A stretch of 31,802 nt of DNA, taken from positions 1-31,802 of the forward strand of contig JACCYS010000337.1 of assembly GCA_013696365.1 (NCBI GenBank), written 5' to 3'. Positions within the stretch are counted from its first letter, which is position 1. Each line of letters opens with the position of its first letter. This document shows positions 1 to 31,802 of this stretch, one piece after another. Source of the DNA: Nocardioidaceae bacterium. Its GTDB lineage: Bacteria > Actinomycetota > Actinomycetes > Propionibacteriales > Nocardioidaceae. The translations under genes were made by a program, and so were the position numbers. The notes under the pieces are model-generated. The model did no database searches and was not told the DNA's origin. It worked only from the letters and a program-made list of their open reading frames with translations.

Positions 1-147
1 GGCCTCGGTGGCAGCGCCATCGCGTTGGTGCGGTTCGTCGACGTAAAAGCTGTCGGCGACGCCTGCCGGTCGGCTTTCGCCGACTCCGGCTGGCGGGAGC
101 CCGCAGTGTTCGCGGTCGAGCCCGGCCCCGGCGCCGGCCCACTCTGA
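1..147 (+). CDS. galK: Galactokinase, 3' end (partial)
   Basis: Frame 1 reads GLGGSAIALV...GWREPAVFAVEPGPGA, resembling the GHMP-kinase motif 3 (G-F-G-G-S-A-I-A-L) and the typical actinobacterial GalK tail. TGA at 145-147. Confidence 0.7.
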   Translation, partial: GLGGSAIALVRFVDVKAVGDACRSAFADSGWREPAVFAVEPGPGAGPL

Positions 148-270
148 CGCGCACTCTGACGCCGTACGCCCCGTCCCCGCACGCCCGCACGCCCGCCACG
201 TAAACGTGGCTGACCAACCCTTTACGGGCGCGCATCCCCCGTGAGGGGTCGGCGCGGCACGTAAACGGGG
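140..270. repeat. Cluster of short tandem and palindromic repeats (REP-like) in the galK-GNAT spacer
   Basis: CACTCTGACGC(G/C) x2 at 140-163; CCCGCACG x2 plus variant at 176-200; perfect hairpin GCCACG-TAAA-CGTGGC at 195-210; CACGTAAA at 197 and 258 with inverted TTTACGGG at 221. Confidence 0.7.
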
Positions 271-306
271 CGCGCGTCCACCGGTAGCTGGCAGGCCGGA
301 GCGCGT

Positions 307-350
307 GGGTGGCGAAAGGTACGGGTGGCGAGAGGTACGGGTGGCGAAAG
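307..350. repeat. 16-bp tandem repeat, 2.75 copies
   Basis: GGGTGGCGAAAGGTAC (307-322), GGGTGGCGAGAGGTAC (323-338), GGGTGGCGAAAG (339-350). Confidence 0.9.
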
Positions 351-389
351 CCGGTTGCCGTCCAACCGCGCCGTGATGAGGATGAGCCC

Positions 390-1529
390 ATGTCACCTGA
401 CGTCGATGTGCCGGTGCTGAGCGACGGGGTCGTGACGCTGCGCGCCCGCAGCCTCGACGACGTCGACGAAGTCACCCGCATGTGCCGGGACCGGGAGAGT
501 CAGCGCTGGACGACCGTGCCGGTCCCCTATGGCCTAGGCGACGCCGAGCAGTTCATCGCCGAGATCACCCCCGCGGGCTGGCGCGCCCAGACAAACTTTG
601 GCTGGGCATTCGATGCACCGGACGACACCGGCGCAACGCGCTTCGCCGGCCACATCGACATCCGCGCCGGCGCTCGGCCGGACGTCGGGTTCATGCTGCA
701 CCCGTGGGCGCGGGGTCGGGGCGTGATGACCCGGGCGGTGCGGCTGGCGACCCGCTGGGCCTTCGACACGGCCGGGATTCCGGTCGTGCACTGGGAGGCC
801 CACGTCGGCAACCTCGACTCGTGGCGGGTCGCATGGGCTTGCGGGTTCACCTTTGCGGGCGAAGTGCCGGCGTACTCCCCACAGCGCGGCGAGCTGCGCG
901 ACGCCTGGCTGGCGACGCTGCGACCGACCGACGACGGCCGACCCCGTACGACCTGGTGGGACACGCCGGTGCTCGAGGGCGAGCGCGTACGGCTGCGACC
1001 ACACACCGACGCCGACCTGCCCCACATCGTCGAGGCGTGCAGCGATCCGCGCACGCGGCACTGGCTGCCGACGATGCCGCACCCGTACACCATCGACGAC
1101 GCACGCGGCTTCGTGCGGAACCACCGGTTGGACGGCTCCCTCGGCAAGGGCCTCACCTGGGCGGTGGCCGACCGAGATAGCGACCGGCTCCTTGGCGACA
1201 TCGGGTTCTTCCGGCTCGACGACGAGACGTGCCCGGGCAACTCGGAGGTGGGCTACTGGACGCACCCCGACGCACGGGGCCGTGGCGTCATCGGCGAGGC
1301 GGCGGAGCTGGCGCTGCGCCACGCCTTCACGCCGACCGCCGACGGCGGCCTCGGGCGGCACCGGGTGCAGCTAGGCGCCTCATGGAACAACACCGCCAGC
1401 CGGCACGTCGCGGAGCGGCTCGGTTTCACGCGGGTCGGCCGCTTCCGCCTCGACGGAGCCATCGGGGTGGACGACGACCAGGTGCACGAGGACGGCGCCT
1501 GGTACGACCTGCTTGCCACCGACCGCTGA
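390..1529 (+). CDS. Tandem two-domain GNAT N-acetyltransferase (RimJ/RimL-like), 379 aa
   Basis: Two similar halves, each with G(F/Y)(M/W)xHPxARGRGV and N-x-x-S motifs. Start moved to ATG 390 (GAGGA upstream) because the ORF-track N-terminus is translated tandem repeat. Confidence 0.85.
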   Translation: MSPDVDVPVLSDGVVTLRARSLDDVDEVTRMCRDRESQRWTTVPVPYGLGDAEQFIAEITPAGWRAQTNFGWAFDAPDDTGATRFAGHIDIRAGARPDVGFMLHPWARGRGVMTRAVRLATRWAFDTAGIPVVHWEAHVGNLDSWRVAWACGFTFAGEVPAYSPQRGELRDAWLATLRPTDDGRPRTTWWDTPVLEGERVRLRPHTDADLPHIVEACSDPRTRHWLPTMPHPYTIDDARGFVRNHRLDGSLGKGLTWAVADRDSDRLLGDIGFFRLDDETCPGNSEVGYWTHPDARGRGVIGEAAELALRHAFTPTADGGLGRHRVQLGASWNNTASRHVAERLGFTRVGRFRLDGAIGVDDDQVHEDGAWYDLLATDR

Positions 1530-1537
1530 TCTTGGCC

Positions 1538-1589
1538 AAAGTTGTCACCGGCACACGGTGTTAGCACACCGTACGCCAATGACAACTTT
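1538..1589. terminator. Long imperfect hairpin between convergent genes; probable bidirectional terminator
   Basis: AAAGTTGTCA (1538-47) pairs with TGACAACTTT (1580-89); inner stems GGC/GCC and ACGGTGT/ACACCGT around a TAGC loop. Confidence 0.65.
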
Positions 1590-2593
1590 TAGGTGCGGCG
1601 GGCGTCGAGCTCGTCGTTGATCGCCGGCACGATCTCGTGCAGGTCACCGATCACCGCATAGTGCGCCCGGGTGACCATCGGCGCGTCGGGGTCGGTGTTG
1701 ACCGCCAGGATCGTCTTTGCACTCGAGCAGCCTGCCCAGTGCTGGATGGCGCCGCTGATCCCGCAGGCGATGTAGAGGTCCGGCGATATCCGGCTGCCGG
1801 TCTGGCCGACCTGCTCGTGGTGCGGGCGCCAGCCGAGACTGGTCACCACCCGCGACACACCGACCGCGCCCCCCAGCAGCTCGCTGAGTCGCACCACGTC
1901 CTTGAACCCGTCGGCGCTGCCCGCCCCGCGACCGGCGCCGACCACGACCCGCGCCGAGGTCAGCGCACCGGATGCGTCCGGCACCTTCTCGCCGGTACGC
2001 ACCACCCGGGCAACCAGGTCGGCATCGGTCATCGTGGGCGAGAACTCGACGACCTCGGGAGTGGTGGCGGTCGCGGCCGCAGCCGGCTCCACCGCATGCC
2101 CGGCCACCGACAGCACCGCCACGGTGTCACCGAGTTGCATCTGCTCGAGCACGGCGCCGCCAACCACCTGCCGGGTCACGATCAGCGGGTCGCCGGGATC
2201 GGCACCCACGGCGTCGATCCCGACGACGTTCGCGGCCATCGCCACGTCCAGCCGGGTGGCGGTATGCGCCAGCACCTCGTTGCCACGGGGCGTGCCGGCC
2301 GCCAGCACGACAGCGGCACCGGCCGAGTGCGCGACGTCGACCAGCGCGGCGGCCCACGCAGCCGCGGAGTACGCGGTCAGCCGATCGTCGACGACGTGGT
2401 GCACCGACGCCACGCCCTGCTCGCCCAGCTGGGCCAGCACAACCGCGGGCGGCTCTTCACCTGGCCGGCCCACGGCAACCGCATGCAGCGGCACCCCCCC
2501 AGCCCGCTCGGCCAGGCCACGCCCGAAGGTCAGGGCCTCCTGCGAGACAACCAGGACGCCGTCGGCGTCGGTCTCCACCAACACGGCGATCAT
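1589..2593 (-). CDS. etfA: Electron transfer flavoprotein alpha subunit, 334 aa
   Basis: Starts MIAVLVETD with ATGA overlap to the etfB stop; FAD-binding motifs QVGQTG and LYIACGISGAIQH. Confidence 0.93.
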   Translation of the reverse strand: MIAVLVETDADGVLVVSQEALTFGRGLAERAGGVPLHAVAVGRPGEEPPAVVLAQLGEQGVASVHHVVDDRLTAYSAAAWAAALVDVAHSAGAAVVLAAGTPRGNEVLAHTATRLDVAMAANVVGIDAVGADPGDPLIVTRQVVGGAVLEQMQLGDTVAVLSVAGHAVEPAAAATATTPEVVEFSPTMTDADLVARVVRTGEKVPDASGALTSARVVVGAGRGAGSADGFKDVVRLSELLGGAVGVSRVVTSLGWRPHHEQVGQTGSRISPDLYIACGISGAIQHWAGCSSAKTILAVNTDPDAPMVTRAHYAVIGDLHEIVPAINDELDARRT

Positions 2594-3363
2594 CGCGACA
2601 CCATCCCCAGCTCCTCCAACAGGTCGACCACTGCGGGTGCAGCGTCGGCGCCCTGCCCGAGCACCTGCACCTGGCTGGGCTGCTCGGGCGGCAAGGTGAG
2701 CCGCACCCGTCCGGAGCCCACCGGCTCGATCTCGGCCGCGACCTGCTCGATCGCCACCTTTTTGGCCTTCATCCGCCCCATCACCGACGGGTAGCGCGGC
2801 GCCACCCCGCCCTCCATCACCGCGACCACGGCCGGGACTGGCAGCTCGAAGGTTTCCGGCCCGTCCGGCCCGTCGCCGTGCGCCACGACCAGGTCGCCTT
2901 CGACGGTGCAGGTCGCGATGCCGGTGACAACCGGCCGGGCCAGCGCGTACGCCAGCCGCACCGGCACCTGGAAGTCGCCGGTGTCGGCCGCGTCGTTGCC
3001 GAGCAGCACCAGCCCGTACGAGGTTCCCGCAGCCTCGTGCGCGCGCACCACCTCGGCGATGGCAGCAGCCACATCGACGGGGCCGAAGCGGTCGGTCTCG
3101 GCCTCGACCAGCACTGCCCGGTCGCAGCCGAGCGCCAGCGCGTCCCTCAGCTGTTCGATGGCGTCGGCCGACCCCACGGTCAGCACGGTCGCCGTACCGC
3201 CGGTGGCGCCGGCGACCTGGGTGGCCAGCTCGATCGCGCACTCCTCGTGCGCGCTGAGCGTCCAGCCCACGTGCCGGGCGTCGACGCGCTGCCCGTCGTC
3301 GGACAGCAGCACCTCACCTGAGGCGCCGGGCACCCGCTTGATGCACACCAGGACGTCGGTCAT
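2590..3363 (-). CDS. etfB: Electron transfer flavoprotein beta subunit, 257 aa
   Basis: VLVCIKRVP, ALALGCDRA, LLGNDAADTGDFQV, PRYPSVMGRMKAKK. ATG at 3363 in a TGATG overlap with the upstream gene (GTG at 3366 is an alternative). Confidence 0.93.
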   Translation of the reverse strand: MTDVLVCIKRVPGASGEVLLSDDGQRVDARHVGWTLSAHEECAIELATQVAGATGGTATVLTVGSADAIEQLRDALALGCDRAVLVEAETDRFGPVDVAAAIAEVVRAHEAAGTSYGLVLLGNDAADTGDFQVPVRLAYALARPVVTGIATCTVEGDLVVAHGDGPDGPETFELPVPAVVAVMEGGVAPRYPSVMGRMKAKKVAIEQVAAEIEPVGSGRVRLTLPPEQPSQVQVLGQGADAAPAVVDLLEELGMVSR

Positions 3364-5885
3364 CACTGCTCCCCCTTGATCCGCTCGTTGGTTGGGTCGA
3401 ACGGCGGTGTCGCGTCGGCGGTGGCCACCGTCACCGGGTAGCGCTCCTCCATGTAGCTCACCGCCAGCTGGGTGCCGACGACAGCCTGGTCCGGCGGCAG
3501 GTACGCCATCAGCAGGTGGGTGCCGAGCGACGGCGCCGAGCCGGCCGAGGTGACGTACGGGCGGTGCCCATGCCCGTCGACAAGCGGCTCACCGTCGTGG
3601 GCCAGGATCGGCTCCCCGCCGAGCATGAAGCGTCGCTGACCGCTTGCGGAGGTGTGGTCGTCGACGCTCAGGGTGCACAGCACCGTCGCCGGGTCGGCGG
3701 CGCGCTGCTTGAGGTAGGCCTCCCGGCCGACGAAGTCGGCGTCCTTGACCCGCGGGCGCATCATGCCGGCCTCAGGCACCGTCCGCTCGCTGTCGAGCTC
3801 GGCGCCCATCGCGCGGTAGCCCTTCTCCAGCCGCCCGGTGGTGGCGTAGACACCGATGCCCACCGGCACCGCACCGTGTGGTGCGCCCGCGGACAGCACC
3901 AGGTCCCACAGCCGGGCACCCTGCTCCATCGGCAGGTACAGCTCCCAGCCGAGCTCGCCGACGTAGGAGATGCGCGAGGCAAGCACCGACATGGTGTCGA
4001 TCTCGATGTCACGGCACCGGCCGAAGCCGAAACCGTCGTGGCTGATGTCAGCCGCCGTGATGGACCCCAGGATGTCTCGGGCTCGGGGACCCCACAGTCC
4101 GATCGTGGTGTACGCCGAAGTGAGGTCGACGACCTGCGCGCTGCCATCAGCCGGCATCGCGTCGACGAACGTCTTGCGGTCGACCATGCCGTGCGCGCCG
4201 CCGGTGACGACGCGGTAGTGGTCGTCGCCGAGCCGCATGATCGTCAGGTCGGACCGGAAGCCACCGCGCTGGTCGAGCACCGGGGTGTAGACCACCCGAC
4301 CGGGCGCGACGTCGGTCTGCGCCACCACGGCGTGCTGCACCGCACGGACCGCGGCTGACCCGACCACGTCGAAGATGGCAAATGCCGAGAGGTCGACGAC
4401 GCCGGCACGCTCGCGCATCGCCAGGTGCTCGGCGTTGATGATCGGCGACCACCAGCGCGAGTCCCACTCGTGCTCGCGGGGCAGCACCGCGTCACCGTAG
4501 TCACCCAGCAGCGCCTCGTTGCTGGCGTACCAGAAAGGGCGCTCCCAGCCGACGGCTTCGAAGAACACCGCACCGAGCTGTTGCTGGCTGGCGTGCATCG
4601 GCGCCAACCGCTTGTTGCGGTCGCTGGACCACTGCTCGCCGGGGTGCACGATGCCATAGGTCTTGTTGAACGCCTCGCTGGTGCGCGCCCGCACGTGCGC
4701 CCGGGTCTGCTGGTGGGGGTAGAAACGGGCAATGTCGGAGTGGCTGAGATCCACCTCGGGGGGGCCGTCGGTCATCCACTCCGCGACCAGTCGGCCGACC
4801 CCTGGGCCCTCCTTGACCCAGACGGCTGCGGCCGACCACAGGCCCTTGACCTCCGGCGTCTCGCCAAGGATCGGCGCGCCGTCCGGGGTCAGCGACAGCA
4901 GCCCGTTGATCGCGTAGCGGATCTCGGCCCCGTCCGCACCGAGCGCGTCGGGCATCAGCTCGAACGCCTGCTCCAGCTGCGGGTCGAAGTCGTCGGAGGT
5001 GAACGGCATCTCGGTCGGCGACAGTTTGGCCTGCTCGATCGACGGGATCTCGCCGACGTCGTGCAGGATCGCGCGGTGCGCGTACGAGCCGACCTCCATG
5101 TCCGCCCCGTGCTGACGCTCGTAGCAGAACGTGTCCATGTCCCGCACGATCGGGTACGAGATCTCACCCTCGCGGTCGGCCAGCTGCGGGATCGGCCCGA
5201 CGCTGATCATCTGGTGCACCGCGGGGGTGAGCGGGATGTGCGCCCCCGCCATCTCGGCCAGCGCCGGGCTCCAGACGCCGCAGGCGATGACGACGGTGTC
5301 CGCCTCGATGTCACCACCGCTCGTACGGACGCGGGTGATCCGGCCCCCCTCGACGTCCAAGCCGACGACCTCGACGGTGGCGACGACCTGCAGCGCACCG
5401 AGCTCCAGGGCACGTTCGCGCATGATCGTCCCCGCGCGCAGCGAGTCGACGACCCCGACTGACGGGGTCCAGAAGGCGCCGACGATGACCGACGGGTCGA
5501 GGAACGGCACCTGCTCGACCACCTGTTCGGGGCTGACCAGCTCGGACTGGATGCCCCAGGCCCGCGCCGACGACATCCGGCGGCGCAGCTCCTCCATCCG
5601 CTCCTCGCTGCGGGCCACCTCGAAGCCGCCGGACTGGGTGAACACGCCCATCTCGCGGTACTGCTCGACACTGTCCAGGGTCAGGTCGGTGATCTCGCGG
5701 GAATGGTCCACCGGGAAGATGAAGTTGGATGCGTGCCCGGTGGAGCCACCCGGGTTGGGCAGAGGTCCCTTGTCGATCTGCACGATGTCTCGCCAGCCCA
5801 GCTTGGCCAGGTGATAGACGAGGCTGTTGCCGACGATGCCGGCGCCGATCACCACCACCCGTGCACTGCTCGGAACCGTTGCCAT
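3363..5885 (-). CDS. Dimethylglycine dehydrogenase/oxidase family flavoprotein (DAO FAD domain plus GcvT folate-binding domains), 840 aa
   Basis: VIGAGIVG Rossmann motif; GGSTGHA with His at the position that carries covalent FAD in DMGO; GWERPFWY; ISYVGELGWE and RLEKGY GcvT motifs. Confidence 0.88.
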   Translation of the reverse strand: MATVPSSARVVVIGAGIVGNSLVYHLAKLGWRDIVQIDKGPLPNPGGSTGHASNFIFPVDHSREITDLTLDSVEQYREMGVFTQSGGFEVARSEERMEELRRRMSSARAWGIQSELVSPEQVVEQVPFLDPSVIVGAFWTPSVGVVDSLRAGTIMRERALELGALQVVATVEVVGLDVEGGRITRVRTSGGDIEADTVVIACGVWSPALAEMAGAHIPLTPAVHQMISVGPIPQLADREGEISYPIVRDMDTFCYERQHGADMEVGSYAHRAILHDVGEIPSIEQAKLSPTEMPFTSDDFDPQLEQAFELMPDALGADGAEIRYAINGLLSLTPDGAPILGETPEVKGLWSAAAVWVKEGPGVGRLVAEWMTDGPPEVDLSHSDIARFYPHQQTRAHVRARTSEAFNKTYGIVHPGEQWSSDRNKRLAPMHASQQQLGAVFFEAVGWERPFWYASNEALLGDYGDAVLPREHEWDSRWWSPIINAEHLAMRERAGVVDLSAFAIFDVVGSAAVRAVQHAVVAQTDVAPGRVVYTPVLDQRGGFRSDLTIMRLGDDHYRVVTGGAHGMVDRKTFVDAMPADGSAQVVDLTSAYTTIGLWGPRARDILGSITAADISHDGFGFGRCRDIEIDTMSVLASRISYVGELGWELYLPMEQGARLWDLVLSAGAPHGAVPVGIGVYATTGRLEKGYRAMGAELDSERTVPEAGMMRPRVKDADFVGREAYLKQRAADPATVLCTLSVDDHTSASGQRRFMLGGEPILAHDGEPLVDGHGHRPYVTSAGSAPSLGTHLLMAYLPPDQAVVGTQLAVSYMEERYPVTVATADATPPFDPTNERIKGEQ

Positions 5886-5903
5886 GGTCGACCCTCCCTG
5901 AGT

Positions 5904-5920
5904 GTTGCTCTATATGCAAC
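5904..5920. promoter_or_regulatory. Candidate IclR operator GTTGC-N7-GCAAC
   Basis: gtGTTGCtctatatGCAACac, 19 bp upstream of the dehydrogenase start; same motif upstream of betB. Confidence 0.75.
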
Positions 5921-5945
5921 ACCATGCGTAGTGCGAGACAGCCCA

Positions 5946-5974
5946 AGCATGGCGGTGGCGCCGAACCCCGTCAA
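5946..5974 (-). promoter_or_regulatory. Candidate housekeeping-sigma promoter for the dehydrogenase-etfBA operon
   Basis: Minus strand TTGACG-N17-CATGCT, placing the operator downstream of the predicted start site. Confidence 0.5.
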
Positions 5975-5992
5975 GGGCCGACGCCACCGTCC
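5951..5992 (-). terminator. GC-rich hairpin after the ABC operon
   Basis: Minus strand GACGGTGGCGTCGG...TCGGCGCCACCGCC stem 30 bp after the substrate-binding protein stop; no U-tract. Confidence 0.5.
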
Positions 5993-6022
5993 GCTACATC
6001 GTGCGCATGAATCAGGTCACCG

Positions 6023-7018
6023 TCAGGACGGCATCCAGCCCTCGACCTTGTCCGGGTTGTCCTCGATCCACTGCATTGCCGCATCCTCTGGCGCCATCCC
6101 GTCACTGGAGATCATCGCTGCCACGGCGTTCTGGTCCTCGTTGGTCCACTCGAAGTTCTTGACCACCTCGACCGCTGGGCTGCCCGAATCGGCCCATTCC
6201 GTCGACACGATCTTCTTCAGCTCGGTGACCGGGTAGTCGCAGTCGGCCGCCGAGGCCGGCTCCTGGCAGCCCGGGTCGTACGGCGGTAGGTCGACCTTGA
6301 CCAGCGGGACCTCCGACATGAACCACTGCGGCTCGTAGAAGTAGCCGATCAGCCATTCCTTGTTCTCCTCGGCCTTCTTGAACGCCGCGATCGACGCGGC
6401 CTCGCTGCTGGAGGAGACCACCTTGAAGTTCAGGTCGAGGTTCTTGACGATCGCCTCGTCGAACTGGACGTACGACGGGTCGCTGCCGAGGAACTGGCCC
6501 TGACCGCCGGACTCCGAGGTGGCGAAGTCCTCGGCGTACTGGTTGAGGTTCTCCCAGTCAGTGATGTCGGGGTGCTCCTTGGCCAGCCACGGCGGCACGT
6601 ACCACCCGATCACGCCCTGGTTGCCGTTCGGGCCGAAGTCCTCCGCGCTGCCGTCACCGCTCTTGGCGAAGTACTGCTTCTCCAGGTCGGGGTGTCCCCA
6701 GTCCTCGATCACGACGTCCACGTCGCCGGAGGAGAACCCTGCCCACGACACCTCCTCCTTGAGGTCGCGGTACTCCACCGTGCAGCCGAACTCGCTGGCG
6801 GCGAGCTCACCGACGACGTAGGCGCTGGCCTGGTAGCCGACCCATGGGTTGACCGCCATGTTGACGTCTCCGCACTCGGAGGCCTGGGAGTCGTCACCCC
6901 CGGCCCCAGAATCTGAACCCGATTGCTCGATGTCACCGCCGCCGCACGCCGACAGCACGAGCAACGCGCCCACGGCCGCAGCCGCGAGGGCTGGAGTCCG
7001 CTTTATTGGTCGTTTCAT
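6023..7018 (-). CDS. Glycine betaine/choline ABC transporter substrate-binding lipoprotein (ProX/OpuAC family), 331 aa
   Basis: Lipobox LSAC; NPWVGY, EDWG and GWYVP aromatic residues of ProX-type binders; last gene of the ABC operon. Confidence 0.85.
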   Translation of the reverse strand: MKRPIKRTPALAAAAVGALLVLSACGGGDIEQSGSDSGAGGDDSQASECGDVNMAVNPWVGYQASAYVVGELAASEFGCTVEYRDLKEEVSWAGFSSGDVDVVIEDWGHPDLEKQYFAKSGDGSAEDFGPNGNQGVIGWYVPPWLAKEHPDITDWENLNQYAEDFATSESGGQGQFLGSDPSYVQFDEAIVKNLDLNFKVVSSSSEAASIAAFKKAEENKEWLIGYFYEPQWFMSEVPLVKVDLPPYDPGCQEPASAADCDYPVTELKKIVSTEWADSGSPAVEVVKNFEWTNEDQNAVAAMISSDGMAPEDAAMQWIEDNPDKVEGWMPS

Positions 7019-7091
7019 GGCATCTCCTCTTCCTGGTGTGCCGGTTGTGGTGCTTGGTGGTGGGCTTGGTGGTGCACCGATCGGCTACGCA

Positions 7092-9083
7092 TCAGTGCAC
7101 GCCAGCCCCAGTACGCTCCGCCGCGCGACGGGTGACGCGGTCGAGCATGATGCCGAGGAACACGATCGCCGCTCCCGCCGCGATGCCCTTGCCGAAGAAC
7201 TCGCCCTGCGAGAAGCCGAGCACCGAGTCGTAGCCGAGCGCCCCCGCACCGACCAGGCCGCCGATGACCGTCATGGACAGCACGAACAGCAGGCCCTGGT
7301 TGGCGGCGAGGACCAGACCGCCGCGGGCCATCGGCAGCTGCACCCGGGTGATGACCTGCCACGGGGTGGAGCCAGCGGCGGTCGCCGCCTCCACCGTCGT
7401 CGGCGAGACGCCCTTGATGCCGTCGGCGACCAGCTTGATGGCGACCGGAGCGGCATAGATGACCGCGGCCACGATCGCCGTGAACCGGGTCGGCCCGAAC
7501 AGCAGCAGCGCCGGAATCAGATAGACGAACGGCGGCATCGTCTGGCCGGCGTCCAACACCGGACGGAGCACCGTGTCGACCGACGGTCGACGCGCCATCC
7601 AGACCCCCAGCACGACGGCTAGCACCATCACCAGCAGGGTGGCGACGAGCACCATCGTCAGCGTCACCATGGAGTCGTTCCAGAGGTCGGTGAGATAGAT
7701 GCCGGCCAGGCAGACACCCGCGGTGAGACACCCCCGCACACCGCCGAGCACGAGCGCGAATGCTGCGATCGCTACCGCCGCCAGCCACCACGGAGAGTTG
7801 GCCAGCAGGTCCTGCAGCGGGTTCAGCAGCAGGGCCGTGACCTGGTTCTTCACGCCCGAGGTGACCACGTCGAAGGTCGAGGTGACCCAGTCGGCGCCCG
7901 ACTGGACCGCGGCGGCGACTGACGAGCCGAGGTCGGTGTCGGGGAACTCGGCCGCCCACAGGTAGGTGCGCGACAGGTAGACCAGAACCAGCGCGGCTGC
8001 CCCGCTGACGGCGAGCACGATCCGGTGCCGGCGGACGTCTCGACCGCCGGCGCGGGCGACGGTCTCGGCGCGCACGCTCGCCGCGGTCGTCGTGCGGTCG
8101 AGCATCACCGCCATGATCACGATGCAGAAGCCGGCGACGAAAGCGGTGCCGACCTGCTGGGCCGACAGCGCCCGCAGGACCGGCTGGCCGAGGCCCGGGC
8201 CGTCGACGAAGGCTGCGATGGTGGCCATCGACAGCGCCGCCATCACGGTCTGGTTGATGCCCACGATGATGGTCTTCTTGGCCATCGGCAGCTGCACCTG
8301 CAGCAGCCGCTGCCGGCCCGTCTGCCCGAGCGAGTCGGTGGCCTCGAGCGTGCTGGCCGCGACCGAGCGGATCCCGTGCGCGGCGATCCGCACCACCGGT
8401 GCGAGGGCGTACAGAAACGTCGCGGCGACTGCAGCCGGCAGTCCAATGCCGAAGAACAAGGTGAGCGGCAGCAGGTAGATGAAGGCGGGCACGGTCTGCA
8501 GCACGTCCAGCACCGGCGTGAGCAGCGTCGTCACCGTCTTGCTGGTGGCCATCCACACCGCGAGCGGCAGCCCGATAGCCAGCGCGATCCCGACGGCGAA
8601 GAACGTGACGATCAGGGTGTCCAGGCTGTCCTCCCACAGGCCGAGCAGGCCAAAGGAGAGGAACGAAGCAACGACGAGCAGCGTGATCCGCCAGCCGGCG
8701 ATAGCGTGGCTCAGCCACGCCGCCACCGCGATGACCCCGAGCCAGCCGACCTGTGGCACTGGGCGCGGAAACGCCGGCTGCGCGACCAGCTCCTGCAGCC
8801 ACCCGCCGATGCTCGCGAGCAGGTCGGCCAGCACGCCGGTGACCTGCATCAGCACGTTGCTTTCCCGGCTGTCGATGAGGTCACCCTTGAGCCCGGTGAA
8901 CCAGTCGTGCAGCCCGGTGCGTCCCAGACCGGGCAGCGCCAGAGTGTCGTTGCCGCGCAGGCCCGCCCACGCCGCGATCCACAGCGCCAGCACCGCAACA
9001 CCGAGCAGCCAGCCCGGCGGCCGTCGCAGCAGCGAGCCGATCCCCTCGACACCTGAACCGCCGCGGACGGCTGTGACACTCAT
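7092..9083 (-). CDS. ABC permease with two fused ProW/OpuAB-type modules, 663 aa
   Basis: Duplicated PVLDxxQTxPxFxYLxP and EAA-loop/VQLPMA motifs; ATGA overlap with the ATPase. Confidence 0.9.
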
Positions 9084-10111
9084 GCGAGCACTGCCTCCTC
9101 GGCGACGACCACTCGCAGGATCGTCTCGTCGTCGACAATCCCCACCAGCTCGCCATCGTCGACGACCCGGACGGGATGGTCCGAGGTCAGGGCCGCGTGT
9201 GCGGCCTCGCGGACGATCGTGTCCGGGCCCATCACGAGACCGTCGGAGGAGTCGTCGGGCCGCGGGTCGCGCATCACGTAGCGCAGCGTGAGCACGTGCG
9301 AGCGCGGCACGTCGCTGACGAAGTCGCGGACGTAGTCGTCGGCGGGAGCGGCCACGATTTCGGCGGCGGTGCCGACCTGGACCACCTCGCCGTCACGCAT
9401 GATGAGGATCCGGTCGCCGAGCTTGAGCGCCTCGGCGAGGTCGTGGGTGATGAACACCATCGTCTTGCCGACCTCGTGGTGCAGCCGGATGACCTCGGCC
9501 TGCATGTCCCTGCGGATCAGCGGGTCGAGAGCCGAGAACGGCTCATCGAAGAGCATCACCGTCGGATCCACAGCGAGCGCCCGGGCCAGCCCGACCCGCT
9601 GCTGCATGCCGCCGGACAGTTGGTCGGGGTAGGAGCGTTCGTTGCCTGTCAGCCCGACCAGATCCACCATCTCCTGCGCGCGGGCGTGCCGCTGCTTCTT
9701 CTTCATGCCGCGGATCTCCAGCCCGTACGCGATGTTGTCGAGCACCTGACGGTGCGGCAGCAGGCCGAAATGCTGGAAGACCATCGACACGTGTGTGCGG
9801 CGCAGCTCACGCAACCGGGCATCCGACATCGTGCGCACGTCCTCGCCGTCGAGCAGCACCTCGCCAGCCGTCGGCTCGATCAGCCGCGTCAGGCAGCGCA
9901 CCAGCGTGGACTTGCCGGAGCCGGACAGCCCCATCACGACGAACACCTCCCCCGGGGCCACGTCGAACGACACGTCCTTGACTGCGGCCGTGCAACCAGT
10001 GCGGTCCAGCAGCTCTGCGCGGGGCAGGTCGGCGTCGGGGCTCCCGACGATCTTGTCGGCGCGCGGGCCGAAGACCTTCCACAGCTGGTCGACTGAGAGT
10101 GCAGCAGTCAC
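9080..10111 (-). CDS. Betaine/proline/choline ABC ATP-binding protein (ProV/OpuAA family), 343 aa
   Basis: [36 protein letters not shown]; GTG start overlaps the betA stop. Confidence 0.93.
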
Positions 10112-11820
10112 CGGCGCACGTCCTGTCCGTTTCGGGGGTCACCGGGAGGATACGGCTGACTGCCGTCGCGGTGGCGGTAGAACGGCACATCCGCAGGCGG
10201 CAGGGCGGTGTTGCCGGCGATCAGGTCGGCGGCCTTCTCGGCCAACATCATCACCGGGGCATAGATGTTGCCGTTGGTGATGGCCGGCATCGCCGACGCG
10301 TCGACGACGCTCAGGCAGCGCAATCCGTGCACCCCCATCGTCTCGGGGTCGAGCGCTGCCAGCTCGTCACTTTCGGCGCCCAGGCTGGCGGTGCACGACG
10401 GGTGGTAGGCGGTTTCGGCGTCCCGGGCCACCCAGTCGAGGATCTGTTCGTCGGTCTCGACGTCCGGGCCGGGTGACAGCTCACCTGCGTCGAAGGCCAC
10501 AAAGGCCGGCTGCGACAGGATGTCGCGCGCAACGCGTACGCACTCCACCCACTCCTGACGATCCTTGGGGGTCGACAGGTAGTTGAACTGCAGCGACGGA
10601 TGCTGCCGCGGGTCGGTGGAGCGGATCGTCACCGACCCGCGGACGTCGGAGTACATCGGGCCGATGTGCACCTGATACCCGTGCTTCTCCGCCGGCTGGC
10701 TGCCGTCGTAACGGATGGCGATCGGCAGGAAGTGGAACATCAGATTGGGATAGTCGACGGCGTCATTGGTGCGCACAAACCCGCCGGCCTCGAAGTGGTT
10801 GGTCGCCCCCAGCCCGCTGCGCAGGAACAACCACTCTGCCCCGATCCGCGGACGGTGCCGCCAGCGCAGCCCGGGGGCGATCGACACCGGCAGCTTCGAG
10901 GCATGCTGCACGTAGACCTCGAGATGGTCCTGCAGGTTGGCACCCACACCGGGAAGAGCGGCGACGACGTCGATGTCGAGCCCCCGCAGCAGGTCGGCAG
11001 GCCCGATCCCGGACAACTGCAGCAGCTGGGGGGTGTTGATGGCGCCACCGCTGCAGATGACGTGCCCGGCACGCACCGAGCGGTGCAGCCGGCCGGCCCG
11101 CAGGTAGTCGACACCGACCGCCCGGTCGCCCTCGAACACGATGCGGGTTGCATGCGCCAGGGTCTCGACGGTGAGGTTCTTCCGGTCCCGCACCGGGTGC
11201 AGGTACGCGCGAGCCGCGCTGAGCCGCCGACCGCGGTGGACGTTGCGGTCGAAGCGGGCGAATCCTTCCTGGCGGTAGCCGTTGACGTCGTCGGTCAGCG
11301 GGTGGCCCGCCTGCTGGGCAGCCTCCAGGAAGGCACCGAACAACGGGCCGGACGCGGCGCCGCGCTCCAGCACCAGGGGGCCGCTGCCGCCCCGCCAGGA
11401 GTCGGCACCGGCAAGGCAGGTCTCCATCCGCTTGAAGTACGGCAGGCAGTGGGCGTAGTCCCACCTCGCCATCCCAGCGGCGCTCGCCCACCCCTCGAAG
11501 TCCAGCGGATTGCCGCGCTGGAAGATCATCCCGTTGATGCTGCTTGACCCGCCGAGCAGCTTGCCGCGCCCGTGGAACACCCGTCGCCCACCCATCTGCG
11601 GCTCCGGGTCGGAGTGGTATCGCCAGTCGTAGAAGCGGCTGCCGATGGGGAACGGCAGTGCTGCCGGCATATGGATGAACGGGTCGATCTTGAGGTCGGA
11701 GCGGCCGGCCTCGAGGACCAGCACGGTCGTGCTGCGGTCAGAGCTCAGCCGGTTGGCGAGCACGCAGCCGGCCGACCCGCCACCGACGATCACGTAGTCG
11801 TAGGTCTTGTCAGTGCTCAT
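10108..11820 (-). CDS. betA: Choline dehydrogenase (GMC oxidoreductase), 570 aa
   Basis: Starts [18 protein letters not shown] (ATG at 11820); [38 protein letters not shown]. Confidence 0.92.
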
Positions 11821-11827
11821 CGCAAAT

Positions 11828-13309
11828 TCATTTCCGGCCACCGAACCAACCTTGCGGCTGTGGGGCAATGTGCTGCCAGATGTGCTTGGTCTCGCGATAC
11901 TCCTCAAGCCCGGCCAGGCCCAGCTCGCGTCCGGTGCCGGACTGCTTGTACCCGCCCCACTCGGCGTGCGGGACGTACGGGTGGTAGTCGTTGATCCATA
12001 CCGTGCCCATCCGCAGCCGGGCGGCCACCCGCTGGCCGCGACCGGAGTCGGCTGTCCATACCGCACCGGCCAGCCCGTAGCGGCTGTCGTTCGCGAGCCG
12101 GACCGCGTCGTCCTCGTCGGTGAACGTCTCGACGGTCAGGATCGGTCCGAACGATTCCTCCTGTACTACCCGCATCGCGCTGGCACAGCCGTCCAGGACG
12201 GTGGGCAGGTAGTAATAGCCGTCGGCCAGCTGCGGGTCGTCCGGCGTCGACCCGCCACAGCGCAGCACCGCCCCCTCGGCGAGGCCGTCTGCGACGTAGG
12301 CGGCGATCTTGTCGCGGTGCGCCGCCGAGATCAGCGGACCGGTCTCGGCCTGTTCGTCGAACGGCCCACCGAGCCGAATCGCTTCGGCACGAGCGACCAG
12401 TTCGTCGACGAACTCGTCATGGATCGACTCGGCGATGACCAGCCGAGCGCCAGCTGAGCAGACCTGGCCAGAATGCAGGAACACCGCCGTCAGGGCCATG
12501 TCCAGGGCCGTCTCGCGGTCTGCATCAGCGAACACGATGTTGGGATTCTTGCCGCCAAGCTCGAGGGCGACCTTCTTCACGGTGGCCGCGGCAGCTGCCA
12601 TAACCGACCGGCCAGTGACCACGCCGCCGGTGAACGACACCAGATCGACATCGTGGTGCTCGGACAGCGGCGCCCCGGCCTCCGGCCCGGCCCCCAGGAC
12701 GAGGTTTGCCACGCCGTCGGGCAGCCCGGCTTCGACAAGCAACCGCATCAGCCAGATCGCCGAGGACGGCGTCAGCTCGCTCGGTTTGAGCACGAAGGTA
12801 TTGCCCGCCGCCAGGCAGGGCGCCACTTTCCACGACGTCTGCAGTAACGGGTAGTTCCAGGGGGTGATCAGGCCACAGACTCCGACCGGCTCACGGACCA
12901 CCCGGCTGACGACGTCTGGCTGGCCGGTGTCGATGACCCGGCCCGCGTCCGCACCGGAGACGGTCAGACCGGCGTAATGCCGGAACACCGCGGCCACGTC
13001 GTCGACGTCGTACTCGCTCTCGACCAGGCGCTTGCCGGTGTCCAGTGACTCCGCCCGAGCCACGTCGTCCTTGTGTTCAAGCAACAGGTCAGCAACCCGC
13101 CAGAGCACCGCCCCGCGTTCCGGGGCAGGCGTCTGCGGCCAGGCACCATTGTCAAATGTGGCCCGGGCGGCGTGGATCGCCGCTTCGGCATCGGTCCGTC
13201 CCGCCTCGTCGACGGTGGCGACCAGGCGCCCGTCGGCGGGGCAGCGGATCGGGCGCGTGGCGCCGGACTGGGCGCCCATCCACTGTCCGCCGATCAGCAG
13301 GTCCGCCAT
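11828..13309 (-). CDS. betB: Betaine aldehyde dehydrogenase, 493 aa
   Basis: ALDH motifs PWNYP, KPSE, FTGG, LELGGK, GQVCSAG, EESFGP; directly upstream of betA. Confidence 0.88.
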
Positions 13310-13350
13310 ATGCCTCCGCCCACAAGGATCGCATCATCCGTGCGTCTAGC

Positions 13351-13386
13351 GTTGCGCATTACGCAACGAATAATAGTATACGCAAC
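13351..13386. promoter_or_regulatory. betB promoter region: operator GTTGC-N7-GCAAC plus half site and -10
   Basis: GTTGCgcattacGCAAC at 13351-67; second GCAAC half site ending 13386; minus-strand TATACT at 13375-80. Confidence 0.75.
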
Positions 13387-13404
13387 AGCATGCTGGTGGG
13401 TCAT

Positions 13405-14214
13405 CTAGCCGTCAAGCGCCCGGTCGAGGGGTGGACGCCACCCTAGTCGGCGCGACACCTCACCCGCGGTCTCACGGGTGGCAGTGATCGCGGACCCCAG
13501 CCGCTCGCCCGTCAACCGAAACGTCGGCCCAGACACGCTGATCGAGGCCACGACATCCCCATGCGCGTTGCGTACCGCTGCGGCGACCGCGGTGAGACCG
13601 ACCTCGAGCTCGTCCACCGCCACCGCATACCCGGTGGCTCGCACCTCGGCCAGCTGGGCGGTCAGCACCGCCAGGCTGGCGACGGTGTTGTCGGTGAAGG
13701 TGCGCGGTCGGCGACCGACCACCTGGGCCGCGTCCGCGTCCGGCATCGCCGACAGCAATACCTTGCCGTTTGAGGTGGCGTGCAAGGGGATGCGCTGGCC
13801 GACCCAGTTGTGTGGTTGCAGTGCCGACGAACCGGCGACTTGATCCACATACAACGCGGCATCGTCGGACAAAACGGTGAGGTTCACCGTCTCTCCGGTC
13901 TGCACGGCCAGCGCACGGCACAACCCCCGCGACTCCTGCACCAGGTCCAACCGCGCGGTGGTGGCCGCAGCCAGACGAATCAGCCCGACGCCAAGCCGGT
14001 ACTTGCCGCGCTCGGCGTGCTGCTCGACCAGCCCACGTCGCTCGAGTGCGGAGACAAGGCGAAACGCCGTTGACTTGTGCACGCCCAGCTCGCCGGCGAT
14101 CTCAGTGACACCGCACTCGCCGGCGTGCGCGAGGATCTCCAGCACACTGACCGCACGGTCGACCGACTGCACTGTTGATGCGCCAGCCGACTGCCCCGCC
14201 CCACTGTTGCTCAT
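13405..14214 (-). CDS. IclR family transcriptional regulator (IclR-1), 269 aa
   Basis: VQSVDRAVSVLE, HKSTAFRL HTH, GQRIPLHATSNGK, DELEVGLTAVAA, ISVSGP. Confidence 0.93.
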   Translation of the reverse strand: MSNSGAGQSAGASTVQSVDRAVSVLEILAHAGECGVTEIAGELGVHKSTAFRLVSALERRGLVEQHAERGKYRLGVGLIRLAAATTARLDLVQESRGLCRALAVQTGETVNLTVLSDDAALYVDQVAGSSALQPHNWVGQRIPLHATSNGKVLLSAMPDADAAQVVGRRPRTFTDNTVASLAVLTAQLAEVRATGYAVAVDELEVGLTAVAAAVRNAHGDVVASISVSGPTFRLTGERLGSAITATRETAGEVSRRLGWRPPLDRALDG

Positions 14215-14225
14215 GGAGGAACACT

Positions 14226-14226
<1 letters not shown>
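14206..14226. promoter_or_regulatory. Hybrid operator GTTGC-N7-GGAAC overlapping the IclR-1 start codon, purU SD and a candidate leaderless -10
   Basis: tGTTGCtcatggaGGAACac at 14205-24; GGAGG at 14215-19; minus-strand TAGTGT at 14221-26, 6 nt before the IclR-1 ATG. Confidence 0.6.
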
Positions 14227-15801
<1,575 letters not shown>

Positions 15802-15907
15802 TGTCCGGACAGCCGAACGTGCCGCGCGCAGCCGGCGGGGGTTCCGAAATCGCCCTCGGGGGCACACACTTGTTGGATTGACATAGTCGGCGGCGAGGAG
15901 TTACCCC

Positions 15908-16606
15908 ATGCCTGCAACACCCCATGGCCTACCCGAGCTGGTGCCGGTGCTCGCTCGCGGCAAGCATCGCAACCCACGCAAGGGTGCCTGCTTCATGGAG
16001 CTCGCCTCATACCTCGCCGGTGAACGCTGGAGCGACCGCCCAAGCTGCACCCATCCGCTGCTGTCCGAGGTGGCGCGGCTGGTGAACGATTTGACCAGTG
16101 ATGCCGGCCGGCCCCGGCTGGCCGGGCTCATTCCAGCGGTGATCGGCGTGACGACCGATGACGTGCGGATGGACGCCGAGATCGCGCTGCGTTGCGCACA
16201 ATCGGCGCTGCCGGTTGTTGCCGAGGACCGTCAACGGGTGCTGGCCGTCTCAGTACTGAGTGGCGAACGGGTACTGGCCACCCTCGAGGGTCGCCCCATC
16301 GACGAGTTGTCGGACGTCAGCCGAGCTGCTTTGGGGAGTGTGCCGTTGGCCGCTGATCGCGCTCGCACGCTGCTGGGCGACGTTGGCGTCGCGGTGCGCG
16401 GCTACCGCAAGCACGCAGCGCCGGCAACTGTCCGCTGCGCAGTGCGCGGCCTCGCCGAGGCGTGTGTGCCCGACCCCGACCAGCTGATGCTTCGACTGCT
16501 GGACGATGTGATCGTCGCGTGCGAGCCGTGGCGGACGACGGCAAACAACCCACGGGTGGCGCCCGAGATGTGGGTGGACGCCTGCCAACTGACCGGCGGC
16601 AACTGA
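15908..16606 (+). CDS. Hypothetical protein, 232 aa
   Basis: GAGGAG SD before ATG; protein-like composition; N-terminal RGKHRNPRKGACFMELASYLAGERWSDRPSCTHP that I recall from uncharacterised actinobacterial proteins (not searched). Confidence 0.75.
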   Translation: MPATPHGLPELVPVLARGKHRNPRKGACFMELASYLAGERWSDRPSCTHPLLSEVARLVNDLTSDAGRPRLAGLIPAVIGVTTDDVRMDAEIALRCAQSALPVVAEDRQRVLAVSVLSGERVLATLEGRPIDELSDVSRAALGSVPLAADRARTLLGDVGVAVRGYRKHAAPATVRCAVRGLAEACVPDPDQLMLRLLDDVIVACEPWRTTANNPRVAPEMWVDACQLTGGN

Positions 16607-16617
16607 GCCCCCGAGAG

Positions 16618-18057
16618 TCAGTCCCCGAGCTCGCGCCGACGGCGGGTGACGAAGTCCTCGAGCTCGGCGCGGATCCCCTCGTCCAGTGCCGGCTGCTCGT
16701 AGGACTCCAACCGCTGCTGCCAGATGTTCTCGGCGCGGGCGGCCGTATCCAACGCCCCGTTCTTTACCCAACGCTCGTAGTTGTCCGAGCTTGACAGCAG
16801 CGGGCGGTAGAAGCAGGTGCGGAAGCGCTCCATCGTGTGCATGGCGCCGAGAAAGTGCCCGCCGTGCCCCACCTCCTCGTGAGCTCCGAACGCGAGCGAG
16901 TCATCGTCGATCTCGAGCGGGGTGAACTCGGCCTGCAACATCTGCAGCAGCTCGACATCGACGATGAACTTCTCGAAGCCGGCGACCAGCCCGCCCTCCA
17001 GCCAGCCCGCCGAGTGCATCACCCAGTTGGCGCCGGCGAGAAAGGCCGGCAGCATCGACATCAAAGCCTCATAACCGGCCTGCGCGTCTGGGACCTGACT
17101 TGAGGTGAGTGCCCCGCCGGAGCGAAAAGGCAGGCCGAAGTGGCGGGCGATCTGGCCGGTGCACAGCAGGCCGATGCCGGACTCGGGGGTACCGAAGGTC
17201 GGCGACCCCGACTGCATATTGATCGTGGACAGGAACGAACCGAACACCACCGGTGCACCGGGCCGGATGAGCTGGGCCAGCGCGATACCGCTGAGCGCCT
17301 CGGCGATCTGCTGCACCAGGGCCGCCGGAATCGTCACCGGGGACATCGCCCCCATCAACAGGAACGGTGTGAGCACCACCGGTTGAGCGGCGCCGACGTA
17401 CTCGAAGAGCGCGTCCAGCATCCGGTCGTCCCAGCGCAACGGGGAATTGCAGTTGATCAACGAGATGGTCACCGGTGTGGCTTCGATGGCGGCTCGGCCG
17501 CCGAAGCAGATGTCACACATCGCCAGTACGTCGCGGGCGTTCAAACCGCTCACCACGTTGCCCATGAAAAGCTTGTCGGTGAGCGTCATCAGCGCGTACG
17601 TCATGTCGAGATGTCGAGAGTCGAGCGGAGCGTCGTTGGGCTCACAGACGACGCCGCCGGCTGAGTCCAACGCGTCGAAGGATTGCGCGAGCCGGGCGAA
17701 GTTGCGGTAGTCGTCCATGGTGGCGTCCCGGCGCACCTGCCCCTGGCGGACGAACGGGGGGCCGTACACCGCGCCGAAGGCCATCGCGTCGCCCCCGATG
17801 CGCACGGAGTGGTCGGGGTTGCGGGCGGCGATGTCGAACTCGGCCGGCGCCTTGGCCACCTGTGCGAGGACGAACTCGGGATCGAGGAAGACCGTGTTGT
17901 CGACCACCCGCTGGCCGGCGGCCCGGAACATCTCCAGCGCCGGCTCGGACATGAACTCGACGCCGATCTCGGTGACGATGCGGCGCCAGCCGGCGTCGAG
18001 CTTGTCCATCGCGTCGGCGGACAGGATTTCGTATCGCGGCATCTTGTTGTGGAACAC
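16618..18057 (-). CDS. MttB-superfamily (trimethylamine methyltransferase-like) non-pyrrolysine corrinoid methyltransferase, MtgB-like, 479 aa
   Basis: GTG start with AAGGGAGG SD; INCNSPL, PVTIPAAL, SGSPTFGTPE, VPDAQAGYEA, LAGANWVMHSAGWLEGG, GPGG-like GHGGHFLG. Confidence 0.88.
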   Translation of the reverse strand: MFHNKMPRYEILSADAMDKLDAGWRRIVTEIGVEFMSEPALEMFRAAGQRVVDNTVFLDPEFVLAQVAKAPAEFDIAARNPDHSVRIGGDAMAFGAVYGPPFVRQGQVRRDATMDDYRNFARLAQSFDALDSAGGVVCEPNDAPLDSRHLDMTYALMTLTDKLFMGNVVSGLNARDVLAMCDICFGGRAAIEATPVTISLINCNSPLRWDDRMLDALFEYVGAAQPVVLTPFLLMGAMSPVTIPAALVQQIAEALSGIALAQLIRPGAPVVFGSFLSTINMQSGSPTFGTPESGIGLLCTGQIARHFGLPFRSGGALTSSQVPDAQAGYEALMSMLPAFLAGANWVMHSAGWLEGGLVAGFEKFIVDVELLQMLQAEFTPLEIDDDSLAFGAHEEVGHGGHFLGAMHTMERFRTCFYRPLLSSSDNYERWVKNGALDTAARAENIWQQRLESYEQPALDEGIRAELEDFVTRRRRELGD

Positions 18058-18068
18058 GTGTGCCTCCC

Positions 18069-18097
18069 TTGACCTACGAACGGTGGCATTCTAGCCT
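18069..18097 (+). promoter_or_regulatory. Candidate promoter for the IclR-2/corrinoid operon
   Basis: TTGACC-N17-TAGCCT; a divergent -10 TAGAAT (18088-93, minus strand) overlaps it. Confidence 0.55.
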
Positions 18098-18114
18098 CAT
18101 AATGTGGGAACATG

Positions 18115-18131
18115 GTTCCATCAGATGGAAC
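18115..18131. promoter_or_regulatory. Candidate IclR operator GTTCC-N7-GGAAC
   Basis: GTTCCAtcagaTGGAAC palindrome in the divergent MT1/IclR-2 spacer; extra GGAAC half site at 18107-11. Confidence 0.75.
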
Positions 18132-18170
18132 ATGCCAGTGAAATCCTAGGGCAGACGGAGACGAGCAGCG

Positions 18171-18932
18171 TTGAGCAGTACCGGCACCCAGGCGATCGAC
18201 CGGGCGGCTGACTTGCTGCGCCTGGTGGTGCACGCCGACGAGCCGATCAGCTTCACTGATCTGGCCGACGAGAGCGGGCTTGCGCGGTCGACGACGTCTC
18301 GGCTGTTGGCTGCACTGGAGCGCCATCAACTGCTCGAACGCGATGCCGGCGGCTATTTCGTAGCGGGTCCGCTGTTCGCCCTCTACGCCGCCCGGCATGA
18401 TCCGTGGGCCCAGGTGGCCCGGTTGGCCACCCCGACACTGGAGCGCATCGGGGACAAGGTGGGCGAGACGGTCACGCTCGCCATTCCGCGCGGCGACCAG
18501 GTCGTGCAAATCGCACAGGTGGACTCGACCTTCCTGCTTGGCACCGGCGACTGGCTGGGCGTCGAGGTACCGCCGCACTGCTCGGCAGCCGGCAAGGTGC
18601 TCTTGGCCTTCGGCTGCATCGACACGCCGGAGGCTGACCTGCCTCGACTGACCGATCATTCCGTCACCACGCTGGACGACCTCGAACGCCAACTTCGAGC
18701 CATCCGCCGCACCGGATATGCCATCGCCAGCGAGGAGCTCGAGGTCGGACTGGACGCCGTCGCGGCACCCGTGCTCGGGCGCGACGGAGCCGTGGTTGCA
18801 GCCGTCAGCGTCTCCGGTCCCACCAGCCGCATGTCCGATCAGATCGATCATGTCGGTCACATGTTGGTCGACCAGGCGCAGCAGATATCCGACCTGCTGC
18901 GTCGCCGTACCCCGAAAGAAGGCGCAGCATGA
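18171..18932 (+). CDS. IclR family transcriptional regulator (IclR-2), 253 aa
   Basis: TQAIDRAADLL, ARSTTSRLL HTH, PPHCSAAGK, EELEVGLDAVAAP, VSVSGP; TTG start; ATGA overlap with the next gene. Confidence 0.92.
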   Translation: MSSTGTQAIDRAADLLRLVVHADEPISFTDLADESGLARSTTSRLLAALERHQLLERDAGGYFVAGPLFALYAARHDPWAQVARLATPTLERIGDKVGETVTLAIPRGDQVVQIAQVDSTFLLGTGDWLGVEVPPHCSAAGKVLLAFGCIDTPEADLPRLTDHSVTTLDDLERQLRAIRRTGYAIASEELEVGLDAVAAPVLGRDGAVVAAVSVSGPTSRMSDQIDHVGHMLVDQAQQISDLLRRRTPKEGAA

Positions 18933-19594
18933 AACCTGACGAGATCCTGCAAGGCCTCTACGACCTCACCCTGGTGGGCAACGCCCCCGAGGTGCTGGAA
19001 CTGACTAATGCCGGCCTGGCAGCCGGGATGGGGCCGGAGACCATGTTGTTCGACGCGCTCATCCCCTCGCTGGAGGAGGTGGGTGCGCGCTTCGAACGCG
19101 GAGACTTTTTCGTGCCCGAGATGCTGATCGCCGGCCGCGCGATGAGCGGTGCGATGGAGGTGCTGCGTCCGCTGCTTGCCGAGACCGGCGCGCAACAGGT
19201 CGGCACATTCCTGATGGGGACAGTCAAGGGCGACGTCCATGACATCGGCAAGAACCTCGTGAACATCATGCTCGAGGGCGCTGGCTTCAATGTCATCGAC
19301 CTCGGGGTGCAGGTTGCGCCGGAGAAGTTCGTGGAGGCCATCAATGAGCACAAGCCGGACGTAGTCGGCTTCTCGGCGTTCCTCACCACCACCATGCCGA
19401 TGTTCAAAGCCAACCTGAATGCCCTGCAGAAGGCCGGCATCCGCGACAACGTGATCGTGATGGTCGGCGGAGCCCCCGTCACCCAGGAGTACGCCACCGC
19501 TGTCGGTGCCGATGGCTACGCCGCCGACGCATCCTCGTGCGTCAAGAAGGCCAAGGCGCTGATCGCCGAGCGCCGAGCCGCCGTCACCGCCTGA
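18929..19594 (+). CDS. Stand-alone corrinoid (B12-binding) protein, MtgC/MttC-like, 221 aa
   Basis: Cap domain (ERFERGDFFVPEML) plus base-off/His-on motif DVHDIGKN, SAFLTTT and VGGAP. Confidence 0.93.
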   Translation: MKPDEILQGLYDLTLVGNAPEVLELTNAGLAAGMGPETMLFDALIPSLEEVGARFERGDFFVPEMLIAGRAMSGAMEVLRPLLAETGAQQVGTFLMGTVKGDVHDIGKNLVNIMLEGAGFNVIDLGVQVAPEKFVEAINEHKPDVVGFSAFLTTTMPMFKANLNALQKAGIRDNVIVMVGGAPVTQEYATAVGADGYAADASSCVKKAKALIAERRAAVTA

Positions 19595-19619
19595 CCCCCC
19601 GATAGATCAAGGAACCCCG

Positions 19620-20507
19620 ATGACCCTGCGCCACACCGTCCTCCGCTCAGCGACCAAAGAGGTCGTATTAGGCCATGACCGCCCTTTCACGGTGATCGGC
19701 GAGCGAATCAACCCGACGGGACGCAAGAAGTTTCAGGAACAGTTGCGCTCCGGCGACCTGTCCGCGATCGACACCGACGTGGCCGCGCAGGTGGCTGGTG
19801 GCGCCGACGTACTCGACGTGAACATGGGTGTGCCGCTGACCGACGAGCCGGAGCTCCTGCGCCAAGCCATCGTGCGCGTGCAGGAGTTGACCGACTTGCC
19901 TGTCTGCATCGACTCGTCCGTGGTCGAGGCGTTGGAGGTCGGCTTGGCGACCTACCAAGGTCGCGCTCTCGTCAACTCCGTCACCGCCGAGGATGACCGG
20001 CTGGCTGCCATCTTGCCGCTGGTGAAGCGGTACGACGCGGCGATCATCGCGCTGCCCAACGATGAAGACGAGATCCCGATGGAGGCCGACAAGCGCCTCG
20101 AGCTGACCCGCAAGATCGTCCGGGTCGCCACCGAGGAGTACGGCCTCGCGATCGAGGACATCGTCATTGACCCGCTCGCCATGCCCATCGGGGCGGACAC
20201 CAGCGTGGTCGCGACCACGCTGGACACGATCAGCCGGATCCTGGCCGAGTTCGGGCTGAACATGACCCTGGGTGCCTCCAACGTCTCCTTTGGTATGCCC
20301 GGTCGGCACACGATCGGGGCAGCGTTCTTGCCGATGGCGATGGTTGCCGGCCTGACCAGCGCCATCATGGATGCCCGCAGCCCGCAGATCGTCGAGTCCG
20401 TCAAGGCCGCTGACCTGCTGCTCGGGCATGACGAGTGGGGTGGCGCCTGGATCGCTGCGCACCGCGCGCGGCAGGCCGCTGAGCGGGCGGCGGCGCCCGT
20501 CGCGTGA
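19620..20507 (+). CDS. Methylcorrinoid:tetrahydrofolate methyltransferase (pterin-binding domain; MtgA/AcsE-like), 295 aa
   Basis: VIGERINPTGRK, LDVNMG, CIDSS, LVNSV, IDPL, GASNVSFG, as in the MetH folate domain. Confidence 0.9.
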   Translation: MTLRHTVLRSATKEVVLGHDRPFTVIGERINPTGRKKFQEQLRSGDLSAIDTDVAAQVAGGADVLDVNMGVPLTDEPELLRQAIVRVQELTDLPVCIDSSVVEALEVGLATYQGRALVNSVTAEDDRLAAILPLVKRYDAAIIALPNDEDEIPMEADKRLELTRKIVRVATEEYGLAIEDIVIDPLAMPIGADTSVVATTLDTISRILAEFGLNMTLGASNVSFGMPGRHTIGAAFLPMAMVAGLTSAIMDARSPQIVESVKAADLLLGHDEWGGAWIAAHRARQAAERAAAPVA

Positions 20508-22525
20508 GCGGCCCAGCACCCGAGGACGAGCCGGAGCCGGTCCAGGTGCCGGACCGCTCCGCCCATGACGTCGGCGCCTTTGACCTCGGCGACTTTGACC
20601 TTGGCTCGCTGGCACGCGAAGGGTTGTGGGAGCCGCAGGAGCAGGTGAACACAGCCGAGGCAGGCCAGCATGAGGGCCTTGGGCGGGTGCGCCTGCACTT
20701 CACTCCGGCGGACAAGTCGTATGCGGTGCCCCCAGGCGTGACCGTCTTTGACGCCGCCAGTTGGAACGGCATCGCCATCGACTCGACCTGCGGCGGGCAC
20801 GGCACCTGCAAGAAGTGCAAGGTGCAGGTGACCGGCGGCGAGGTGCCCGCGAGCCGGCTCGACGAGCGGGCATTCAACCCGGAGCAGCTGGCGACGGGGT
20901 GGCGACTGGCCTGCCGGGTCACAGCCACCACCGACCTGAGCGTCGACGTGCCGCCACTAGCGACCCGGCCGAAGGCTGCCACCGTCGGTGTGGGCCGCCA
21001 GGTCATCTTGCGTCCAGCGGTGCAGAAGCGCTTCGTGCGGCTTGACGAGCCGACCCTGCACGACCAGCGACCGGACCTGCGGCGGCTCACCGATGCCGTC
21101 GACGACCTCGCGCTGCGGCCAACCCTGCACGTGTTGCGCCGTCTGCCCCGCGTGCTGCGTGAGTCCGATTTCGCGCTCACGGCCGTGGTGGTCGACGACC
21201 TGCTGATCGACGTCGAGCCCGGTGACACCACCGCGACCCGGCACGCCATCGCGTTCGACCTCGGGACGACCACCGTGGTGGCAACGCTGCTCGACCTCGG
21301 CACCGGCACACCGGTCGCAGTCGCCTCGATGCTGAACGCTCAGCAGCCCTTTGGCGCGGACGTCATCACCCGGATCTCAGCGACCATGCTTGACCCGACA
21401 GCCCTGGATCGTATGCGGGAGCTGGCCATCCAGACGCTCAACACCCTCGTCGGTGAGGTGTGCGACGAGGCCGGCATCGAGCGCAGCAGCGTCTACGAGC
21501 TGGCGGTCGCAGGCAACGCCACGATGACCGCGCTGCTGCTCGGGGTCGACCCCGAGGCGTTGGGAGTGGCGCCGTTCGTGATGACCGCCGACCACTTCAC
21601 GTCGCTGACCGCCGCCGATATCGGCATCGGCGTACACCCGGTCGCGCCGGTGCAAGTCTTCCCGGCCCTTGGCGCCTACGTCGGGGGCGACATCGTCGCC
21701 GGCATGCTCGCCTCGGGGATGGATCGGGACAAGCGGCTGCGGTTGTTCATCGACGTCGGCACCAACTGCGAGATCGTGCTCGCCGACGGCGAGACCATCG
21801 TGGCCACCGCGGCACCAGCCGGGCCGGCCTTCGAGGGAGGTGCCATCCGCTGCGGCATGCGGGCCGCATCCGGTGCCATCGAGGTGGTGCAGATCGGCAC
21901 CGACACCGTCTCGGTGCAGGTGATCAGTTCCGGCGCCGACACCACAGTCGCGCCGGTCGGCCTGTGTGGCTCTGGGCTCGTGGACGCCGTCGCCGAGCTG
22001 GTGCGGGTCGGACTGCTGGACCGCACCGGCCGCTTCGTGGCCGACGGCGACGCCGCCGTGGCGCACCCGCAGCTCGCCGACCGACTGACTCGGGTGGGTG
22101 AAGAGCGAGTGTTCGTGCTTGCCTGGCTGGGCGACGAAGGGGACGTGTCCGACTCGGTGTACGTCTCCCAGCGTGACGTTCGCGAGCTGCAGTTTGCCAA
22201 GGCGGCCATCGCTACCGGCTGGTCACTGCTGTGCGCCGAGCTCGAGGTCGACCCCCGCGACGTGCAGCAGGTGTTGCTCGCCGGCTCATTCGGCTCGTAC
22301 CTGTCTCCTGGCAACGCGGTGCGGATCGGCCTGGTGCCCGAGCTGCCCGTGCTGCGCATCGTCAGCGCTGGCAACGTCGCCGGCGAAGGCGCCAAGATGA
22401 GTCTGCTCAGCATGCCTGAGCGCGCTGGGGCGGCCACCTTGCTCAAAGAGGTGCGGTATCTCGAGCTGTCGGATCGAGCCGACTTCAACGACAGGTTCAT
22501 CGACCAGCTGTCCTTTCCAGGCTGA
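20504..22525 (+). CDS. Reductive activator of corrinoid proteins (RACo/RamA-like; [2Fe-2S] plus ASKHA ATPase), 673 aa
   Basis: CGGHGTCKKC...RLAC ferredoxin motif; AFDLGTTT, FIDVGTNCE, APAGPAFEGG, GLCGSG, LAGSFG, GNVAGEGA. Confidence 0.9.
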   Translation: MSGPAPEDEPEPVQVPDRSAHDVGAFDLGDFDLGSLAREGLWEPQEQVNTAEAGQHEGLGRVRLHFTPADKSYAVPPGVTVFDAASWNGIAIDSTCGGHGTCKKCKVQVTGGEVPASRLDERAFNPEQLATGWRLACRVTATTDLSVDVPPLATRPKAATVGVGRQVILRPAVQKRFVRLDEPTLHDQRPDLRRLTDAVDDLALRPTLHVLRRLPRVLRESDFALTAVVVDDLLIDVEPGDTTATRHAIAFDLGTTTVVATLLDLGTGTPVAVASMLNAQQPFGADVITRISATMLDPTALDRMRELAIQTLNTLVGEVCDEAGIERSSVYELAVAGNATMTALLLGVDPEALGVAPFVMTADHFTSLTAADIGIGVHPVAPVQVFPALGAYVGGDIVAGMLASGMDRDKRLRLFIDVGTNCEIVLADGETIVATAAPAGPAFEGGAIRCGMRAASGAIEVVQIGTDTVSVQVISSGADTTVAPVGLCGSGLVDAVAELVRVGLLDRTGRFVADGDAAVAHPQLADRLTRVGEERVFVLAWLGDEGDVSDSVYVSQRDVRELQFAKAAIATGWSLLCAELEVDPRDVQQVLLAGSFGSYLSPGNAVRIGLVPELPVLRIVSAGNVAGEGAKMSLLSMPERAGAATLLKEVRYLELSDRADFNDRFIDQLSFPG

Positions 22526-22543
22526 CCGGCCCGACCGGCCAAC

Positions 22544-23395
22544 TCAGCGGACCGGCACCGGCCCCAACAGCCGCTGGCGCCACCGTTCGGTCTCGGCAAC
22601 CTGGTTGAAGGTGAACAGGTGCAGCCCGGCGACCCCCGTCACCGGGTCGTTGAACAGGTCGGCAGTGCGGCTGAGCAGCCGCTCCGGGCTGAAGCCACCC
22701 GGTGCCGCGATCCGCGCGAAGATGGAGGCGTTCTTGGCCAGGAATCTGGTGGACTCCCCCACCCCGATCTTGGTCGCCATCGCCAGCAGCTTGGTGCGCT
22801 CCACCGGTCCAGGCACTCCCATCAGCACGGGCAGGTTGATGCCGCGGGCACGCATGCGCCGCACCCAGGTGCGCAGCTCGACGGGATCGAAGCAGAGGTT
22901 CCCCACCACATACGTGGCGTGCGCACGCTTGTCCCACATCGCCTGGATGGCCAGGTCGTCGGAGATGGACGGGTGGCTTTCGGGGTACCCGGTGATCCCG
23001 ACCTGTGCGAACGGGCGTCCGAGCTCGGTGAGGTCGCGGATCAGCTCAAGCGAGCCGTGATAGTCCCCGGCCGGCGGATCCGCGTCCCCGGCTGGGACGA
23101 ACACATTGCTGACTCCGAACCCGACGAGCCGCGCGGCCAGGTCAGCCAGGTGCTCGCGGTCACGCACCATCCTCGCCGCCACATGCGGCACCACCTGATA
23201 GCCGTGGGAGGCGAGCCGCTCGGCACAGTCGAGGGTCGCGTCCAGTCCCTTGCCAGCCGAGGCCGTCACCGTCAGCGTGGTGCCAAGCGGCACCGACTCC
23301 AGCACTGCGGCCTCAATGCTTGCTGTCGGCAGCACCTCATACCGGGCAGCCGTGAGCGCGGCACGAAGCCCCGCAGATCGCACTGTGCTTGCCAT
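22544..23395 (-). CDS. metF: Methylenetetrahydrofolate reductase family protein, 283 aa
   Basis: RYEVLP, VPHVAAR, VFVPAGD, GITGYPESHP, LHLFTFN. Confidence 0.87.
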   Translation of the reverse strand: MASTVRSAGLRAALTAARYEVLPTASIEAAVLESVPLGTTLTVTASAGKGLDATLDCAERLASHGYQVVPHVAARMVRDREHLADLAARLVGFGVSNVFVPAGDADPPAGDYHGSLELIRDLTELGRPFAQVGITGYPESHPSISDDLAIQAMWDKRAHATYVVGNLCFDPVELRTWVRRMRARGINLPVLMGVPGPVERTKLLAMATKIGVGESTRFLAKNASIFARIAAPGGFSPERLLSRTADLFNDPVTGVAGLHLFTFNQVAETERWRQRLLGPVPVR

Positions 23396-23517
23396 GGGGC
23401 TCTACTCGTTTCTACTACTGCGCCTGCTGTGTCGAGCGAGCGTACGGTCCCGACGACCCTCCCGACAAGACTTCGTGCAACACAGACTGCGTGGCGAAAA
23501 ACAGTCAGCCAGCGAGG

Positions 23518-24813
23518 TCAGGTGGGCTGGTCGGTGTGCCGCTCCAACAGCACCGACACCATGAGGACGCCAAGCCCACCTGCGGCCAGGGCTGCGCCGA
23601 CCCAGCTCGGTGCGAGCAGGCCTAACCCGGCGCCAATCACCAGGCCGCCAAGCCAGGCACCCAAGGCGTTGGCCGCATTCAGCGAGGCGTGGTTGAGCGC
23701 GGCCCCGAGGGTCCGCGCGTCGCCGGCGACGTCCATCAACCGCATCTGCAGGCAGGTGACCAGCACCGAACCGTTGAAGGCGATCACGAAGACGCCCACG
23801 GTGATGCCGATCGCGGTCTGAGCCAATACAGTCAGACCTGCCAGCAGCAGCACCATCAGGGAAAGGCTGGCAACCAGCGACGGCACCAGCGCCCGATCCG
23901 CGGCCCGGCCGCCAGCCACCGTACCTAGCACGCCACCGACTCCGAAGGCCAGCAGAATCAGCGGAATGCTGCCGGCAGACATTCCGGTGACATCGGTGAT
24001 CAGCGGGGCGATGTAGCTGTACATCGAGAACATGCCGCCGAAACCGATCATGCCGACGAGCACCGTCAGCCACACCTGCGGGCGGCGCAGCGCACTGAGC
24101 TCGCGGCGCACGGACGCCGCGCTGCTGCCCGGGGCTGACGGCACCAGCATGGCCGTCGCCAGCACGCACAGCACCGCGATCGCCGATACGGTCCAGTAGG
24201 CACTGCGCCAGCCCACCGCCTGGCCCAGCCAGGTCGCTGCGGGCACCCCCACCACGTTGGCCGCCGCCAAGCCGAGCATCACGCTGCTGACCGCCTGGCC
24301 GCGGCGCTCCGGCAGCACCAGGGAGGCAGCGAGCAGGGACGCCACCCCGAAGTACGCCCCGTGCGGCAACCCGGCCAGCAGCCGAGCAGCGGTCACCCCG
24401 ACCGGGCCGGGGGCCACCGCGGTCAACACGTTGGCGGCGGCGGAAAAGAGCATCAGCACGCCCAGCAGCCGTCGGCGGGGCATCCGCGCGCCCGCGGCGG
24501 CGATGACCGGGGCACCGAGGACCACCCCGACCGCGTACGCCGAGATCAGATAGCCACCTTGCGGGATACTGACCCCCAGACCGTCGGCGATGTCCGGCAG
24601 CAAGCCCATCGTGACGAACTCGGAGGTTCCGATGGCGAAGCTGCCGATCGCCATCGCGAAGATGGCGAGGACCGCCCGGCGGCGCGGCGGCACGTCAACG
24701 TCCGGGCCGGCGAAGACCGTCGCGCGGGCGCGGGTCAACGGGCGCAGCACGGGAGGAGCCACGCGGGGAGTCACGCGGGGAGTCACAGGGCGAGTCGGCA
24801 CATCAGCGCGCAA
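23518..24813 (-). CDS. MFS transporter (DHA1/Cmx-like); start uncertain
   Basis: FAIGTSEFVTMGLLP, ISAYAVGV, ARLLAGLPHGAYFG, ANVVGVP, FNA-like SLNAANALGAWLGG; about 12 hydrophobic segments. Confidence 0.88.
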   Translation of the reverse strand: MRADVPTRPVTPRVTPRVAPPVLRPLTRARATVFAGPDVDVPPRRRAVLAIFAMAIGSFAIGTSEFVTMGLLPDIADGLGVSIPQGGYLISAYAVGVVLGAPVIAAAGARMPRRRLLGVLMLFSAAANVLTAVAPGPVGVTAARLLAGLPHGAYFGVASLLAASLVLPERRGQAVSSVMLGLAAANVVGVPAATWLGQAVGWRSAYWTVSAIAVLCVLATAMLVPSAPGSSAASVRRELSALRRPQVWLTVLVGMIGFGGMFSMYSYIAPLITDVTGMSAGSIPLILLAFGVGGVLGTVAGGRAADRALVPSLVASLSLMVLLLAGLTVLAQTAIGITVGVFVIAFNGSVLVTCLQMRLMDVAGDARTLGAALNHASLNAANALGAWLGGLVIGAGLGLLAPSWVGAALAAGGLGVLMVSVLLERHTDQPT

Positions 24814-24864
24814 CGACCCGCCTGGGCTTCGCTGTTCCCAGCTGGGACGGAGTTCACCTGCTTG

Positions 24865-25391
24865 TCACACGGGCCACGCCTGCTTAGCCTCTCCGTCCCA
24901 CCGTCGACAGCTGACCGCCGTGCTGGCGCACTCGATCGATCCGTCCAACACGGTGAGCGCGGTGGCCACCTGCTCTGCGCTGAGCCGGTGGGCAAGCGTC
25001 ACGTGTGGCGTCCACCGGCCCGGCGACAGGTTGCCGATGACCTCCGGGTCGTCGGGGTCGGGGCCGAGGGCGGCAGCGACCCGTGCATGCAGTTCGAGCA
25101 GTCGAACATCGCCGACCACCAGCCGGACGAGCACGAAGCGCCGGCGGCCGAAGCAGCACAACGCTCCGAGGCGAATGGGCAGCGGCAGTCCGTCCGCAGC
25201 CGCACTCAGCGCTGACTCACCGGCCGGATCGATGCTGCCGCGAACGGCGACGGTGACGTGCAGCGCGTTGGAACGGACCCCGCATGACGTGCCTGGCTGG
25301 GGAGGCCGAACGCAGCCAGCAACGCCCACTGCCCGCGAACGACGGCGTCGGTGGCCGCGTCGTCCAGCAGCAGCTCGACGGACTGGACCAC
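24865..25391 (-). pseudogene. 2'-5' RNA ligase/2H phosphoesterase family gene with one frameshift
   Basis: MVQSVELLLD...PSQARHAG in one frame; SNALHVTV...WTPHVTL...RRWDG in another; both HxT motifs present. Shift near 25270-85. Confidence 0.75.
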
Positions 25392-25404
25392 TGTGCGCCT
25401 GTGG

Positions 25405-26622
25405 TCAGGCCAGCCGGGCGCTCAGGTTGTCGTCCAGCGCGGCGAGGAACTCCTCGGTGGACAAGAATTCCTGGTCCCCGCCCACCAGCAGCGCGAGATC
25501 CTTGGTCATCTTGCCGCTCTCCACGGTCGTGACCACCACGTCCTCGAGGGTCTCGGCGAAGCCGGTCAGCTCGGGGGTCTGGTCGAGCTTGCCCCGGTGT
25601 GCGAGGCCTCGCGTCCAGGCGTAGATCGACGCGATCGGGTTGGTTGAGGTCGGCTTGCCCGCCTGGTGCTGCCGGAAGTGCCTTGTCACCGTGCCGTGCG
25701 CTGCCTCGGCCTCCACCGTCTGCCCGTCCGGGGTCATCAGCACTGACGTCATCAGGCCCAGCGACCCGAAGCCTTGGGCGACCGTGTCGGACTGCACGTC
25801 ACCGTCGTAGTTCTTGCACGCCCAGACGTAGCCGCCCTCCCACTTCATCGCCGCGGCCACCATGTCGTCGATCAGCCGGTGCTCGTAGGTGAGCCCCTTG
25901 GCCTCGAAGTCTGCCTTGAACTCTGCCTCGAAGACCTGCTCGAAGATGTCCTTGAAGGCCCCGTCATAGGCCTTCAAGATCGTGTTCTTGGTGGATAGGT
26001 AGACGGGGTACTCCCGCTGCAGCCCGTAGGCGAAAGACGCGCGCGCGAAGTCGGCGATCGACTCGTTGAAGTTGTACATGCCCATCACCACGCCACCGTC
26101 GTCTGGCATCTGCACAACCTCGTGTTCAATCGGGTCGGAGCCGTCGGTTGGGGTGTAGGTGATGGTGACCGTGCCGGGGCCGGGCACCTTGAAGTTGGTG
26201 GCCTTGTACTGGTCGCCGTGCGCGTGTCGGCCGACGATGATCGGCTTGGTCCAGCCGGGCACCAGCCGTGGGATGTTGGAGATCACGATCGGCTCGCGGA
26301 AGATCACCCCGTCGAGAATGTTGCGGATCGTGCCGTTGGGCGACAGCCACATCTGCTTGAGGTCGAACTCCTCGACCCTGGCCCCGTCGGGGGTGATGGT
26401 GGCGCACTTGACGCCCACCCCGTGCTGCTTGATCGCGTTGGCCGCGTCGACGGTCACCTGGTCGTCGGTTGAGTCCCGGCTTTCGATGCCGAGGTCGTAG
26501 TAGGCCAGGTCGACGTCCAGGTAGGGGTGGATCAGGCGTTCCTTGATGAACTGCCAGATGATCCGTGTCATCTCGTCACCGTCGAGCTCGACGACCGGGT
26601 TCTGCACCGTGATCTTCGCCAT
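25405..26622 (-). CDS. icd: NADP-dependent isocitrate dehydrogenase, 405 aa
   Basis: [67 protein letters not shown]. Confidence 0.96.
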
Positions 26623-26693
26623 GGCGGCGACGATATCTGCCGTCGTCCGTCGAGGAGACAGCGGTTGGGGCCGTACGAGTCGGCACCCGAGCC

Positions 26694-27836
26694 TCACCGC
26701 TGTCCACTGCGCAGCACCCACCGCACGATAATCGCCGCGACCCCGGCCGCCGCCACCCGGCGCAGCACGGCGGCCAGATGCCACGGGGTCGACGCCGGCC
26801 GCTCGGCCGCCACCGTCGTCGGTCCGCCACCTGCCGGGAGGTGCCGGCCACGCACGGTCGGCGGGCCGGTGAGCGCCGTCGGCGGCCGGCGCGGCTCGTA
26901 GGCACCGACCTCCTCGGCCTCGCCGAGCGCCTCCTCCCGCAGCTCCGGCAGGACCCGTCGAGCCGGGACACTCGTCGCCGCCCACGCCGCACCGAGCAGC
27001 GTCACCCGGGAGAACAGGTTGATCCAGATCACCAACACGACCACCGTGCCGATCACCGCCGCCGCCGGGCGGCCCGTCGCGATGGTGATGAGGGTCGTGG
27101 CCACCAGCTTGAGCAGCTCGAATGCCAACGCGGCAACCAATGCCCCCTGCAGCAGGGCGCGGCGCGGCAGGTCCGGCTGTGGCAGCAGGCGGTACATGAC
27201 GAAGAACAGCAGGGTGCTGGCGGCCACACCCAACGCGACGCCGACCGCTCGCAGCAGCAGCTGATAGCCGGGCAGAGCGTCGACACCGACCGCGTCGAGA
27301 ACCGCGTCGGTGACCGTCGTCACGACCGCCGACAGTGACACCGACGTCACCAGCACGACACCCAACAGCACGAGCACGGCGAAGTCGCGGACCTTGCCCA
27401 TCAGCAAGCCGGGCATCCCCTCCAGCGGCAAGGTGAACTCCAGCTGCAACGTCGTACGCAGCGATCCCACCCAGTTGAGGCCGGTGTAGAGCAGCGCAAC
27501 CGACCCGAGCACCGACGCGGCCCCCGCGGCATCGCGAAAGTCGGCGACGTCGAACATCGCCTGTCGGCCGGTGAACAGGCCCGGGAATACCGAGACGAGC
27601 GCGTCGGTGACCTCGCCGGTCGCCACCTGGCTGCCACCGGTGACGAAACCGACGACGGCGAAGCCGATCACCAGCAACGGAAAGACTGACAAGAACCCGA
27701 AGTAGGTGATCGACCCCGCCAAGACGTTGCCTTGGGTGTCGGCGTAGTGGGTGACCGTCCGCACGGCATGGTCAAGCAGGCGGGACCGCTCGCGGCTGCG
27801 GGCGCCGACCGTTCGCGCCCGCTCGACCAGCTTCAC
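26694..27836 (-). CDS. YihY/BrkB family membrane protein, ~380 aa; start uncertain
   Basis: [71 protein letters not shown]. Confidence 0.85.
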
Positions 27837-27944
27837 GGCCGCGACGGCCTGTTGGGTGCGACAGCGGTCGAGACCACGCCCTGACGATAGCCAGGATGGC
27901 CGCGCTGCTAGCGTCGGGCCGCCGCGTCGTAGGAGTGTGAGTGA

Positions 27945-28946
<1,002 letters not shown>

Positions 28947-28958
28947 CAGGCGCGTCGC

Positions 28959-29264
28959 TCACATCCCCGGCTGGTCGGGGACCAGCACCGCGAGAACCAC
29001 AATCGTGGCACCCAGCGCGATCATCACCAGCACGTCCGACCCGGTGCGCCGTATGTGCAGCAGCCCGGTGTGCCGCTCGGGCAGCACGATCCTGGCGAGC
29101 GAGGCCAGTACTACCGCCGAGCCTACGATCGTCAAACCGACCCGCCACTGGTCCACCGCGACGATCACCAGGCCGAGGAAAGTCACGGCCAAGGTGAGCA
29201 CGACGACGAGCGAACCGTACGGACGCCCGGCCGGTCCCGGCCGAGATATGCCGGGTCGTGGCAT
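28959..29264 (-). CDS. DUF3017-like small membrane protein, 101 aa
   Basis: Three hydrophobic segments with [17 protein letters not shown]; position between folD and mdh; TGATG overlap with folD. Confidence 0.78.
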
Positions 29265-30118
29265 CAGCCGCCAGCCTGCTGTTCGGCGGCCTCGACGACA
29301 TTGGTGAGCAGCAGCGCACGGGTCATGGGGCCGACACCCCCAGGGTTGGGCGACACCCAAGCAGCCACCTCGGCGACGTCGTCGGCAACATCACCGACGA
29401 TGCCGCCCTGCACCCGGCTCACGCCGACGTCGAGCACGGCGGCGCCGGGTTTGACCATCTCAGCGGACACGATGCCCGCCACGCCGGCAGCAGCGACCAC
29501 GATGTCGGCGCGACGCACCTCAGCGTGCAGGTCCTGGGTGCCGGTATGGCACAGCGTCACCGTCGCGTTCTCACTGCGGCGGGTGAGCAGCAGGCCCAGC
29601 GAACGGCCGACGGTGATTCCCCGGCCGATCACGGTCACGTTGGCCCCTGCGATGGGCACGTCGTGGCGGCGAAGCAGCTCGATGACGCCACGCGGGGTGC
29701 ACGGCAGCGGGGCAGGCTTGCCGAGCACCAACCAGCCGAGGTTGGTGGGATGCAGACCGTCCGCGTCCTTGACCGGGTCGATCCGTGCGAGCACCGCGTT
29801 CTCGTCCCTGCCCTTCGGCAACGGCAGTTGCACGATGTAGCCGGTGCAAGCCGGGTCGGCGTTCAGCCCATCGACCTCGCGCTCGATCTGCTCCTGGGTG
29901 GCATCAGCAGCCAGGTCAACTCGGATCGACTCGATGCCGACCTCGGCACAGTCTCGGTGCTTGCCGCCGACATACCAGCGGCTGCCGGGGTCGTCGCCGA
30001 CCAGCACGGTGCCTAGACCCGGCACGACTCCGCGGTCCCGCAGTGCGGCGACCCTGCGCTTGAGGTCAGCCTTGATGGCTGCCGCGGCTGCCTTGCCGTC
30101 GAGGATCTGCGCTGTCAC
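29264..30118 (-). CDS. folD: Bifunctional methylene-THF dehydrogenase/methenyl-THF cyclohydrolase, 284 aa
   Basis: GTG start MTAQILDGK; [41 protein letters not shown]. Confidence 0.96.
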
Positions 30119-30192
30119 GGTCGCCGAGTCTGCCACGGCGGGACACCGGTGGATCACACCCGCCGCCGCTGCCTCCGCCATTCGCCCCCGAC

Positions 30193-30280
30193 CGAGTGGC
30201 GCAAATCGGCCAGACTGCCCGCGTGAGTGGCGCAATACGTGCGTGAATCGGGCGGCGTACGGGGCTTCTTGCGCCACTCG
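30193..30280. repeat. REP/REPIN-like inverted-repeat unit, left
   Basis: GAGTGGCGCAA at 30194 and 30225; inverted TTGCGCCACTCG at 30269-80. Confidence 0.85.
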
Positions 30281-30342
30281 ACCGGGCGGAGCCCAGGCTG
30301 GCACCGGCGGGCGGCGCCAGGGTCGACGCCAGTAATCAACAG

Positions 30343-30351
30343 TTGTCCACA
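30343..30351 (+). promoter_or_regulatory. DnaA-box consensus match TTGTCCACA
   Basis: Exact match to TT(A/G)TCCACA in the folD/nuclease-like gene spacer; single copy. Confidence 0.4.
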
Positions 30352-30439
30352 GGGGCGGCTGCAGCGGCCACCACCGGGGCCAACCTCGACCCACACTCAG
30401 CCCGTGGATCGGCAGGCAAGCGCTCGTACCCATCCCAAT

Positions 30440-31387
30440 ATGAGCGGCAGGCGGCGACGTAGCCGCGACTGGGAGTCACCTGCACACGGACTGCATGCGC
30501 CCGCTGGCAGCGTGCAGGAGATCCCGGCGCTGGCACGGGCAGTCAGCACGGTGCTGCCCGCAACCGCGGCGTTCACCCACCTCACTGGGGCAGCCCTTCG
30601 CGGCTGGGCATTGCCCGACCGGGTCCAGACCGATGTGCCCATCATTGTCAGCAACGGCGCACCGACTCCGCATCTCAACCGCCGCGGGGTCTACGTTCGC
30701 CGGTGTCACCTCGAGCCACTCGACGTCGAGGTTGTCGATGGCATCGCCGTGGCGTCTGCTGCGCAGATCCTGCGCGAGCTTGCAGAGGACTTGGCGTTGC
30801 TCGACTTGGTGGTGGCCATCGACTCGGCGCAGCACCTTGGTGACCTGTCGACCGAGGCGCTGGCGACTCTGATACGTCCGCATCGCCGCGGGTCGGTCCG
30901 GTTGATGCGGGCGCTGGCATTGGCTGACTGGCGCAGCGAGTCCGGGTGGGAGACGCTGCTCAGGCTCGTGCACGTGCTGTCTGGGCTGACTGCGGTCGAG
31001 CCGCAGCGCGTGCTAACCGATGCGTGGGGCACACCGATCACCCGGGCGGACCTGTGGCTGGTGGGTACGAACCGCCTGCACGAGTACGACGGCGCCCACC
31101 ATCTTCTCCCGCATCAACAGCGGGAAGACCGTCGGCGGGACAACGAACTGTTGCGGGCCCGCTATGACCGACGCGGCTACACGCGGCCAGACATCACCCT
31201 GCACGCTGCCCGGATCGTGCGCGATGCCGAGGATGCCTTCGGCCTGCCACACGATCCCCGGCGGGTGCAGGGGTGGCTGCGGGAGTATCGGAGGTCGAGC
31301 CACTCCGCGTCCGGGCAACGGGCCCTGCTCGAGCGACTGCATCGCTATCGCCGCCCGGTGCCGCCTCGGTCGACTCGCACCCGCTGA
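30440..31387 (+). CDS. AbiEi-like/DUF559 (Vsr/PD-(D/E)xK-fold) family protein, 315 aa
   Basis: [35 protein letters not shown]...HEYDGAHH...DRRRDNEL pattern of this widespread actinobacterial family; ATG 30440. Confidence 0.7.
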
Positions 31388-31441
31388 GTGGCGCAGAACG
31401 AGCGGGCAACAGCCCGCGGGGCGGCCATCTTGCGCCACTCG
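31385..31441. repeat. REP/REPIN-like inverted-repeat unit, right
   Basis: TGAGTGGCGCA at 31385-95 (includes the gene's TGA stop); inverted TCTTGCGCCACTCG at 31428-41. Confidence 0.85.
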
Positions 31442-31473
31442 CCGGGGCCTGGGCGGTCTGCCTCGAGGGGCTG

Positions 31474-31802
31474 TCAGTGGGCGAAGTGACGCACGCCGGT
31501 GAGGTACATCGTCACTCCGGCTGCCCGTACGGCTGCCGCCACCTCGTCGTCGCGAACCGACCCGCCCGGCTGCACCACCGCACGTACGCCGGCGTCGAGC
31601 AGCACCTGCACACCGTCGGCGAACGGGAAGAACGCGTCCGAGGCAGCCATCGAGCGCGCGGCCCGCGCACCGGCCCGGGACACCGCAAGCCGCGCGGCGT
31701 CGACCCGATTGACCTGCCCCATGCCGACGCCGACGGTCCCCCGATCCGCGGCCAGCACGATCGCATTCGACTTCACCGCCCGGCAGGCCCGCCAGGCAAA
31801 CT
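31474..31802 (-). CDS. purH: AICAR transformylase/IMP cyclohydrolase, 3' end (partial)
   Basis: [47 protein letters not shown]. Confidence 0.95.

Follow-up and report, generated by a model that had tools for sequence, protein, structure and literature searches.

Two IclR-family regulators in a choline and glycine betaine breakdown island of a Nocardioidaceae bacterium and their similar but distinguishable candidate operators

We analyzed a 31,802-nucleotide stretch of DNA (the window; GCA_013696365.1, JACCYS010000337.1:1-31802) from the metagenome-assembled genome of a soil/marine actinobacterium of the family Nocardioidaceae. The window carries a gene island for choline and glycine betaine breakdown with two related IclR-type regulators, and its main genes are as follows.

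1589..5885, minus strand: DMGDH and electron-transfer flavoprotein (ETF) genes (Pfam, synteny)
6023..13309, minus strand: operon of betB, betA (GMC oxidoreductase), ABC ATPase, permease and OpuAC binding protein (Pfam)
13405..14214, minus strand: iclR-1, 269 aa, IclR family, recognition helix V-H-K-S-T-A-F-R-L (Pfam HTH_IclR and IclR_C)
16618..18057, minus strand: mttB-family methyltransferase, non-pyrrolysine, MtgB-like (Pfam MTTB, 622 bits)
18171..18932, plus strand: iclR-2, 253 aa, IclR family, recognition helix L-A-R-S-T-T-S-R-L (Pfam, BLASTP)
18929..22525, plus strand: corrinoid protein, pterin-binding methyltransferase and RACo activase (Pfam, synteny)

Both regulators are full IclR family members. 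The HTH_IclR (PF09339) and IclR_C (PF01614) domains scored 61.5 and 151.5 bits in IclR-1 and 56.0 and 119.4 bits in IclR-2, all above the curated cut-offs, and the two proteins are 39% identical (BLASTP). Orthologues of iclR-1 were found in 29 of 36 same-family genomes at 64-83% identity, with an invariant VHKSTAFRL helix, and DMGDH was absent in all five tested of the seven same-family genomes without an IclR-1 orthologue. Orthologues of iclR-2 were found in 26 of the 36 genomes, always with iclR-1 within a few kb. The genes of the betB-betA-OpuAC operon are contiguous or overlapping, and their synteny is kept in relatives. The corrinoid, pterin-methyltransferase and RACo genes overlap in their stop and start codons and appear to be co-transcribed with iclR-2.

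A sequence-only reading of this DNA had reported GTTGC-N7-GCAAC palindromes at 5904 and 13351, each with a degenerate second site 19 bp further upstream (5923 and 13370), and a GTTCC-N7-GGAAC palindrome at 18115 with a half site 20 bp away. These elements are real and far above chance. All three palindromes were recovered as exact matches; GTTGC-N7-GCAAC occurred twice in the window against 0.02 expected (0/100 shuffles), and GTTCC-N7-GGAAC once against 0.04 expected (4/100 shuffles). The second sites are conserved at both the betB and DMGDH promoters. At these promoters, the candidate IclR-1 elements are arranged as follows.

13351..13367, palindromic: IclR-1 proximal operator of the betB promoter, GTTGCGCATTACGCAAC (gene strand GTTGCGTAATGCGCAAC); exact GTTGC-N7-GCAAC match
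13370..13386, minus strand: IclR-1 distal operator of the betB promoter, gene strand GTTGCGTATACTATTAT; conserved GTTGCG half
13387..13415, minus strand: putative betB promoter, -35 TTGACG (13410-13415), 17-nt spacer, -10 CATGCT (13387-13392); from conservation
5904..5920, palindromic: IclR-1 proximal operator of the DMGDH promoter, GTTGCTCTATATGCAAC; exact match
5923..5939, minus strand: IclR-1 distal operator of the DMGDH promoter, gene strand GTCTCGCACTACGCATG; conserved element
5946..5974, minus strand: putative DMGDH promoter, -35 TTGACG (5969-5974), 17-nt spacer, -10 CATGCT (5946-5951); from conservation

At betB, the proximal site would lie at about +19 to +35 relative to the predicted transcription start, and the GTTGCG half of the distal site (13381-13386), 19 bp ahead of the proximal site, touches the -10 box. 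Of 26 orthologous betB loci, 20 have GTTGCG at this distance (20 bp in 6 loci), and 4 further loci have GTTTCG or GTTCCG in its place. Almost every locus has TTGAC at -48 to -52 from the palindrome, and ATGCT is conserved too. A promoter scan offered another betB promoter, ATGACC-18-TATACT, within the distal site. At DMGDH, the proximal site lies 18 bp upstream of the ATG at 5885. In nine other genomes, IclR-1-type sites were found 23-42 bp upstream of DMGDH, and all of these aligned promoters share a GTYYCG-N5-CGC element 19 bp before the palindrome as well as CTTGAC...ATGCT.

A fourth site, absent from the earlier list, covers the start of iclR-1.

14206..14222, no strand: putative IclR-1 auto-operator, GTTGCTCATGGAGGAAC (gene strand GTTCCTCCATGAGCAAC); match with one mismatch

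Besides spanning the start codon of iclR-1, it overlaps purU at its Shine-Dalgarno sequence and its start (14226). Because the -10 box TAGTGT (14221-14226) is only 6 nt before the iclR-1 ATG, the mRNA is probably leaderless. The form GTT(C/T/G)C-N2-CATGAGCAAC is kept in about 20 of 30 orthologues, and published orthologues in the available part of the PMC8222616 supplement share a start-codon-spanning site, for example SCAB_6901 at -10.

The candidate IclR-2 site, located between the divergent mttB and iclR-2 genes, has a different architecture with three boxes.

18103..18131, no strand: IclR-2 operator, box a TGTGGGAAC, box b GTTCCA (18115-18120), box c TGGAAC (18126-18131); exact b-c palindrome
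18069..18097, plus strand: putative promoter of the iclR-2 operon, -35 TTGACC (18069-18074), 17-nt spacer, -10 TAGCCT (18092-18097); conserved in close relatives
18088..18093, minus strand: candidate -10 TAGAAT of the divergent mttB promoter; TANNAT in relatives

The b-c palindrome GTTCCATCAGATGGAAC (18115-18131) is the GTTCC-N7-GGAAC motif, and the half site noticed 20 bp away is the GGAAC of box a (18107-18111), with a spacing of 19-20 bp across loci. The operator is conserved in the mttB/iclR-2 divergent region of relatives. In about 21 loci, box a persists as TCAT-N-ATGTGGRA, 3-4 bp ahead of GTTCCA, and more distant families retain the a-b pair only (group-2 pair, TGGAACAACAGTTCCA). The deepest-conserved pair is GGAAC-N3/4-GTTCC and not only the N7 palindrome. 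GTTCCA-N5-TGGAAC is a single genomic copy in most of the 11 relatives bearing it beside iclR-2. The operator starts about 6 nt past the predicted -10 box of the iclR-2 operon, and the -35 region of mttB would coincide with boxes a and b.

Phylogenetic footprinting, proposed earlier as a check, found both motifs conserved at orthologous loci well above shuffles. GTTGC-N7-GCAAC was found downstream of iclR-1 exactly in 17 of 30 loci and with at most one mismatch in 26 (shuffle means, 0.005 and 0.4), and GTTCC-N7-GGAAC upstream of iclR-2 exactly in 11 of 27 loci and with at most one mismatch in 15 (shuffle means, 0.0 and 0.2); the relatives used are kin, so these locus counts exaggerate independence. 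Half-sites were constant and spacers variable among orthologous sites. Neither motif occurred exactly in the regions of the other regulator (0 in 30 plus 27 loci). The bare GTTGC-N7-GCAAC word was not enriched genome-wide (5 copies versus 4 for the reversed control), and the significance of the IclR-1 motif therefore comes from its position, extended consensus and conservation.

The proposed division of labor, with IclR-1 controlling the oxidative and uptake operons and IclR-2 the corrinoid module, agrees with the finding that each motif occurs only in promoter regions flanking its own regulator. IclR-1-type sites precede the betB-betA-opuA and DMGDH(-ETF) operons, which are predicted IclR-1 targets, and IclR-2-type sites occupy the mttB/iclR-2-corrinoid region, where mttB and the corrinoid-methyltransferase-RACo genes are predicted IclR-2 targets. 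The IclR-1 assignment is further supported by published regulators with the same helix, for which the same motif was predicted. The idea that the regulon can be read directly from sequence was borne out only in part: metF within the window had no recognizable site, fhs was an extra candidate target and the IclR-2 operator had three boxes. The fhs site is an additional IclR-1-type tandem on another contig of the same genome, and it was also found in three relatives (G001, G004 and G024). The IclR-1 regulon would also cover iclR-1 itself and fhs.

In Proteobacteria, choline and betaine catabolism is regulated by BetI (TetR family) and GbdR (AraC family), which serve the same physiological pathway but belong to unrelated protein families with unrelated operators. 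We compared both motifs with published IclR sites. The group-1 "GTT-11-AAC" consensus of the IclR family is the 17-bp palindrome GTTYCRYW3RYGRAAC, with tandem sites 18-22 bp apart in 94 orthologous groups and three-box sites in 32 (Suvorova & Gelfand 2021, PMC8222616). Both motifs can be assigned to this class by sequence: GTTCCAT-N3-ATGGAAC of IclR-2 matches the consensus everywhere, whereas the IclR-1 motif has G instead of Y at position 4 and otherwise fits. The tandem spacings of IclR-1 (19 bp, or 20 bp in 6 loci) and IclR-2 (19-20 bp) fall within the published centre-to-centre range. The IclR-2 boxes GGAAC-N3-GTTCC-N7-GGAAC alternate in direction, as in the 32 three-box groups (group-1 plus group-2 pairs), an architecture not seen for IclR-1. 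The helix LARSTTSRL had no match in the available part of the supplement, and the IclR-2/mttB operator appears to be new.

In the part of Supplementary Table 1 of PMC8222616 that was available, an actinobacterial group (Gobs_2890, SAV_6954, SCAB_6901, Sros_3853, MMAR_4423, Svir_30950, Arth_3712 and others) has an HTH almost identical to that of IclR-1 (VQSVDRA..LEILA..GVTE.A.ELGVHKSTAFRL...GKYRLG). The segment ELGVHKSTAFRL, the motif TGTTGCGCA-T-TGCGCAACA and the 19-bp tandem are identical, and this group likewise has start-codon-spanning own sites and c or t at half-site position 4. IclR-1 therefore shares with this regulog its DNA-binding domain sequence and predicted motif. The published group is a computational prediction in other genera, with no Nocardioidaceae member seen in that part of the table, whereas the targets here are betB/betA/opuA, DMGDH, fhs and iclR-1. 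GenR of Corynebacterium glutamicum, as described in the accessible part of PMC8222616, recognizes ATTCC-N7(5)-GGAAT and shares the 5-bp inverted repeats, 7-bp gap and TTCC/GGAA core, but it has an A/T outer base, acts in gentisate catabolism as activator and repressor and is not an orthologue. PcaU and PobR (Acinetobacter) and TtgV (Pseudomonas putida, PDB 2XRO) require a palindrome plus an extra half-site or direct repeat for binding, and one tetramer touches two sites on the same DNA face (PMC8222616); these proteins differ in being proteobacterial with other half-site sequences, and PcaU and PobR are activators.

Both motifs coincide with conserved -35/-10 boxes or follow them directly, so the most likely role of these sites is that of operators at which IclR tetramers repress transcription. 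We consider it probable that the island carries two IclR-family repressors, each acting on promoters adjoining its own gene and each binding, probably as a tetramer (dimer of dimers), two 17-bp sites about two helical turns apart. The operator pairs would overlap the -10 box and the transcription start and extend into the beginning of the transcript. IclR-1 (VHKSTAFRL) would recognize GTTGCR-N5-YGCAAC and a weaker site 19 bp upstream. Its targets would be the betB-betA-opuA and DMGDH-ETF operons, iclR-1 itself through a leaderless promoter and, at another place in the genome, fhs, with metF and purU as additional targets in relatives. IclR-2 (LARSTTSRL) would be a single-locus regulator recognizing the three-box TGGRAC-N3/4-GTTCCAT-N3-ATGGAAC between mttB and the divergent iclR-2-corrinoid-MT2-RACo operon. 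Discrimination would rely jointly on positions 4 and 6-7, namely G4/R6 for IclR-1 and C4/A6/T7 for IclR-2, with position 4 not sufficient alone. Judging from genomic context, betaine, DMG or choline-type ligands on the IclR_C domains are plausible effectors.

The sequence-only reading had instead proposed a strict one-base-pair code, in which half-site position 4 (G or C) alone picks the regulator. Position 4 is indeed the cleanest strong-site difference and the sole core position that differs between the two regulators in every strong site: 46 of 52 proximal IclR-1 half-sites have G there, and 27 of the 38 IclR-2 b/c half-sites listed have C (GTTCCA), the remainder being mostly loose matches. 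GTTGCA half-sites are present in IclR-1 operators, and a published correlation pairs the motif position mapped here to 4 with HTH position 27, which is His in IclR-1 and Ala in IclR-2 (PMC8222616). However, the distal and auto-operator half-sites of IclR-1 are mostly GTTTCG, GTTCCN or GTCTCG, and the published orthologue set, in the available part of the supplement, includes a perfect GTTCC-N7-GGAAC (GTTCCGCATTACGGAAC, upstream of MMAR_4420) and many hybrid sites. Positions 6 (G/A in IclR-1 sites, invariant A in IclR-2 sites) and 7 (T/C versus mostly T) also distinguish the two. The strict code is therefore unlikely, and the one-letter difference would be only part of the operator difference. 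Cross-talk, with IclR-1 or a third paralogue occupying the mttB/iclR-2 operator or with IclR-2 occupying the GGAAC half at 14206, would couple the two modules hierarchically instead of insulating them. On the IclR-1 matrix, the IclR-2 site reaches 14.5, near the 15.2 of the auto-operator, so cross-binding may occur; the 14206 site has one GGAAC half in this genus, and the third paralogue, on contig C374, has the helix THKSTVFRL, almost identical to that of IclR-1. However, the GGAAC form is confined to this genus and falls on the Shine-Dalgarno sequence of purU, the upstream half being GTTTCG, GTCTCG or GTTGCG in other genera, and the 14206 site scores just 6.2 on the IclR-2 matrix. Contig C374 has no IclR-1-like site, and the mutual absence of exact sites described above also argues against cross-talk, which we regard as quite unlikely.

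One or both regulators could instead be activators or dual regulators, like GenR or PobR/PcaU, especially IclR-2 at mttB. The mttB boxes probably overlap a weak -35 region, and GenR and like IclR members both activate and repress, according to the accessible part of PMC8222616. In contrast, the sites at betB, DMGDH, iclR-1 and iclR-2 begin at or just past the conserved -10 box and over the predicted transcription start, the classical position of a repressor, which makes activation unlikely. For mttB, the location of the boxes near a poor -35 also fits activation. The inverted repeats might also be RNA or DNA hairpins (an iclR-1 terminator, attenuator or riboswitch stem), since they are perfect over 5-6 bp within 5' leaders and 38 bp separate the iclR-1 stop codon from the 13351 site downstream of it. 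This explanation is very improbable: no U-tract follows the repeats, no Rfam family matched and folding energies were ordinary (z of -0.1 to -1.4). In addition, all nine one-mismatch proximal sites were altered in a single arm without compensation, indicating that arm sequence and not pairing is conserved, and half-sites 19 bp away repeat the same word without forming a palindrome. A more speculative reading, of low probability, is an insulated pair whose operators are 1-2 transversions apart per half-site and which was rewired in Nocardioidaceae, with the iclR-1/purU site binding both regulators in a hierarchical cascade that would place a choline or DMG signal above a betaine signal. The metF site, the basis of the rewiring, is IclR-1-type in some genera, IclR-2-type in others and absent here.

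Under the two-repressor model, the pair is a clean but ordinary case of a known bacterial switch, and it leaves knowledge of how IclR regulators work unchanged. MtgB-type enzymology was recently reported in marine Proteobacteria, with no regulator named there (PMC12478193). The sites described here provide a regulatory map, open to testing, of an actinobacterial island for aerobic, cobalamin-dependent (MtgB-type) glycine betaine demethylation. IclR-1 and IclR-2 also form a natural system for asking how near-identical operators escape cross-talk, with His/Ala, Lys/Arg and Phe/Ser in the recognition helix as candidate protein determinants and half-site positions 4, 6 and 7 as candidate DNA determinants.

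A motif search of the window returned every palindrome and second site at the coordinates that the sequence-only reading had reported. GTTGC-N7-GCAAC occurred at 5904 and 13351 (2 observed versus 0.02 expected), with second sites at 5923 and 13370, and GTTCC-N7-GGAAC occurred once, at 18115 (0.04 expected). A fourth site with one mismatch to the first motif, GTTGCTCATGGAGGAAC (14206-14222), overlaps the start codon of iclR-1. The window is one contig of a MAG of 2.63 Mb in 381 contigs, and genome-wide the bare GTTGC-N7-GCAAC pattern was not enriched (5 copies versus 4 of the reversed control); the remaining 3 genomic copies had G+C-rich spacers. The genes around the sites were assigned by Pfam profile matches as follows.

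Gene content of the window (Pfam)
minus strand: ETF genes
3363-5885, minus strand: DMG dehydrogenase (DMGDH)
6023-7018, minus strand: OpuAC
minus strand: permease, ABC ATPase and GMC oxidoreductase (betA)
11828-13309, minus strand: aldehyde dehydrogenase betB
13405-14214, minus strand: iclR-1
ATG at 14226, plus strand: purU
16618-18057, minus strand: mttB-family methyltransferase
18171-18932, plus strand: iclR-2
plus strand, after iclR-2: corrinoid protein, pterin methyltransferase and RACo activase
22544-23395, minus strand: MTHFR/metF

The two regulators are 39% identical. The 400-aa plus-strand ORF at 22619-23821 is an antisense shadow of the minus-strand MTHFR/metF homologue, which is the real gene. 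The 550-aa "ETF" ORF (1589-3241, minus strand) is probably over-extended; a candidate for etfB is the 258-aa minus-strand ORF at 2590-3366, which overlaps the stop codon of DMGDH, and etfA would then start near 2620. Between purU and mttB, two overlapping plus-strand ORFs (15023-15801) match the alpha-amylase catalytic domain at profile positions 1-54 and 46-169, and together they suggest a glycosidase gene that is frameshifted or truncated.

The sequence-only reading had proposed phylogenetic footprinting of the motifs in orthologous clusters, and this analysis bore out both of them. Of 36 genomes from the same family, 29 have IclR-1 orthologues (64-83% identity); betB comes after most of these orthologues, and DMGDH comes directly after in some genera. 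Of 30 regions 3' of iclR-1, 17 contained an exact GTTGC-N7-GCAAC and 26 contained it with at most one mismatch, compared with 0.005 and 0.4, respectively, in dinucleotide shuffles. These relatives are phylogenetically non-independent, and the orthologue and footprint counts include the unpublished genome G006 (loci L022 and L060), on which no claim hinges. The tblastn markers "PurU" and "unk22619" were off-frame or antisense and were used solely for locating orthologous DNA, so that their identities are meaningless. The arms of the palindrome are fixed and the spacers vary freely among loci, giving the extended consensus GTTGCR-N5-YGCAAC. In 20 of 26 loci, a GTTGCG half-site precedes the palindrome by 19 bp (by 20 bp in six loci); 4 further loci have GTTTCG or GTTCCG instead. 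A TTGAC box is located 48 to 52 bp 5' of the palindrome and ATGCT directly 5' of the distal half-site; these positions would place the distal site over the transcription start and the proximal site over about +19 to +35. DMGDH promoters of ten genomes share the layout CTTGAC-N17/18-ATGCT...GTYYCG-N5-CGC..-N2-GTTGCR-N5-YGCAAC, which validates the second site at 5923 that had been called degenerate. The start-codon site of iclR-1 is kept as GTT(C/T/G)C-N2-CATGAGCAAC; a TANNNT box stands 6 nt 5' of the ATG, and this arrangement points to a leaderless, autoregulated iclR-1.

IclR-2 orthologues (50-89% identity) were present in 26 of the 36 genomes, never more than a few kilobases from iclR-1. In the mttB/iclR-2 divergent region, 11 of 27 loci had GTTCC-N7-GGAAC exactly and 15 had it within one mismatch, compared with 0.0 and 0.2 in shuffled regions. 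The consensus is GTTCCAT-N3-ATGGAAC, and the exact 12-base form GTTCCA-N5-TGGAAC, which adjoins iclR-2 in 11 relatives, is the sole genomic copy in most relatives having it. The conservation extends 5' of the palindrome, as TCAT-N-ATGTGGRA(C), and the boxes, named a, b and c, alternate in direction as GGAAC-N3/4-GTTCC-N7-GGAAC. In a subclade whose regulator helix reads LAKSTASRL, box c has decayed to GTGGTTTC and boxes a and b are kept. Two other actinobacterial families carry IclR-2-like genes (42-45% identity) with the mttB/iclR-corrinoid synteny kept, and their operator, TGGAACAACAGTTCCA, has only boxes a and b. The conserved box a and these distant operators argue that the palindrome of the sequence-only reading makes up half of a larger three-box operator that is evolving. 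At L139:1415-1470 and L142:2250-2310, two loci from another actinobacterial family (42-44% identity), TGGAACAACAGTTCCA stands right after a TTGAC-N18-TAATAT promoter, in the group-2 (a-b box) arrangement only.

A conserved TTGACC-17-TAGCCT element is oriented towards iclR-2 and stops 6 nt short of box a; we infer that it is the iclR-2 promoter, and a conserved TANNAT on the opposite strand is a candidate -10 box of mttB. At 18088-18097, the candidate -10 boxes TAGCCT (plus strand, iclR-2) and TAGAAT (minus strand, mttB) overlap back to back, and both are kept as TANNNT in relatives. At mttB, activation instead of repression may occur. What we say of the function of both regulators is inferred from sequence.

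The inverted repeats could also be read as RNA hairpins or terminators. This reading was rejected because there was no Rfam match, the folding was unremarkable and no U-tract was present; it is also opposed by the nine single-mismatch proximal sites, all nine of which are altered in one arm without compensation. A third IclR paralogue, at C374:3594-4337 (minus strand) on another contig of the same genome, shares 47% identity with IclR-1 and is divergent from a Rieske-type ferredoxin gene; its recognition helix, THKSTVFRL, is almost that of IclR-1. It was rejected as the explanation of the IclR-1-type sites, as no site with an IclR-1 matrix score of at least 8 was found on its contig, which is short (5.3 kb).

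The sequence-only reading had set the specificity of the two regulators by one base pair, at position 4 of the half-site. Position 4 is indeed the cleanest difference among strong sites: the proximal IclR-1 half-sites are most often GTTGCG (30) or GTTGCA (10), and boxes b and c of IclR-2 are GTTCCA in 27 of the 38 listed, the rest being mostly loose matches; GTTGCA and GTTCCA differ there alone. However, C or T stands at this position in the weaker IclR-1 half-sites; the distal ones include GTTTCG and GTTCCG, and the upstream half of the auto-operator is most often GTTTCG (7), GTTCCN (6), GTCTCG (3) or GTTGCG (2). Positions 6 and 7 differ as well, with an invariant A and mostly T in IclR-2 sites versus G more often than A and T or C in IclR-1 sites. 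On the IclR-1 matrix, the IclR-2 site of the window scored 14.5, near the 15.2 of the IclR-1 auto-operator, and cross-binding between the two operators may thus occur. On this evidence, our reading is that positions 4 and 6-7 act in combination in operator discrimination; a code of one base pair is too simple. Each group has an invariant recognition segment, V-H-K-S-T-A-F-R-L in IclR-1 versus L-A-(R/K)-S-T-(T/A/V)-S-R-L in IclR-2, and the two differ at HTH positions 27, 28, 31 and 32 (numbering of PMC8222616, Table 5; TtgV P46-R52). The same study reports that His27 correlates with G/C as the base pair at position 10/22 of the motif, which would correspond to half-site position 4 through the group-1/group-2 correspondence of that study.

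The published group-1 consensus of IclR sites is GKTYCRYW3-4RYGRAMC, with a GTT-11-AAC subgroup; 94 orthologous groups were described as having tandem sites 18 to 22 bp apart, and 32 as having three-box sites (Suvorova & Gelfand 2021, PMC8222616). Among the entries seen in its Supplementary Table 1, an actinobacterial group with an HTH nearly identical to that of IclR-1 (e.g., Gobs_2890, SAV_6954, SCAB_6901 and Sros_3853) has, like IclR-1, sites of the form TGTTGCGCA-T-TGCGCAACA, 19-bp tandems and sites that extend across the start codon of the regulator itself. At position 4, many of the group's half-sites have c or t, as in GTTCCGCATTACGGAAC, which lies upstream of MMAR_4420. Since the HTH is nearly identical and the motif and tandems are shared, the IclR-1 motif and architecture had, on these entries, already been predicted computationally. 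The IclR-2 helix had no match among the entries seen in this supplement, and no regulator is named in the recently published account of aerobic betaine demethylation by MtgBCD/MetF2. The IclR-2/mttB operator appears to be new.

The best additional IclR-1-type match in the genome was a tandem, GTTGCGCATCACGCAAT-CC-GTTGCG, on contig C18 (C18:7726-7750; L092:3727-3751; pattern GTTGCG-N13-GTTGCG), approximately 75 bp 5' of a formate-THF ligase (fhs) and an FTCD_C (cyclodeaminase-like) gene. Counts of GTTGCG-N13-GTTGCR in 40 relatives were similar to the control, and the pattern became informative only once filtered by the neighbouring gene, which led to fhs; in G001, G004 and G024, too, fhs has this tandem upstream. 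The fhs gene of this MAG looks frameshifted, with its N terminus from L092:3826 and the main ORF at 4073-5536. Upstream of metF in the window (23396-23520), no site scored at least 5 on either matrix. Among relatives, metF is preceded by an IclR-1-type site in G004, G005, G022 and G023 and by an IclR-2-type site in G025 and G031, which suggests turnover of its operator between IclR-1 and IclR-2.

No exact IclR-2-type site was found in the regions downstream of iclR-1, and no IclR-1-type site with up to one mismatch in those upstream of iclR-2. Scans with both matrices covered 21 islands, each at most 20 kb long: the window and 20 fetched loci. IclR-1-type sites fell at betB, DMGDH and the iclR-1 start, in some genera also at metF or on the purU side; IclR-2-type sites fell at mttB/iclR-2 only, or at metF where iclR-2 does not adjoin mttB. 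Five genomes of the family without IclR-1 were tested, and DMGDH was absent from all of them, so that none could serve as a negative control having DMGDH without IclR-1, and these five show co-occurrence only. Coordinates and conservation relative to shuffles confirmed the two palindrome classes. Their segregation is consistent with control of the oxidative and uptake module by IclR-1 and of the corrinoid module by IclR-2, as the sequence-only reading had proposed, and assigning one operator class to each IclR regulator, and to one of the two pathway modules, is well supported.

Follow-up and report, generated by a model that had tools for sequence, protein, structure and literature searches.

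The window analyzed here is a stretch of 31,802 nucleotides on contig JACCYS010000337.1 (assembly GCA_013696365.1) of a Nocardioidaceae bacterium from dry soil. Positions 16618–23395 hold a cluster of genes for an MttB-family methyltransferase (MT1), an IclR-family regulator, a corrinoid protein, a second methyltransferase (MT2), a RACo-type activase and a divergent MetF. Around them lie betA, betB, an OpuA/ProVWX importer, a dimethylglycine (DMG) oxidase-like enzyme with etfBA, purU and folD. The five genes that a first-pass annotation had read as a complete B12-dependent demethylase (MT1, corrinoid protein, MT2, activator, and MetF) are all present with family matches far above chance, and the neighbors that it had named (betA, betB, the ProVWX importer, and the DMG enzyme) are each confirmed by domain and family matches. 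Its statement that the window holds no Rieske oxygenase or betaine-homocysteine methyltransferase (BHMT) is likewise borne out, and candidates for both sit elsewhere in the genome.

The methyltransferase MT1

The MT1 gene (16618–18057, reverse strand) encodes a non-pyrrolysine, MtgB-like member of the MttB superfamily. Its 479 codons are uninterrupted by an internal stop or in-frame amber codon, and the protein matches the MTTB model PF06253 with 622 bits over positions 25–500 of 500. The equivalog model for pyrrolysine MttB, TIGR02369, was rejected at 272.5 bits against a cut-off of 525, and the Methanosarcina MttB structure 7XCL gave only 131 bits. Full-length matches were obtained with 4YYC (415 bits) and with Desulfitobacterium hafniense MtgB (2QNE/9YCE, 408 bits). 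The betaine site of MtgB has been defined as including Tyr97, Arg312, His348, and Phe356 (PMC13080624). MT1 retains Tyr98 (equivalent to MtgB Tyr97) as well as both carboxylate ligands, Arg312 and His348, and all three are invariant across 81 orthologues. The second cation-pi aromatic, Phe356, is replaced by Gly in MT1 and in all 81 orthologues, within the local motif GWLEGG; the S. meliloti protein 4YYC and a homologue encoded on a Paracoccus plasmid likewise have Gly356. Substitution of this residue in MtgB (F356L) strongly raised the KM (PMC13080624). As a guess, Trp352, four residues before Gly356, might take the place of Phe356. The betaine specificity suggested earlier for MT1 has three of the four MtgB contacts in its favor and lacks the fourth, and because of the Phe356 to Gly change MT1 is classed here as MtgB-like, short of strict MtgB orthology. 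Homologues from the MttB family that share about 43% identity with MT1 occur in other betaine contexts; one of them, on an S. meliloti plasmid, has as neighbors a gene of the MR/MLE family and a transporter for betaine. The sequence of MT1 alone therefore cannot fix its substrate. We propose that MT1 acts as a glycine betaine:Co(I)-corrinoid methyltransferase.

The operon and its flanking genes

Between MT1 and the iclR-corrinoid operon, the gene coordinates leave a divergent intergenic region (18058–18170) that is a probable promoter/operator region. The first gene of the operon encodes an IclR-family regulator with HTH_IclR and IclR_C domains (18171–18932, forward strand); it is not listed in the first-pass annotation, and its 3' end overlaps the start of the corrinoid gene by 4 nt. 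The MtgC-like corrinoid (B12-binding) protein of 221 aa (18929–19594, forward strand; PF02310 and PF02607) has a B12-binding_2 cap and a Rossmann B12-binding domain with the DxHxxG motif as DVHDIG at residues 102–107. Its best NCBIfam match is MtgC_2, although both MtgC models stay below their cut-offs (NF047996, 204 against 370 bits; NF047995, 149.5 against 310 bits). MT2 (19620–20507, forward strand; Pterin_bind) is a predicted methyl-corrinoid:tetrahydrofolate (THF) methyltransferase of the MeTr/AcsE/MetH-pterin-module type, similar to MtgD. It passes NF005719 (303.7 bits; cut-off 259), and its best PDB matches are MeTr/AcsE (2YCK, 1F6Y) and MetH folate modules; the structure of MtgA, the MT2 of D. 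hafniense, is absent from its PDB matches at E ≤ 1e-5. The first-pass comparison with Desulfitobacterium MtgB/MtgC/MtgA holds for MT1, which aligns to MtgB end to end, but not for MT2, which is of the MeTr/MetH (MtgD) type.

The product of the activase gene (20504–22525, forward strand) is an ATP-dependent reductive activase of the RACo type that carries a [2Fe-2S] ferredoxin domain at its N terminus. All four Pfam domains (Fer2, RACo_linker, Raco_middle, and RACo_C_ter) are above their cut-offs and the Fer2 part holds Cys96, 102, 105, and 137; translation may in fact begin after the first 60 residues, which are of low complexity. The protein stays below the cut-offs of the equivalog models (AcsV, 435 against 800 bits; RamA, 103 against 500 bits). 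A gene for DUF1638 sits between RACo and MetF in 58 of 62 related loci and is not found in the window operon, where the gap between these two genes is only 18 nt. The host genus has lost the gene that those operons retain, and the only DUF1638 copy in the genome belongs to a second MttB system, on contig C67.

The divergent MetF paralogue (22544–23395, reverse strand), S6MTHFR/MetF2-like, matches PF02219 at only 40.6 bits. Its best PDB match is Sphingobium SYK-6 S6MTHFR (7XG9, 104.7 bits, nearly full length with modest similarity), whereas canonical T. thermophilus MetF gives 36 bits. S6MTHFR of strain SYK-6 is a methyl-THF-oxidizing MTHFR, and the signature segments of its type are loop beta2-alpha3, helix alpha8, and loop beta8-alpha11 (PMC11868366). 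By overall score the window MetF is closer to S6MTHFR, and it too coexists with a putative methyl-THF-making demethylase. On this similarity, we propose that it oxidizes methyl-THF to methylene-THF. A canonical MetF is encoded elsewhere in the genome (contig C248, 321 bits), as is MetH, whose open frame of 1086 aa runs to the end of contig C200. The C1 oxidation branch in the window includes folD, a methylene-THF dehydrogenase/cyclohydrolase gene (29264–30433, reverse strand) whose THF_DHG_CYH and THF_DHG_CYH_C domains begin at residue 111 and whose start is probably over-extended. The branch ends with purU, coding for formyl-THF deformylase (14175–15107, forward strand); the protein passes TIGR00655 at 323 bits (cut-off 286). 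Another IclR-family regulator, identified by Pfam, forms part of the context (13405–14214, reverse strand).

The betaine and choline genes all lie on the reverse strand. The betaine-aldehyde dehydrogenase-like gene betB (11828–13309; Aldedh, 552 bits) scores 610 bits against TIGR01804, just under the cut-off of 669. The choline dehydrogenase gene betA (10108–11830) passes TIGR01810 with 790.7 bits (cut-off 732); its listed open reading frame extends to 12066 and the family match begins near residue 86. The OpuA/ProVWX-type betaine/choline ABC importer (6023–10111; ABC_tran, BPD_transp_1 in two stretches, OpuAC) consists of the ATPase proV (9080–10111), a fused permease proW (7092–9083) and an OpuAC binding protein (6023–7018). 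The DMG oxidase/dehydrogenase-like flavoenzyme (3363–5885; DAO, FAO_M, GCV_T, GCV_T_C), which has a folate-binding GcvT domain, scores 513 bits against Arthrobacter DMG oxidase 1PJ5. Next to it are etfB (2590–3366) and etfA (about 1589–2599), with ETF and ETF_alpha domains, together spanning 1589–3366.

Conservation in related genomes

The order of the cluster genes and their linkage to betaine genes are conserved among 80 named Nocardioidaceae/Intrasporangiaceae loci, and MT1 orthologues are present in 70 of the 151 family genomes sampled. Among the 80 loci the operon includes an iclR-like gene in 79, the corrinoid protein in 75, MT2 in 74, RACo in 69, and MetF in 64; in about a dozen, the flanking IclR-like match is only 33–40% identical and may represent the paralogous IclR-1. 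The betB gene lies at most 10 kb from MT1 in 60 of the loci, proV in 52, and purU in 49, and in Phycicoccus the DMG enzyme is adjacent to the operon. No GbcA equivalog above cut-off was detected in the 151 family genomes, and GbcA-like proteins of at least 360 bits occur in only about 16 of them.

Other candidate routes in the genome

QcrA and COX1 are present in the genome, in accordance with the earlier description of the host as apparently aerobic. The genome has CbiC and seven tetrapyrrole-methylase matches, and it probably makes corrin. It also carries a second complete MttB/corrinoid/MT2/RACo system on contigs C67 and C191, of the alphaproteobacterial type with DUF1638 and with a PF13769 protein. 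The MttB of this second system has Ala in place of Tyr97 and scores 313 bits against D. hafniense MtgB. Its neighbors are a DAO oxidase gene and a gene whose product resembles DMGDH (544 bits to the human enzyme). The second system is present in each of the six genomes of this genus in the family sample. A speculative and rather doubtful reading is that two corrinoid demethylases with different substrates operate side by side in an aerobic genome of 2.6–2.9 Mb, sharing DUF1638 in trans, with the second MttB acting on a methylated amine unassigned to any MttB enzyme.

On contig C232 a DAO gene is followed by a GbcA-family Rieske gene and then by a homocysteine S-methyltransferase gene; where the homologues are 80% identical, this operon adjoins an OpuA-type (betaine-type) transporter and sox genes. 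As a GbcA (NF058607) the Rieske protein was rejected: its 405.6 bits are the best in the genome, which is 93% complete, against a cut-off of 670, and the proline-betaine demethylase Stc2 is about as near a match (328 bits to 3VCA). A BHMT (NF005718, cut-off 338 bits) was likewise rejected for every candidate in the genome: the score is 144 bits for the N-terminal domain of MetH and 46 bits for the fragment on C232, and the full-length methyltransferase that occupies the equivalent position beside an 80%-identical Rieske homologue has 109 bits. Five same-genus genomes hold no orthologue of the C232 operon (best match 41% identical), which could be accessory or mis-binned. The first-pass annotation had proposed that the cluster fills the betaine-to-DMG gap, and had regarded a gbcAB or BHMT elsewhere that carries the flux as an argument against it. 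The proposal applies to the window alone; in the whole genome, a second MttB system and a Rieske/homocysteine-methyltransferase operon exist as well, the latter with both of its enzymes below the curated cut-offs.

These genes are the basis for an alternative in which the window system is real but is not the main or only betaine route, the flux passing through the C67 and C191 system or the C232 operon while the window system acts as a B12-replete alternative. The completeness of the second system beside its DMGDH-like and DAO genes speaks for it, as do the gene content of the C232 operon and the transporter and sox genes next to its homologues. Phaeobacter, moreover, keeps both MtgBCD and GbcAB and switches between them with cobalt supply (bioRxiv 10.64898/2025.12.19.695462). 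We nevertheless consider this alternative somewhat unlikely, given the low scores of the Rieske protein (406 against 670, about as close to Stc2) and of the methyltransferase (109 against 338), the lack of C232 orthologues in five same-genus genomes, and the Ala at the position of Tyr97 in the second MttB. In addition, most family genomes with the window type of MT1 have neither the second system nor a GbcA-like gene.

Proposed pathway and its substrate

The cluster is likely to be a cobalamin-dependent methyl-transfer system resembling the aerobic MtgBCD glycine betaine demethylase, as judged from family membership and gene context, on which the steps below also rest. The OpuA-type transporter would import choline or betaine, and choline would be converted to glycine betaine by BetA and BetB. 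Betaine would then be bound by MT1, which would use one of its N-methyl groups to methylate the Co(I) corrinoid of the corrinoid protein and release DMG. MT2 would transfer the methyl group from methyl-Co(III) to THF, the divergent MetF would convert methyl-THF to methylene-THF, and the latter would be assimilated or oxidized to formate via FolD and PurU. Corrinoid oxidized by oxygen to Co(II) would be re-reduced by the RACo activase, using ATP and its own [2Fe-2S] domain. The next methyl group would be taken off by the DMG-oxidase-like enzyme with ETF, and the IclR protein of the operon probably controls the gene set. The genes, their families, their conserved order and their linkage to betaine genes are shown here, and from them we infer which substrate is used, in which direction the flux runs and how the set is regulated.

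Glycine betaine is the best guess for the substrate, from the gene context and the three retained MtgB residues. A corrinoid demethylase whose MT1 prefers proline betaine, carnitine, gamma-butyrobetaine or choline, with the proximity of betAB reflecting a shared osmolyte regulon, would accommodate the Gly at the F356 position, since the aromatic pair is exactly what varies among MtpB, MtcB, MtyB, and MthB (PMC13080624). The occurrence of ~43–46%-identical MT1 homologues in non-betaine contexts on alphaproteobacterial plasmids, and the fact that the IclR of the cluster is distinct from that beside betB, point in the same direction. Such a preference is nonetheless quite improbable when set against the conservation, across 80 species-level genomes, of a location near betB, purU, the OpuA importer, and the DMG enzyme, the lack of any other betaine-to-DMG enzyme in the window, the retention of Tyr97, Arg312, and His348, and the MtgB score of 408 bits for MT1 versus 313 bits for the other MttB paralogue. 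A main function of the corrinoid protein and MT2 as a split methionine synthase like MtgC/MtgD of Ruegeria and Phaeobacter, with demethylation secondary, is extremely improbable: both are homologous to MetH modules, and Rhodobacterales cannot synthesize methionine without these two proteins (PMC12478193), but the genome has a full-length MetH and a canonical MetF, no homocysteine-binding MtgE-like gene lies in or beside the operon, and MT1 and a MetF of catabolic type invariably accompany the operon.

The route from choline to betaine and on to DMG and methyl-THF, as first suggested, remains the best reading because the genes are indeed present, they stay linked to betaine genes in related loci, the MetF resembles the methyl-THF-oxidizing type and the host respires oxygen; its specificity for betaine is a matter of inference, and its gap-filling role applies to the window.

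Significance

The step from betaine to DMG is usually left blank in actinobacterial genome reconstructions; an Arthrobacter genome paper goes straight from betaine to DMG oxidase (PMC3534580). If the operon carries out this step, B12-dependent catabolism of a major soil osmolyte would be a trait of about 45% of the Nocardioidaceae genomes sampled. Some relatives appear to be without corrin synthesis and, if this is true, osmolyte turnover in dry soils would be tied to cobalamin exchange. In one soil study mttB was counted as a methanogenesis gene, though mostly from Nocardioides and Pseudonocardia (PMC12492547); these counts more likely reflect betaine catabolism by aerobes. The mechanism is not new, and the value of the locus lies in annotation, ecology, and tractability in cultured Nocardioides or Phycicoccus.

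Comparison with known systems

In Ruegeria pomeroyi DSS-3 an aerobic pathway of MtgBCD, RamA, and MetF2 has been shown genetically (PMC12478193), and in Phaeobacter inhibens a role of mtgB1 has been shown (bioRxiv 10.64898/2025.12.19.695462). Like these, the window system combines an MT1 from the non-Pyl MttB family with a small corrinoid protein, an MT2 of the MetH/MeTr type, an activase of the ASKHA/RACo type, and an additional MetF; the host again respires oxygen, and DMG and C1-oxidation genes lie nearby. The window system differs in having its parts all in one compact IclR-headed operon and in missing the DUF1638 accessory protein that is associated with the aerobic MtgBCD system. In the aerobic MtgBCD system of Ruegeria and Phaeobacter, MtgC and MtgD are shared with MtgE, a homocysteine module, as a split methionine synthase, usually in the absence of MetH. 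The window host, unlike these, has a canonical MetH and no linked MtgE, so that its demethylase components need not also serve to make methionine. Against the plasmid p1 cluster of Paracoccus methylovorus, the window corrinoid protein, MT2, and RACo are 47, 46, and 32% identical, and those of the second system in the genome 70, 61, and 51%.

With MtgB/MtgC/MtgA of D. hafniense (PDB 2QNE, 9YCE; PMC13080624, PMC7154762), the window system shares the full-length alignment of MT1, an MtgC model as the best corrinoid NCBIfam match and, as proposed, the chemistry of moving a betaine methyl group to Co(I) and then to THF. The window MT1 has Gly for Phe356, MT2 is of the MeTr/MetH type, and the host is aerobic. 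The fate of methyl-THF would be oxidation by the S6MTHFR-like MetF, as opposed to the Wood-Ljungdahl pathway or anaerobe respiration in D. hafniense.

In the CmuA/CmuB chloromethane pathway of aerobic Methylobacterium, corrinoid-dependent methyl transfer to THF is followed by metF2, folD, and purU. A MetF paralogue, folD, and purU are all present in the window too. The Cmu pathway differs in methyl donor and in MT1 family, as CmuA does not belong to the MttB family. S6MTHFR of Sphingobium lignivorans SYK-6 (7XG9/7XLF; PMC11868366) is similarly an MTHFR coupled to a methyl-THF-making demethylase, of the LigM/DesA type there and corrinoid-dependent in the window. The Rieske monooxygenase GbcAB/BmoAB and BHMT perform the same step from betaine to DMG by unrelated chemistry.

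No paper characterizing such a system in Actinobacteria was found in the literature searched, and to that extent the novelty first suggested for the locus holds; the aerobic combination of MtgBCD, RamA, and MetF2 had already been shown in 2025. Overall, the locus most likely represents an uncharacterized lineage of a known pathway and not a new pathway.

Gene content of the window

The genome to which the window belongs comprises 2.63 Mb in 381 contigs, is 93% complete and has a G+C content of 69%. The window carries a cluster, here termed system A (16618–23395), that begins with a gene for a non-pyrrolysine MttB-family methyltransferase (MT1) at 16618–18057 on the minus strand (PF06253, 622 bits). 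On the plus strand follow an IclR regulator at 18171–18932, recognized as an ORF with a profile match, and a corrinoid protein at 18929–19594 with B12-binding_2 and B12-binding domains and the motif DVHDIG at residues 102–107. A pterin-binding methyltransferase (MT2) lies at 19620–20507, also on the plus strand (Pterin_bind; NF005719, 304 bits against a cut-off of 259), and a RACo-type reductive activase at 20504–22525 (plus strand) has Fer2, linker, middle and ASKHA domains with four cysteines in the Fer2 part. A divergent MetF, likewise an ORF with a profile match, lies at 22544–23395 on the minus strand, convergent with the RACo gene. The genes are tightly packed, with 4-nt overlaps between iclR and the corrinoid gene and between the MT2 and RACo genes, and a gap of just 18 nt between RACo and MetF. 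Neighboring genes in the window are betB, betA, an OpuA-type ABC importer, a second IclR regulator and purU, with folD farther away. The window also encodes a dimethylglycine (DMG) oxidase-like enzyme (513 bits against Arthrobacter DMGO, 1PJ5), followed by etfB and etfA. ORFs and domain or profile matches thus bear out the gene set that the first-pass annotation had read as a B12-dependent betaine-to-DMG demethylase, together with the surrounding betA, betB, importer and DMG enzyme.

Between purU and MT1 (15310–16606), a 163-aa ORF covers only positions 46–169 of the 446-position alpha-amylase catalytic-domain model, and the 232-aa ORF after it has no family match and is kept only in the three closest relatives; the stretch looks, from these matches, like a truncated glycosidase remnant. 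The ORFs at 30227–31387 (plus strand) and 31013–31801 (minus strand) gave no Pfam matches even at E = 0.1. Rfam models matched neither a riboswitch nor any other RNA family in the window or in C232, C67 and C191, three further contigs of the genome; nothing there suggests control by a cobalamin riboswitch as reported for gbcAB of Phaeobacter.

Relationship and active site of MT1

MT1 was assessed by bit scores against PDB entries, active-site residues and gene context. Its match to D. hafniense MtgB, a betaine methyltransferase proven by biochemistry, extends over the whole length (408 bits), and it aligns equally well with the S. meliloti homologue 4YYC (415 bits), which has no assigned substrate; against the pyrrolysine trimethylamine enzyme it reaches 131 bits only. 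A 2026 structure-function paper has described four betaine contacts in MtgB, namely Tyr97, Phe356, Arg312 and His348 (PMC13080624). The window's MT1 has Tyr98, Arg312 and His348 and a glycine at position 356, and because three of the four contacts are present and one is not, it is termed MtgB-like and not an MtgB orthologue. The local motif is GWLEGG, with Trp at 352, and all 81 orthologues, 4YYC and a Paracoccus plasmid homologue share this set of residues. Betaine is probably the substrate of MT1, mainly on the basis of the conserved gene context. Prediction of a complex between MT1 and the corrinoid protein gave a score of 0.27, below the mark of 0.34, which speaks neither for nor against their interaction.

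In the 8147–22379 stretch of S. meliloti plasmid pB (NZ_CP141214.1), an MttB homologue 43.5% identical to MT1 is accompanied by a DMGDH-like FAD oxidoreductase, a mandelate-racemase-family enzyme, an Xaa-Pro peptidase and an ABC transporter of betaine type. These neighbors point to a betaine of the proline type, not to glycine betaine, and the homologue shows that substrate is set by context and not by family.

Distribution and conservation of system A

MT1 is 90–93% identical to proteins of Nocardioidaceae and Propionibacteriales MAGs and 80–84% identical to proteins from cultured Nocardioides, Phycicoccus and Oryzobacter. Many studies have yielded near-identical DNA in terrestrial metagenomes, among them those of soil, rock and sand. 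Cultured carriers of the system include Nocardioides caldifontis (L033), N. iriomotensis (L084), N. panacisoli (L085) and Phycicoccus sp. HDW14 (L040). In a scan of one genome per species, more than 565 genomes encoded MT1 relatives, and the best 80 of these, all 80–93% identical, were compared gene by gene. Among these 80 loci, MT1 is adjoined by an IclR-like match in 79, the corrinoid protein in 75, MT2 in 74, RACo in 69 and MetF in 64; missing partner genes are explained in most cases by short contigs. In the same 80 loci, betB lies no more than 10 kb from MT1 in 60, proV in 52 and purU in 49. In the Phycicoccus loci, a DMG enzyme and etf genes adjoin system A.

Within the family, 70 of 151 sampled genomes gave MT1 matches at E ≤ 1e-50, about 67 of these being at least 75% identical; among high-quality genomes the count is 45 of 98, and 34 of 60 genera are represented. 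These tallies count three genomes flagged unpublished (G031, G077 and G136), and no claim depends on these alone. An even sample of 400 genomes across the phylum yielded just three others with an MT1 match, so system A is concentrated in a few families. Contigs of 200–600 nt assembled from four soil metatranscriptomes (runs X27–X30) resemble MT1, MT2, RACo and the corrinoid protein at 80–90%; they come from relatives, with DNA carry-over possible, and are no more than a hint of expression of system A genes.

Probable fate of the methyl group and supply of B12

MT2 is of the MeTr/AcsE/MetH folate-module type and not of the Desulfitobacterium MtgA type, in agreement with MtgD of the aerobic system. 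On the Pfam model the MetF of the window scores 39–41 bits and the canonical MetF on contig C248 scores 321 bits, so the genome has a second MetF that is divergent. The closest solved structure to this MetF is Sphingobium SYK-6 S6MTHFR (104.7 bits), which oxidizes methyl-THF produced by demethylases (PMC11868366). With a divergent metF, folD and purU in one window, the whole route from N-methyl group to formate would be encoded locally. A metF2-folD-purU set is used in the aerobic chloromethane pathway, and the layout of the window's genes is the same.

The host has MetH and an aerobic respiratory chain (QcrA and COX1). Contig C231 carries a cluster for corrin synthesis that includes CbiC and several tetrapyrrole methylases, and corrin-ring synthesis genes are present in the window's genome and two relatives (G000, G078 and G149). 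In two closed same-genus genomes (G035 and G103), CbiC was not found and each had just two tetrapyrrole-methylase matches, yet both keep the two B12-dependent systems, which points to B12 scavenging.

A second MttB system in the same genome

The genome encodes a second, complete MttB system (system B), split between C67:2736–7385 (L015) and C191:3853–9720 (L016) and contiguous in a closed same-genus genome (L107:9420–19462). It comprises a DAO oxidase, a corrinoid protein, DUF1638, a PF13769 'virulence factor' protein, MT2, RACo, MttB and a DMGDH-like enzyme (544 bits against human DMGDH). Its MttB paralogue has 525 aa, is 41% identical to MT1 and has Ala in place of Tyr97. Compared with the Paracoccus p1 cluster, identities are 70% for system B and 47% for system A in the corrinoid protein, 61% and 46% in MT2, and 51% and 32% in RACo; system B is therefore of the alphaproteobacterial type and system A a separate lineage.

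Of 62 related loci that span the RACo–MetF junction (L027–L106), 58 have a DUF1638 gene there. It is cleanly absent only in the window (22526–22543) and at four same-genus loci (L027, L028, L045 and L058). All genomes without it at the junction carry system B, and the sole copy in the window's genome is that of system B, on C67. Its loss from system A is lineage-specific.

Possible alternative routes for betaine

The first-pass annotation held that system A fills the betaine-to-DMG gap. Genome-wide, at 93% completeness, no protein reaches the cut-off for GbcA (NF058607, 670 bits) or BHMT (338 bits); system B and a Rieske operon on C232 are alternatives that weigh against it. The latter (C232:307–3303, L018) has a DAO oxidase, a GbcA-family Rieske protein and the start of a homocysteine S-methyltransferase in a row. 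Homologues at 80% identity (L116–L118) adjoin an OpuA-type transporter and the sarcosine oxidase genes soxA/soxG. The Rieske protein falls short of the GbcA cut-off (406 of 670 bits) and scores 328 bits against the proline-betaine demethylase Stc2; the methyltransferase, taken from a full-length homologue (L116), likewise stays below the cut-off for BHMT (109 of 338 bits). The operon has no orthologue in five same-genus genomes and may be accessory or mis-binned. A reading of its Rieske protein through a same-genus GbcA-like gene located after an FMN/FAD oxidoreductase was dropped, as the two are 39–41% identical and not orthologues. Most genomes with system A in the 151-genome family sample have neither system B nor a GbcA-like gene. 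Overall, system A is the best candidate for betaine demethylation, though not the sole conceivable one in this organism.

Comparison with known systems

Mausz et al. report induction of MttB-family proteins, RamA, DUF1638 and MetF2, and co-located clusters in further Proteobacteria. In a 2025 preprint, deletion of mtgB1 showed its role in Phaeobacter inhibens, and a cobalt-dependent switch to GbcAB was described (bioRxiv 10.64898/2025.12.19.695462). The same cassette is found, fully annotated, on alphaproteobacterial plasmids such as p1 of Paracoccus methylovorus. That an aerobe may demethylate betaine with cobalamin and without an oxygenase is thus already published, and the first-pass interpretation, right in outline and with betaine a likely substrate, has been overtaken in its novelty by the 2025 papers. 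Its statement that no such system was known to be characterized in Actinobacteria agrees with our literature search, which found no characterized actinobacterial member. In the preprint and in Mausz et al., Actinomycetota are mentioned solely as producers of B12 or as 5% of marine mtgC transcripts, and Actinobacteria are absent from the supplements of PMC12478193. Worth retaining are the presence of two systems in parallel, the Gly356/Trp352 active-site variant and the loss of DUF1638 in one lineage, and system A bears on how 'mttB' is read in soil metagenomes (PMC12492547). System A is a new lineage within a known kind of system.

What the first reader, a model, noticed from the sequence alone, without database searches (positions are those of the whole stretch)
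22544..23395. MetF looks like the catabolic, methyl-THF-oxidising type and has Asn where the conserved Gln is expected
Seen: VPHVAAR, AGDADPPAGDY, GITGYPESHPSI, AMWDK and GVPGP...IGVGES. From memory these resemble Sphingobium SYK-6 MetF of the ligM-metF-ligH demethylation operon more than E. coli MetF. The folate-binding TQ(F/L)xFD segment reads GNLCFD. Inference: the enzyme reoxidises methyl-THF made by MT2 to methylene-THF, closing the folate cycle of the demethylase, and is not the methionine-synthesis MetF.
Basis: partly seen in the sequence, partly recalled or inferred. Interest (0 to 1): 0.6.

Follow-up and report, generated by a model that had tools for sequence, protein, structure and literature searches.

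The report
Catabolic MetF paralogue with Asn-for-Gln
This gene is a second, divergent methylene-tetrahydrofolate reductase in a soil actinobacterium's choline/glycine-betaine breakdown island; it most likely runs backwards, oxidising methyl-folate, as enzymes described in 2025 do, but it belongs to a large undescribed actinobacterial branch with its own active-site signature.

Summary
ORF 22544-23395 (-) encodes a 283-aa MTHFR-fold protein with every quoted motif, and residue 166 is Asn where E. coli has Gln183 and Sphingobium S6MTHFR has Gln175.

The reading is supported as far as computation can go.
- The closest solved structure is S6MTHFR (E 5e-29; model TM 0.78), well ahead of T. thermophilus and E. 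coli MetF.
- On a tree the gene falls in a 100/100-supported group with proteobacterial methyl-THF-oxidising "type 4" enzymes, apart from canonical MetF.
- The genome has a separate canonical MetF and a MetH.
- The gene is syntenic with RACo-MT2-MtgC-MttB in 10 of 11 relatives. FolD and PurU lie in the same window.
- The same idea was published for Ruegeria pomeroyi MetF2 (PNAS 2025), and this scan noted similar islands in other genomes.

New here:
- The gene keeps only one of the seven residues that define type 4, so the published structural reason for excluding NADH cannot be transferred.
- Asn166 is invariant in a clade found in at least 588 species genomes. The wider family keeps Gln, including members beside MttB clusters, so Asn marks a lineage, not corrinoid coupling.
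- Streptomyces members of the Asn clade sit beside a Rieske-type betaine oxygenase in genomes with no MttB or RACo. This is unexplained.

Direction of catalysis, cofactor and electron acceptor are untested.

The parts
22544..23395 (-). Divergent MTHFR paralogue (283 aa), called MTHFRx here; member of the catabolic superclade, Asn-type subclade
22898..22900 (-). Codon of Asn166 (position C; equals E. coli Gln183 and S6MTHFR Gln175)
20504..22525 (+). RACo-type corrinoid reductive activase ([2Fe-2S] + ASKHA), convergent with MTHFRx; the two stop codons are 18 bp apart
19620..20507 (+). MT2: methyl-corrinoid:THF methyltransferase (pterin-binding domain), the presumed source of CH3-THF
18929..19594 (+). 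MtgC-like corrinoid protein
18171..18932 (+). IclR-family regulator
16618..18057 (-). Non-pyrrolysine MttB-family MT1 (uninterrupted 479-aa ORF), presumed glycine betaine:corrinoid methyltransferase
14175..15107 (+). PurU, formyl-THF deformylase (ACT + Formyl_trans_N)
29264..30433 (-). FolD ORF; Pfam domains cover residues 111-386, so the true start is probably later
3363..5885 (-). Dimethylglycine dehydrogenase-like enzyme (DAO-FAO_M-GCV_T)
1589..3366 (-). ETF beta (2590-3366) and ETF alpha (about 1589-2599), a candidate electron acceptor system
6023..13309 (-). OpuA-type betaine ABC importer, GMC choline dehydrogenase/oxidase and betaine aldehyde dehydrogenase
23518..24813 (-). MFS transporter upstream of MTHFRx on the same strand, 122-bp gap

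Best explanation
The gene encodes a flavin-type (beta-alpha)8 methylene-THF reductase homologue that works in the catabolic, oxidative direction. The MttB-family MT1 takes a methyl group from glycine betaine onto the Co(I) corrinoid protein. MT2 passes it to THF, giving CH3-THF. This enzyme oxidises CH3-THF to CH2-THF by hydride transfer to bound FAD. The electrons then go to an unidentified acceptor above about -200 mV, possibly ETF or menaquinone. FolD and PurU, both in the window, convert CH2-THF to formate and free THF. The canonical MetF on another contig supplies MetH. Asn166 replaces the pterin-binding Gln at position C. It keeps the carboxamide group, is fixed in a large Actinomycetes clade, and comes with other clade-specific changes near the catalytic Asp (Pro101, Pro107) and in the preceding helix (Met153, Trp154, Arg157). 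It is best read as a remodelled but working pterin pocket. Shown here: gene integrity, homology, phylogenetic placement, synteny, the second canonical copy, and conservation of Glu20, Asp104 and Asn166. Inferred: FAD binding, reaction direction, electron acceptor, and the effect of Asn.
For: The best sequence and fold match is S6MTHFR, which was shown to oxidise CH3-THF and barely use NADH (PMC11868366). The tree separates canonical MetF from a superclade holding the query family and the proteobacterial type-4 enzymes at 100/100. Members of this superclade lie beside methyl-THF-forming or THF-linked demethylases and PurU/FolD. Examples are LigM-like-MetF-PurU-FolD on Rhodococcus opacus and Agrobacterium plasmids, cmuB in M. 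extorquens CM4, GcvT-like genes in haloarchaea and other Actinomycetota, and MttB-RACo-MT2-MtgC. In 10 of 11 relatives with an orthologue the gene lies beside RACo-MT2-MtgC-IclR-MttB; 40 of 80 named species loci show the same. Most relatives carry both a canonical and a divergent copy. Positions A to D are intact in chemical type: Glu20, Met206, Asn166, Asp104 (PMC11094777). R. pomeroyi MetF2, next to mtgD, was the most induced protein on betaine and was proposed to oxidise methyl-H4F (PMC12478193).
Against: There is no biochemical evidence for this clade. Six of the seven residues that Yu et al. use to explain NADH exclusion and folded CH3-THF binding are replaced: Leu48 to Ser46, Pro49 to Ala47, Arg78 to Met76, Phe215 to Met206, Cys219 to Ile210 and Pro268 to Thr262. 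The beta8-alpha11 loop reads T-F-N, like E. coli T-L-N. Streptomyces and Kribbella members of the same Asn clade live in genomes without MttB or RACo. In Streptomyces the surrounding islands should yield only formaldehyde and CH2-THF. No IclR operator was found upstream of the gene, so co-regulation with the betaine genes is not shown.
Confidence: 0.7

Rival explanations
1. It is a second, condition-specific reductive MetF. During choline and betaine catabolism it reduces the surplus CH2-THF made by dimethylglycine and sarcosine oxidation to CH3-THF for MetH/SAM.
For: The NADH-blocking residues of S6MTHFR are missing, and the beta8-alpha11 loop resembles E. coli. The Streptomyces Asn-type genes sit in islands with no CH3-THF-forming enzyme but several CH2-THF-forming ones.
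Against: Every genome checked already has a canonical MetF. The protein is in the superclade of enzymes with genetic or biochemical evidence for oxidation. In this genome it lies directly beside MT2/RACo. PurU and FolD neighbours point to C1 disposal, not methionine synthesis.
Confidence: 0.15
2. It is a general relief valve for a methyl-folate trap, not a dedicated partner of MT2. Under heavy C1-folate flux the canonical MetF drives folate into CH3-THF; this enzyme returns it to CH2-THF so that FolD and PurU can free THF. The chemistry is the same as in the best explanation, but the role is wider.
For: The Asn clade is kept in choline/betaine islands whether betaine is demethylated by MttB or by a Rieske-type oxygenase, and often lies beside PurU.
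Against: This is purely inferential. No flux or expression data exist. The deepest Asn-clade branches are MttB-linked, so the Streptomyces case could be a leftover.
Confidence: 0.1
3. It is a flavin-free, Mfr-like enzyme, or a catalytically dead paralogue.
For: It is an actinobacterial gene that scores weakly against PF02219. Mycobacterial Mfr enzymes are also divergent (PMC11094777).
Against: No Mfr chain appears among PDB sequence hits at E<=1, nor among the Foldseek PDB matches listed down to rank 48; the best matches are FAD-bound MTHFRs. Glu20, His71, Asp104, the Y-P-E-x-H motif and Asn166 are invariant over 200 sequences, which argues for an active enzyme.
Confidence: 0.05

Closest known systems
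S6MTHFR / 'type 4' MTHFR (Sphingobium lignivorans SYK-6 MetF; PDB 7XG9, 7XLF; Yu et al. 2025, PMC11868366), with the CM4 and Ndbn-20 homologues
   Same: It is the best PDB sequence and fold match and lies on the same side of the 100/100 split from canonical MetF. It shares the single-domain size of about 285 aa, the catalytic Glu and Asp, Phe269 (Phe263 here), and a gene context beside a methyl-THF-forming demethylase with PurU and FolD.
   Different: Identity is only 29-30%. The type-4 signature is largely absent: Ser46-Ala47 for Leu48-Pro49, Met76 for Arg78, Met206 for Phe215, Ile210 for Cys219, and Thr262-Phe-Asn-Gln for Pro268-Phe-Gly-Gly. Asn replaces Gln175. The partner demethylase is a corrinoid MttB system, not LigM, DesA or Dmt. 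Where the proteobacterial type-4 clade sits relative to the actinobacterial family is only weakly resolved (85/81).
MetF2 (SPO1862) of Ruegeria pomeroyi DSS-3, encoded next to mtgD of the aerobic MtgBCD glycine betaine demethylase (PMC12478193)
   Same: The proposed role is the same: a MetF paralogue oxidises methyl-H4F made by a B12-dependent MttB-family betaine demethylase in an aerobe, alongside a housekeeping MetF.
   Different: It comes from a different phylum. Its sequence could not be obtained through the tools, so its clade and its Gln or Asn status were not compared. Its activators are RamA and DUF1638, not RACo. Its function is also inferred, from proteomics.
E. coli MetF and the canonical type-2 MTHFRs, including this genome's own copy at G000:C248
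   Same: They share the TIM-barrel fold, catalytic Glu28 (Glu20) and Asp120 (Asp104), His88 (His71), the Y-P-E-x-H motif and a T-x-N loop after beta8.
   Different: Identity is 19-25%. The two groups are separated by the longest branch in the tree. Gln183 becomes Asn and Phe223 becomes Met. The query scores far below the TIGR00676 cut-off. The gene context is catabolic.
Mycobacterial flavin-independent Mfr (MSMEG_6649, Rv2172c, hMfr)
   Same: It is also a divergent actinobacterial methylene-THF reductase, with a carboxamide residue at position C and a non-aromatic hydrophobic residue at position B.
   Different: There is no detectable sequence similarity. Mfr is the biosynthetic enzyme of mycobacteria and uses NADH directly.

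Membership tests
MTHFR superfamily (PF02219 fold) | Significant match to the family profile and a (beta-alpha)8 barrel | tested here: met
   PF02219 scores 40.6 bits, above the cut-off of 24. The AF2 model has pLDDT 84 and its listed Foldseek hits are all MTHFRs.
MTHFR superfamily (PF02219 fold) | Catalytic positions A (Glu), D (Asp), C (carboxamide) and B (large hydrophobic) | tested here: met
   Glu20, Asp104, Asn166 and Met206 align with E. coli Glu28, Asp120, Gln183 and Phe223. The definition of the positions is from PMC11094777.
Canonical biosynthetic MetF (TIGR00676 equivalog) | Score above the curated equivalog cut-off | tested here: not met
   51.3 bits against a cut-off of 293.7. The genome's other copy scores 321 bits on PF02219.
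Type 4 MTHFR sensu Yu et al. 2025 | Loop beta2-alpha3 motif Leu48-Pro49, held in place by Arg78 | tested here: not met
   The query has Ser46-Ala47 and Met76. The family consensus is Ser-Pro with Met or Leu.
Type 4 MTHFR sensu Yu et al. 2025 | Helix alpha8 residues Phe215 and Cys219 | tested here: not met
   Met206 and Ile210.
Type 4 MTHFR sensu Yu et al. 2025 | Loop beta8-alpha11 motif Tyr-Pro268-Phe269-Gly-Gly-Leu | tested here: not met
   Phe-Thr262-Phe263-Asn-Gln-Val; only the Phe is kept.
Type 4 MTHFR sensu Yu et al. 2025 | Phylogenetic grouping with S6MTHFR-type enzymes, apart from types 1-3 | tested here: inconclusive
   It groups with the CM4, Sphingobium and Agrobacterium enzymes against canonical type 2 at 100/100. 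Types 1 and 3 were not included, and the internal branching is weak.
Type 4 MTHFR sensu Yu et al. 2025 | Genomic coupling to a THF-dependent, methyl-THF-forming demethylase | tested here: met
   It lies beside MT2, MtgC, MttB and RACo, and this is conserved in relatives.
Type 4 MTHFR sensu Yu et al. 2025 | CH3-THF oxidation with negligible NADH reactivity | not testable with these tools
   This needs an enzyme assay.
MetF2 of aerobic MtgBCD betaine demethylation (R. pomeroyi) | MetF paralogue encoded with the mtg genes, alongside a housekeeping MetF | tested here: met
MetF2 of aerobic MtgBCD betaine demethylation (R. pomeroyi) | Sequence orthology to SPO1862 | not tested
   No reference to the SPO1862 sequence was available through the tools.

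The most novel reading that the evidence does not exclude
The Asn-type clade is a functionally distinct, undescribed MTHFR subfamily of Actinomycetes. It is found in at least 588 species genomes, including many Streptomyces. Its role is not simply to recycle the product of a methyl-THF-forming demethylase. It may protect the folate pool from a methyl trap during heavy C1 flux, or it may use a different redox partner or direction. On this reading the fixed Gln-to-Asn change and its companion substitutions (Pro101, Pro107, Met153, Trp154, Arg157, Ala230) retune pterin binding for that role.
Probability: 0.2. Interest if true: 0.6.

Novelty: new variant of a known kind. Interest (0 to 1): 0.4.

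Why it matters
Reverse-running MTHFRs were characterised only in 2025, from a few Proteobacteria, and were defined by three motifs. This gene shows that a much larger family lacks those motifs yet has the same catabolic gene contexts. The family was found in 77 of 401 sampled Actinomycetota genomes, and also occurs on haloarchaeal megaplasmids and Rhodococcus plasmids. The motif-based definition therefore misses most of the diversity, and the published structural explanation for direction may not be general. The Asn-type subclade is a natural variant at a residue conserved across MTHFR, Mfr and Mer. That makes it a ready test of how position C tunes folate affinity. The Streptomyces case raises a concrete, testable question about why a reverse MTHFR is kept where no methyl-THF source is evident. 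For annotation, these genes are labelled 'methylenetetrahydrofolate reductase (NADPH)' with methionine GO terms, which is probably wrong.

Tried and rejected
Context was taken from the genome search, the fetch from genomes, the search for related loci and annotated plasmids instead.
- I looked for an IclR operator (GTTSC-N7-GSAAC) upstream of the gene. None lies in 23396-23517, and window-wide counts are not above chance.
- An Rfam scan of the window found no riboswitch or other RNA family.
- I tested whether Asn marks coupling to the corrinoid system. This is rejected: Gln-type relatives also sit beside MttB-RACo-MT2-MtgC (L170, L182, L184, L186, L187), and Asn-type Streptomyces genes have no MttB.
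- I considered filing the gene as type 4 sensu stricto. This is rejected on the motif tests.
- The plasmid hit labelled 'Escherichia coli ... metF' (pJM105) sits in a hutI-metF-purU-folD array and groups with the M. extorquens CM4 chloromethane-cluster MetF in the trees, so it is not E. coli MetF. The real E. coli MetF was taken from NC_000913.3.
- I could not obtain the R. pomeroyi SPO1862 or S6MTHFR sequences as references. S6MTHFR was compared only through the PDB alignment and through Sphingobium RAC03, Agrobacterium and CM4 proxies.

Full report
**What is there.** The ORF at 22544-23395 (minus strand, ATG start, 283 aa) is a real gene.
- Its GC3 is 0.85, like the other genes of this high-GC window.
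- Homologues reach 98% identity and number in the thousands.
- It matches PF02219 (MTHFR), but only at 40.6 bits.
- It scores 51 bits against the canonical MetF equivalog TIGR00676, whose cut-off is 294.
- Window 22886-22909 (-) reads VVGNLCFD.
- In a multiple alignment Asn166 falls on E. coli Gln183, and on Gln in all eight other reference enzymes.
- In the alignment to PDB 7xg9 it falls on Gln175 of S6MTHFR.

**Surroundings.** The window is a choline/glycine-betaine catabolic island.
- It holds ETF beta and alpha, a dimethylglycine dehydrogenase-like enzyme, an OpuA-type ABC importer, a GMC choline dehydrogenase, a betaine aldehyde dehydrogenase, an IclR regulator and PurU.
- It then holds an MttB-family methyltransferase without pyrrolysine, a second IclR, an MtgC-like corrinoid protein, a pterin-binding MT2 and a RACo activase.
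- The MTHFR gene is convergent with RACo, and an MFS transporter lies upstream on its strand.
- FolD lies 6 kb further on.
- The complete route is therefore encoded here: betaine methyl to CH3-Co, to CH3-THF, to CH2-THF, to 10-formyl-THF, to formate.

**Is it the biosynthetic MetF?** No.
- The assembly is a 2.6-Mb MAG, 93% complete. It has a second MTHFR on contig C248 that scores 321 bits and is 40% identical to E. coli MetF over its full length.
- MetH is present; MetE was not found.
- Among 30 relatives, most carry both a canonical copy (about 300 bits) and a divergent copy (about 35-45 bits).

**Where it belongs.**
- By sequence, the closest solved structure is S6MTHFR of Sphingobium SYK-6, at E 4.8e-29. 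T. thermophilus MTHFR scores 4e-8, and E. coli MetF is not listed.
- An AlphaFold model (pLDDT 84) matches 7xlf/7xg9 at TM 0.77-0.78. It matches T. thermophilus, H. influenzae and E. coli enzymes at 0.59-0.68.
- A careful IQ-TREE analysis of 69 sequences splits canonical MetFs from everything else at 100/100, on the longest branch of the tree. The canonical set is E. coli plus six actinobacterial copies.
- The other side holds the query family and a 100/100 clade of proteobacterial enzymes: M. extorquens CM4, Sphingobium RAC03 and Agrobacterium pAt. These carry the type-4 motifs.
- The place of that proteobacterial clade inside the superclade is only weakly supported (85/81). I leave it open whether it is nested or sister.
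- Two quicker trees gave the same main split.

**What is known about that side of the tree.**
- Yu et al. 2025 (PMC11868366) showed that S6MTHFR oxidises CH3-THF (kcat 29 per second) and hardly reacts with NADH.
- They attributed this to Leu48-Pro49 (held by Arg78), Phe215/Cys219 and the Pro268-Phe269-Gly-Gly-Leu loop. They defined a 'type 4' family by these motifs and by coupling to THF-dependent demethylases.
- A 2025 PNAS paper (PMC12478193) reports an aerobic B12-dependent MtgBCD betaine demethylase in Ruegeria pomeroyi. A MetF paralogue next to mtgD (MetF2) was the most induced protein on betaine and was proposed to oxidise methyl-H4F.
- Earlier notes of this scan reached the same reading on other actinobacterial genomes.

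**What differs.** The query keeps only one of the seven type-4 signature residues.

| S6MTHFR residue | Query residue |
|---|---|
| Leu48 | Ser46 |
| Pro49 | Ala47 (Pro in most relatives) |
| Arg78 | Met76 |
| Phe215 | Met206 |
| Cys219 | Ile210 |
| Pro268 | Thr262 |
| Phe269 | Phe263 (kept) |
| Gly270-Gly271 | Asn264-Gln265 |

- The loop after beta8 (T-F-N) resembles E. coli (T-L-N) more than S6MTHFR.
- The published structural argument for NADH exclusion therefore cannot be carried over. By the motif definition the gene is not type 4.

**The wider family.**
- An exhaustive HMMER search found 299 representative clusters at E<=1e-30. The top 150 all score above 170 bits, closer to the query than S6MTHFR is.
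- These representatives share the query's T-[AC]-S-P and T-F-N-x motifs.
- The family was found in 77 of 401 sampled Actinomycetota genomes.
- It also occurs on haloarchaeal megaplasmids and on Rhodococcus and Arthrobacter plasmids.

**Contexts across the family.** Nearly all the contexts examined are catabolic C1-folate settings.
- LigM-like aminomethyltransferase-MetF-PurU-FolD beside protocatechuate 4,5-cleavage genes in R. opacus.
- GcvT-like genes with DHFR or FolD in haloarchaea.
- DMGDH-like plus stand-alone GcvT-like genes, or MttB-RACo-MT2-MtgC, in other Actinomycetota classes.
- In the query's own taxonomic family, 10 of 11 relatives with an orthologue have it beside RACo-MT2-MtgC-IclR-MttB.

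**The Asn.**
- Asn166 is invariant in the 121 closest proteins (63-98% identity).
- It is also invariant in all 80 species loci retrieved from GTDB genomes (60-86% identity).
They include Nocardioidaceae and other Propionibacteriales, many Streptomyces, Dactylosporangium and Kribbella.
- The more distant family is mostly Gln: 106 of 119 representatives, with Asn in 9.
- The Asn core clade is 100/100 on the tree. One further Asn sequence (L180) is its weakly supported sister. Two Gln/Asn changes suffice on either tree tested.
- Six other residues are fixed in the Asn clade and rare in Gln-type relatives: Pro101 and Pro107 flanking the catalytic Asp104, Met153, Trp154 and Arg157 in the preceding helix, and Ala230.

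**What is known about this position.**
- In E. coli MTHFR, Gln183 makes a bidentate hydrogen bond to pterin N1 and N8-H.
- Gln183Ala and Gln183Glu raise the Km for CH2-THF more than 250-fold (PMC11094777).
- That paper describes the position as always carrying a carboxamide across MTHFR, Mfr and Mer.
- Asn is thus a conservative replacement, shorter by one methylene. The likely result is a reshaped but functional pterin pocket. The kinetic consequence is unknown.

**Asn is not a marker of corrinoid coupling.**
- Gln-type relatives also sit beside MttB-RACo-MT2-MtgC (L170, L182, L184, L186, L187).
- Conversely, 32 of the 80 Asn-type loci, essentially all from Streptomyces, lack the corrinoid genes.

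**The Streptomyces context.**
- The gene overlaps betA by 4 bp.
- It lies among a Rieske oxygenase alpha subunit with a ferredoxin-reductase-like partner, PurU, betB, an OpuA importer and a DMGDH-like enzyme.
- Heterotetrameric sarcosine oxidase genes follow downstream.
- Four Streptomyces genomes and one Kribbella genome have no PF06253 (MttB) match.
- The three Streptomyces genomes and the Kribbella genome searched for PF14574 (RACo) have no match either.
- The Streptomyces clade is nested among MttB-linked lineages. The corrinoid context is therefore probably ancestral and was replaced.
- Why a reverse MTHFR is kept where all C1 units should emerge as formaldehyde or CH2-THF is unexplained.
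- One reconciling idea is relief of a methyl-folate trap. The NADH-driven canonical MetF would pull surplus CH2-THF irreversibly into CH3-THF, and this enzyme would return it. This is inference only.
- The alternative is that the Asn-type enzyme can run reductively.

**Verdict.**
- I put about 0.7 on CH3-THF oxidation coupled to the neighbouring corrinoid demethylase.
- I put about 0.1 on the same chemistry in a broader folate-pool role, about 0.15 on a reductive role, and 0.05 on a flavin-free or inactive protein.
- The kind of system is known since 2025. This gene is a new variant: a large actinobacterial lineage that lacks the defining type-4 motifs and carries a fixed Asn at position C.
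- Two genomes flagged as unpublished (G006, G017) were among the relatives searched, and two more (G155, G302) among the genomes sampled.

Noticed in passing
L112 (Streptomyces sp. NBC_01537, NZ_CP109392.1 5286297-5307100) and L191: A Streptomyces choline-to-glycine island holds a Rieske-type oxygenase with its reductase, betA, an Asn-type MTHFR, purU, betB, OpuA, a DMGDH-like gene and SoxB/DA/G. The genome has no MttB or RACo, so no methyl-THF source for the MTHFR paralogue is evident.
   Followed up: partly
window 15310-15801 (+): A 163-aa ORF matches only positions 46-169 of the 446-position alpha-amylase catalytic domain (E 3.5e-45). It looks like a gene fragment stranded between purU and the MttB gene.
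   Followed up: no
L171-L178 (several Actinomycetota genomes of another class): A conserved DMGDH-like - stand-alone GcvT-like - Gln-type MTHFR arrangement, with a weakly LigM-like gene downstream in most. The stand-alone GcvT-like protein may be an uncharacterised THF-dependent demethylase that forms methyl-THF.
   Followed up: no
L004 (Haloarcula marismortui pNG700) and L011 (Halomicrococcus plasmid): Haloarchaeal megaplasmids carry close relatives of this bacterial catabolic MTHFR family (about 40% identity). Neighbours include GcvT-like genes, DHFR or FolD, a BCCT transporter and PABA synthesis genes. This suggests inter-domain transfer of a methyl-folate catabolic module.
   Followed up: no
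G000:C374:2342-3442 (-): The window's own genome encodes a Rieske oxygenase alpha subunit 48% identical to the Streptomyces betaine-island enzyme. The organism may have an oxygenase route for some N-methyl compound in addition to the corrinoid route.
   Followed up: no
canonical MetF copies of relatives G007 and G011 (loci L028, L033): In the tree alignment, the canonical MetF copies of two relatives show Glu at the column of E. coli Gln183. This could be a natural Gln183Glu-like variant or an alignment artefact.
   Followed up: no
L066 (MAG labelled Chloroflexota, 4.8-kb contig): An Asn-type MTHFR 69% identical to the query lies on a short contig binned as Chloroflexota, nested among Nocardioidaceae sequences. 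This is probably a binning error or a recent transfer.
   Followed up: no

Follow-up and report, generated by a model that had tools for sequence, protein, structure and literature searches.

Many bacteria have clusters of REP-type repeats in intergenic spacers, and such repeats are targets of some insertion sequences. To our knowledge, a partner enzyme of such repeats is known only in the case of HUH (RAYT) transposases, mainly in Proteobacteria, and we know of no explanation for the origin of the many GC-rich palindromes of Actinobacteria. The AbiEi proteins are autoregulators; they bind inverted repeats upstream of the gene that encodes them. For the AbiEi-like/DUF559-like gene family, a member of which is described below, we know of no function.

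The described systems closest to this locus are the REP/REPIN-RAYT systems (“REPtrons”) of Proteobacteria (PMC3116915, PMC3337134, bioRxiv 10.1101/2021.07.10.451892), the AbiEi antitoxin/Rv2827c of the type IV TA system AbiE (PDB 6y8q, 1zel), and the Vsr/DUF559/EDxHD I-Bth0305I clade (PMC3424549; PDB 3hrl, 3r3p, 1cw0). DUF559 genes also appear in an enrichment table of predicted targets of programmed inversion (with an odds ratio of 14.3; PMC9881135), flagged for surrounding inverted repeats; the entry is a table row, which contains no description of a cassette. No published description of the module presented here was found in the literature.

Organization of the purH-folD cassette

The window (the whole analysed stretch of DNA, 31,802 nt of a contig of a soil Nocardioidaceae bacterium, genome G000) contains a cassette gene located between folD and purH (Table 1). 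These neighbours had been named in an earlier sequence-only reading, and both were confirmed by Pfam. The ORF list contains no further ORF within the cassette, and no AbiEii/MenT nucleotidyltransferase toxin gene is adjacent to it.

Table 1. Features of the purH-folD region (positions are those of the window)
Feature	Position	Strand	Evidence and remarks
folD (methylene-THF dehydrogenase/cyclohydrolase)	29264..30118	-	Pfam THF_DHG_CYH E 5.5e-36, THF_DHG_CYH_C E 6.1e-58; GTG start at 30118
Predicted folD leaderless-type promoter TGGCAGACT-N8-GTG	about 30119-30135	-	folD start and promoter kept in relatives
Extra half-arm CGAGTGGCGCAA	30193..30204	+	Exact match; 19 nt outside the left unit
Left 57-nt palindromic unit TGAGTGGCGCA-N35-TGCGCCACTCG	30224..30280	.	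ssDNA fold -16.8 kcal/mol, z -3.8
DnaA-box-like motif TTGTCCACA	30343..30351	+	9/9 match to the high-GC actinobacterial DnaA-box consensus
-10-like hexamer CACACT	30392..30397	+	40 nt past the DnaA box, 6 nt ahead of GTG 30404
Cassette gene, 327 aa	30404..31387	+	ORF list, promoter geometry, 76% orthologue in G005; TGA at 31385-31387
AbiEi C-terminal-domain-like region, P0001 residues about 30-163	30527..30928	+	VIA-align 6y8q Z 7.8; PADLOC AbiEi E 1.4e-5
Predicted DUF559/Vsr-type PD-(D/E)xK nuclease domain, P0001 residues about 164-270	30929..31249	+	VIA-align, Foldseek, invariant columns
Right 57-nt palindromic unit, arms and 35-nt spacing as in the left unit	31385..31441	.	ssDNA fold -21.1 kcal/mol, z -4.0
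purH 3' end, runs off the window	31474..31802	-	Pfam AICARFT_IMPCHas E 1.1e-14

Exact matches to the core sequence GAGTGGCGCA were located at positions 30194, 30225 and 31386 on the forward strand and at 30270 and 31431 on the reverse strand; with the flanking T and G included, these give the two units listed in Table 1, both with spacers of 35 nt. The 14-bp sequence TCTTGCGCCACTCG is identical in the left and right unit, and the spacers differ (57% identity in direct orientation). The TGA codon of the cassette gene shares its bases with the start of the right unit. The sequence-only reading had described the equal spacing, the conserved arms and differing spacers, the 14-bp identity, the third arm at 30194 and the stop codon supplied by the right unit, and the coordinates and exact matches agree with it throughout. 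Both units fold as single-stranded DNA (Table 1). Judged by their sequences, they look like direct copies of each other and not like a REPIN-type inverted doublet.

Extra half-arms beside units recur in G010, G019 and G000:C324. A search of the region against Rfam returned only chance miRNA-type matches (E>1). A coding reading of the motif TGTCCACAG was dropped, since the frame in question is interrupted by a stop in G008 (by eye).

GTG 30404 is the probable leaderless start of the cassette gene (327 aa), the alternative being ATG 30440, which would give 315 aa (P0001), and use of the long ORF from 30227 is improbable. Of 17 loci, 14 have a DnaA-box-type motif upstream of the gene (0.025 expected per locus), with a fixed spacing to the -10 element, and the complete geometry (box, then 37-40 nt, nAnnnT, 6-7 nt and an in-frame start) is present in 11 of 15. 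The single gene is driven by a conserved predicted promoter, composed of a DnaA box, a -10 element and a leaderless start.

Repeat units in the host genome

The single 10-mer arm is not enriched in this genome (14 copies found, 11.5 expected). Paired arms 30-40 nt apart, the genome-wide count of which had been proposed as a check, occur four times in 2.63 Mb, compared with about 1e-4 predicted from base composition, and the reversed-pattern control gave no paired arms in this genome or in the other genomes scanned. The paired-arm pattern is therefore far beyond chance. In total, four to five units were identified: the two framing ones, two more full units and one decayed, plus stray half-arms. 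The scattered units occupy promoter or terminator positions (the dxr-gabT gap, upstream of gatC, and 30 nt past the tuf stop codon). The unit upstream of gatC is common to G000 and its congener G005, and the dxr-gabT unit to G000 and G003, another congener; at least two units of this genome thus lie at sites shared with other species, which indicates that they are old and have not spread recently. At orthologous unit sites the arms are better preserved between species than the loops. Other unit sites differ between G000 and G005. The repeat family is nearly silent, and the system almost quiescent, in this genome.

Pairing of genes and repeats in related genomes

Matching repeats were found on both sides of 28 of the 31 homologues (27 genomes). 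The first set comprised 12 homologues from 12 genomes, 11 of them framed on both sides, with an upstream repeat only in G020. Apart from two uncertain loci, no examined relative keeps the gene without repeats. The arms differ between lineages and among the paralogues of one genome, and the closest protein pairs have a common arm type. The suggestion that paralogues might be flanked by their own repeat families proved correct: the three family members of this genome (a set including the paralogues C126 and C275) are accompanied by three different families, and in the complete genome G033 four paralogues have four different hairpin families. Paralogue C275 is accompanied by a tandem 22-mer in place of a hairpin.

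It was predicted beforehand that genomes with A-type units, i.e. units with the arms found in the window, hold a homologue bracketed by those units. Among 151 Nocardioidaceae, 17 genomes contained two or more A units, and in 15 of these the prediction was correct. The A arms are present in 4 copies in G000, 22 in G005, 37 in G019 and 1 in G021, and were absent from 37 other relatives searched. The corresponding numbers are 11 (G010) and about 9 (G017) for B arms, 28 (G008) for D arms and 14 (G033) for E1 arms; reversed-pattern controls for the arm families gave 0, or lone chance matches with the shortest pattern. The scattered copies of each arm family are found exclusively, or for the most part, in the cognate genome, and the copy number of units ranges from 2 to 42 between related genomes. 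With 4-5 units, this genome gives a weak scatter signal; the signal is strong in G005, G019, G059, G008 and G033. The Y1/RAYT domain (PF01797), which was matched in 6 control genomes, was not found in five repeat-rich genomes (G000, G005, G019, G008 and G033); this agrees with the earlier view that the protein is not a RAYT.

Several genomes depart from the simple pairing. The complete genome G119 contains 6 units and no close homologue. G003 retains an A-type unit though its own cassette has other arms, of C type, which occur as two framing copies only. In G019, the genome with the most units, the A-framed gene has an early in-frame TGA. G011 has 6 D-type units; a single pair was examined, 806 nt apart and suspected to enclose a hidden family gene, and this pair frames an unrelated ORF.

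Six gene-less doublets, about 260 nt long, also occur in G019; their ends are organised like those of G019's own gene cassette. The possibility that they are deletion derivatives of the cassette was rejected, since their interiors have no significant DNA or protein similarity to it; the interiors have only short matches to one another. No covariation was detected at the variable stem positions of 33 units of G019, and a selected hairpin is therefore not demonstrated in that genome.

The encoded protein

Neither Pfam nor NCBIfam gave a match to the protein of the window, and a PDB sequence profile search returned only PvuRts1I, at E 0.1. The sequence-only reading had described an AbiEi/DUF559-like protein, and the fold comparison and PADLOC both point the same way. 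In a structure model of pLDDT 81, residues 164-270 were superimposed by VIA-align on 3hrl (Z 10.2), I-Bth0305I (3r3p, Z 10.0) and Vsr (1cw0, Z 8.3), and the same structures were the best Foldseek matches. The residues invariant across homologues are E167, S168, E171, R175, R202, D204, E215-x-D217-G218, H221, D230 and R233; the acidic and His residues are retained across homologues of 38-76% identity. On the basis of the model, the C-terminal domain has a predicted PD-(D/E)xK restriction-endonuclease-like core with the acidic/His motif of Vsr/DUF559. Pfam DUF559 matched three of nine family members weakly (best E 0.031, under the gathering cut-off) and not the protein of the window, so that membership of the DUF559/Vsr group rests on the fold and not on a curated Pfam model.

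The AbiEi likeness involves model residues 30-163, superimposed on residues 57-195 of a 6y8q chain, and is accompanied by the PADLOC match (scores in Table 1). Paralogue C275 matches Pfam AbiEi_1 above the cut-off and AbiEi_4 weakly. In the protein of the window, the canonical AbiEi_4 wHTH helices ahead of the AbiEi-like region seem to be missing (by eye; no AbiEi_4 match). The family is large, with 348 clusters at E<=1e-30 and about 5,400 at E<=1e-10. The cassette gene is under purifying selection, dN/dS being 0.16 in comparison with the 76% orthologue in G005 (dS about 1).

Occupancy of the purH-folD spacer

The purH-folD spacer holds the cassette in 10 genomes, which represent at least 7 genera, with identical gene orientation in 10/10. 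A search for an empty site in relatives, also proposed beforehand, was successful: the spacer is empty in G021 and G006 (the latter unpublished), and G002 has a remnant of roughly 400 nt. In contigs from four metagenome studies, which extend from folD through the cassette into purH, no joint lacking the cassette was seen within the species, although contigs drop rare variants. In the tree, a single clade contains most of the purH-folD copies, and inheritance at this site looks mostly vertical. A clear exception is G003, a congener of G000 and G005, which has a cassette of a different clade at the same site (100/99 support), one replacement by a different lineage. The earlier reading is thereby supported in part: the checks by computation which it had proposed all favoured it, the empty junctions among them. 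With respect to target-site duplications or clean boundaries, three G005 sites are unit-less in G000, and their spacers are too diverged to define boundaries.

Interpretation

We consider it an even call that a module widespread in actinobacteria is represented here by one of its copies, with a nuclease gene placed between copies of its own repeat in a REP/RAYT-like partnership without an HUH enzyme. Against it count the age of the shared units, the units with no cognate gene (G119, G003, G011), the lack of scattered copies of G003's own arms, the in-frame TGA in G019, the missing covariation, the unrelated interiors of the G019 doublets and the metagenome contigs, none of which skips the cassette. 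The layout of the module, the match between protein lineage and arms, the scatter in the cognate genome, the purifying selection and the long residence at purH-folD are established by the analysis. As for the mechanism, we think it quite probable that the protein recognises the conserved 10-14-bp arms; there would be two inverted sites per unit, and more where half-arms are present. As the usual AbiEi wHTH appears truncated here, the arms may be read by the Arg-rich N-terminal tail, by the AbiEi_1-like domain or by the basic helices at the C-terminus. The nuclease domain might then nick or cut at or beside the bound units, with repair or copying keeping the units alike, multiplying or moving them and occasionally moving the whole cassette, a sequence of events to which we give somewhat less than an even chance. 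In its most complete form, the proposal would be an HUH-independent actinobacterial equivalent of REP/REPIN, in which an AbiEi-like/DUF559-type nuclease cuts and spreads a cognate palindrome or tandem repeat. Its expression would be tied to the replication initiator via the DnaA box at a fixed distance from the leaderless promoter, and specificity shifts in protein and arms would give rise to new repeat families, several per genome. We put this complete form forward tentatively and regard it as rather unlikely to hold in all its parts.

AbiEi autoregulators bind inverted repeats and an AbiEi-like domain is present, which favours a reading in which nothing moves: the protein would be a sequence-specific DNA-binding regulator or insulator, with the arms serving as its operators and the palindromes, in addition, as bidirectional terminators. 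The gene would be autoregulated and insulated by the framing units, and the scattered ones would form a small regulon or act as REP-like terminators or mRNA stabilisers which the host retains. The conservation of units at orthologous sites, with arms better kept than loops, is consistent with this reading, as are the absence of covariation, which fits protein half-sites, the resemblance of the C275 tandem 22-mer to an array of binding sites, and the promoter and terminator positions of the units in G000. However, the invariant acidic and His residues of the nuclease active site would not be needed by a regulator. The wide range of copy numbers between related genomes, the full cassette-type ends of the gene-less doublets and the differing unit sites of the congeners G000 and G005 also argue against it, and the turnover of arms between paralogues and lineages is much too fast for a housekeeping regulon. 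We judge this explanation rather unlikely.

The resemblance to I-Bth0305I, among the closest solved folds, suggests instead a free-standing homing-endonuclease-like selfish gene aimed at purH-folD and a few other spacers, which would cut cassette-free alleles and be copied in from incoming DNA by repair; solo units would be relics, e.g. after recombination between direct framing units had removed the gene, and not elements mobilised in trans. The recurrent use of one spacer in one orientation, its empty and remnant states in some relatives and the different-clade cassette of G003 at the same site are in line with this, as are the direct-looking framing units of G000 and G005, where deletion of the gene would leave one solo unit. 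Nevertheless, most purH-folD copies form one clade and look vertical, and purifying selection over dS of about 1 gives no sign of recent transfer. Moreover, G005, G019 and G059 would need relics of 20-40 independent insertions per genome, and no partly deleted intermediates occur among the G019 doublets; this makes homing, in our estimation, an improbable explanation. The pairing might, finally, be a coincidence, a generic host REP-like palindrome accumulating in spacers and the gene merely sitting in, or having inserted into, a REP-rich one. The known clustering of REP-type repeats, their possible targeting by insertion sequences and the unrelated gene framed by D-type units in G011 would fit this. 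The two-sided framing of nearly all homologues, the tracking of arm type with close protein kinship and the success of the prediction from repeat to bracketed gene do not, and the presence of different families beside paralogues of one genome (three in G000, four in G033) largely refutes it. We consider coincidence extremely improbable.

If the pairing of gene and repeat is functional, an enzyme can be named behind a class of actinobacterial repeats, the AbiEi-like/DUF559-like gene family gains a role, and naturally diverse, programmable protein-DNA site pairs become available. The cassette's fixed home at purH-folD would constitute a clean natural experiment on the co-divergence of gene and repeat; at least 7 genera have the site filled, some genomes have it empty and one has a replacement from another lineage.

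Comparison with known systems

The module shares with the REP/REPIN-RAYT systems a usually single-copy gene framed by a dispersed intergenic palindromic repeat, the lineage specificity of the repeat sequence, and the pairing of paralogues with different repeat families. Long, mostly vertical inheritance at a fixed locus, a widely variable copy number and gene-less doublets (in G019) are further likenesses. It differs in its enzyme, which combines a predicted Vsr/DUF559-type PD-(D/E)xK nuclease with an AbiEi-like domain in place of the HUH Y1 transposase, and in its units of 55-57 bp, in which the outer arms are conserved and the interior is specific to the lineage. One paralogue here has a tandem 22-mer, and copy numbers are low (2-42). 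The original analogy with REPIN/RAYT systems has thus been retained for the repeat-framed nuclease gene and the lineage-specific families, but not for the inverted doublet, as the units look direct.

The N-terminal two-thirds of the protein resemble the C-terminal domain of AbiEi/Rv2827c. In contrast to that antitoxin, the protein has no adjacent AbiEii toxin gene, its wHTH appears truncated and a predicted nuclease domain is fused at the C-terminus; in addition, the repeats flank both sides of the gene and lie elsewhere in the genome. The fold of residues 164-270 agrees with that of the Vsr/DUF559/EDxHD I-Bth0305I clade, with an E-x-D-G-x-x-H motif, and, like a homing endonuclease gene, the cassette gene sits in a spacer between conserved genes which is empty in some relatives. 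It is not located in an intron and shows no linkage to a cytosine methyltransferase, its family matches Pfam DUF559 below threshold (best E 0.03), and it is framed by cognate repeats, unlike any of these relatives as known. The inverted repeats for which DUF559 genes were flagged as inversion targets (PMC9881135) probably correspond to the framing described here; at purH-folD, however, the same gene orientation in 10/10 loci gives no sign of inversion, and the units of the window look direct.

The repeat units and the cassette gene

Both units framing the nuclease-type gene in the folD-purH spacer, flanking bases included, have the structure described in the sequence-only reading (see the table). 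Exact copies of the arm GAGTGGCGCA were located on both strands: 30194, 30225 and 31386 (plus), 30270 and 31431 (minus). Other details of that reading were also borne out: the 14-mer TCTTGCGCCACTCG is identical between the units, their 35-nt interiors are unlike each other, and the TGA stop codon (31385-31387) of the enclosed ORF is supplied by the right unit's opening bases. Single-strand folding of both units is good (z about -4). The framing units are apparent direct copies in the window and in the congener G005, and inverted copies in G019.

The lone 10-mer GAGTGGCGCA is not enriched in the genome carrying the window, G000 (14 found vs 11.5 expected). A genome-wide count of paired arms, which the same reading had proposed, gave four doublets, their arms spaced 35-36 nt apart, in 2.63 Mb, against about 1e-4 predicted from composition; the reversed-pattern controls gave none. 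The arm family is almost silent in this genome: beyond four full units there are only a decayed one, located after tuf, and stray half-arms. Extra half-arms of the kind found at 30193-30204 are common. At G000:C6:1249-1280 there is a lone half-arm, TGCGCCACTC, with an inverted DnaA-box-like sequence, TGTGGACAA, 11 nt further on; both precede an unrelated ORF. For metagenome run X6, the units (30222-30315 and 31350-31443) had approximately 2.7 times the contig depth of the gene, and several contigs diverged from the window exactly at the unit ends, 30281 and 31441; more copies of the unit must therefore be present elsewhere in that community.

Coordinates of the cassette features in the window and of the paralogues in G000
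Feature	Position	Strand	Description
Left unit	30224-30280		TGAGTGGCGCA-N35-TGCGCCACTCG
Right unit	31385-31441		TGAGTGGCGCA-N35-TGCGCCACTCG
DnaA-box-like TTGTCCACA	30343-30351		upstream of cassette gene; perfect match in window
Paralogue C126	L094:251-1054		framed by hairpins CGAGTGCGGTG...ACCGCAGTCG; two extra half-arms upstream
Paralogue C275	L093:94-1029	minus	framed by inverted arrays of the 22-nt tandem repeat GATCCGTCACTTCTGGCGTGCC, not hairpins

The cassette gene is encoded on the plus strand; its neighbours on the two sides, folD and the C-terminal part of purH, are both on the minus strand. The long ORF beginning at 30227 is probably not the form used. A -10-like CACACT is located 40 nt past the DnaA-box-like sequence, and an in-frame GTG (30404) follows after another 6 nt. 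We compared window 30343-30404 with the homologous loci L009-L018, L074, L075 and L077: 11 of 15 homologous loci share this geometry (a DnaA-box-like nnnTCCACA, 37-40 nt, nAnnnT, 6-7 nt and an in-frame start codon), and for this reason GTG 30404 is taken as a putative leaderless start, giving a product of 327 aa. Such a DnaA-box-like sequence precedes the gene in 14 of 17 loci, against an expectation of 0.025 per locus; its version in G037 is TTATCCACA. Upstream of folD (window 30119-30140 and relatives), TGGCAGACT-N8-GTG is conserved in all genera examined, which suggests that the folD transcript is leaderless or nearly so and starts just within the cassette-proximal spacer.

The encoded protein

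The window protein had no match in Pfam or NCBIfam. Its description as AbiEi/DUF559-like was upheld by the predicted folds. In a confident AlphaFold model built from nine homologues (pLDDT 81, pTM 0.83), AbiEi aligns through its C-terminal part with residues 30-163 (Z 7.8). For residues 164-270 the matching structures are 3hrl, a DUF559 protein (Z 10.2), I-Bth0305I, a homing endonuclease (Z 10.0), and Vsr (Z 8.3); the top Foldseek matches agree with the structural alignment. The PADLOC AbiEi profile matched the window protein with E 1.4e-5, and Pfam AbiEi_1 exceeded its cut-off in the paralogue C275. Residues D204, E215-x-D217-G, H221 and D230, the acidic/His set expected for the nuclease clade, are invariant in homologues of 38-76% identity. 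The AbiEi wHTH helices, visible in C275, appear to be missing from the window protein, which is a caveat for DNA binding. Comparison with the 76% identical orthologue in a congener gave dN/dS of 0.16 (dS about 1), showing that selection maintains the protein.

Pairing of genes with their own repeat families

The sequence-only reading had proposed a repeat-flanked, selfish cassette resembling REPIN/RAYT systems, and in relatives, two uncertain loci aside, the gene is indeed kept together with repeats. Hairpin units of approximately 55-60 nt flank both sides in 11 of the 12 homologues first fetched (12 genomes, 39-76% identity), and the twelfth (G020) has a unit upstream only. The arms agree inside each locus and vary among lineages, the types in this set being GAGTGGCGCA, GAGTGGCGCG, GAGTGTGGTCA, GAGTGGTCACTGG, TTGCGGGAA, (A/T)TGCGGGCAGACGAC, AACTGGCC and AACCGCTGAGCGG. 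The two distant paralogues in G000, named after their contigs C126 and C275, are also flanked by repeat families of their own, a point that reading had proposed to check. One further unit of the C126 family was found on contig C18 (G000:C18:5036, L096); the C126 gene may be frameshifted close to its 3' end. The GATCCGTCACTTCTGGCGTGCC repeat forms arrays of 2-5 copies, some inverted about a short centre, at many intergenic sites on at least 12 other G000 contigs (22 exact 12-mers of the family vs 0.12 expected). The complete genome G033 contains four paralogues, each with a different framing hairpin family. Such separate families within one genome argue strongly against a gene merely sitting in a generic host repeat.

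Over 41 relatives, each arm family (A, B, C, D and E1, by lineage) is concentrated in its cognate genome. A arms number 4 in G000, 22 in G005, 37 in G019, 1 in G021 and 0 in the others; B arms 11 in G010 and about 9 in G017; D arms 28 in G008, 6 in G011 and 2-3 in G006; and E1 arms 14 in G033, while C arms are represented by the two framing copies only (G003). No Y1/RAYT gene was found in the five repeat-rich genomes searched. Two near-identical D-type units in direct orientation, 806 nt apart, enclose an ORF from outside the nuclease family in G011 (L054, G011:C3:733167-734023).

It was predicted beforehand that a genome with A-type units would have a homologue bracketed by them. A-type units occur in 19 of the 151 Nocardioidaceae genomes scanned (8 of 45 genera), and of the 17 genomes with at least two, 15 have such units, or one-base variants of them, on both sides of the closest homologue (42-76% identity). 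No upstream hairpin was found in G064, whose contig stops just after the gene. The link between unit and gene is strong and not absolute, since the complete genome G119 has six A-type units and only distant family members, none adjacent to them; units can outlast, or occur without, the cognate gene. The unpublished genomes G051 and G006 are the sole basis for the bracketed gene of the former and for the empty junction and the D- and B-type units of the latter.

Across genera the outer 10-nt arms are conserved. Each lineage has its own type of interior, in most cases self-complementary: G042 and G059, for instance, have stems of 20-21 bp, and G110 and G119 a nested palindrome. In the 55-nt nested unit of G110, G119 and G173 (genus g44), the inner arms GCCCGCCACTCG / CGAGTGGCGGGC are similar to the outer ones. 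A consensus containing an asymmetric core, GTCGACACGCG, is common to the G019 units, and this core is also present in the D-type units of G008; the four stem positions that vary among the G019 units showed no covariation. Six gene-less doublets of approximately 260 nt in G019 end precisely as its gene cassette does, with a unit, then 7-9 nt and an inward-lying extra half-arm; their interiors are unrelated to the cassette. Just outside the units in L010 (G019), L017 (G003) and L009 (G005), the DNA is often C-rich 5' and G-rich 3', with simple repeats that include (GGGGGT)n, (GGGGCC)n and a C16 run. A target preference for GC-rich terminator stems, or a footprint left by insertion, could account for this.

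History of the purH-folD site

The cassette occupies this site in one orientation in G000, G005, G003, G010, G017, G008, G097, G087, G059 and G091 (at least seven genera). Empty sites, whose existence the sequence-only reading had raised, were found in G021 and G006 (spacer of approximately 60-90 nt), and the junction is rearranged in G001 and G004. Judged by FolD, the nearest relative is G002 (91%); its spacer (L029, G002:C181) contains a remnant of approximately 400 nt that has the degenerate arms GAGTGGCGCC ... GGCACCACTGG and no intact gene, and looks like a decayed cassette.

In the maximum-likelihood tree, the five purH-folD copies included (G000, G005, G010, G017, G008) form one clade with the G019 homologue, which fits long vertical descent. 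The cassette of G003, a congener of G000 and G005, lies at the same site yet in another clade (100/99 support), and thus represents independent arrival or replacement of an earlier cassette. Two scattered G000 units are at sites common to other species (upstream of gatC in G005, between dxr and gabT in G003), with arms better conserved than interiors; at three G005 unit sites the unit is absent in G000. The cassette was also present, at 0-7 differences, on contigs of four independent soil/outdoor metagenome studies; no contig skipped it.

Discussion

These data demonstrate a nuclease-repeat module, its specificity and its persistence. A coincidental pairing of gene and repeat is essentially excluded. 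The co-variation of protein and arms makes it probable that the protein recognises the arms. The nuclease might also act on the units and thereby multiply, homogenise or move them, by analogy with REP/RAYT systems; this is plausible, if unproven, and we consider its chances to be somewhat below even. It is weakened by the old units at orthologous sites, by genomes holding units without a cognate gene, by one cassette family having no scattered copies, and by the early stop in the G019 gene.

Of the two main rivals, a non-mobile role, in which the system would be a regulator or terminator, seems rather unlikely. Still less probable is a homing-endonuclease-like cassette, of which the solo units would be relics. 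The tests made here favour the association of gene and repeat more than they bear on movement, and the boldest reading, in which the protein moves the repeat, is given odds well below even.

No paper describing this module was found in the literature searched. The nearest published work comprises the REPIN/RAYT literature, an assignment of DUF559 to the Vsr clade (PMC3424549), and a table row in which DUF559 genes are enriched among predicted inversion targets (PMC9881135).
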